DNA from: Thermosulfurimonas dismutans
Lineage (GTDB): Bacteria; Desulfobacterota; Thermodesulfobacteria; Thermodesulfobacteriales; Thermodesulfobacteriaceae
DNA length: 32,000 nt
Assembly (NCBI RefSeq): GCF_001652585.1
Contig: NZ_LWLG01000004.1
Location: 1 to 32,000 of the forward strand
Direction: 5' to 3'
Below are positions 1-32,000 of this stretch, piece after piece (position 1 is the first letter of the stretch; every line of letters begins with the position of its first letter). The notes under the pieces were generated by a model. That model saw only the letters and a list, made by a program, of their open reading frames with translations, made no database searches and had not been told where the DNA came from. The translations under genes were made by a program, and so were the position numbers.

Positions 1-243
1 TTGGTTTTTCTGGAATATCCGGAGCCTATTCGGAATTATATTTACACCACGAATCAGCTTGAAAGGCTGATTAAAGAGGTCAAGCGCAGAACCAAGGTGA
101 TAGAGGTTTTCTGTTAGCCTGGGGCACTTTACAAGGTAGTCTATCTGGTGCTTAGGGGTCTAGAGGAGAAATACCGTTCGCGAAAACTGAGAGGTTTTGA
201 GGATCTTATGGAGGAAGGCCTCTTGTTCTCCGGACACAGTTGA
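1..243 (+). pseudogene. 3' fragment of an IS256-family (Mutator-type) transposase gene with an in-frame TAG at 115-117. The 5' part lies outside the window.
   Basis: Frame +1 from base 1 reads LVFLEYPEPIRNYIYTTNQLERLIKEVKRRTKVIEVFC*PGALYKVVYLVLRGLEEKYRSRKLRGFEDLMEE..., ending at TGA 241-243. The block P-x-x-I-R-x-x-I-Y-T-T-N-x-x-E-R-L-x-K-E-x-K-R-R-T-K and the later ALxKxVYLxL segment match the conserved C-terminal region of IS256/Transposase_mut proteins. The TAG sits where an uninterrupted FP-x-E-x-AL stretch is expected. Confidence 0.6.
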
Positions 244-351
244 CGAAACACTATGGATTGAAAAAGAAGATGAAGAATTATAAGAAATAAATTCTTCGGT
301 GGAAGATGAATGATTCCTTCGAGGATGATTAATCTTTATTGAATGAAATTT

Positions 352-384
352 GAGGCCCCTCCATGAAAAACAAGGAGGAGCCTC
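352..384 (-). terminator. Putative stem-loop terminator at the distal end of the envelope operon
   Basis: On the minus transcript GAGGCTCCTCC-ttgtttttcat-GGAGGGGCCTC forms an 11-bp stem with one G-U pair, 13 nt after the stop at 397-399. The trailing AAATTTCATTC is only weakly U-rich and the loop is large, so confidence is moderate. Confidence 0.35.
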
Positions 385-396
385 TTCTGAAAAAGA

Positions 397-1311
397 TTAT
401 TTCAACACAAAAACCACTTTGGCTTCAGCCAGGAAATTGGCTCTCTGGTCATGCACATAAATGGCAGCAGCAGCATCGGATGAAATTTTAGCGTCGGTGG
501 ATTTGTAAACTCCAACCGCTTTAACTATCATAGGGTTTTTAGCTCCCCAGCTAGTCAAAAGAGCTTTGGCTTTGGAAAGATCGGTAGTGAAACCTCCGCA
601 TCCACGCTCCACTAAAATGTTACTGACTATCTTAGATGGATCAAAAACCACCTCATTTTTGTCAGTAATAATCCTATTCACAAGAGCAGGCTTAAAAGCA
701 TATTCCCTTACATCCACAATAAGACCATCATGAACTTCCTTAAGTTCCGAAGGAGCGGCCACCTCAGGCTTCTCCTCCTTCTCTATTTTAGACTCCGGAA
801 CTTCGGGCACTTTCGGTGAGATTTCTTTAGGAATGAGGCGAGGTTTATATTCTGGTAATGAAGGAGGTGTTAACCCTTCCTCTTTTAAAAGCGGCAAAAT
901 AATATCATACATTCCGCCACGGCCACGAATATAAAGACGCATACACACTTCAGCGTATCCGCGGTCAGGATAGTATTTCTCACCACATTTCACTGCCCCC
1001 CGCAAGAATCCTTCCACTCGAGTACGAATTACATCCGAAGCCAGCATACCATCCCTAACCGTGGTCTCACCGTAAAGATGAAGCCCCTGAAGGATTTCCA
1101 ATAATTCCCTTTGGGCCACCACCTCAGCGGCTCTGATGGCCCGATAACGACTCTGGCCCTCCTCCGATATCCCTACTACTTGGATATACCCCTCCTGAAA
1201 GATCTTGACAGGATCCTTAATAGTTTGCCATCCCTGAGCCCAAACCAAAGTAGAAATAAGTAAAATTGAAATTGCTAATAATCCTATTCCACATTTTCTC
1301 TTCTCTCTCAT
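397..1311 (-). CDS. Exported LPP20/FlgP-like domain protein with an uncharacterised C-terminal domain
   Basis: 304-aa ORF. AGGAGGT lies 5 nt upstream of the ATG. Signal peptide MREKRKCGIGLLAISILLISTLVWA/QG. The segment YIQVVGISEEGQSRYRAIRAAEVVAQRELLEILQGLHLYGETTVRDG fits the LPP20-family pattern (G-x-G ... A-x-R-A-A ... A-x-R-x-L-x-E ... G). The C-terminal half (HDGLIVDVREYAFKPALVNRII...) was not recognised. Confidence 0.7.
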   Translation of the reverse strand: MREKRKCGIGLLAISILLISTLVWAQGWQTIKDPVKIFQEGYIQVVGISEEGQSRYRAIRAAEVVAQRELLEILQGLHLYGETTVRDGMLASDVIRTRVEGFLRGAVKCGEKYYPDRGYAEVCMRLYIRGRGGMYDIILPLLKEEGLTPPSLPEYKPRLIPKEISPKVPEVPESKIEKEEKPEVAAPSELKEVHDGLIVDVREYAFKPALVNRIITDKNEVVFDPSKIVSNILVERGCGGFTTDLSKAKALLTSWGAKNPMIVKAVGVYKSTDAKISSDAAAAIYVHDQRANFLAEAKVVFVLK

Positions 1312-1334
1312 CTAAAACCTCCTTAGTTAGTGAT

Positions 1335-2555
1335 TTAATAAACATTCATCACATTGCGTAAGCGTAGTATAGCTAATAATAACTCCGCGCCGTCTACATA
1401 ATCGTTAGGACGAAAAGCACCTGAGAGATTAGTCTCCATAAGCCCTCGAGTAACCACATTCATTACAGCATTAAACCAGGGAGCAGTAGGGGAAACATCC
1501 GGATAGGGAGAGGTGTCCTGCCCAAAATATTTAGTAGCTAAGCTTTTATCCCCGGTGATTTTTATAAGTAAGTCTTCCAGAATAAAAGCCAGCTCTTTCC
1601 TGGTGAGGGGCTCATCTGGTTTGAAGAGATAGGCTTTCGTAGTTTCGTCATAAACCGGCTCAAGTCCTCTAACCCGCCATTTAATTACCGTAAGAATTTC
1701 TTCTTTAAACATGTGATTCATTACATCCGCAGGAACAAAATCAGGTTTGGGTTCGCTCCCTGGAATGGGAATTCGTCCGGAAAAGAATTTATCCAGGTGT
1801 AATTCATCCACTAACAAAGCCGCTACATCTCCCCGGCCGACCTGGTCCTTTACAGCTATCTTTTTGGCCACATTTGTAAGGGTATATTGTGCTGAAGCCC
1901 TCACAATTTTTTGAACTTTACGATAGAGAATGTCCGCTTTATCATGCCATTTTCCAGGAGAAGATGAAAGAACCAGAGAAAAACTTTGCTCTGCTTTACG
2001 AAATTCATAGGCTTTTAAATAAGCTACTCCCATAAAATAGTGAACTGCCGATCGAGTCTGATAGTAAATGAGATCCTTTTCTACAACTTTATCTTCATCA
2101 AGAGCCTTATGATAGTATTTCTCCGCTTCCTTAAGCCATCCCTTGGGCCTAGAATGAGTATAAACCCGGATACCAGTAACATATATGGAAAATTTGTCCG
2201 AGGGATCCTCCGCCTTCTTTAAAGCCTTCTTAAAGAACTGGAGAGCCCTTTCCACTTCGACTCTTTTATGATCCAGATCCTTCTCTTTTTCGGCCCGCAT
2301 GGCTGCTACCAAGGCCTTACCGGCATAAGCCCGCGCATATCCCGGATCTAGGGCCAGTGCACGCTCAAACTTAGCTTCCGCCGCCGAAAGATCTCCCTTC
2401 TCCAAAAGTTTCATACCCTGTAAATAATGATGGGGAGGAGTATCCTCTAGAGACACCGAGGGCTGAGATTTAGGAGCACAGCCATAAACCCATATTATCA
2501 AGGCAAACAAAAGAATACTACGAAAAACTCCTCTTTTTATGCTCTTTTCTCTCAT
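1335..2555 (-). CDS. Lipoprotein with TPR repeats and two C-terminal SLH-like domains
   Basis: 406-aa ORF. GGAGGT lies 5 nt upstream of the ATG. Lipobox-like LIIWVYGC/A. TPR-like helices (GDLSAAEAKFERALALDPGYARAYAGKA...). Two SLH-like segments: FVPADVMNHMFKEEILTVIKWRVRGLEP...LFKPDEPLTRKELAFIL and YPDVSPTAPWFNAVMNVVTRGLMETNLSGAFRPNDYVDGAELLLAIL. Confidence 0.7.
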   Translation of the reverse strand: MREKSIKRGVFRSILLFALIIWVYGCAPKSQPSVSLEDTPPHHYLQGMKLLEKGDLSAAEAKFERALALDPGYARAYAGKALVAAMRAEKEKDLDHKRVEVERALQFFKKALKKAEDPSDKFSIYVTGIRVYTHSRPKGWLKEAEKYYHKALDEDKVVEKDLIYYQTRSAVHYFMGVAYLKAYEFRKAEQSFSLVLSSSPGKWHDKADILYRKVQKIVRASAQYTLTNVAKKIAVKDQVGRGDVAALLVDELHLDKFFSGRIPIPGSEPKPDFVPADVMNHMFKEEILTVIKWRVRGLEPVYDETTKAYLFKPDEPLTRKELAFILEDLLIKITGDKSLATKYFGQDTSPYPDVSPTAPWFNAVMNVVTRGLMETNLSGAFRPNDYVDGAELLLAILRLRNVMNVY

Positions 2556-2567
2556 TTAAAACCTCCA

Positions 2568-3617
2568 TTATTTTATAAATTTCTGGAAGATAACTTTCAG
2601 CTGTTCCTTAGTCCTTTCCTGTTCGGCCAATCTACGGGCCCGTTCAGCAGTGGTTTGCACCAAAAATCCCACCTTTACTTTCTTTGCTAATATTGGATCA
2701 TCTATAACAATAATAGCTTCATCAGGATGCAGTCCGGTCTCTGTTACCGTGGCCTTACCAAGGTCAATGTAACGAAGCTTTTCTTTACCACTTATAGGAT
2801 CTCTCTCACGTCTAAGTTCCATTATGATTACCTTATCACCAGGTTTAAGACCATCATTGGTACCAAGATTAATGTAAGCAATCTTAGTAAGCTTTTCGTT
2901 GGAATAGTTACTCATGATTTTACTAATATATCCATAGATAGGAATAGCTTCCTGAATTTTTACCGGTACCCAGCGAGCAAGAGTATTTTCCAAAGCCTCC
3001 TGAACCAGACCACAAGTAATAATGCAAGATTGTGTAATAGATTTTACATTTGCAGCCTTATCTGCCACATTAAAACTAGTTACTGTGCGTCCGGAGGAAA
3101 GATCAATAATACGAAGAGAAACGGAAGTTTCTACTTCTTCCGTACAGGTCTTCAATTCAATATCTTTATCTATTTTGGGAGTAACTCTATTAATAGAACC
3201 AACAATCACATAATCAATATCTTTGCCCAAAGCAAAATATTTTCCCTCTATAACCTCCCAGTCTACTCCGTGACTCTCCTGATATCCGAGCTCAGCAGCT
3301 ATCTTTTTCGCCTGGGCCCTTTCCACAACCTCATAGCGCCCCATCTTAGCCACCACATTATGAAGAACATCCGTAGCCATGGGACCAAGACTACATTTTG
3401 TCATGTCCGTAAGTCTGGAATGATCGGCAATATTCAAAATAGCAATACGTGGAATCTTCTTTTCTATGATGTAACGGGGAGGCATAACTGAAGCCATTTG
3501 ATTATCTTCAGCACGCTGTTCATACATAGTTAGATTTATATTAGGGGTAGAAGTCATCGTAGTACATGCTGGAACTATTATCAGCATAAAAATCAGAATC
3601 TTTAAAATTATCCTCAT
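2568..3617 (-). CDS. CsgG-family-like (FlgO/LpoB-fold-like) lipoprotein with a C-terminal SH3-like barrel segment
   Basis: 349-aa ORF. AGGAGGT lies 6 nt upstream. Lipobox LIIVPAC/T. PRIAILNIADHS...LHNVVAKMGRYEVVERAQAKKIAAELGYQESHG resembles the CsgG-family core (v-a-V-x-x-F-x-n ... L-x-x-x-L-x-x-x-g-r-F-x-V-v-E-R-x-x-l-x-x-i-x-x-E). The C-terminal part is GYISKI...AYINLGTNDGLKPGDKVIIME...LGKATVTE. Confidence 0.65.
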   Translation of the reverse strand: MRIILKILIFMLIIVPACTTMTSTPNINLTMYEQRAEDNQMASVMPPRYIIEKKIPRIAILNIADHSRLTDMTKCSLGPMATDVLHNVVAKMGRYEVVERAQAKKIAAELGYQESHGVDWEVIEGKYFALGKDIDYVIVGSINRVTPKIDKDIELKTCTEEVETSVSLRIIDLSSGRTVTSFNVADKAANVKSITQSCIITCGLVQEALENTLARWVPVKIQEAIPIYGYISKIMSNYSNEKLTKIAYINLGTNDGLKPGDKVIIMELRRERDPISGKEKLRYIDLGKATVTETGLHPDEAIIVIDDPILAKKVKVGFLVQTTAERARRLAEQERTKEQLKVIFQKFIK

Positions 3618-3641
3618 ATTCTCACCTCCTTTTTACTTATA

Positions 3642-4775
3642 CTATTCACCAGAATAAACAATCCGTGCCCCTTTCATTTCTACCTGAGAGAGAAAAACAC
3701 CAATATCTCTCAAAGCTCTACGAAAAGCGAGGTTTGCCGAAGTAGGATCTTGGTCACTAAAAACTTCTACTTCCATATAGGTTCCATATTGACGAGCTAC
3801 TCTAAAATCCCAGCCGAGCTGTTGAAAAAGTCCAAAAAGCTGATCCTGAATATCCTGAGATACATCCCGAAAGATAAAGACCACAAACTTCTCTCTCTTG
3901 GTGCTAAAACGATTGACTATTTTGGCCACCAGTTGATCGGCGCACCTGGCAGCAATCTTTTCCACAGCTCGAGCAGCTCCCTCTTCTATTCCGTAATCTC
4001 CCCCTCGAGAAATGGTTTTGGAACGCTTGATTACATTAGCGAAAAGTTCTCCTGTAGTAACATCAAAGGCCTTAAGACTGAGAGTAGCATATATAATCCA
4101 AAAACCATCCGAAGTGGGCCTTTTTCCTGCCTGAATATCTACCAGAACCACCGCATCTCCATCTTCCTGTCTGGCAATTTGAATAGCTGTTTCCTCATCA
4201 ATAGCCAACTCCGAACTCCGGGTCTTGATGCGAGCAATTTGATCCGGGAGGAAAACCCTAAAACCATAACCTGCAAGCTTGTCTTCAATTCTGTTTATTA
4301 CTTCCTGGACGGCCATACTTTCATAGGGAAGAGAGGTCCTAGTCCGCTTGGCATATAGGACTACTACCCGCCTCTGATCAAAGGTCGCCTTCTGGAAGGC
4401 CTTTTGGAACCTCGGATCCTGACGAAACTGAGCTATTAAATTTTTAAGCTTATAATCATCAACTTCCACTCTTACTTTTACCTTGTATACCTGATCAATA
4501 GGATCCTGACCTTCAGCCAGTACATCATAGTGACGTATATAACCCGCACTGGCTGAGATAATACGATCATAATCCAGACGCCCTTCAACCACCCGGGTAT
4601 TGGACTGAATGTACGCTCCCATGGCCTGCTCCACGGCCGCCCTTAAGGCATTATTTATAGCGGCCTGCCGGGTAGGCCCTGATCCCGTAGCCGTAATCGT
4701 AACCGCCTGAGCCCAAAAAACCGAACACAAAACTAAACATAACCCCAACCAAATTATTTTCCCTGTGCTCTTCAT
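3642..4775 (-). CDS. Exported FlgT-like multi-domain protein (LPP20/FlgT-N-like module plus alpha/beta domains)
   Basis: 377-aa ORF. GGGGGT lies 4 nt upstream. Signal peptide ...LVLCSVFWAQA/VT. ATGSGPTRQAAINNALRAAVEQAMGAYIQSNTRVVEGRLDYDRIISASAGYIRHYDVL...YKVKVRVEV matches the FlgT-N/LPP20-type pattern. It is followed by RRVVVLYAKR...GDAVVLVDIQ..., an alpha/beta segment reminiscent of TolB-N/CsgG-like folds. Confidence 0.6.
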   Translation of the reverse strand: MKSTGKIIWLGLCLVLCSVFWAQAVTITATGSGPTRQAAINNALRAAVEQAMGAYIQSNTRVVEGRLDYDRIISASAGYIRHYDVLAEGQDPIDQVYKVKVRVEVDDYKLKNLIAQFRQDPRFQKAFQKATFDQRRVVVLYAKRTRTSLPYESMAVQEVINRIEDKLAGYGFRVFLPDQIARIKTRSSELAIDEETAIQIARQEDGDAVVLVDIQAGKRPTSDGFWIIYATLSLKAFDVTTGELFANVIKRSKTISRGGDYGIEEGAARAVEKIAARCADQLVAKIVNRFSTKREKFVVFIFRDVSQDIQDQLFGLFQQLGWDFRVARQYGTYMEVEVFSDQDPTSANLAFRRALRDIGVFLSQVEMKGARIVYSGE

Positions 4776-4809
4776 ACTTACCCCCTTTATTTTGTATTTA
4801 AAAATTTCC

Positions 4810-7077
4810 TTATTTTGTATTACCGTTAATTATCTTTGTTTTTCGGTTTTCTACTAGAGCTTTCATGGCTTCAAGGGTAGGATTATTAGGTTGAAGTTTT
4901 AGAGCTCGCTCTATAAGCTTTTTGGCCTCCTCCACCCTATCTTTAAAAAGATAATATCGAACTGCTAACTGATAAATTTTTACCTCATAAGGAAATTCTT
5001 CTAAAGCTCTATCTATTATCCGAGCCAGTTTTTCATCCTCTTCTAATAAGGTATACACATAAACTAGCCAGTAATAAATTTCTTCATTGTGGAGTATTTT
5101 ATAAGCCTTTTCCAGTTTCTCGCACGCCTTGCCATAGTTGCCTTCCTGTAAAAACTTTTTACCCTCGGCTAGAAGCTCTTCGCCCTTTTTTTGAAAGGCC
5201 TTTAGATCAAATTTTACCTCCTGGCCCTCAGGATAAGGAAAATTAAGATATGAAACTACCGTAATCGGCCCTTTAATTTTGAAATTCAGGGGATCTTTGC
5301 CCAAGAAACAAGCTTTCAATATTAAAGAAACTTTGCTTTCTATATTTAATTCATTTTCTAAAAAATTGACTTTTTCAAGCTTAACTTCGCCCTTTATTAC
5401 CTTAAGGGCGACCTTATTTTCTCTGAGCGTGACTCTCGAAGCAGAAAACGAACCATCTTCTACCCGTATACCTTCCTTAAAGGCGCTTATCTTGCCCCCT
5501 TCAACCAAAACCGTGGAAATACCTTTTACTACTAAACCCTCTTCACCCTTGTAAAAAAAGCTCTCTTTGAAAGAAGCTTCCCCCTCCACCAGTACTGCCC
5601 TTTTGGCGTTCAAAATTTTTATTTTTTCCCCGTTAAGTTTTCCTCCAGATTTAACTTCTAAGCCCTGCCACCATCCTTTCTTAGCTTCAAATATAGCTTC
5701 TTTTGCCAGGAGTTCTCCCTCTATTACCAGCTTCCCTTCAGGATTAAAAGCCAGACGGACTCCCGGATCTATTACCGTTTTGCTTCCGGCAGGCACCTTA
5801 ATAAGACCCTCAACGGTATATGTTCCGCGGCCCAGTTTGGCAGGCAGATCTCCCGAAAGAGAAACTCCGGTTACCGGGATATTTACAGGACCTATCTGAA
5901 CAAAGGACGAGCGATTGCCAGCCTTATCTAAAGCTGCTACCCGATAAAAATACCTTTCCCCGGCCTTTACCTCCTTATCTAGGAAATTGAGATCTCCTAT
6001 ACGGGCAATTTCTTGATAGCCAGAAAGTGGCTCGCAGCTTCTCAAAACCACAAAACCCGTAGTAGTCCCGTCTACACATTTCCAGGAAAGCCGAACAGCT
6101 TTACCTTCAACTCTGGCTTCCAAATCCTTGGGCGGAGCTGGAGGTATGCCATCTATATTGATAGGAGGAACAAATTCCAGCCATTCCTGGCTTTCCCCTT
6201 GCTGATTTTTTAAACGCACCAGAAGATATTGATTCTGCGTTTCGTCTCCTTTTTGAACCACATAAAAGCCTTCATACACCCCGGGACGCTCCATTTCTAC
6301 CATTTTAATACCCTGTTTAAAGGTCCCTATATCAAAGGTGGCCTCAAGTCCCGGATCCCCCTCCAGAGCCACCACTATGCGATCACCTATTTTAAAAGTT
6401 CGATCTGACACATTGGTAATTACACGTAAAATCTTGGGCTTGCGTGTGGCGGCAGAAAAACCGGGAACTAAACTGGATACTTGATAAGCCCAATCAAAAA
6501 TAAGACTCTTCAGCCTGACCTGGCTGGAACTACTTAAAACATTACCTAATACTTTTGCAGCGAGCCCTATAGGATCAGTAGCAATATCTATCTTGCGACG
6601 ACTAACATCTTCTCGCCAACAGGCAAGTTTTTGCCCTTTTTTATCAAACAAACACAATTCAGCATCTATTTTAAAATGCTTCAGGAGAATAACATTTACC
6701 CCAGAAAACTGATATACAGTAATAGTAAAAAAACCATCTATGTCCTTAAGTTGTTTAGCTATCTCCTTGGGATTAAAAGTTTTAAGGGCAAGGCTTACAA
6801 CCTTTTCCGGGAGTGAACTGGCATAACGAATAATATATCCTTTGCCAGCCATATAATTTTGAACTACTCCTCGCAACATTTTTTTAAAATTTTGATCTAT
6901 TTTTGCTTCTCCTGTTACAAAAGGAGGTAAAATCACTACGCGACGCGGAAGCTTTTTCTCAGGAATATAGATGACTTTAGAAGACGATTTTTTGTCTTTA
7001 GATGCCTGAGAAGCTAGAACATTTCCGGTCAGAAAAACAAAAGTAATTAAAAAAAGGTAAACAAGCTTTCTCACCAT
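4810..7077 (-). CDS. Large exported multi-domain protein: DUF799(GNA1162)-like N-domain, barrel domain, fibronectin type III, parallel beta-helix-like repeats, C-terminal TPR
   Basis: I place the start at the internal ATG 7075-7077 (MVRKLVYLFLITFVFLTGNVLAS/QA, a clean signal peptide). This overlaps the upstream stop as TTATGGTGA. The tracked ORF runs to 7161, but that extension lies inside the SpoIID-like gene. RRVVILPPFVTGE...GKGYII...FFTITVYQFSG...LFDKKGQKLACW resembles DUF799. PPAPPKDLEARVEGKAVRLSWKCVDGTTTGFVVLRS...YFYRVAALDKAGNRS is FN3. Repeated G-x-L/V-x-V/I-E-G segments suggest a beta-helix. The C-terminus is TPR (EGNYGKACEKLEKAYKI...ALKLQPNNP). Confidence 0.65.
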   Translation of the reverse strand: MVRKLVYLFLITFVFLTGNVLASQASKDKKSSSKVIYIPEKKLPRRVVILPPFVTGEAKIDQNFKKMLRGVVQNYMAGKGYIIRYASSLPEKVVSLALKTFNPKEIAKQLKDIDGFFTITVYQFSGVNVILLKHFKIDAELCLFDKKGQKLACWREDVSRRKIDIATDPIGLAAKVLGNVLSSSSQVRLKSLIFDWAYQVSSLVPGFSAATRKPKILRVITNVSDRTFKIGDRIVVALEGDPGLEATFDIGTFKQGIKMVEMERPGVYEGFYVVQKGDETQNQYLLVRLKNQQGESQEWLEFVPPINIDGIPPAPPKDLEARVEGKAVRLSWKCVDGTTTGFVVLRSCEPLSGYQEIARIGDLNFLDKEVKAGERYFYRVAALDKAGNRSSFVQIGPVNIPVTGVSLSGDLPAKLGRGTYTVEGLIKVPAGSKTVIDPGVRLAFNPEGKLVIEGELLAKEAIFEAKKGWWQGLEVKSGGKLNGEKIKILNAKRAVLVEGEASFKESFFYKGEEGLVVKGISTVLVEGGKISAFKEGIRVEDGSFSASRVTLRENKVALKVIKGEVKLEKVNFLENELNIESKVSLILKACFLGKDPLNFKIKGPITVVSYLNFPYPEGQEVKFDLKAFQKKGEELLAEGKKFLQEGNYGKACEKLEKAYKILHNEEIYYWLVYVYTLLEEDEKLARIIDRALEEFPYEVKIYQLAVRYYLFKDRVEEAKKLIERALKLQPNNPTLEAMKALVENRKTKIINGNTK

Positions 7078-8609
7078 AACTTCTTGATTTCTGTACCGGG
7101 ATAATAATAAAATAGAATCTCTCGATAGGTATATTTCTTTCCCATAAAGGCTGCTCCCCACTGTGAGTATCCTACCCCGTGCCCAAAACCTCCACCCTCG
7201 AAAATGAATTGATCTCCATTCTTTTTTATAGATGATAGTAAAATATCCGGAAGTTTTAAAGCCCGTCGAAGAGTAGTTCGAGTACGTAAAACTTTAACCC
7301 CATTTCTGGCTATAAGTTTTATTTTTATAACTCGCCCTGAAGGCCCTTTTTCAACCGGTTCAATAGCTGTCAAGCCTATAACTTTTATCCCAATACGATT
7401 AAGTCTTTCCTCTACCTCCTTTATATTGAAAACTCTTCGCCAGCGAGCCATTTTTCCCTTAAGACTTTCTGGATCAGGCTGAGCTCTGAGATAAGGTTTA
7501 GATAAACTAAAAACAGCTTTCGGATCCGCAGTATAACCACCACTATTAGCCATATACATAGCTAATATGGGCCTATTCTTATAAACCAGTACTTCTCCCT
7601 CCGTTTCTCTTACTGCTCTGGTAGATCTAGGATGTTCTTTATCCACTCCACCATAAGCTTGATCTCCTTCATAATCTACTAAATCATAGGGCTTGTTTTT
7701 GCGATGAAGCAATTGATAATAAGCATAAGTACGGGCTGCCACGGCTTGAGCTTTTAAGGTTTCAAGTGGCCAAGAAGCCGGAGACTCGGAAGGAACCACC
7801 GAGAGAAGATATTCTTCTATATCTAAAATATTAATAACCAACAATTTTCCCTGATAAATCTCCACACATACTTTACCGCGCACCCGTTTTTTGCGAGGGC
7901 TTTCCACCTTAAGGGGCCCTGAACCCCGGAAACAAAGCCTTGAAACTCCAACCCTTTTATCACCGATACACAATTCTCGTCCAATAGCCCGTACTAAAAA
8001 AGCTTCATTACACCCTAAAATTTCATTACAAACTGGAGTTCCTTTTATCAAAATCTCTTTTATTCCCTTGGCCAACCTTACCCTCACCCTGGGTCTTACT
8101 ACTTTGATTTCAGGAGGTGGAGGCGTCGGAATTATGAGCAGCCTTTTCAGTAAAGCCTCAGCCTGGAAACGAAAACGTCCCTCTGGATAGAACTTTAAGT
8201 ATTTTTCAAGAACTAAACGAGCTTCCTCTTTACGCCCCAAGTCAAAAAGAAGCAAACCCTCTCTATATAGGGCTACTTCTTCCTTTTCAGGATATTCCTT
8301 TTCTATCTGCTGATAGACCTTTAAAGCCTCCTCCGGGGCATCTAAAAAGGTTGAGAGCAGGGCAGCCTTAGACAGAAGGGCCTCGGCTCTAGTGGCTCGC
8401 CGGCGAGAAATTTCATAGGCTGTCTCATAGTTCTCCAGGGCCTCCATATATTTCCCTACATCAATGAGATAGCTGGCATAATTCAGGTACCACCGGGCCA
8501 GTCTCTCGGTTTCCAGATCCACCTGGGCCAGCGAATAACCCCTCCATAAATTCACAACTAGAATCACCCAAACTACGACCAGAAAAAAGTTTCTAGTTCT
8601 GACCATCAT
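7071..8609 (-). CDS. Exported TPR-SpoIID/LytB-domain protein (peptidoglycan-remodelling family)
   Basis: 512-aa ORF. Signal peptide MMVRTRNFFLVVVWVILVVNLWRGYSLA/Q. N-terminal TPR (GKYMEALENYETAYEI...). SpoIID hallmarks: EEYLLSVVPSESPASWPLETLKAQAVAARTYAY, ANSGGYTAD, GGGFGHGVGYSQWGA. Confidence 0.85.
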   Translation of the reverse strand: MMVRTRNFFLVVVWVILVVNLWRGYSLAQVDLETERLARWYLNYASYLIDVGKYMEALENYETAYEISRRRATRAEALLSKAALLSTFLDAPEEALKVYQQIEKEYPEKEEVALYREGLLLFDLGRKEEARLVLEKYLKFYPEGRFRFQAEALLKRLLIIPTPPPPEIKVVRPRVRVRLAKGIKEILIKGTPVCNEILGCNEAFLVRAIGRELCIGDKRVGVSRLCFRGSGPLKVESPRKKRVRGKVCVEIYQGKLLVINILDIEEYLLSVVPSESPASWPLETLKAQAVAARTYAYYQLLHRKNKPYDLVDYEGDQAYGGVDKEHPRSTRAVRETEGEVLVYKNRPILAMYMANSGGYTADPKAVFSLSKPYLRAQPDPESLKGKMARWRRVFNIKEVEERLNRIGIKVIGLTAIEPVEKGPSGRVIKIKLIARNGVKVLRTRTTLRRALKLPDILLSSIKKNGDQFIFEGGGFGHGVGYSQWGAAFMGKKYTYREILFYYYPGTEIKKLW

Positions 8610-10809
8610 CCTTGATCTTAAACTCCTTGCTCACTCCCATCACAGAGACTTCACCCCACAAATCTTTCTTTATTTCGGGCCTAAGCTGTACATTTCCCCT
8701 CATGTCCAGATGAAATTTAAGAAGCGGAGAGGAAAGGAAAAACCTTTTTATATACAAATCACTAATTCCTCCCTCTACGGCAAATCCCAAAGCCTCAAAG
8801 ACTATCGTATCTTTAAGCTTGGTGGGATTAAGTTTTACCAAAGAAAGAACGTTCAAGAACCAGCGTAGATTACTATTCAGGTGAGAAATTTTAAGTATTT
8901 TGCCACCTCTTATCTCGCCTACACCCTCAAAAGAAAGTTTATCCAAGAGTTCCTTGACATTGTCTCCCTCGGTCTCCATCGAAACCTTAAAAGTAAGATT
9001 TCCCAAAATATAAACCGGAGCCTCCCTGAGAAAACAGGCCAGAAAATTGTCCACCGGGGCCGAAAGGGTCTGAGTCTCTCCCGAAAGTAAGAGCTTCCCT
9101 CCCTTTTCAATCTCTCCGGAAAGCGCAACGCTGGTATAACAGCTTTCGGCCCTCAGCAAGAAATCGGCCGGCTCTTGAGATAGTGAAAGCTTTAAAAGTA
9201 TTCGCTCTAGGGGCATAAAGTCTCCATACTCCATAGTATCCAAAGAAAGTTCCCATTCAGGAGCTATCTTGCGAAGATGCTCCAGAAAACCGAAATCAAA
9301 TTTGGTGGAAGCCAAATTGGAAGAAGCGGTGGGTTCCGGCTTTACCGAGGTCTCCCTTTCTTCTGAACTCAGAGAAACGAGCTTAAGCGTCCGGCCTCTG
9401 AGGGAAAGCCTTTCCGGAGTATATTCTAGAAAGGCCTCATCAAGATTAATATCCAGATCCCGGTCCTGAATTCTGGCCTCTAAGCGGAGGTTTTCCTTCT
9501 CTTTCTTAGAGGCCAGAAATTTAACAAAATTCAAATCTTTAAAACGAAAACTTTCAACTTCGAGATTGATAACGGCCTCCGGCCAAGAAAAAGGCCACCC
9601 CAAGCTTCCTTCAATCTTGACCTTTCCACCATTTTCGTCTCGAAAAGCCAGAAAAAGGTCGTCTATCCCGATCGCTTTCTCTTTCAGGCTCTTCAAACTT
9701 ACTCTTGCAGAAGACGGAGCCAAGAACGAAAGGATCTTTTTCCAGTCCTCACCTTCAATTTTTACCTTCCCATTCCCAAGAATCTCTATCAGGAAGTTTA
9801 GTTTCAGATCAGTATTATTCCCATATATTCCCTCCAGCTCTTTGATCCCAAATAAAGAATCCTCAATCTCTACCTTCAATTTCGGAAAAGAGAAACGGAC
9901 ATCCTTTAAAGAGAGAGTAACCGAAGGAAATCGAAAACTGTAATGATTTTCATCGTATGAGAGTTCCCCCTTCAAATAACAACTCAGGATTTCCCGACCA
10001 GCGGCAAAGACACTTACTTTGCTTTCTCCGATTTCACCACTAAAAGATAAAAGACTCCAGTTCTTATCTCCCGAAACTAAGCTCACTTTACTCTGATTAA
10101 TTACCAAGACACCACTTAATTCCGGATATTCCAGCTTTAACCAGGGGAACTCCTTCTCAAAAGAAGATAAAATCTTATGAGGAAAAAATTTATCCAAAAC
10201 TTCATAAACTGTTGAAAGCTCAAGTTTGAAGCCAGAAAAAGTCAAAGCTAGATTATCCTTTTGGGCCTTTGCATCTGAAATCAACTCTCCCTCAAAGGCC
10301 GAGAGGGTGCTATTAGATAAATCTATACGCGTGGCAGAAAATTGAAGCCTGGAAGCCTCCTTCAACAAACTGACATTCTCCATCCTTAAGCTTTCAAAGA
10401 TCTCAATACCATCAAGGGCAACTTCTTTTACATGGAGTTTTAAAGCTTGAGAGCGCCAAACTAGCTCAATCCCTTTCAGAGAAAGTACGCCCTCTATTTT
10501 TAGAGGTACATCCTTTAAAATGGCCTCCTTTTTGAGGAATTTCAGGACTTCAAGAGTCCTTATTTCAACTTTACGTATCGAGACCTTAAAGCTTTCATCT
10601 TCTCTATATAAGATTTTTGCGCCCTCCAGGGCCAAACCAAACTCAGGGATGTTCAAGCTATCAACCCTAAATTCGCGAGCCTCCCGGAGAGGCGAAGGGA
10701 GGAAAAGTAAAGCCCTGAGATTGAGCCTGGTAAAGGGACCTTCCGTACAAAAGGCTGTTGGAACAATTCCTAAAAATAATAGACTTACAAAACCAAGGAA
10801 AATTTTCAT
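8593..10809 (-). CDS. Exported AsmA-like/TamB-like beta-rich protein (assignment tentative)
   Basis: 738-aa ORF and first gene of the operon. N-terminal hydrophobic signal or anchor MKIFLGFVSLLFLGIVPTAFC. Long alternating beta-strand-like sequence. The C-terminal block FEALGFAVEGGISDLYIKRFFLSSPLLKFHLDMRGNVQL resembles the AsmA C-terminal region (f-x-x-l-x-x-x-x-x-i-x-n-G ... s-p-x-l-x-x-x-g-x-G-x-i-x-L). It overlaps the next gene by 17 nt. Confidence 0.5.
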   Translation of the reverse strand: MKIFLGFVSLLFLGIVPTAFCTEGPFTRLNLRALLFLPSPLREAREFRVDSLNIPEFGLALEGAKILYREDESFKVSIRKVEIRTLEVLKFLKKEAILKDVPLKIEGVLSLKGIELVWRSQALKLHVKEVALDGIEIFESLRMENVSLLKEASRLQFSATRIDLSNSTLSAFEGELISDAKAQKDNLALTFSGFKLELSTVYEVLDKFFPHKILSSFEKEFPWLKLEYPELSGVLVINQSKVSLVSGDKNWSLLSFSGEIGESKVSVFAAGREILSCYLKGELSYDENHYSFRFPSVTLSLKDVRFSFPKLKVEIEDSLFGIKELEGIYGNNTDLKLNFLIEILGNGKVKIEGEDWKKILSFLAPSSARVSLKSLKEKAIGIDDLFLAFRDENGGKVKIEGSLGWPFSWPEAVINLEVESFRFKDLNFVKFLASKKEKENLRLEARIQDRDLDINLDEAFLEYTPERLSLRGRTLKLVSLSSEERETSVKPEPTASSNLASTKFDFGFLEHLRKIAPEWELSLDTMEYGDFMPLERILLKLSLSQEPADFLLRAESCYTSVALSGEIEKGGKLLLSGETQTLSAPVDNFLACFLREAPVYILGNLTFKVSMETEGDNVKELLDKLSFEGVGEIRGGKILKISHLNSNLRWFLNVLSLVKLNPTKLKDTIVFEALGFAVEGGISDLYIKRFFLSSPLLKFHLDMRGNVQLRPEIKKDLWGEVSVMGVSKEFKIKDDGQN

Positions 10810-10818
10810 TAAAGAGAG

Positions 10819-10848
10819 ATTTTAGCGCCCTTACAAAAATTTAGTCAA
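10819..10848 (-). promoter_or_regulatory. Sigma70-type promoter of the envelope operon (TTGACT-N18-TAAAAT), giving a nearly leaderless first gene
   Basis: The minus strand reads gcTTGACTaaatttttgtaagggcgcTAAAATctctctttaATG. The -10 hexamer ends 9 nt before the ATG at 10807-10809, and there is no Shine-Dalgarno sequence. Confidence 0.4.
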
Positions 10849-10951
10849 GCAAATAAACCCTCCATAAAAATCAGCAAAAGCGAATTTTCTGGCTTGATTA
10901 GCCAATCAGAATCTGATAAAAGCTCTCCAAAGACTAAAATGGAGGCTAGAT

Positions 10952-11731
10952 ATGATAAAAAAGTTATTTCTATTTTTGATTTCCTTATGGATTTTAGGTA
11001 CTGGAAAGGCTTGGTCCTTAGAAATTGAGGGGGCCCTGGGAATATGGAGTCAGGATCCTTGGGGAGAGATAGCCTATAAGGGAGATGCCCTCACCATGGA
11101 CAAAAATCTGGACTTTGACATGAAGGATAGGTTTTACGGTCGGCTCAGGTTGAACTTACCCTTAGTTAACTTTTATCTAGGTTTCACTCCCGTTGAGTTC
11201 GATGGTGAGGGTCGGAAAGACGCAAGCTTTCGTTTCGGTGACGTGGTTTTCAACGGCACTCTGCCCTTCGATTCCTATTTGTCCATTGATCAGTATGACA
11301 TAGGTATCTTCTGGGGGATCCCATTTCTTAAAACGGCCACCAAGGTGGCTACGCTGGGCTTTGCGGGCATAAATTTGGAGTTAGGTATAAATCTTCGAGT
11401 GCTCGACATAAAAGCCAAAATTGAACAAGAAACCGTCGGAAAGGAAGAAAAGAGCTTTTTGATCCCCATCCCCATGATTTATGGAGGGCTCTTTTTGGAC
11501 TTCGGCCGTCTGGCGCTAGAGGGAGAGGTCCGGGGGATGAATTACCAAGACAACCATTATTACGATGTCGTAGTCCGTCTCAAAGGAATCTTGCTTAAGC
11601 CCGTCCCCCTAGGGCCCTCTCTTTTTGTAGGAGTAGGTTACAAATATCAAAATCTTGAGCTCGACATAAAGGATATCGAGGGCTCTCTGGAATTAACTGG
11701 GCCCTTCTTCGAAATAGGAGGAAGTTTTTAG
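10952..11731 (+). CDS. Outer-membrane beta-barrel protein (unassigned family)
   Basis: 259-aa ORF. GGAGG lies 6 nt upstream of the ATG. Signal peptide MIKKLFLFLISLWILGTGKAWS/LE. Alternating amphipathic strands. The C-terminal ...FFEIGGSF ends in Phe, which is typical of BAM substrates. Confidence 0.7.
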   Translation: MIKKLFLFLISLWILGTGKAWSLEIEGALGIWSQDPWGEIAYKGDALTMDKNLDFDMKDRFYGRLRLNLPLVNFYLGFTPVEFDGEGRKDASFRFGDVVFNGTLPFDSYLSIDQYDIGIFWGIPFLKTATKVATLGFAGINLELGINLRVLDIKAKIEQETVGKEEKSFLIPIPMIYGGLFLDFGRLALEGEVRGMNYQDNHYYDVVVRLKGILLKPVPLGPSLFVGVGYKYQNLELDIKDIEGSLELTGPFFEIGGSF

Positions 11732-12300
11732 TTATGTTCAAACCTCTTTCATTCATGACGTAGCGCGCAAGGTTTTTGGCCCCGCCATAGCCGCGGATAA
11801 ATTCCCGGCGCCACCTACCGGGCTAGGGAAGAAAGTTTAAATTAAAAATGAGGAACCGTGCGCCGGATAGCTGTTTCTGCCCTTGCGTTTTTAATCTGGC
11901 ATCTCTTAGGTTTCGCAGTCTTGGCGTGGGCCATTTCGGAGGAGTGTCTGCTTGCCTAGGAAATGGGAGTAAAAGCCTTTAGTCTCTCCAAGGAGACTCC
12001 GGTAAAAGCTTTACTGATTAGTAAGACGGAGAAAACTCCATCCTAAGCGGGGTAAAATCTGTCTGCTCGGGAGTTTCCCGAAGAGCGCCATGGGTCTTCA
12101 CCTACTGCTTTCTGAATGGTCTTCTCAGGGAGGTAAAGCACTTCGACCCAGGACGGCTGGGGAGAAAGATAGCCAAGCTTAATCCGGCCCGGGCCCCCTC
12201 ATGGCCCCGAAGTCCCCTTGTCCTTGGTGAGGGTAAGTAAGAGCGGAGCAACCCCGCGCCGCGCTCTACAAAGCGTCCAGCCGTAGAACCCCTGGCCCTA

Positions 12301-14040
12301 CTAAATGTCTACCTCCCCAGCAGAAGCAGTCTTTAGGGCCTGGAGACCATCCTGGGCCATCTTCAAAGTAGGATCAAGGCTCAAGGCCATCTCAAAGAAT
12401 CTCCGGGCCTCGGGAATAACCCCCAGTTCTTTAAGACAATAACCGGCATTGGCGTAGTCCACCGCCGAAGAGGGCTCAAGCTCGACCGCCCGGAGGAAGG
12501 CCTGGAGGGCCTCTCCGTACTTACTTTCCTTGAAATAAGCCCGGCCCAGAAGATTCCAGAGCTCGGGCATCTCACCCAGGGCCAGTCCTTCCTCTGCGGC
12601 CTGCCGGGCCTTTTCGTACTCGCCAAGTCCCAGATAGACATCGGCCAAATGGGCATAAAGCGCGGGACGGTCGGCAGGCTCGGGCTTAAGTTCTAGGGCC
12701 TTTTTAAAGGCGGAAAGGGCCGCGGAACGATCCCCCAGTTTTGACAATACTTGACCCAAGTAAGAAAAGACGTAGTACCGCGGTGGGGCCTCTTCACTTA
12801 AAAACTTGAGCAAAGGCAAACTCCTCTCGGGCTCAAGATAAAGGGCCGCTACCCTGACAAGCTGATAAAGGGGCGAGAGTCTGGTCCTCTCCCTAAACAG
12901 GATACCCGGAATAATGGCGTAGACCGCCGGAAGCTCCAGGATGGGATGTCCGATATCCACCAGGTATAGATCATATCCCTGCCCCTTTAGGCCTTCAGCC
13001 AGACGCCTCAGTTCCTCTACGTGATCCTCGGCATAAATATTGGGAAGTTCGTCGAGATCCACCTCGCCGGAGCGAGCCAACACGTAGGAGGCCTCTTCTA
13101 GGGTGGCAAACTTGGGAAGCGCACTCTCCACGTACTGGCCTTCGGTATCGAAGTCCCCGGCAAGCTGAGCTATCTCGGTAAGAGTACGAATCAAGGCCCT
13201 TTCAGGGCTGGTTCCGGTACCAGAGGCATAGACGATTTCGCTCCGGTGAGGATAAGTGGAAGGGTCCATGGCCATAGCCGCCACCGTGGGAGCCGGCATA
13301 CCGAAGGTCATATCTCGAATCCAGAGCCGAATACCAAGTTTCTCAAAACAACGACAAAGTTGATCGCCCTCCCCAGAGATGGATGCCCGGCGAATTTCCG
13401 GCATAGGACTTTTGTAGCGGGCCGACAGCGCCGAGACGTGGCGTTCAATCAACTCGCAGGTGGCCTGGACCGCGGCCTCGGGATAGGTATTTCCTGCAGC
13501 CGAACCGTTGTATTCGTAAAGAATCCAGAACCAGAAAAAAGGTAACTCTCGGACCTGACCGCTAGCTACTTCCAAGGCTGGCACAAAATAAAACGGGACC
13601 TCTGGAAGGACCTTGAGCACCACCTCGCGGGCTTTTCGATCTTCCTCAGGATCCTCCACCGAAGCCATGAGCTTGGCTGGAGAAAGGGTCTTTTCACCAA
13701 GTTCCGCTAAAGTAGTTAGCTTCGTATAGGCCCGATTCTTCACGAAATCGAAGAGCGAAAACCTCTCTACCAGTTCCATGAGGGCGCTTGCCCGCGAAAG
13801 GACATCCGTGCTCCCTTTGCCCATTTGTTTGTAGTTTCCGGTGGTCTTCTGCCCCTCAAGATCATAAATACTGATATAGACTGGGATCCCCAATCGCCCC
13901 TTGTCAATCCGTCGAAGCTCCCGAAAGATCTTGAGACCACTTCTCCGGAAGGCTTGTTCCACCATGGAAATGGTTTCTTCCGGATTTCTGGATTTGTCAG
14001 CTATCTTCTTAGGTGAAGGCAAAAAAAACTTCTCTCTCAC
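12301..14040 (-). CDS. ycaO: YcaO-domain protein fused to C-terminal TPR repeats
   Basis: 579-aa ORF with a GTG start preceded by GGAGGT. YcaO motifs: QMGKGSTDVLSRASALMELVERFS and NGSAAGNTYPEAAVQATCELIERH. C-terminal TPRs: LGDRSAALSAFKKALELKPE..., GEYEKARQAAEEGLAL, SKYGEALQAFLRAVELEPSS, GVIPEARRFFEMALSLDP. Confidence 0.85.
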   Translation of the reverse strand: MREKFFLPSPKKIADKSRNPEETISMVEQAFRRSGLKIFRELRRIDKGRLGIPVYISIYDLEGQKTTGNYKQMGKGSTDVLSRASALMELVERFSLFDFVKNRAYTKLTTLAELGEKTLSPAKLMASVEDPEEDRKAREVVLKVLPEVPFYFVPALEVASGQVRELPFFWFWILYEYNGSAAGNTYPEAAVQATCELIERHVSALSARYKSPMPEIRRASISGEGDQLCRCFEKLGIRLWIRDMTFGMPAPTVAAMAMDPSTYPHRSEIVYASGTGTSPERALIRTLTEIAQLAGDFDTEGQYVESALPKFATLEEASYVLARSGEVDLDELPNIYAEDHVEELRRLAEGLKGQGYDLYLVDIGHPILELPAVYAIIPGILFRERTRLSPLYQLVRVAALYLEPERSLPLLKFLSEEAPPRYYVFSYLGQVLSKLGDRSAALSAFKKALELKPEPADRPALYAHLADVYLGLGEYEKARQAAEEGLALGEMPELWNLLGRAYFKESKYGEALQAFLRAVELEPSSAVDYANAGYCLKELGVIPEARRFFEMALSLDPTLKMAQDGLQALKTASAGEVDI

Positions 14041-14076
14041 AAAAAACCTCCGTTTTTCAGATTTTTAAGTTTAATG

Positions 14077-14105
14077 ACTTTAAAACAAATACTTTCTATT
14101 TTCAA
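14077..14105 (-). promoter_or_regulatory. Sigma70-type promoter for the YcaO gene (TTGAAA-N17-TAAAGT)
   Basis: Minus strand TTGAAAatagaaagtatttgtttTAAAGT lies in the 67-bp AT-rich gap between the miaA stop and the YcaO start, about 35 nt upstream of the GTG. Confidence 0.4.
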
Positions 14106-14107
14106 GG

Positions 14108-15046
14108 CTATACGAGAAATTCCTGAACCTTATGAGCGATTTGCTCCTTCTCGTTCGGTTGGAACCATACGATTTCCGGATCCGCCCGGAACCAGGTAAG
14201 CTGCCGTTTGGCGTAGTGGCGAGTATCTCGTTTCATGAGGCGCACAGCCTCTTCAAAAGAGAGTTTGCCCTGAAGATAAGCGATCATATGACGATAGCCT
14301 ATGGACTGAAGGGGTTTGAGAGTTGGCGAATAACCCCGGGCCAGAAGCTCTTTGACCTCTTCGAGGAGACCTTCGGAAAGCATACGATCCACCCGGGCTT
14401 CTAGGCGACGGTAGAGTTCTTCCCGTGGAAGAGTGAGACCGACCTTCAAGACCAGATAGCGCCGGCTGGCAAAGGCGTGTTCTCTGGCCAGAGCCGAAAA
14501 AGGACGCCCGGTGGCATAATAGACCTCAAGAGCTCTAAGGATCCTTACCCCATCGTGAGGATGGATCTTGGCCGCGGCTTCGGGATCTACCTTTTTCAAT
14601 TCCTCGTACAGAAGGGATAGCCCCTCCTGCTCAAGCCTTTCTTTGAGCCTGGCTCGCAACTCCTCGGGAACCTCCACCGGAAAAAGACCGTGCAATAGGG
14701 CCTTCAAGTAAAGCCCTGTGCCACCCACCAGAATGGGCAGATGTCCCCTGGCGGTAATCTCGTCGATGACCTGATCGGCTAACTCTACGAAGCGGGCAGC
14801 GTTAAAAGGTTCGTCCGGCTCAAGAAAATCTATCAGGTGGTGAGGTACTCGAGACCTTTCAAAGGCAGATGGTTTGGCGGTCCCGATATCGAGATACTTG
14901 TAAACCTGAACGGAATCGAAGTTTACGATCTCGCCAGAAAATCGCTCGGCCAGAAAGAGGCCCGTCTCGGTCTTGCCAACTCCGGTGGGCCCCACCACAG
15001 CCACGAGCTTTTTAAGGCTTTCTCCCGAAGCGTTTTTCAAGCTCAT
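14108..15046 (-). CDS. miaA: tRNA dimethylallyltransferase
   Basis: P-loop VVGPTGVGKTETGLFLAE, then NFDSVQVYKYLDIGTAKPS and GGTGLYLKALL. I place the start at ATG 15044-15046 (MSLKNASGESLKKLVAVVGPTG), which gives the usual 17-18 residues before the P-loop. The tracked ORF extends to 15103. Either start overlaps the mutL 3' end. Confidence 0.85.
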   Translation of the reverse strand: MSLKNASGESLKKLVAVVGPTGVGKTETGLFLAERFSGEIVNFDSVQVYKYLDIGTAKPSAFERSRVPHHLIDFLEPDEPFNAARFVELADQVIDEITARGHLPILVGGTGLYLKALLHGLFPVEVPEELRARLKERLEQEGLSLLYEELKKVDPEAAAKIHPHDGVRILRALEVYYATGRPFSALAREHAFASRRYLVLKVGLTLPREELYRRLEARVDRMLSEGLLEEVKELLARGYSPTLKPLQSIGYRHMIAYLQGKLSFEEAVRLMKRDTRHYAKRQLTWFRADPEIVWFQPNEKEQIAHKVQEFLV

Positions 15047-16712
15047 ACCAAGAAAATATAAGATAAAGCGGTCTTCCGTGGGGACAACGAACAAACCCCT
15101 CACTCAAGATCCGGGCCAGAAGCTCTTGGGCCTCCTCAGGGGAAAAGCGCTCTCCGGCCTTACGGGCCCGACGACAGGCAAGGCGCGAAAGGATCTCTTC
15201 CCGCCATTTCTCCGGGGCCCGAAATTCTTCTTCGAGGATCCCACGCAGCTCCTCCACAGCTTCAGGACCGAACCCCGCCGGGACCTCTTCCACCAGAACC
15301 TCCCGAGGCCCGCTCTCTCTCAGGCCGAAACCCAACCTCTCAAAAAGCTCCCTCTCCCGTAAGAGCTTTTCTCGGGCCTCCTCCGAAAGTTCGAAAACCA
15401 CCGGAAAGAGAAGGCTTTCGCGCCCACAGGCCCCTTTATCAAGATTTCTTTTTAGTTCTTCATATATCAATCTCTCGTGAGCGGCATGGAAATCAAGGAG
15501 AAGAAGGCCATCACCGGTTTCAAATAGAAGATATGTATTCCTGAGAAAGCCCAAAAATCGTGGCCTATCCTCGGCAGCCTCCTTTACGGGATAAACCTCC
15601 TGTGCTTCACGAATAGCGGGCTTTGAGAAGAGACTTTCGATGGACTGAGATGAAGGTCTCTCCGCAGGAAGAACATCTTTCGATGGAAGAGGGAGATCTT
15701 CTTCGGAAGAGGTAGTTACAGGAACCACTAACCTATTGGCCAAAGCCCTCTCAGCCGCCCATCTGACCAAACCATAGACCTCCTGTTCTTCCCGAAAACG
15801 GACCTCCCATTTGGCGGGATGGACATTCACGTCCACGAGATGTGGGGGCAGATAGAGGGCCAGCACCCCTGCCGGATAGCGGCCCCCAGGGAAATAGTCT
15901 CTCAAGCCTTCAAGAAGGGCGGAGACCAGGCGTCGGTCCTTCACCACCCGATCGTTTACCAGTACGAAAAGATAGCGCGAAGTAGCGAGACCGGATGAAG
16001 GTTCCGTCAGGATTAACTCTAAACGATAGGCTTTTCTTTCACAGGTCTTTTCTAAAAGAACCTCCTCAGAAATTTTGAGCATCTTCGAAAGGAGCGCCCT
16101 TCTCGAACCGCCGGCAAAAGAAAAGATTTCCCTGCCCTCATGGAAAAAGGTGTAGCTAACTTCCGGCCTTCCGAGGGCGAGCATTTTTAGGACCTCGAGG
16201 GCCCTTCCGGCCTCGGCCCGCGGGCCTTTTAGAAAGGACTTTCTAGCCGGAAACTCTGAAAACAGATCTTTAACCTCCACCACCGTACCGTAACCCGAAG
16301 GGGAGGCCCGAAAGGCTTCCTCCTTACCGAAAGCCACTTCCAGCTGAAAGCCGTGTTCAGTCCCTCGGGGACGGCTTACAATAGTAAGTCTTGAAACCTG
16401 GGCAATACTGAAAAGGGCCTCTCCGCGGAAACCGTAAGTGGTGATCCTGAAAAGGTCTTCGGCAGAAGAAATCTTGCTCGTAGCGTGTGACCGCCAACAG
16501 AGCCGAAGGTCTTCGGGGGGCATGCCCTCACCGTCGTCCTTCACCCGAACAAGCAAGGTCCCACCCCGTTCGAGTTCTACCCGGATCTTGCGAGCCCCGG
16601 CGTCCAGGGCGTTTTCTACCAGTTCCTTCACCACGGAGGCCGGCCGCTCAATGACTTCGCCGGCTGCGATTCGGCGACTTACCTCTTCAGGAAGGATCCT
16701 TATACCAGACAC
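15012..16712 (-). CDS. mutL: DNA mismatch repair endonuclease MutL
   Basis: N-terminal GHKL ATPase: IRILPEEVSRRIAAGEVIERPASVVKELVENALDAGA. C-terminal DFHAAHERLIYE and CPHGRP motifs. Confidence 0.92.
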   Translation of the reverse strand: MSGIRILPEEVSRRIAAGEVIERPASVVKELVENALDAGARKIRVELERGGTLLVRVKDDGEGMPPEDLRLCWRSHATSKISSAEDLFRITTYGFRGEALFSIAQVSRLTIVSRPRGTEHGFQLEVAFGKEEAFRASPSGYGTVVEVKDLFSEFPARKSFLKGPRAEAGRALEVLKMLALGRPEVSYTFFHEGREIFSFAGGSRRALLSKMLKISEEVLLEKTCERKAYRLELILTEPSSGLATSRYLFVLVNDRVVKDRRLVSALLEGLRDYFPGGRYPAGVLALYLPPHLVDVNVHPAKWEVRFREEQEVYGLVRWAAERALANRLVVPVTTSSEEDLPLPSKDVLPAERPSSQSIESLFSKPAIREAQEVYPVKEAAEDRPRFLGFLRNTYLLFETGDGLLLLDFHAAHERLIYEELKRNLDKGACGRESLLFPVVFELSEEAREKLLRERELFERLGFGLRESGPREVLVEEVPAGFGPEAVEELRGILEEEFRAPEKWREEILSRLACRRARKAGERFSPEEAQELLARILSEGFVRCPHGRPLYLIFSWYELEKRFGRKP

Positions 16713-16718
16713 GACGAA

Positions 16719-17747
16719 TCAGGCGGCCTTGGCCTCGGCCTTGGGCTGAGCAAAGATGATTCGTCCGGCAGGAGTCTGTAGGACACTTGAGACCACTACG
16801 GAAACTTCTTTTCCGATAAGGCCGCGCCCCCCCTCTACCACCACCATAGTCCCGTCCTCTAGATATCCCACTCCCTGATCCCTTTCTTTCCCTTCCTTGA
16901 GGACTTGGATACGAAGTTCTTCACCCGGGGTCACCGCTGGCTTTAAAGCCATAGCCAGTTCATTGACATTAAGGACATCCACCCCTTTGAGTCGAGCCAC
17001 TTTGTTTAGGTTGAAGTCCGTAGTAATAAGCTTGGCTCGAAGATCCCGGCAGAGTTTCACCAGCTTGGCATCAATCTCCCGAATCTTTGGATAGTCTTGA
17101 TCGATGAAACGGACCTCTATCCGGCCGGACTCCCGTATGCGATTGAGGACATCCAGGCCCCTTCGCCCCCTTCCGCGCCGAATGGGATCGCGACTGTCGG
17201 CAATATGCTGCAGTTCGGAAAGGACAAAATTCGGGATCAAAAGGGGACCATCCAGCCAGCCGGTCTCACAAATATCTGCAAGGCGTCCGTCAATAATAGC
17301 ACTAGTGTCCACCACCTTTGGGCATTCCTTCCGCGGAAGCCGCTTGGAGACGTACGAGAAGGGATACGAAAGCCCTTCAAGTATCCGAAGTTCTCGAACA
17401 CGCCGTCCGCCGACTACAAGCCCCAAATATCCTAGAGCCAGGGCCAGCATGACGTAAATAAAGGTCGAAATCACCCCCTGGTCCAGGATCTGGAAAAAGG
17501 AGGAAAAGAGCTTGGCCAACCCCAGCCCTAGAAGGAGACCAATAGCCCCTCCCAAAAGTTGTGAAAGGGGAAGTCTCCGTATAAGACGCTCGACCCATAA
17601 AACCAAGAAACCTACCGCCGCCCCAGCTAAAAACCCTATCCAAGGAGAATAAGCTTCTTTCCCCCTAGGGGTGAAATACCAAAAAACTACAAAACCACTA
17701 ACCGCCGCCAGAAAAACTAGAATAAACGGAACCAAATATCGTCGCAA
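16719..17747 (-). CDS. Membrane-anchored PIN/TRAM domain protein (YacL-like)
   Basis: 342-aa ORF with a TTG start after GGGGGGT. Four N-terminal hydrophobic helices. PIN segment VVDTSAIIDGRLADICETGWLDGPLLIPNFVLSELQHIADS. C-terminal TRAM-like GEELRIQVLKEGKERDQGVGYLEDGTMVVVEGG. Confidence 0.8.
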   Translation of the reverse strand: MRRYLVPFILVFLAAVSGFVVFWYFTPRGKEAYSPWIGFLAGAAVGFLVLWVERLIRRLPLSQLLGGAIGLLLGLGLAKLFSSFFQILDQGVISTFIYVMLALALGYLGLVVGGRRVRELRILEGLSYPFSYVSKRLPRKECPKVVDTSAIIDGRLADICETGWLDGPLLIPNFVLSELQHIADSRDPIRRGRGRRGLDVLNRIRESGRIEVRFIDQDYPKIREIDAKLVKLCRDLRAKLITTDFNLNKVARLKGVDVLNVNELAMALKPAVTPGEELRIQVLKEGKERDQGVGYLEDGTMVVVEGGRGLIGKEVSVVVSSVLQTPAGRIIFAQPKAEAKAA

Positions 17748-17762
17748 AATACCCCCCGTCTT

Positions 17763-18242
17763 TTAAGATAAAGCCTCTTGTATTTTCCTTTCTACTTCCT
17801 CTTCCTTCAGCCCTTCAGCCAGCGAAAGTTCCTTCACCAATAAGTTGTGAGCCGTATCAAAAAGTTTCCTTTCACCAAAGGAAAGGGGTTTTTGGAGGCT
17901 TACCAGATGAAGATCCCTTAAGACTTCGGCTACCTCATAAATAGAACCACTTTTGAGCTTTTCCATATACTCCCGATACCGGCGATTCCAGGTCTGATGG
18001 TTGAGAGAGGGTCTTTTTTCTTTAAGTATGCTATAGACCTTTTGAGCTTCGTCTTTGGAAATTACGCTTCGAAGGCCAATCTTGTGGGCATTGTCCTTGG
18101 GCACCAAAACCGTCATGTTGTTCTCTAAAATTCGCATGACATAGAAGGTCTTTTCCTGGCCTCCGATAACCTTACTTTCCACGGCTTCAATGACACCTAC
18201 GCCGTGGGCGGGATAAACCGCTACATCACCTATATTGAACAT
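17763..18242 (-). CDS. carD: CarD/CdnL-family RNA-polymerase-binding transcription regulator
   Basis: MFNIGDVAVYPAHGVGVIEAVESKVIGGQEKTFYVMRI... is the typical CarD N-terminal Tudor-like domain. 159 aa. Confidence 0.9.
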   Translation of the reverse strand: MFNIGDVAVYPAHGVGVIEAVESKVIGGQEKTFYVMRILENNMTVLVPKDNAHKIGLRSVISKDEAQKVYSILKEKRPSLNHQTWNRRYREYMEKLKSGSIYEVAEVLRDLHLVSLQKPLSFGERKLFDTAHNLLVKELSLAEGLKEEEVERKIQEALS

Positions 18243-18288
18243 CTTGCCCTACCCCCTTCCCTATTTCGGGCCGCATTAATTAAGATAT

Positions 18289-18317
18289 ATTATACCTCTA
18301 AAAAGTTTTTCTTTCAA
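18289..18317 (-). promoter_or_regulatory. Near-consensus sigma70 promoter for the carD operon (TTGAAA-N17-TATAAT)
   Basis: The minus strand reads TTGAAAgaaaaactttttagaggTATAAT, about 45 nt upstream of the carD ATG, which is preceded by GGGGGT. Confidence 0.55.
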
Positions 18318-18347
18318 AAAAATCAGCTCCATGCTATCATAGCGATC

Positions 18348-19136
18348 ATGGGCTTTGCCCTACTTGAAATTATCAAAATCCTACCCAAAACGAACTGTGG
18401 AAAGTGTGGAGAAGTCAGCTGCCTGGCCTTCGCAATGGCTCTAACTACAGGCAAACGCTTGCCCGAAGAATGCCCCCATCTCGATCTCGCTAAGCTACCC
18501 ACAGAAGTCGCTCCCAAGCCGGCTTCCGAATTGGATCAGGCCTACCGCATTCTCGAAGAGATCAAAAAGAAAGTCCAAAATGTAAATTTTGAAAAGGCGG
18601 CTCCGGGATTAGGTCTGAGCTATAAATACGGCCGACTACACATTCCTTATCTCGATGGGGAGGTTGAACTTACGAAAAAGAACGCCCGGCGGTTAGACGG
18701 CCTGGAACTGGACCCCAGGGACCAGATTCTTCTCTATAATTACGTAATCTTTCAGGGGTACAAACCCCTCACCGGAGAATTCGTAGGCCTTGAGACTTTT
18801 CCGAATTCTATCTCCAAAGTGGCTACCTTGAGGCGCTACGCGGAAGAAAAACTTGCCCGGGCTCTAAACGAAGATTTTGAAGACCTACGTCCGCTCATAT
18901 CCCATTTTCGGTCCCGGGAGCTCTCAGGAGAGGCTGATCTCGCCGTCGAAATACTGGTTCTTCCTCGGGTGCCCCTTCGAGTCTATTTTTGGCGAGGAGA
19001 TCCAGAAGAGGGGCTTTCTCCAGAGGCCAAGATCCTTTACGATTTAAGAGCCACCGAATATCTCGACTTAGAATCCCTGGTCTTTTGTGCCGAAAGGCTA
19101 GTCGAGAGGTGGCTTGTGCTCGAAAATAAGAACTGA
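18348..19136 (+). CDS. Fe-S cluster-binding domain protein (RnfB/CdhE-type 4-Cys N-terminus) with a DUF3786-like body
   Basis: I place the start at ATG 18348-18350 (MGFALLEIIKILPKTNCGKCGEVSCLAFAMALTTGKRLPEECPHL). The tracked ORF start at 18204 would overlap carD and its promoter. The stop overlaps the reverse gyrase start as TGATG. The DUF3786 assignment is from memory of the architecture, not verified. Confidence 0.6.
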   Translation: MGFALLEIIKILPKTNCGKCGEVSCLAFAMALTTGKRLPEECPHLDLAKLPTEVAPKPASELDQAYRILEEIKKKVQNVNFEKAAPGLGLSYKYGRLHIPYLDGEVELTKKNARRLDGLELDPRDQILLYNYVIFQGYKPLTGEFVGLETFPNSISKVATLRRYAEEKLARALNEDFEDLRPLISHFRSRELSGEADLAVEILVLPRVPLRVYFWRGDPEEGLSPEAKILYDLRATEYLDLESLVFCAERLVERWLVLENKN

Positions 19137-22100
19137 TGCTTTTCAAGATCGCCCACGGGTGCCCGAATTGTGGCCATGAGATAAGCGACACCCGCCTCGC
19201 TCAGGGACTTCCCTGTGAAACCTGTCTTCCCGAACTCAAAAACCATCCCTGTCAGGCCCTAGAGGAAAATCGCAAACTTTTAGGGTTTGAACCTTTCTGT
19301 CGGGTAGAGAAAGAGCTCGTCCGGTTTCAGGAGGCCTTTGAAAAGGCCTTGGGACTAAAACCCTCTTCCCTCCAACTCTCCTGGGCTAAAAGACTATTTC
19401 TAGGAGAATCTTTTGCTATCGTCGCGCCTACCGGCACGGGCAAGACCACTTTCGGACTGTTGAGTCTTCTTCTCCTCCCTGGAAAGAACCTGATCCTGGT
19501 CCCCACCCGGCTACTTTGCGAACAGCTGGCTGCTAGGCTTCTTGAGATGGCCGAAAAGATCGGGCTTCAGAGATCGATCCTTGCTTACCGCGGCCGGAAA
19601 AAGGAAAAAGAAGCCTTCCTTTCCGGAGACTATGAAATCCTGGTGGCCACCTCGGCCTTCATGTACAAACAGGCCGAAGAATTCCAAAAGGCCAGTTTTT
19701 CCCTGGTCTTTGTGGATGACGTAGACGCCTTCCTCAAGAACTCCCGTCACGTAGAGACCCTTTTCAAGATCCTTGGCTTTACAGAGGAAGAACTCTCCCT
19801 AGCCCTTAAAAAGGGCAAAACGCCCGAGGATTACGAGAGGCTGAAGATTATAAGATCTCGAGCCGGGAGAGGACAGCTCCTCCTTTCCTCTGCCACCCTA
19901 AAACCACGCGGAGCTCGCCTAGCGCTCTTTCAGAACCTTCTGGGTTTCGACATCCAGCGGGCGGTCTCGAGCCTTAGAAACATCACCGACACTTATGAAG
20001 TGCTTACCCGAGAGAGACTCCTTCAGAGAGCGACCGAACTCATCAAAGTCCTCGGTTCTGGAGGACTGGTCTTTCTCTCCGAAGAATTTGGGAAGGACCG
20101 GGTGGAGGATGTCACCCAGTTTTTACGATCGCAAGGCATCAAGGCCATCTCCTACCTCGAGGAGAAACCTGAAAAGCTCATGGCCCGGCTCAGGGCCGGA
20201 GAATTCGAGGTCGCGGTGGGACTTTCGCATCTCTCCAACCCCTTGGTTCGCGGAATAGATCTGCCGGAAATCCTGAGATACGCTGTATTTGTAGGGGTCC
20301 CCAAGCACGTTTTCCCCTTGAAGCTCGAGGATACCCCGGCTAGGTTACAGAATCTCCTTTCGGCCCTGCTCCCGCTTTTCGAAAACGACGATCAACTAAC
20401 CGCCCTTTCCTACCTCAGGTACCTAAAATCTTATTTCACCCTCCGAGCCGAAGATCTCCACCGTTATCCTCGCCTAGCAAAACGGATAAGGGAGATCCGT
20501 AATTTTTTAGAAAAGCACCTGAACGATCCTGCCTTTCAAGAAAGACTCAAACAATCGGAGGAAGTCTTTCTTGAAGAGACAGACGATGGGCTTCGGGTGG
20601 TGGTAGGGGACGCCGCCACCTATCTTCAGGCCTCGGGACGGGTCTCCAGGCTTTCGGCCGGAAGGGTGCTACCAGGGCTCTCTTTGGTCCTTGCCGAGGA
20701 TTCAAAGGCGTTCGTAAGTCTTGTCCATCGCCTGACCTTTTTTCTAGGAGAACCTCCAGCCTTCATCCCCCTTTCGAAGTTGGACCTTGCAGAAGAGTCC
20801 CGCAAACTCACCGAGGCCCGCAAAGACACGCGAAAAGGTCAAACTTTGGAGGTTAAGAGCACTCTCCTGGTGGTGGAATCTCCCCACAAGGCTCGTACCA
20901 TAGCTTCTTTCTGGGGGCGACCCTCCCAGCGCAGATTGGGAAGCCTTACGGTCTATGAAATCCCTACGGAAAATGGCCTTCTCATGGTCACTGCCTCCTT
21001 GGGACACGTTTTCAATCTCTCCCGTCGGCGAGGAATCTTCGGAGTTCAAAAGGCAGACGGAGCCTTTGTGCCGATCTTTGACACCATCAAACGGTGTCGG
21101 GAAACCGGCGAGGAATTGATAGATCCGGAGGAGGTGCGGGAAAGGTGTCCGGGAGAAGTGTTAGACAAGGGCGAGATCCTTTCGGCCTTATCAAGATTGG
21201 CTTTTACGGTAGACGAGGTCTTCATCGGCTCCGATCCCGATGCTGAAGGGGAAAAAATCGCTTACGATCTTTTCATTACTCTCAGACCCTTTCAAAGAAA
21301 TATCAAAAGACTGGAATTCCACGAAGTCACTCCTCGGGCCCTGAAGGAAGCCCTTTCGACCCCTCGAGATTTCAACCTTCCCCGGGTAAAGGCCCAACTT
21401 GCCCGCCGGGTAGCAGACCGCTGGGTGGGTTTTACCCTTTCCCGGTATCTCTGGCGGGTTTTCTCGCGGCGAGGGCTTTCAGCCGGCCGAGTACAGACTC
21501 CGGTCCTGGGTTGGGTGATAGAAAGGGCCCGCGAGGCCTCCCGCCGAAAGTATCGCCTGAGCTTTTACCTTTCTGGAAGACGTTTCGACCGGGAGTTCGA
21601 GGACGCCAAAGAGGCCCGGAGGGCCTTCGAAAAGCTTTCTACGCTAAAATGGCACCTTTTGGAGTTTAGGGAAGAAACTCTTCAGGCTCCACCGCCTTTC
21701 ACCACTGATAGTGTCCTTGAAGAGGCCCATGCACGCCTGGGGCTTTCGAGCCGTAAGACCATGGAGCTTTTGCAACAACTTTTCGAGAGTGGACTCATCA
21801 CCTACCACCGTACAGATTCTACCCGGGTTTCGGAAGCCGGTCGTTTCCAGGTAGCCAGACCTTATATCGAAAAGACCCTCGGGGCCGAATATTTCCGGCC
21901 TCGAGGCTGGGCCGATAGCGGAGCCCATGAAGCCATAAGACCCACTAGACCTTGGGATACGGGGGAATTGCGTTCCCGAGTGGCTCATGGGTTACTTCAT
22001 CTTGAGGAAGAACGGACGGCGATCCGGCTCTACGACCTCATCTTCCGTCGTTTCATGGCTAGTCAGTGCCGTAATACGGTGGTAAAGAAAGCCCGTTTGC

Positions 22101-22573
22101 TCTTTAAGGCGGAAGATTTCAAGTGGGAGGAAGAAGTCCCGGTGGAGATCTTGGTTCAGGGCTTTGAGAAATTCTGGGACCGCATAGAACTCTTTAGTCC
22201 CGAAGGCTCAGCTCAACCGGAAAAGGTTACACTTTCGGCCATTTCGGCGGTTCCGCTATTTACCGAAGGCACCCTGGTTCAGGAAATGAAACGCCGGGGG
22301 CTGGGAAGGCCATCAACCTATGCCGAAATCGTCTCCACCCTCCTTCATCGTCATTACGTGAAGCCTATAAAAGCCGGTCGCCTGGTCCCTACCCATCTAG
22401 GAAAAGAAGTATATGAAACTTTAAGGCAAGCCTTTCCACATTACGTTTCGGAAGAGTTTACTCGGGAACTCGAAACCCTGATGGATAGAATCGAGGAGGG
22501 CCAAAGTGATTGGCAAGAAGTCTGTATCACACTCAAAGAATTGGTCAAAAATGAAGACCCATCTTCCATTTAA
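19136..22573 (+). CDS. rgy: Reverse gyrase (SF2 helicase-like domain fused to type IA topoisomerase)
   Basis: 1145 aa. N-terminal zinc ribbon CPNCGHEIS...CETC. Walker A APTGTGKTT. DDVD box VFVDDVDAF. Toprim LLVVESPHKARTIASFWG and GSDPDAEGEKIAYD. Active-site tyrosine context GLITYHRTDSTR. Confidence 0.95.
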   Translation: MLFKIAHGCPNCGHEISDTRLAQGLPCETCLPELKNHPCQALEENRKLLGFEPFCRVEKELVRFQEAFEKALGLKPSSLQLSWAKRLFLGESFAIVAPTGTGKTTFGLLSLLLLPGKNLILVPTRLLCEQLAARLLEMAEKIGLQRSILAYRGRKKEKEAFLSGDYEILVATSAFMYKQAEEFQKASFSLVFVDDVDAFLKNSRHVETLFKILGFTEEELSLALKKGKTPEDYERLKIIRSRAGRGQLLLSSATLKPRGARLALFQNLLGFDIQRAVSSLRNITDTYEVLTRERLLQRATELIKVLGSGGLVFLSEEFGKDRVEDVTQFLRSQGIKAISYLEEKPEKLMARLRAGEFEVAVGLSHLSNPLVRGIDLPEILRYAVFVGVPKHVFPLKLEDTPARLQNLLSALLPLFENDDQLTALSYLRYLKSYFTLRAEDLHRYPRLAKRIREIRNFLEKHLNDPAFQERLKQSEEVFLEETDDGLRVVVGDAATYLQASGRVSRLSAGRVLPGLSLVLAEDSKAFVSLVHRLTFFLGEPPAFIPLSKLDLAEESRKLTEARKDTRKGQTLEVKSTLLVVESPHKARTIASFWGRPSQRRLGSLTVYEIPTENGLLMVTASLGHVFNLSRRRGIFGVQKADGAFVPIFDTIKRCRETGEELIDPEEVRERCPGEVLDKGEILSALSRLAFTVDEVFIGSDPDAEGEKIAYDLFITLRPFQRNIKRLEFHEVTPRALKEALSTPRDFNLPRVKAQLARRVADRWVGFTLSRYLWRVFSRRGLSAGRVQTPVLGWVIERAREASRRKYRLSFYLSGRRFDREFEDAKEARRAFEKLSTLKWHLLEFREETLQAPPPFTTDSVLEEAHARLGLSSRKTMELLQQLFESGLITYHRTDSTRVSEAGRFQVARPYIEKTLGAEYFRPRGWADSGAHEAIRPTRPWDTGELRSRVAHGLLHLEEERTAIRLYDLIFRRFMASQCRNTVVKKARLLFKAEDFKWEEEVPVEILVQGFEKFWDRIELFSPEGSAQPEKVTLSAISAVPLFTEGTLVQEMKRRGLGRPSTYAEIVSTLLHRHYVKPIKAGRLVPTHLGKEVYETLRQAFPHYVSEEFTRELETLMDRIEEGQSDWQEVCITLKELVKNEDPSSI

Positions 22574-23633
22574 AGCGATCCTAGTTTGTGCTTTTCTACT
22601 CCTTTCGGCCTGCGGCTTTCAGCATGGCCCTACCCTCAAACAGTCTTCGCTAGGCTTCAATAAGGCCTTGCAACACGCCCTCTCCGAACAGATGCTACTC
22701 AATCTCGTCCGACTCCGGTATGGAGAACCCCCGATATTCCTCGAAGTCACGAGCATCTCCAGCCAATATGCCTTCTCTAGCGATTTTTCCGGAGGCGTAA
22801 AGATCAACGAGGTCTTTCCGGACTCCTACAGCCTGAATCTCGGTTTCTCCTATGCCACCAAACCTACCTTTACCTTCGTCCCCCTTCAGGGGGAAGAATT
22901 TGCCAAGAGGCTCCTTTCACCCATTCCAATAGAACACCTGATCCTGCTCTTAAATTCTGGCTGGCGGGTGGACCGGGTCCTAAGGCTCTGCGTACAGGCC
23001 ATAAACGACCTTCCAAACGCGCCCACGGCTTCTGGTCCCACTCCGGCCGAAGCCCCAGAATTTAAGGACTTTTTAGTTCTGAGCCGAAAACTGGAGATCC
23101 TCCGTAAGAAAGGACTTATCAAGTTCCTCTTCCTCCAAAAAGACCATCAGACACTCCCGGTCCTTATGCTGGACTCACGGGCCGAAGATCTTCCTGTTAC
23201 CGACGAGATACGCCATATCCTCAAGCTTGAGAAGGCCCCTTATTATCCTCTCGTAGGGCCAGAAACTCCCTCTGGACCGCGGCACATACGCATCGAAACC
23301 CGTTCCCTCATTGGGGTCTTATTCTATCTCTCCCAAGGTCTCGAGGTTCCCCAGGAGGATCTGCAAGGCGGTCGGGTGACCATTACCCGCTATCCCGATG
23401 GGCGTCCCTTTTCCTGGCAGGAAATGCTAGAAGACCTTTTCTGCGTTCGCACGAGCGAGAAACTCCCCTCCCAAGCCGCCCTAGCCGTGAAATACCGAGG
23501 AAGGTGGTTTTACATCCTCGATACTGACCTCCCCACCAAGTCCACCTTCATTCTACTCCAGCAACTCTTCGCGCTTGAGGCTTCCAAGGGCAAGATCCTT
23601 TCGCCTCTTCTAACTCTTCCGGTGGGTCAGTAA
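22551..23633 (+). CDS. Lipoprotein of unknown function
   Basis: I place the start at ATG 22551-22553 (MKTHLPFKAILVCAFLLLSAC/GF, a clear lipobox). This overlaps the rgy 3' end by 23 nt. 360 aa with no family recognised. The 3' end overlaps the convergent MTHFR gene by 24 nt. Confidence 0.6.
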   Translation: MKTHLPFKAILVCAFLLLSACGFQHGPTLKQSSLGFNKALQHALSEQMLLNLVRLRYGEPPIFLEVTSISSQYAFSSDFSGGVKINEVFPDSYSLNLGFSYATKPTFTFVPLQGEEFAKRLLSPIPIEHLILLLNSGWRVDRVLRLCVQAINDLPNAPTASGPTPAEAPEFKDFLVLSRKLEILRKKGLIKFLFLQKDHQTLPVLMLDSRAEDLPVTDEIRHILKLEKAPYYPLVGPETPSGPRHIRIETRSLIGVLFYLSQGLEVPQEDLQGGRVTITRYPDGRPFSWQEMLEDLFCVRTSEKLPSQAALAVKYRGRWFYILDTDLPTKSTFILLQQLFALEASKGKILSPLLTLPVGQ

Positions 23634-25145
23634 ACTATGATGGTCCTTTCCCAGATAGAAATTGAGCCAGGAGGAAGTTCGATAAAGGGCCCAATTGCGG
23701 GGAGGGATCTCGTTTTCAAGGAGCTTCTTCCGTCGTTCCTCCGGTGACAATCTCTCGTAAATCCTTACGTAAACACAGCGACGCTTACCGGGATAGACTT
23801 CACACCAGCCATCCCGGCTCCCCCCACAGGGGCCGTTCAGCAAATATTTGGCACACTGGCTCTGAGGACAAAGAAAGGCCAACTCTCCAAGCGTACAATC
23901 CCCGCACTCCTGACAATCAAAAAGGGGTTTCTTGAAGCCATATTCCAGCCGAGCAAAATACTTTTCGAACCGGCTTCCGGAAAGCCTCTCAAAAAAGCTC
24001 TTAGTCAGGCGGAAAAAAGGGGCCTTTGATGAGAAAAAGAGACGATGTATCAGACCAGAAAAGAGGAAAGTGAGGCTCCTTACACTTCGTGGAGAGAGGC
24101 CACGACGTCTGCGGAGATTGAGACCGGTTTCCGGATCTCTATCATAAAGAAAAAAGCTTCTCTCCGGGGCCTCAGAAAATTCCGGCAGAAATTCCTTCCA
24201 GGAAGGATAGAACTCTTCAGCCATGGCAAGGAGTTCCCTTGCGGCCACCGGATCAAGCGGAGCTCCACAGATGTGAGCACCTTGAAACCCCAACCCCTTT
24301 AAGAGGGCCATGAGTTTAGCCGCTCGGAGGAGAGCGGCCTCCCGTCCCTTGTCCGGCCTCCGGGCTTCGGCCTCTACGGTCTTAAGGAGCCTTTCCGTGA
24401 CCGTAATCCCAGGAACCGCCCCCCGATAAAGAATGCGAGCCAGCCGGACATCCATTACCAAGATGCTTCCCAAAATTGGAACCTCTCCAAACCCCTCTTC
24501 TTCGAGAAAAAACTTCAATTCCTGAAACTTGCGGGCTGAAAAGCCCACCTGAGTAATCACGAACCGGGCTCCGGCCCGGAGCTTTCGTATGAGTTTGTAG
24601 TATTGCGTTACGGTCTCGGCCTCGGACCACTTGAAAGGATTGACTACACAGCCGGCAAAAAAAGGAATAGGTGGCAGAGTAATGCCTCCACCAGGAACTT
24701 CTGGCGGGAGTAGAAAGCCCTTTTCCATCTCGGAAATAAGACGAAGCAAGGAAACCGAGTCCAGATCGAAGACCGGTTTGGCCCGGCCACGATAACCGTA
24801 ACGGGGATAATCTCCAGTAAGAATCAAAAGATTGTGCAGACCCTCACGATCCAAGGCCAGAAGATCGCTTTCGATCTTGTTACGGTTCTTGTCCTTACAG
24901 GAGAAATGGATGATAGGTTCATGGCCCATGCGTTTGAGTTCCCGCCCCAGGGCCTCCGGGGCCAGTGCCGGGTGCCCCCCGGCGTTGTCCGTAATAGATA
25001 AAGCATCGAAAAGCCCGTCTTCGGCTACCTTCTCGGCAAACCCGATGATATCGCGGTAGTGCCGAGTACGAGTACTCCTTCCCGGAACCAGCTCAAAGGT
25101 AACCAGAAAGTCCTTTTCATAAAGATTCCTGCGGAAGGATCTCAT
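23610..25145 (-). CDS. metF: Methylenetetrahydrofolate reductase with a fused C-terminal Cys-rich MTHFR_C (MetV-like) domain
   Basis: N-terminal half: FLVTFELVPGRS..., SITDNAGGHPALAP, HFSCKDKNRNKIESDLLALDREGLHNLLILTGDYP (MTHFR TIM-barrel motifs). C-terminal: CQECGDCTLGELAFLCPQSQCAKYLLNGPCGG. Confidence 0.8.
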   Translation of the reverse strand: MRSFRRNLYEKDFLVTFELVPGRSTRTRHYRDIIGFAEKVAEDGLFDALSITDNAGGHPALAPEALGRELKRMGHEPIIHFSCKDKNRNKIESDLLALDREGLHNLLILTGDYPRYGYRGRAKPVFDLDSVSLLRLISEMEKGFLLPPEVPGGGITLPPIPFFAGCVVNPFKWSEAETVTQYYKLIRKLRAGARFVITQVGFSARKFQELKFFLEEEGFGEVPILGSILVMDVRLARILYRGAVPGITVTERLLKTVEAEARRPDKGREAALLRAAKLMALLKGLGFQGAHICGAPLDPVAARELLAMAEEFYPSWKEFLPEFSEAPERSFFLYDRDPETGLNLRRRRGLSPRSVRSLTFLFSGLIHRLFFSSKAPFFRLTKSFFERLSGSRFEKYFARLEYGFKKPLFDCQECGDCTLGELAFLCPQSQCAKYLLNGPCGGSRDGWCEVYPGKRRCVYVRIYERLSPEERRKKLLENEIPPRNWALYRTSSWLNFYLGKDHHSLLTHRKS

Positions 25146-25150
25146 GGATC

Positions 25151-26509
25151 TTACCGAGAAAGTCCCAAGGCCTTGAGTTTACGGTGAAGATAGCTCCTGC
25201 GCAAGCCAATGGCCTCGGCCATACGACTGATGTTTCCTCCGAATTCTTCGAGTTTGCGTCTAAGGTACTCTCGCTCAAAAAGCTCCCGGGCCTCCTTAAA
25301 ACTATCGGCAACAAACCAGGGGGGAAGTTCTTCTTCTGGAACCTTTTCAGCATATTCCAGAAACTCTCTCGGGAGATCGTTCAGGGTAATCTCCTCGCCA
25401 AGGGAGATGATTACCAGGCGTTCGATTAGGTTCTTGAGCTCCCTCACATTCCCGGGCCAGGGATACCTCTTTAAGACCTCTAGGACCTCCGGGGCCAAGG
25501 TCTTGCGGCCAAGGCCACTATGCCGCGAAAGGTTGTCCAAGAACTCCTCCACCAGAAGAGGGATATCTTCTGGTCGTTCCCTCAAGGGAGGAATGGTGAT
25601 AGGCACCACATTCAAACGGAAGTAAAGATCCTCTCGAAAACGACCGGCCTCGATCTCCTTTTTTAAATCCTTGTTGGTGGCCGCAATAATCCGCACATCC
25701 ACTTCAATCAAGCGGTCTCCGCCCACCCGTTGGAAGCGTTTTTCCTGAAGCACCCTCAGGACCTTGGCCTGAGCAGAAAGGCTCATATCGCCCACTTCGT
25801 CAAGGAAAAGGGTTCCCCCGTGGGCCTGATCGAACTTGCCCTTGCGGGCCTGAGTGGCTCCGGTGAAGGCTCCCTTCTCGTGCCCAAAGAGCTCAGACTC
25901 GATCAAGGTTTCCGGGATGGCCGCACAGTTCACCTCCACGAAAGGCCCCCGATCTCGATGGGAAAGCCGATGAATCATCCGAGCAGCCACCTCCTTGCCC
26001 ACCCCGGATTCCCCCTGGATGAGCACCGTAGCATCCGTGGGAGCTACCCGAGCAATGAGGGTCCGCACCTCCCTTATGGCCGGAGACTCGCCGGTAAGCC
26101 CGGGCTCCTTGAGGCGGGCCCTAAGCCGAATGTTCTCCTCCTCAAGGGCCTTGAATCTCAGTGCGTTTTCCACCGAAACCACTACCCGATCGTAGGAAAG
26201 CGGCTTTTCCAAAAAGTCAAAGGCCCCGAGCTTTACGGCCTTTACCGCCATCTCAATAGTCCCGTGTCCGGAGATGATGATGACCGGAAGGTGGGGATAG
26301 ACTTTCTTGATCCTGGAAAGGACCTCTAGGCCGTCCATCCCAGGAAGCCAGATATCTAGTAGTATCAGATCCGGGGAATTTTCTTCAAGTATCCGCAGGG
26401 TTTCCTCCCCGGTCTCGGCACACCGCACCTGATAGCCTTCGTCCTCAAGGATGTCCCGTAGGCTCTCAAGGATGCTCTTTTCGTCATCCACTACCAGGAT
26501 CTCAGGCAT
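25151..26509 (-). CDS. Sigma-54-dependent response regulator (NtrC/NtrX-like: REC, AAA+, Fis-type HTH)
   Basis: REC domain ILVVDDEKSI...DLILLDIWLPGMDG. AAA+ domain GESGVGKEVAARMIH, ESELFGHEKGAFTGA (GAFTGA loop), TLFLDEVGD. C-terminal HTH GNISRMAEAIGLRRSYLHRKLK. Confidence 0.9.
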   Translation of the reverse strand: MPEILVVDDEKSILESLRDILEDEGYQVRCAETGEETLRILEENSPDLILLDIWLPGMDGLEVLSRIKKVYPHLPVIIISGHGTIEMAVKAVKLGAFDFLEKPLSYDRVVVSVENALRFKALEEENIRLRARLKEPGLTGESPAIREVRTLIARVAPTDATVLIQGESGVGKEVAARMIHRLSHRDRGPFVEVNCAAIPETLIESELFGHEKGAFTGATQARKGKFDQAHGGTLFLDEVGDMSLSAQAKVLRVLQEKRFQRVGGDRLIEVDVRIIAATNKDLKKEIEAGRFREDLYFRLNVVPITIPPLRERPEDIPLLVEEFLDNLSRHSGLGRKTLAPEVLEVLKRYPWPGNVRELKNLIERLVIISLGEEITLNDLPREFLEYAEKVPEEELPPWFVADSFKEARELFEREYLRRKLEEFGGNISRMAEAIGLRRSYLHRKLKALGLSR

Positions 26510-28670
26510 CTTCCCTCCGGCGGAAGGGAAGTTTTACGATGAAACGAGCCCCGTGAGGTTGATGATCCTCGGCTCTGATCTCCCCTCCATGGCCCTGCAC
26601 TATGGAATTCACGATAGCCAGTCCTAGTCCCGTGCTTCCCTTACCCGAGGCGTAAGGTTCGAACAACCGGGCCTTGAGTTCCGAGGGGATCCCGGGACCA
26701 TTATCAGTCACCTCCAAAAAGACCCATTCTCCCTCTCGGTAGAGTTTGACCTCTATCATACCCTTGCCGGAAAGGGCCGAAATGGCATTGTCAAAAAGGT
26801 TGAGGAGGACCCGTTTCATTTGGTCCCGGTCGAACAGAAAAGGCGGCACCTTTCCGGCTTCGAAGCGGAACTCGATTTCTCGGTGGGCCTCTTCATAAAG
26901 GGCAATGGTTTCCCTTATCACCGTTGTCAGGTCGTTTTCCTTGAGTTTAAGTCCAGGGAGCCTGGCAAAGGCCGAAAATTCATTTACTAGGTGTTTAAGT
27001 TCCTCCACTTGGTTCTCGATGGTAGTAGTGCAACGAAAAAGGATCTCTCCGTCTTCGGGAGATAGTTTCCCAGAGAGTTTGCGTCGCAATCTCTGGGCTG
27101 AAAGCTGAATAGGGGTAAGAGGATTCTTGACTTCGTGGGCAATACGGCGAGCTACCTCCCGCCAAGCGGCTAGTCTTTCCATGCGTTCCTTTTCCGTAAA
27201 ATCCTCAAGTATAAAAAGATAGCCCGGAAAGGCTTCCTCTGGAAGCCGAATAACCGTAATCCCCAGTACCAGATGCCTTTCACCTTCATACAATCTCACC
27301 GGAGTGCTAAGAGGTCTATCACGGGGTACCTTCTCTAGGAGATCCTTAAAGTTTAGGTAAAGACTTTCGGGAAGCACATCATGCAAGCTCTTCCCCGAAG
27401 CCGATGGTTCTAAGTCAAGGAGTTCCCGGGCCCGGCGATTGAGGAGGGTAATCCTTTCCTCTTGATCCACAGCTATAACTCCGGACGTAATATGGGCTAG
27501 GACGGTCTCGAGATAAGCCGTGCGGCGGGAGAGCTCCTCGTTGGCCTCAGAAAGGGCTCGAGTGGTTTCCTCCACCCTTTCCCGATAGAGTTTGAGCTCC
27601 CTGGCCATCTCCCGGAAGGCCCGCACCAGAACACCTACCTCGTCCGAGGTCTCTTGCGGAAGGCTAACCTCAAAGTCCCGGGAGGCAATCCGGCCTGCGG
27701 CTTCGGTGAGCTCCTGAAGGGGCTCAGTAAGTCTTCGGGCAAAACGCATCCCAAACCATAAACCCACAAAGATGGTAAGAAGGGTCACCAAAAGTAGCAC
27801 CAAAAGAAGCGAGGTCTTCAAGGGTCCTTTTAAGAATTTGAGCTGTTGATAGAGACCTACTCCGGAACTGATATCCTTGATGAGCTTTTCAAGCCCGGGA
27901 TCAAGAAATTCTCCACCGGCTACAATTACGGGCTGTTGTTTGAAGGCTGTGAGCACGAAAACCCTCAAAAGGACTTTGCCCTCCAGATCGCTGGTCTCTG
28001 AAAGGGGAGACTTTTCTGAAAGTATCTGGGAAAGAAGGGAAGGGGGAATGCCTAGAGGATTCTTAATCTCTCGGGCATACGATTTCTTGAGGAGACGTCC
28101 TTGGGCATCATAAATCTCAAGACTTGCAAGGGATAGTTTTTTCCGGTAGCGCCCAACGTACTTAGAGGAAAGTCTTCGGGTTTTTTTTACATAATTATTA
28201 ATAAAGTTCTGGGTCTTTACCAAGATCTCCCGTTCTTTATCCTGGTAATAAGCCCGAGCTTCGAAAAGGGCCTTCTCCAGTTGCTGATCTAGGTTGCTAC
28301 CGAACCAGTACTCCAGGCTGGTCTCAATGAAACGGTGAGAAACCGCAAAAAGAAGCAGAGCTGGAATAAAACTGAGCACCACAAAAGAAAGGGTCAATTT
28401 TAGACGTAGGCTACGGGAAAGTCGACTGTTCCGGGCCTCGAAAATGGTCTTCAAGAGGTTCCGTAAGACCAGGTAGATGACTAGTAGCAGGAGGATGAGA
28501 TTGATCTGGATGAGAGCAAAGATGATGAGATTTTGGCCAGAAAATTTAAAAGGCAGGATCTGAAAGGCCTTAAATTCCAAAAAGGCAAAAAGAGTAAAAA
28601 GGATAAGTCCTATCAGTATTAAATGAAATTCTCGGCGGCGTTTGAGTCTTTCCTCTAGTTCGGACCTCAT
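26502..28670 (-). CDS. Membrane sensor histidine kinase, NtrY-like (TM segments, HAMP, PAS, HisKA, HATPase_c)
   Basis: 722 aa. Several N-terminal TM helices. HAMP (RRLTEPLQELTEAAGRIASRDF). PAS-like segment. H-box RRIAHEVKNPLTPI. N/G boxes LLNLFDNAISA, DNGPGIP, GSTGLGLAIV. Start and stop overlap both neighbours (ATGA with the upstream gene, 8 nt with the downstream gene). Confidence 0.88.
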   Translation of the reverse strand: MRSELEERLKRRREFHLILIGLILFTLFAFLEFKAFQILPFKFSGQNLIIFALIQINLILLLLVIYLVLRNLLKTIFEARNSRLSRSLRLKLTLSFVVLSFIPALLLFAVSHRFIETSLEYWFGSNLDQQLEKALFEARAYYQDKEREILVKTQNFINNYVKKTRRLSSKYVGRYRKKLSLASLEIYDAQGRLLKKSYAREIKNPLGIPPSLLSQILSEKSPLSETSDLEGKVLLRVFVLTAFKQQPVIVAGGEFLDPGLEKLIKDISSGVGLYQQLKFLKGPLKTSLLLVLLLVTLLTIFVGLWFGMRFARRLTEPLQELTEAAGRIASRDFEVSLPQETSDEVGVLVRAFREMARELKLYRERVEETTRALSEANEELSRRTAYLETVLAHITSGVIAVDQEERITLLNRRARELLDLEPSASGKSLHDVLPESLYLNFKDLLEKVPRDRPLSTPVRLYEGERHLVLGITVIRLPEEAFPGYLFILEDFTEKERMERLAAWREVARRIAHEVKNPLTPIQLSAQRLRRKLSGKLSPEDGEILFRCTTTIENQVEELKHLVNEFSAFARLPGLKLKENDLTTVIRETIALYEEAHREIEFRFEAGKVPPFLFDRDQMKRVLLNLFDNAISALSGKGMIEVKLYREGEWVFLEVTDNGPGIPSELKARLFEPYASGKGSTGLGLAIVNSIVQGHGGEIRAEDHQPHGARFIVKLPFRRREDA

Positions 28671-29221
28671 AACGAAAACCTGAGGTTTTCCCAGGAAGTC
28701 TCCAAGGTGTCGCCTCTAAAAAGCAAAAATTTTATGATTTTTTTGGGCCAGCCGGTTTTGGTAAATTTCCTGACCACGGCCCGGACTTTCAAGCGATAGT
28801 TGGCCTGAGCCGAAAGGCGGGAAAGGGGAAGTAGGGGTAATCCTTCCAAGGAGGAAGCTATCGCAAGGGCCTGCCTTGCGGAACCAGCCCTAAAAGGCGC
28901 CTCCAAGGCCCCTACGGTTTGTACGAAAAAAACATTCTTGATAGGGTCGTAATAAACCGTACGGGTCAGTTCCTGAACGGTTACCCTCTCGTCCCTCAAA
29001 AATCTTCGGATACGATAAACCTCTATCTGATAAGTAAAGCTCAACCCTAGACCATGCCTCAAAGCCTCTCGCAGATCTTGCCAAGGGAGTTCTTCAAGAT
29101 AGGCGTAGAGCAGAAGATAATCCCCATAAGGAGCCACACTTAGATCCTTTATTTTTAGAGCCCAAACCGAGGCCGTGTTAACCCAGAAAGCGATGATTAA
29201 AAAAAGGAGTTTCCACCTCAA
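28667..29221 (-). CDS. Exported small protein, DUF4390-like (name based mainly on its position directly upstream of the NtrY-like kinase)
   Basis: 184-aa ORF. Signal peptide MRWKLLFLIIAFWVNTASVWA/LK. 4-nt overlaps with both neighbours. DUF4390-family genes are commonly found directly upstream of ntrY. Sequence similarity was not verified. Confidence 0.55.
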   Translation of the reverse strand: MRWKLLFLIIAFWVNTASVWALKIKDLSVAPYGDYLLLYAYLEELPWQDLREALRHGLGLSFTYQIEVYRIRRFLRDERVTVQELTRTVYYDPIKNVFFVQTVGALEAPFRAGSARQALAIASSLEGLPLLPLSRLSAQANYRLKVRAVVRKFTKTGWPKKIIKFLLFRGDTLETSWENLRFSL

Positions 29222-29748
29222 AGGATCTCCTTCAAAATGAAGGTTTCAAGGGGTTTGCGTCCGGTCCGTTTACGGCGATCATTGGGATATCCCAGGGCCA
29301 CCACGGCTGCCAGCTCCAGCCCCTCTGGAAGCCCTAGGACCTCTCGCACCTTATCTCCATTTTTGAGGATCTCTCCCAGCCACACCCCTCCGAGTCCTAG
29401 GGCATGAGCTGCTAGAAGCATATTCTCCAGACAAGCCCCGGCGGACTGGTGGTCCTTTATTTGGTGGTACATGACAGCTTGATCCAAAAAGACGGCGATC
29501 ACCACCGGTGCCCGCCGGATGATTTCCCCGTAGCGGGTAAGCTCGGCCAGTTTCTCCTTTATTTCCGCATTCCAGACGATAGCAAACCGCCATGGCTGGT
29601 TGTTGAGCCCTGAAGGGGCCCAAATACCGGCCCTTATGACTTCAAGAACAAGTTCCCGGGGAGGAACCTCTTGGGTATATTCCCGGATGCTCCTCCGTCC
29701 GTAGATGGCCTTAAGAACCGGATTTTCCATAAAGTTCATCGCGCTCAT
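29218..29748 (-). CDS. Nitroreductase-family FMN oxidoreductase
   Basis: GRRSIREYTQEVPPRELVLEVIRAGIWAPSGLNNQPWRFAIV is the canonical nitroreductase N-terminus. The start could be M1, M4 or M7. All three overlap the upstream gene. Confidence 0.85.
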   Translation of the reverse strand: MSAMNFMENPVLKAIYGRRSIREYTQEVPPRELVLEVIRAGIWAPSGLNNQPWRFAIVWNAEIKEKLAELTRYGEIIRRAPVVIAVFLDQAVMYHQIKDHQSAGACLENMLLAAHALGLGGVWLGEILKNGDKVREVLGLPEGLELAAVVALGYPNDRRKRTGRKPLETFILKEIL

Positions 29749-30421
29749 TTTCTTCTTCCCAGATCATTTTATCTTTTAATACTCGTTGACGAATTCTTTC
29801 AAGTTGATCTAGATCTTCCTTATAAGCCAACTTTTCCGAATAGCCCTTTAAAATTTTTACCAGGCGAGCGGTAAGGCGTCCCACGTTGATGGCGTCCATG
29901 GCGGCCCGGTCGTCGAAAATGGCCTCTTTTCCACGATGGGAGTAAGCGTGGGCCCAAGGTGGGATCACGGCTCCCATGGCGTTCAATACCGTCAGCAGAT
30001 AGGCCCCGGAAAGGGTCACCCCGGCGTCTGCCCCCACCGTGATCACCCCGACGGCTTTGCCCTCCACATAACTGGGCTCTCCAAAGGCCACCATGTTTTC
30101 GAGGGCTGTCATGCGATCAATAAGGATCTTTAACGGCCCGGAGGGGCCATACCAGTAAACCGGCGAGGCTATGATATAGCCGTCAGCTTTTTTGAGTTTC
30201 TGGAGGATCTCTTTGCCATAGTCTTCGAAGATACACGGATATTTACACGTAGGTTCCTCTTCCTGGACGCAACCGATACAGGGTTCGATCTTTTGGGCAT
30301 ACACGCTTATCAATTCGGTAGCCACGCCTTCTTCCTCGGCGGCGTAAAGGGCGCAACGCAGAAGAGAGCCCGAACCTCCAAAGGGGTGCGGCGAACCGAG
30401 TATCCCTATGATCCTAGGCAT
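29711..30421 (-). CDS. Iron-sulfur flavoprotein-like NADPH-dependent FMN reductase family protein
   Basis: IIGILGSPHPFGGSGSLL..., compact Cys cluster CIGCVQEEEPTCKYPC, and ADGYIIASPVYWYGPSGPLKILIDR, which is typical of the FMN_red/Isf family. Confidence 0.75.
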   Translation of the reverse strand: MPRIIGILGSPHPFGGSGSLLRCALYAAEEEGVATELISVYAQKIEPCIGCVQEEEPTCKYPCIFEDYGKEILQKLKKADGYIIASPVYWYGPSGPLKILIDRMTALENMVAFGEPSYVEGKAVGVITVGADAGVTLSGAYLLTVLNAMGAVIPPWAHAYSHRGKEAIFDDRAAMDAINVGRLTARLVKILKGYSEKLAYKEDLDQLERIRQRVLKDKMIWEEENERDELYGKSGS

Positions 30422-31328
30422 TGCGATTCAAGACCTCCGTAAGCCAGAATTTGGGCAGGGCAAAAGAGGCCCGGTGGACCTCGTGGGTATAATACTTGGT
30501 CGCCGGAACACTCTTTTTACGAGGTTCGCCAGGGTCTCCTCCAGGGAACCTCAACACATAGGCGTTGTCCCCCCCAAAGGAGGGAATGGAAGCCCGATAA
30601 CAGAAGACCTCTCCTTTGGAGTAGACGTTGGTAAAGACCTTGTAAGAGCCTTCGAGGATGTTCTTCATAGTAAAGGGAGTAGCTGCCTGCTGGACAATGG
30701 CTCCTCCCGGGGCCAGTTTTAGAAGTAGCCGGTGAAAATCTTCGCTAAACAAGGAATGCGAGAGTTCCAGGGTGAAGTCGGAGGTAGAAATATCCGGATC
30801 GGTGGAGTCGATTATCACGAGATCGAAAGTTTGCCCCTGGCTTACGAGATCTTCCACCAGCTTAAAGGCATCCACGGTTAGGAGCTTGAGACGCGGATCA
30901 TCCGGATTTTCGGGAAGGAGCTCCGGGAAAAATTCTTTTACTACTCGCGGTACTCGGGGGTCGATATCGGCGATGAGGACTTCTTCCACTTCCGGATACT
31001 TGAGGACCTCCCGAGCGGCCCCGAAGTCTCCACCTCCACAGATGAGAACCCTTTTGACTTTGCCCTCTGGAAAGGCCTGGATAGGGATGTGCACCAAGGC
31101 TTCGTGATAGATGAACTCATCCCGAGAGGTGAACTGCGCGGTGCCATTTATAAAGAGAATTCGTCCCCAGAAAGGGGTCTCCAGGATCATGATGGCCTGT
31201 TCTCCGCCTTCCTCGTGCAGCACGATCCCTTCATAGCCGTAAAAGTAGCCCTTTTGTACCGGCTCACCCAGAATGATCTTGGCCCCTTGCCCTTCGGTGG
31301 GCAAGGAATCTTCCATAATAGCCGCCAT
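30414..31328 (-). CDS. speE: Polyamine aminopropyltransferase (spermidine synthase family)
   Basis: LFINGTAQFTSRDEFIYHEALVHIP, VLICGGGDFGAAREVLKY, VEEVLIADIDPRV, DLVIIDSTDP. I place the start at ATG 31326-31328 (MAAIMEDS...), which is preceded by AGAGGAGG 5 nt upstream. The tracked start at 31358 lacks a Shine-Dalgarno sequence. Confidence 0.85.
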   Translation of the reverse strand: MAAIMEDSLPTEGQGAKIILGEPVQKGYFYGYEGIVLHEEGGEQAIMILETPFWGRILFINGTAQFTSRDEFIYHEALVHIPIQAFPEGKVKRVLICGGGDFGAAREVLKYPEVEEVLIADIDPRVPRVVKEFFPELLPENPDDPRLKLLTVDAFKLVEDLVSQGQTFDLVIIDSTDPDISTSDFTLELSHSLFSEDFHRLLLKLAPGGAIVQQAATPFTMKNILEGSYKVFTNVYSKGEVFCYRASIPSFGGDNAYVLRFPGGDPGEPRKKSVPATKYYTHEVHRASFALPKFWLTEVLNRNA

Positions 31329-31379
31329 AGATGCCTCCTCTTGAGGTCTCGCCTCCATAATTACAGGAATCTTATCCTC

Positions 31380-31408
31380 TTGCCAAGTTAACTCCCTGGC
31401 ATTAAAAT
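31380..31408 (+). promoter_or_regulatory. Sigma70-type promoter for tRNA-Arg, probably also driving queF (TTGCCA-N17-TAAAAT)
   Basis: TTGCCAagttaactccctggcatTAAAAT. The -10 hexamer ends 11 nt before the mature tRNA 5' end at 31420. Confidence 0.55.
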
Positions 31409-31419
31409 CACAAGCAAGC

Positions 31420-31496
31420 GCGCCCGTAGCTCAATCGGATAGAGCATTGGACTACGAATCCAAAGGTTGGAGGTTCGAGTCCTCCCGGGCGCGCCA
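31420..31496 (+). tRNA. tRNA-Arg, anticodon ACG, with the 3' CCA genomically encoded
   Basis: Hand-folded cloverleaf. Acceptor GCGCCCG/CGGGCGC. D arm GCTC-AATCGGATA-GAGC. Anticodon arm TTGGA-CTACGAA-TCCAA. Variable loop AGGTT. T arm GGAGG-TTCGAGT-CCTCC. Discriminator G followed by CCA. Confidence 0.93.
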
Positions 31497-31506
31497 TCTA
31501 ACTTTT

Positions 31507-31908
31507 ATGGCTGAGGAAAAGAGATACGGAGAGCGGGCTATTGAAGAGGCCGAGCTTGAGGCCTGGCCCAATCCCTATCCCGACCGAGACTATCGTATAG
31601 ACATCACCTTCCCGGAGTTCACCTGTCTGTGTCCCCGTTCGGGCTATCCGGACTTTGCTACCATTAAAATTTCTTATCTCCCGCACAAAAAGATCGTGGA
31701 ACTACGCTCTCTGAAACTCTGGCTTAACAAATTCCGTGGGCGCTATATCTCGCACGAAGCCGCTACCAACGAGATTTTTGACGCCCTCTGGAAACTCCTT
31801 GAGCCCAGGGAGCTTAAGGTGGTGGGGGACTTCAACCCCCGGGGAAATGTGCACACCGTGATCACCGTGGAACGGCGTCAGGGAAGTTCCGGCAGTCCCA
31901 CGGCGTAA
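31507..31908 (+). CDS. queF: NADPH-dependent 7-cyano-7-deazaguanine (preQ0) reductase, unimodular type
   Basis: I place the start at ATG 31507-31509 ([14 protein letters not shown]...). The tracked start at 31447 lies inside the tRNA. Catalytic Cys context [16 protein letters not shown] and QueF motif [13 protein letters not shown]. Confidence 0.88.
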
Positions 31909-32000
31909 GACAATCTGGCCCTGGCAATCTCGTATTCCGCGAGAGCCGCAATCTCGTGAGTTTGAGCCCGGGTAAGCAGGGTTTCGGCATCCATAACATC
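31878..32000 (-). CDS. 3' end (last 40 codons) of a TolC-family outer-membrane efflux protein gene. The 5' part lies outside the window.
   Basis: The minus frame reads [40 protein letters not shown], which fits the C-terminal coiled-coil pattern of the OEP/TolC family (d-v-l-d-a-e ... a ... Y-x-x-A-x-a-x-L-x-x-A-x-G). It is too short for the ORF track. It overlaps the queF 3' end by 31 nt. Confidence 0.4.

What the first reader, a model, noticed from the sequence alone, without database searches (positions are those of the whole stretch)
397..11731. All-exported seven-gene envelope operon plus divergent beta-barrel: candidate undescribed outer-membrane/periplasmic machine
**Operon structure (seen in sequence).** Seven minus-strand genes (10809 down to 397) are packed with overlaps of 17 and 7 nt and gaps of 12-34 nt.
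- The last four genes have strong AGGAGGT-type ribosome-binding sites.
- One promoter-like element lies upstream and one hairpin lies downstream.
- A divergent gene encodes a beta-barrel ending in Phe.
- Every product starts with a signal peptide or lipobox.
- I saw no ATPase, no polytopic inner-membrane protein, no regulator and no obvious secreted substrate.

**Domain content (by motif).**
- A CsgG-family-like lipoprotein.
- A DUF799(GNA1162)-like domain, heading a 755-aa FN3/beta-helix/TPR protein.
- Two LPP20/FlgT-N-like proteins.
- A lipoprotein with TPR and SLH domains.
- A TPR-SpoIID protein.
- An AsmA-like protein.

**Context from known systems.**
- CsgG-like plus DUF799-like lipoproteins co-occur in a widespread but functionally unassigned proteobacterial lipoprotein cluster.
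- CsgG homologues form the curli and holdfast-anchor (HfaB) pores.

**Inference.** Adding peptidoglycan-binding (SLH), peptidoglycan-cutting (SpoIID) and intermembrane-bridge (AsmA-like) modules suggests a self-contained complex that spans or tethers peptidoglycan and outer membrane, or a secretion pore for a substrate encoded elsewhere. I know of no described system with this combination.
Basis: partly seen in the sequence, partly recalled or inferred. Interest (0 to 1): 0.8.

Follow-up and report, generated by a model that had tools for sequence, protein, structure and literature searches.

The report
Conserved FlgT/FlgP-like envelope ring operon
A seven-gene operon in the thermophile Thermosulfurimonas dismutans, also found in about 20 other genome contexts from several phyla, encodes only exported proteins that resemble the ring-building parts of flagellar outer discs, together with wall-binding and wall-cutting modules; this points to an undescribed cell-envelope ring scaffold rather than a secretion pore.

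Summary
**Observation.** The operon is real. Seven tightly packed minus-strand genes (397-10809) each carry a single N-terminal export signal. The gene set recurs in about 20 independent genomic contexts: Thermodesulfobacteriota/Desulfobacterota, Aquificales, Thermosulfidibacter and Magnetococcales.

**Domain calls that hold**
- SpoIID/LytB, SLH, TPR and FN3 are well supported.
- AsmA-like is only weakly supported.

**What changes**
- The "CsgG-like" lipoprotein (G5) and the most conserved protein (G4) both match Vibrio FlgT best by fold. CsgG, PelC and GNA1162 are more distant matches.
- G7 matches the FlgP chains of solved flagellar motors (E about 1e-10). The match includes the beta-hairpin insert that correlates with ring formation.
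- No CsgG-type membrane hairpins are present.
- The divergent beta-barrel has no counterpart in any related cluster.

**Best reading.** This is a self-contained ring or disc scaffold, lipid-anchored to the outer membrane and tethered to peptidoglycan. It carries its own glycan-cleaving enzyme and a possible intermembrane bridge.

**Open question.** Whether it surrounds the flagellar motor is unresolved. Only 1 of about 20 neighbourhoods has a flagellar gene.

**Other points**
- In T. dismutans the operon lies in a low-GC island next to an IS256 remnant.
- No paper or curated family describes the cluster.

The parts
8593..10809 (-). G1 (TDIS_0860), 738 aa. Exported or N-terminally anchored, beta-rich protein with a conserved C-terminal third. 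Possibly a distant AsmA-like intermembrane bridge.
   Evidence: - The window protein has no Pfam, NCBIfam or PDB match.
- Orthologues give co-linear sub-threshold hits: AsmA N-terminus 26.2 bits (cut-off 29.8), AsmA C-terminus, YhdP C-terminus.
- It is present in 14 or more related clusters at 17-38% identity.
7071..8609 (-). G2 (TDIS_0859), 512 aa. Signal or anchor, then CpoB/YbgF-like TPR, then a SpoIID/LytB peptidoglycan glycan-cleaving domain.
   Evidence: - TIGR02669 scores 230 bits (cut-off 83.3) and PF08486 gives 1e-28.
- It aligns with solved SpoIID structures 4rwr and 5i1t, with the Glu of the VxSE motif retained.
- It is 60-68% identical across phyla.
4810..7077 (-). G3 (TDIS_0858), 755 aa. 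Signal peptide, G5-like alpha/beta domain, beta-sandwich, FN3, beta-helix, C-terminal TPR. It is a lipoprotein in the mesophilic (type II) clusters.
   Evidence: - The start is set by orthologue alignment.
- hhalign of the G3 N-terminus against G5: 86%, 188 columns.
- FN3 and TPR matches in PDB.
- Weak Beta_helix/NosD hits in orthologues.
- Lipoboxes in type II orthologues.
3642..4775 (-). G4 (TDIS_0857), 377 aa. Periplasmic FlgT-like three-domain protein and the most conserved member. N-terminal SHS2/FlgP-like domain with an insert, a TolB-N/CsgG-like middle domain, and an alpha/beta C-terminal domain.
   Evidence: - AlphaFold2 model pLDDT 82.
- Best fold match is FlgT 3w1e at 1.3e-11 over about 390 columns.
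- The profile hits C. jejuni FlgP (9hmf_C) at 5e-4.
- Pfam FlgT_N at 4e-4.
- 50-84% identity across phyla.
2568..3617 (-). G5 (TDIS_0856), 349 aa. Outer-membrane lipoprotein with a FlgT-M (CsgG/PelC/TolB-N superfamily) domain plus a FlgT-C-like beta domain.
   Evidence: - The lipobox VPAC is conserved.
- Model pLDDT 83.
- Best fold match is FlgT at 2.3e-13; PelC, CsgG and GNA1162 follow at about 1e-7 to 1e-6.
- Pfam CsgG 18.8 bits (below 20.8) and FlgT_C at 3e-3.
- Only 9 detectable homologue clusters among 5.8e9.
1335..2555 (-). G6 (TDIS_0855), 406 aa. Lipoprotein with TPR and a C-terminal SLH region. Predicted tether from the outer membrane to the wall polymer.
   Evidence: - Conserved lipobox.
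- PF00395 SLH 45 bits (cut-off 20.8); TPR_1/2 above cut-off.
- 47-76% identical across phyla.
- Two complete SLH-like motifs and one partial motif can be read in residues 226-406.
397..1311 (-). G7 (TDIS_0854), 304 aa. Exported, not lipidated. FlgP-type SHS2 domain with the hairpin insert, a Pro/Glu/Lys-rich linker, and a conserved C-terminal domain of unknown fold.
   Evidence: - The profile hits FlgP chains of solved motors: 9hmf_C 8.7e-11, 8z5n_2 6.4e-10, and 9yec, 9yfg, 9yds.
- The alignment across the insert is essentially gapless.
- Weak LPP20 Pfam hits in 4 of 9 orthologues.
- 353 homologue clusters, nearly all labelled 'hypothetical'; UniRef calls the window protein 'Putative lipoprotein required for motility'.
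10819..10848 (-). Sigma-70-like promoter candidate upstream of G1.
   Evidence: TTGACT-18-TAAAAT, 10 of 12 matches. It is consensus only; such sites are not enriched over shuffles.
352..384 (-). Hairpin downstream of G7; candidate terminator.
   Evidence: 11-13 bp GC-rich stem within a fold of -27.8 kcal/mol, z = -5.2. The T-tract is weak, and the consensus scan missed it because the loop exceeds 8 nt.
10952..11731 (+). G8 (TDIS_0861). TIGR04219 outer-membrane beta-barrel, divergent neighbour. It lies in the same low-GC island but is not a conserved member of the cluster.
   Evidence: - TIGR04219 scores 109.7 bits (cut-off 105).
- It ends in ...GGSF.
- No homologue in any of the related loci.
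1..240 (+). 3' remnant of an IS256-family (Mutator) transposase with an in-frame stop. It marks the edge of the low-GC island.
   Evidence: PF00872 Transposase_mut at 9.8e-12, matching profile positions 319-377 of 379. Sequence read.

Best explanation
**What it is.** The operon encodes a self-contained, Sec-exported structural assembly. I read it as a ring or disc scaffold that sits under the outer membrane and is stapled to the cell wall. It is not a CsgG-type secretion channel.

**Proposed mechanism.** Each step is marked as shown or inferred.
1. All seven products are exported. G5 and G6 are lipid-anchored. (Signals and conserved lipoboxes are shown; outer-membrane targeting is inferred.)
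2. G4 (FlgT-like) and G7 (FlgP-like) oligomerise into rings through the beta-hairpin insert in their SHS2 domains, as FlgP and FlgT do in flagellar discs. (Homology and presence of the insert are shown; oligomerisation is inferred.)
3. G5, and the paralogous N-terminal domain of G3, add TolB-N/CsgG-fold modules. In FlgT, PelC and CsgG this fold also forms rings under the outer membrane. (Inferred.)
4. The TPR arrays of G2, G3 and G6 scaffold the assembly. The SLH region of G6 fixes it to peptidoglycan or its secondary polymer. (Domains are shown; binding is inferred.)
5. The SpoIID/LytB domain of G2 cuts glycan strands locally so that a large structure can be inserted in or through the wall. 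(The catalytic motif is retained; activity is inferred.)
6. G1, a weakly AsmA-like beta-rich protein, may connect the assembly to the inner membrane. (Speculative.)

**Likely role.** Mechanical bracing or spacing of outer membrane against peptidoglycan, as an autonomous module that can move horizontally.

**What remains open.** Whether the ring encloses another machine, the flagellar motor being the obvious candidate. I put about 30% on that (see the first rival).
For: **Conserved synteny**
- The gene set recurs in about 20 contexts across at least four lineages.
- Two modules, G1-G2-G3 and G4-G5-G6-G7, occur in either order.

**Fold and sequence homology**
- G5 and G4 both match FlgT best by fold.
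- G7 matches FlgP chains of solved motors at 1e-10 to 1e-7. The alignment is gapless across the hairpin insert.
- PMC12222027 links that insert to ring oligomerisation.
- The same segment of G4 has pLDDT below 50 in the monomer model.
- G7 is related to G4, and the G3 N-terminus to G5, by profile-profile comparison.
- SpoIID and SLH score above curated cut-offs.

**Export**
- Each protein has one N-terminal hydrophobic segment, and the lipoboxes are conserved.

**Autonomy**
- Neighbourhoods show no enrichment of flagellar genes: 1 FliD in about 20 contexts.
- In T. dismutans the cluster is a 42% GC island in a 52% GC genome, next to an IS256 remnant. In other hosts its GC matches the flanks.
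- The wider G4 superfamily is very large: 6961 representatives at E <= 1e-3.
Against: - No oligomer was modelled, so ring formation rests on homology alone.
- All experimentally characterised FlgT- and FlgP-type ring proteins are flagellar. Known hosts are motile (T. dismutans). A flagellar role therefore cannot be excluded.
- G7 lacks the lipid anchor that FlgP has.
- The AsmA assignment for G1 is sub-threshold.
- The G7 C-terminal domain, and proteins X and Y of the mesophilic clusters, have no recognisable fold.
- There are no expression or localisation data.
- Fold matches have low TM-scores (about 0.3), because domain orientations differ.
Confidence: 0.45

Rival explanations
1. **Flagellar motor accessory.** The operon builds periplasmic discs or collars around the polar flagellar motor, analogous to the Vibrio H/T-rings (FlgT, FlgP, FlgO, MotX/Y) or the Campylobacter basal and proximal discs (FlgP, with TPR proteins PflA/PflB). 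G2 would open the wall for the wide disc.
For: - FlgT is the best fold match for G4 and G5.
- FlgP chains from motor structures are the only significant PDB matches of G7.
- A FlgO-like small protein sits in one related cluster (L016).
- fliD lies directly downstream in one context (L005).
- TPR scaffolds parallel PflA/PflB.
- T. dismutans is motile.
- UniRef labels G7 'lipoprotein required for motility'.
Against: - Only 1 of about 20 neighbourhoods contains a flagellar gene.
- G4 and its distant relatives hit FlgT_N but not FlgT_M or FlgT_C.
- G7 is not a lipoprotein.
- No MotX/MotY-like partner is present.
- SpoIID and AsmA-like components are not known in any flagellar disc (own knowledge).
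- The operon arrived in T. dismutans as a horizontally acquired island, which is harder to reconcile with a part that must dock on the resident L/P-rings.
Confidence: 0.3
2. **Secretion or export conduit.** A CsgG/PelC-like lipoprotein ring (G5, G3 N-terminus) funnels a substrate encoded elsewhere (amyloid, polysaccharide or protein) to an outer-membrane pore. TPR proteins would act as a periplasmic scaffold, as in PelB/PelC or curli CsgG.
For: - PelC, CsgG and GNA1162 are significant fold matches of G5 and G4.
- PF03783 hits are recorded for three G5 orthologues, and a CsgG hit of 32.7 bits occurs in the Magnetococcales cluster.
- A beta-barrel gene is adjacent in the window.
- GGDEF genes are adjacent in two contexts.
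Against: - The window G5 is below the CsgG cut-off and has no sequence match to solved CsgG.
- Its long hairpin (residues 136-172) is rich in Lys, Asp and Glu, so it is not a membrane hairpin (sequence, model).
- No barrel, glycosyltransferase, CsgA/E/F-like gene or ATPase is conserved with the cluster. The window's barrel is absent from all related loci.
Confidence: 0.1
3. **Tol-Pal-like wall-remodelling complex without a ring.** A lipoprotein-TPR-SLH tether, TolB-N-like modules and a CpoB-like TPR-SpoIID enzyme coordinate peptidoglycan turnover with the outer membrane (and with lipid supply through the AsmA-like protein), for example at division sites or poles.
For: - The G2 N-terminus resembles YbgF/CpoB (1.7e-7, sub-threshold).
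- The TolB N-domain is among the fold matches.
- There are weak LpoB hits.
- OmpA-family genes recur next to mesophilic clusters.
- SpoIID is the best-conserved enzyme in the cluster.
Against: - No TolQRA-like energiser or beta-propeller is present.
- The hairpin-insert SHS2 domains (G4, G7) are specifically those associated with ring formation.
- All Tol-Pal-type hits are below cut-offs.
Confidence: 0.1

Closest known systems
Vibrio polar-flagellum H-ring proteins FlgT, FlgP and FlgO (PDB 3w1e, 8z5n)
   Same: - G4 and G5 have FlgT as their best fold match.
- G7 aligns to Vibrio FlgP at 6e-10.
- A FlgO-like protein occurs in a related cluster.
- All are exported proteins associated with the outer membrane. 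In Vibrio they form rings under it.
   Different: - The cluster is not linked to flagellar genes.
- FlgT's three domains are split and rearranged: G4 has N + M + a different C domain, and G5 has M + C.
- The FlgT_M and FlgT_C Pfam models are not met.
- G7 is not lipidated and carries an extra C-terminal domain.
- There is no MotX/MotY.
- SLH, SpoIID and AsmA-like partners are added.
Campylobacter/Helicobacter flagellar basal and proximal discs (FlgP, FlgQ, PflA, PflB; PDB 9hmf)
   Same: [quoted passage not shown]
- Large TPR proteins act as periplasmic scaffolds.
   Different: - There are no PflC/PflD (HtrA-like or PilO-like) parts.
- Wall anchoring is by SLH rather than through the stator.
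- The genes form one operon instead of scattered flagellar genes.
- A flagellar association is not shown.
CsgG/HfaB curli and holdfast secretion pores, and the PelC ring of the Pel exporter
   Same: G5, the G3 N-terminus and the G4 middle domain share the TolB-N/CsgG-type alpha/beta fold. G5 is a lipoprotein, as CsgG and PelC are.
   Different: - G5 is below the CsgG family cut-off.
- It has no amphipathic transmembrane hairpins.
- No CsgE/F/A, PelB barrel or polysaccharide synthesis genes are present.
- FlgT is a clearly better match.
LPP20 / DUF799 (GNA1162) / CsgG-like lipoprotein clusters of Proteobacteria
   Same: The combination of domain superfamilies is the same: an SHS2/LPP20-like domain plus TolB-N-fold lipoproteins. 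GNA1162 (4hrv) is a significant fold match of G4 and G5.
   Different: - Those clusters are small (three or four short lipoproteins).
- They lack SpoIID, SLH, FN3/beta-helix/TPR and AsmA-like proteins.
- The DUF799 Pfam model does not hit G3.
- I did not examine such clusters here.
SpoIID lytic transglycosylase of endospore engulfment (PDB 4rwr, 5i1t)
   Same: The G2 C-terminal domain is a full-length SpoIID/LytB domain (230 bits), and the catalytic-motif Glu is retained.
   Different: - The host is a non-sporulating diderm.
- The domain is fused to an N-terminal TPR.
- No SpoIIM or SpoIIP partners are present.

Membership tests
FlgT (Vibrio H-ring protein) | Three Pfam domains FlgT_N, FlgT_M and FlgT_C in one protein, each above the gathering score | tested here: not met
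   - G4: FlgT_N only, 21.2 bits (cut-off 28.8).
- G5: FlgT_C only, 18.4 bits (cut-off 27).
- Distant G4 relatives hit FlgT_N but never FlgT_M or FlgT_C.
FlgT (Vibrio H-ring protein) | Overall fold similarity to the solved FlgT structure | tested here: met
   3w1e is the top Foldseek hit for both models: G5 at 2.3e-13 over 299 columns, G4 at 1.3e-11 over 391 columns. TM-scores are low, about 0.3.
FlgT/FlgP flagellar disc systems | Genomic or regulatory linkage to flagellar genes | tested here: not met
   Only L005 has fliD downstream. About 20 other contexts have none. Regulation was not testable.
FlgP (basal-disc / H-ring lipoprotein) | [quoted passage not shown] | tested here: met
   The G7 profile aligns to C. 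jejuni and Vibrio FlgP across this segment without gaps. G4 aligns likewise. The feature is defined in PMC12222027.
FlgP (basal-disc / H-ring lipoprotein) | N-terminal lipobox (lipoprotein) | tested here: not met
   G7 and its orthologues have an Ala-x-Ala/AQ-type signal peptide and no conserved Cys.
FlgP/FlgT-type ring formers | Assembly into homo-oligomeric rings | not testable with these tools
   No multimer prediction was available. The inference rests on homology only.
CsgG/HfaB secretion pore (PF03783) | Pfam CsgG score above the gathering cut-off | tested here: not met
   The window G5 scores 18.8 bits against 20.8. Three orthologues carry precomputed PF03783 hits. The profile has no PDB CsgG match.
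CsgG/HfaB secretion pore (PF03783) | Two amphipathic beta-hairpins that form the 36-strand membrane barrel | tested here: not met
   The only long hairpin in the model (residues 136-172) has the sequence YVIVGSINRVTPKIDKDIELKTCTEEVETSVSLRIID. It is highly charged and its tip varies in length among orthologues.
CsgG/HfaB secretion pore (PF03783) | Partner genes (CsgE/F/A or HfaA/D) | tested here: not met
   None appear among the conserved neighbours.
DUF799 / GNA1162 | Match to the family model or to the solved GNA1162 sequence | tested here: not met
   No Pfam hit in G3 and no 4hrv hit with the G3 profile. The relationship is only at superfamily level, through G5 and the fold matches of G4 and G5 to 4hrv.
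SpoIID/LytB domain (TIGR02669, PF08486) | Score above the curated cut-off over the full domain | tested here: met
   230.1 bits against 83.3, covering profile positions 2-270 of 270. PF08486 scores 100 bits.
SpoIID/LytB domain (TIGR02669, PF08486) | Catalytic Glu retained | tested here: met
   G2 'VVPSESPASW' aligns with 'VVASEMNASF' of 4rwr. The identity of this Glu as the catalytic residue comes from my own knowledge of SpoIID work.
SLH domain (PF00395) | Score above the gathering cut-off | tested here: met
   45 bits against 20.8, G6 residues 350-392. Further SLH-like motifs are visible by eye. Ligand binding was not testable.
AsmA-like intermembrane bridge (PF05170, PF13116) | Family model above cut-off; N-terminal anchor plus a long beta-rich groove | tested here: inconclusive
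   - The window G1 has no hit.
- Orthologues: AsmA 26.2 bits (cut-off 29.8) at the N-terminus, and AsmA and YhdP fragments at the C-terminus.
- No structure was predicted.
TIGR04219 outer-membrane beta-barrel | Score above the curated cut-off | tested here: met
   109.7 bits against 105 for G8. G8 is not conserved with the operon.

The most novel reading that the evidence does not exclude
The operon builds an autonomous, non-flagellar ring organelle of the diderm envelope. It would be anchored to the outer membrane, tethered to the wall by SLH, and able to insert itself with its own SpoIID-type enzyme and an AsmA-like link to the inner membrane. It would also represent the non-flagellar protein pool from which the flagellar H-ring and basal-disc proteins (FlgT, FlgP, FlgO) were recruited.
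Probability: 0.3. Interest if true: 0.8.

Novelty: new variant of a known kind. Interest (0 to 1): 0.6.

Why it matters
**Evolution of flagellar discs.** FlgT- and FlgP-type proteins are so far known only as add-ons that widen and brace flagellar motors. Their evolutionary source is an open question. PMC12222027 notes that FlgP comes from a broad family in which ring formation tracks one insert.

**What this cluster offers.**
- It is a conserved, self-contained operon.
- It combines such ring formers with wall-binding, wall-cutting and possibly membrane-bridging proteins.
- It is spread over Desulfobacterota, Aquificales, Thermosulfidibacter and Magnetococcales.
- It is either a new kind of flagellar scaffold in little-studied phyla or a free-standing envelope ring.

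Either outcome gives a concrete target for cryo-ET and genetics.

**Outer-membrane tethering.** It also adds an SLH-based link between outer membrane and wall in lineages where Pal/OmpA-type tethering is expected.

Tried and rejected
**Searches that gave little**
1. The genome-collection scan with the G5 alignment returned only 2 loci, because a single narrow peptide pattern was used.
2. Profile searches of G5 and G1 against PDB sequences found nothing meaningful.
4. Both structure-prediction jobs went to G5 and G4. G1, G3 and the G7 C-terminal domain remain unmodelled.
5. Proteins X (about 320 aa) and Y (about 445 aa), which replace G5 in the mesophilic clusters, show no detectable relation to G5, G4, G7, G3 or G1 by hhalign or Pfam. 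The G7 and G4 C-terminal domains likewise show none.

**Literature**
6. No paper mentions TDIS_0854-0859. No paper combines FlgT, SLH and SpoIID in a gene cluster. The DUF799/LPP20/CsgG search found nothing functional.
7. The Desulfofervidus paper says nothing useful about bacterial flagella.

**Hypotheses rejected**
8. Anti-phage defence system: no credible PADLOC hits.
9. Sigma-54 or sigma-28 promoter upstream of G1: not seen by eye in the 142-nt intergenic region.
10. tRNA-linked integration of the island: the only tRNA is at 31420-31496.

Full report
**1. Source and observation**

The window comes from Thermosulfurimonas dismutans. G4 is 100% identical to an NCBI protein of that species. 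The genes correspond to OAQ20928-OAQ20935; G5 carries the tag TDIS_0856, and I infer TDIS_0854-0861 for the set from the consecutive accessions. The flank encodes reverse gyrase, as expected for a thermophile.

Seven minus-strand ORFs fill 397-10809. Orthologue alignment puts the G3 start at the ATG at 7077 (755 aa), not the upstream GTG. With that start:
- Overlaps are 17 nt and 7 nt. Gaps are 34, 24, 12 and 23 nt.
- G4-G7 have GGAGG-type ribosome-binding sites.
- A TTGACT-18-TAAAAT element precedes G1. Such sites are not above shuffle expectation.
- A strong hairpin follows G7: -27.8 kcal/mol, z = -5.2.
- Each protein has exactly one hydrophobic segment, at its N-terminus.
- The G5 and G6 lipobox cysteines are conserved in orthologues. 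G3 is a lipoprotein in some lineages only. G4 and G7 have signal-peptidase-I-type signals.

**2. Domain checks**

*Strong*
- G2 carries a SpoIID/LytB domain: TIGR02669 230 bits against 83.3, and PF08486 at 1e-28.
  - It aligns end to end with solved SpoIID structures.
  - The Glu of the VxSE motif is retained.
- G6 has TPR plus SLH (45 bits against 20.8).
- The G3 profile detects FN3 and C-terminal TPR. Orthologues carry weak Beta_helix/NosD hits.
- G8 is a TIGR04219 barrel (109.7 bits against 105).

*Weak by sequence*
- G5: CsgG 18.8 bits (below 20.8), plus FlgT_C at 3e-3.
- G4: FlgT_N at 4e-4.
- G7 and G1: nothing.

**3. Structure and profile evidence change the picture**

- *G5.* The AlphaFold2 model (9-sequence alignment, pLDDT 83) matches Vibrio FlgT best: 3w1e at 2.3e-13, and the FlgT chain of the LPHT-ring structure 8z5n. 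PelC, CsgG, GNA1162, TolB and HpaA follow at about 1e-7 to 1e-5.
- *G4.* The model (40 sequences, pLDDT 82) also has FlgT as its best match, over its full length (1.3e-11).
- *G7.* The profile hits five FlgP chains from in-situ or cryo-EM flagellar motor structures: 9hmf_C at 8.7e-11, Vibrio FlgP 8z5n_2 at 6.4e-10, and 9yec, 9yfg and 9yds. Nothing else is significant.
- *G4 against FlgP.* The G4 profile hits 9hmf_C at 5e-4.

[quoted passage not shown] That insert makes the continuous sheet of each disc ring. The paper states that ring oligomerisation in this broad family correlates with the insert, as in FlgT.

In the HMMER alignments this segment of FlgP (VKVNGKDTVKDAMLRSSTITAQVNG) aligns without gaps to G7 (LHLYGETTVRDGMLASDVIRTRVEG) and to G4. 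It is among the best-conserved stretches. In the monomeric G4 model the same segment (residues 57-75) has pLDDT below 50. This would fit a region that orders only in an oligomer, which is an inference.

Profile-profile comparison gives two further links:
- G7 to the G4 N-domain: 84%, 159 columns.
- The G3 N-terminal 200 residues to G5: 86%, 188 columns.

No direct DUF799/GNA1162 sequence match exists.

G5 shows no CsgG-type membrane hairpins. Its one long hairpin (136-172) is rich in Lys, Asp and Glu, and its tip varies in length among orthologues.

G1 orthologues give co-linear but sub-threshold AsmA and YhdP hits at the N- and C-termini: 26.2 bits against 29.8, plus 4e-3 and 7e-5. "AsmA-like" is plausible but unproven, and PDB profile searches were empty.

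**4. Conservation and distribution**

G5 is rare and fast-evolving, with 9 clusters among 5.8e9 proteins. Looking up its homologues' contigs, and those of the much better conserved G4 and G7, showed the same gene set again and again.

- *Type I.* The order is G1-G2-G3-G4-G5-G6-G7, or the permuted G4-G5-G6-G7-G1-G2(-G3). It occurs in thermophile genomes and MAGs, including Ca. Desulfofervidus auxilii and uncultured Aquificales.
- *Reduced set.* Aquificaceae MAGs carry SLH-G7-G5.
- *Thermosulfidibacter takaii.* The G4 homologue P0022 is named for this species, and a contig carrying it shows G2-G3-G4 followed by a 339-aa gene.
- *Type II.* G5 is replaced by two unrelated conserved lipoproteins, X (about 320 aa) and Y (about 445 aa), giving G4-X-Y-G6-G7-G1-G3-G2.
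  - It occurs in Desulfobacterota metagenomes, in the isolate Desulfothermus okinawensis, and in an expanded form in Magnetococcales.
  - One 2.6-Mb genome has G6-G7-G1-G3-G2 without an adjacent G4.

Identities to the window proteins:

| Protein | Identity |
|---|---|
| G4 | 50-84% |
| G7 | 33-87% (50% or more outside the Aquificaceae loci) |
| G6 | 47-76% |
| G2 | 60-68% |
| G3 | 29-62% |
| G5 | 30-71% |
| G1 | 22-40% |

Family sizes:
- G4: 132 clusters at 90% identity.
- G7: 353 clusters.
- An exhaustive HMMER search with the G4 profile gives 49 representatives at E <= 1e-30, 1831 at <= 1e-10 and 6961 at <= 1e-3.
- The distant members are proteins of about 380 aa with FlgT_N plus a CsgG/LpoB-like middle domain. 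They do not carry FlgT_M or FlgT_C.

G8 has no homologue in any related locus. It is a neighbour, not a component.

**5. Is it flagellar?**

*For*
- Every characterised FlgT- or FlgP-type ring is flagellar.
- T. dismutans is listed as motile (PMC8780430).
- One context has fliD 105 bp downstream on the same strand.
- One cluster includes a weak FlgO-like protein.
- TPR proteins parallel PflA/PflB.

*Against*
- About 20 neighbourhoods (roughly 250-300 neighbouring genes) contain one flagellar gene. This is no more than chance in a flagellated genome.
- Recurrent neighbours are instead OmpA-family proteins (6 loci) and giant caspase-like Peptidase_C14 proteins (4 loci).
- G7 lacks FlgP's lipid anchor.
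- There is no MotX/Y.
- SpoIID and AsmA-like parts are unknown in flagellar discs (own knowledge).
- The operon behaves as a mobile unit.

On the last point: in T. dismutans the operon has 39-45% GC against 52% for the rest of the window, and it abuts an IS256 transposase remnant. In eleven other hosts its GC matches the flanks to within 0.02 in ten of them; in the Aquificales MAG (L006) the cluster is 0.05 lower.

I therefore favour an autonomous scaffold (0.45) over a flagellar accessory (0.30).

**6. Mechanism proposed**

The mechanism is laid out in the best explanation, with shown and inferred steps marked. In brief:
- Sec export and lipidation come first.
- G4 and G7 form rings through the SHS2 hairpin insert.
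- G5 and G3 add TolB-N-fold modules.
- TPR arrays scaffold the assembly.
- The SLH region tethers it to the wall.
- SpoIID cleaves glycan locally for insertion.
- G1 may link to the inner membrane.

A CsgG/Pel-like export conduit (0.10) and a ring-less Tol-Pal-like remodelling complex (0.10) remain as minor rivals.

**7. Novelty**

- All seven proteins are labelled hypothetical or by domain only in NCBI and UniRef.
- No NCBIfam equivalog exists.
- No paper in the searchable library mentions the locus tags or this combination of parts.
- There are no PADLOC hits.

The parts come from known families, and the nearest known systems are the flagellar outer discs. I therefore rate it a new variant of a known kind. 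There is a substantial chance (about 0.3) that it is a new, non-flagellar envelope structure.

**8. Limits**

- No multimer modelling was possible, and there are no models for G1, G3 or the G7 C-terminal domain.
- There are no expression data.
- There was no genome-wide co-occurrence test with flagellar genes.
- Fold matches are significant by Foldseek E-value but have low global TM-scores, because domain orientations differ.

Noticed in passing
window 1-11800 (against 12000-32000): The whole operon, G8 and the left flank have 39-48% GC, against about 52% for the rest of the window. In ten of eleven other hosts the cluster's GC matches its flanks to within 0.02 (0.05 lower in the Aquificales MAG L006). 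This points to recent horizontal acquisition in T. dismutans from a lower-GC donor. The closest cluster, L001, has 35% GC and 84% G4 identity.
   Followed up: partly
window 1-240 (+): This is the 3' end of an IS256/Mutator-family transposase gene (PF00872, 1e-11). It has an in-frame TAG at 115-117, so it is a decayed insertion sequence at the island edge.
   Followed up: partly
L001:1-2466, L022:4584-7913, L026:3942-7127, L027:5732-7045: Very large caspase-like (Peptidase_C14) proteins, one with WD40 repeats, lie next to the cluster in four independent contexts. In L007 a DUF4384 protein precedes G1. A functional link is possible but was not examined.
   Followed up: no
L010:11154-13521, L036:8317-10665, and about 10 other loci: In mesophilic (type II) clusters G5 is replaced by two conserved lipoproteins. 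X is about 320 aa. Y is about 445 aa and has a coiled-coil-like region. Neither has a detectable relation to any known family or to other cluster members.
   Followed up: partly
L010:9089-9751, L037:9098-9724, L028:8392-9096 and others: An OmpA-family (peptidoglycan-binding) gene recurs near type II clusters (6 contexts). In L010, L028 and L037 it lies divergently just upstream of G4. It may be a second wall anchor.
   Followed up: no
L005:19171-21056: A FliD (flagellar cap) gene lies 105 bp downstream of the cluster on the same strand. It is the only flagellar neighbour seen in any context.
   Followed up: partly
L011:15264-18378 (Magnetococcales): This is an expanded cluster with an extra TPR+CsgG-domain protein (CsgG 32.7 bits, above cut-off) and a second G4-like paralogue (FlgT_N at 5.6e-6).
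   Followed up: no
window 2568-3617 and 4810-7161: Public annotations disagree on start codons.
- G5 exists as 305-, 309- and 349-aa versions. Only the 349-aa form keeps the lipoprotein signal.
- The 755-aa G3 supported by orthologue alignment is not present as an exact sequence in the protein collection.
   Followed up: partly
window 12301-14040 (-): A YcaO cyclodehydratase domain is fused to a C-terminal TPR array (579 aa), immediately beyond the island. This is an unusual architecture and was not examined.
   Followed up: no
window 31420-31496 and 31447-31908: A tRNA-Arg(ACG) overlaps the 5' end of the longest QueF ORF, so the real QueF start must be further downstream.
   Followed up: no
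window 22506-23633 (+): A 375-aa ORF downstream of reverse gyrase has no Pfam match.
   Followed up: no
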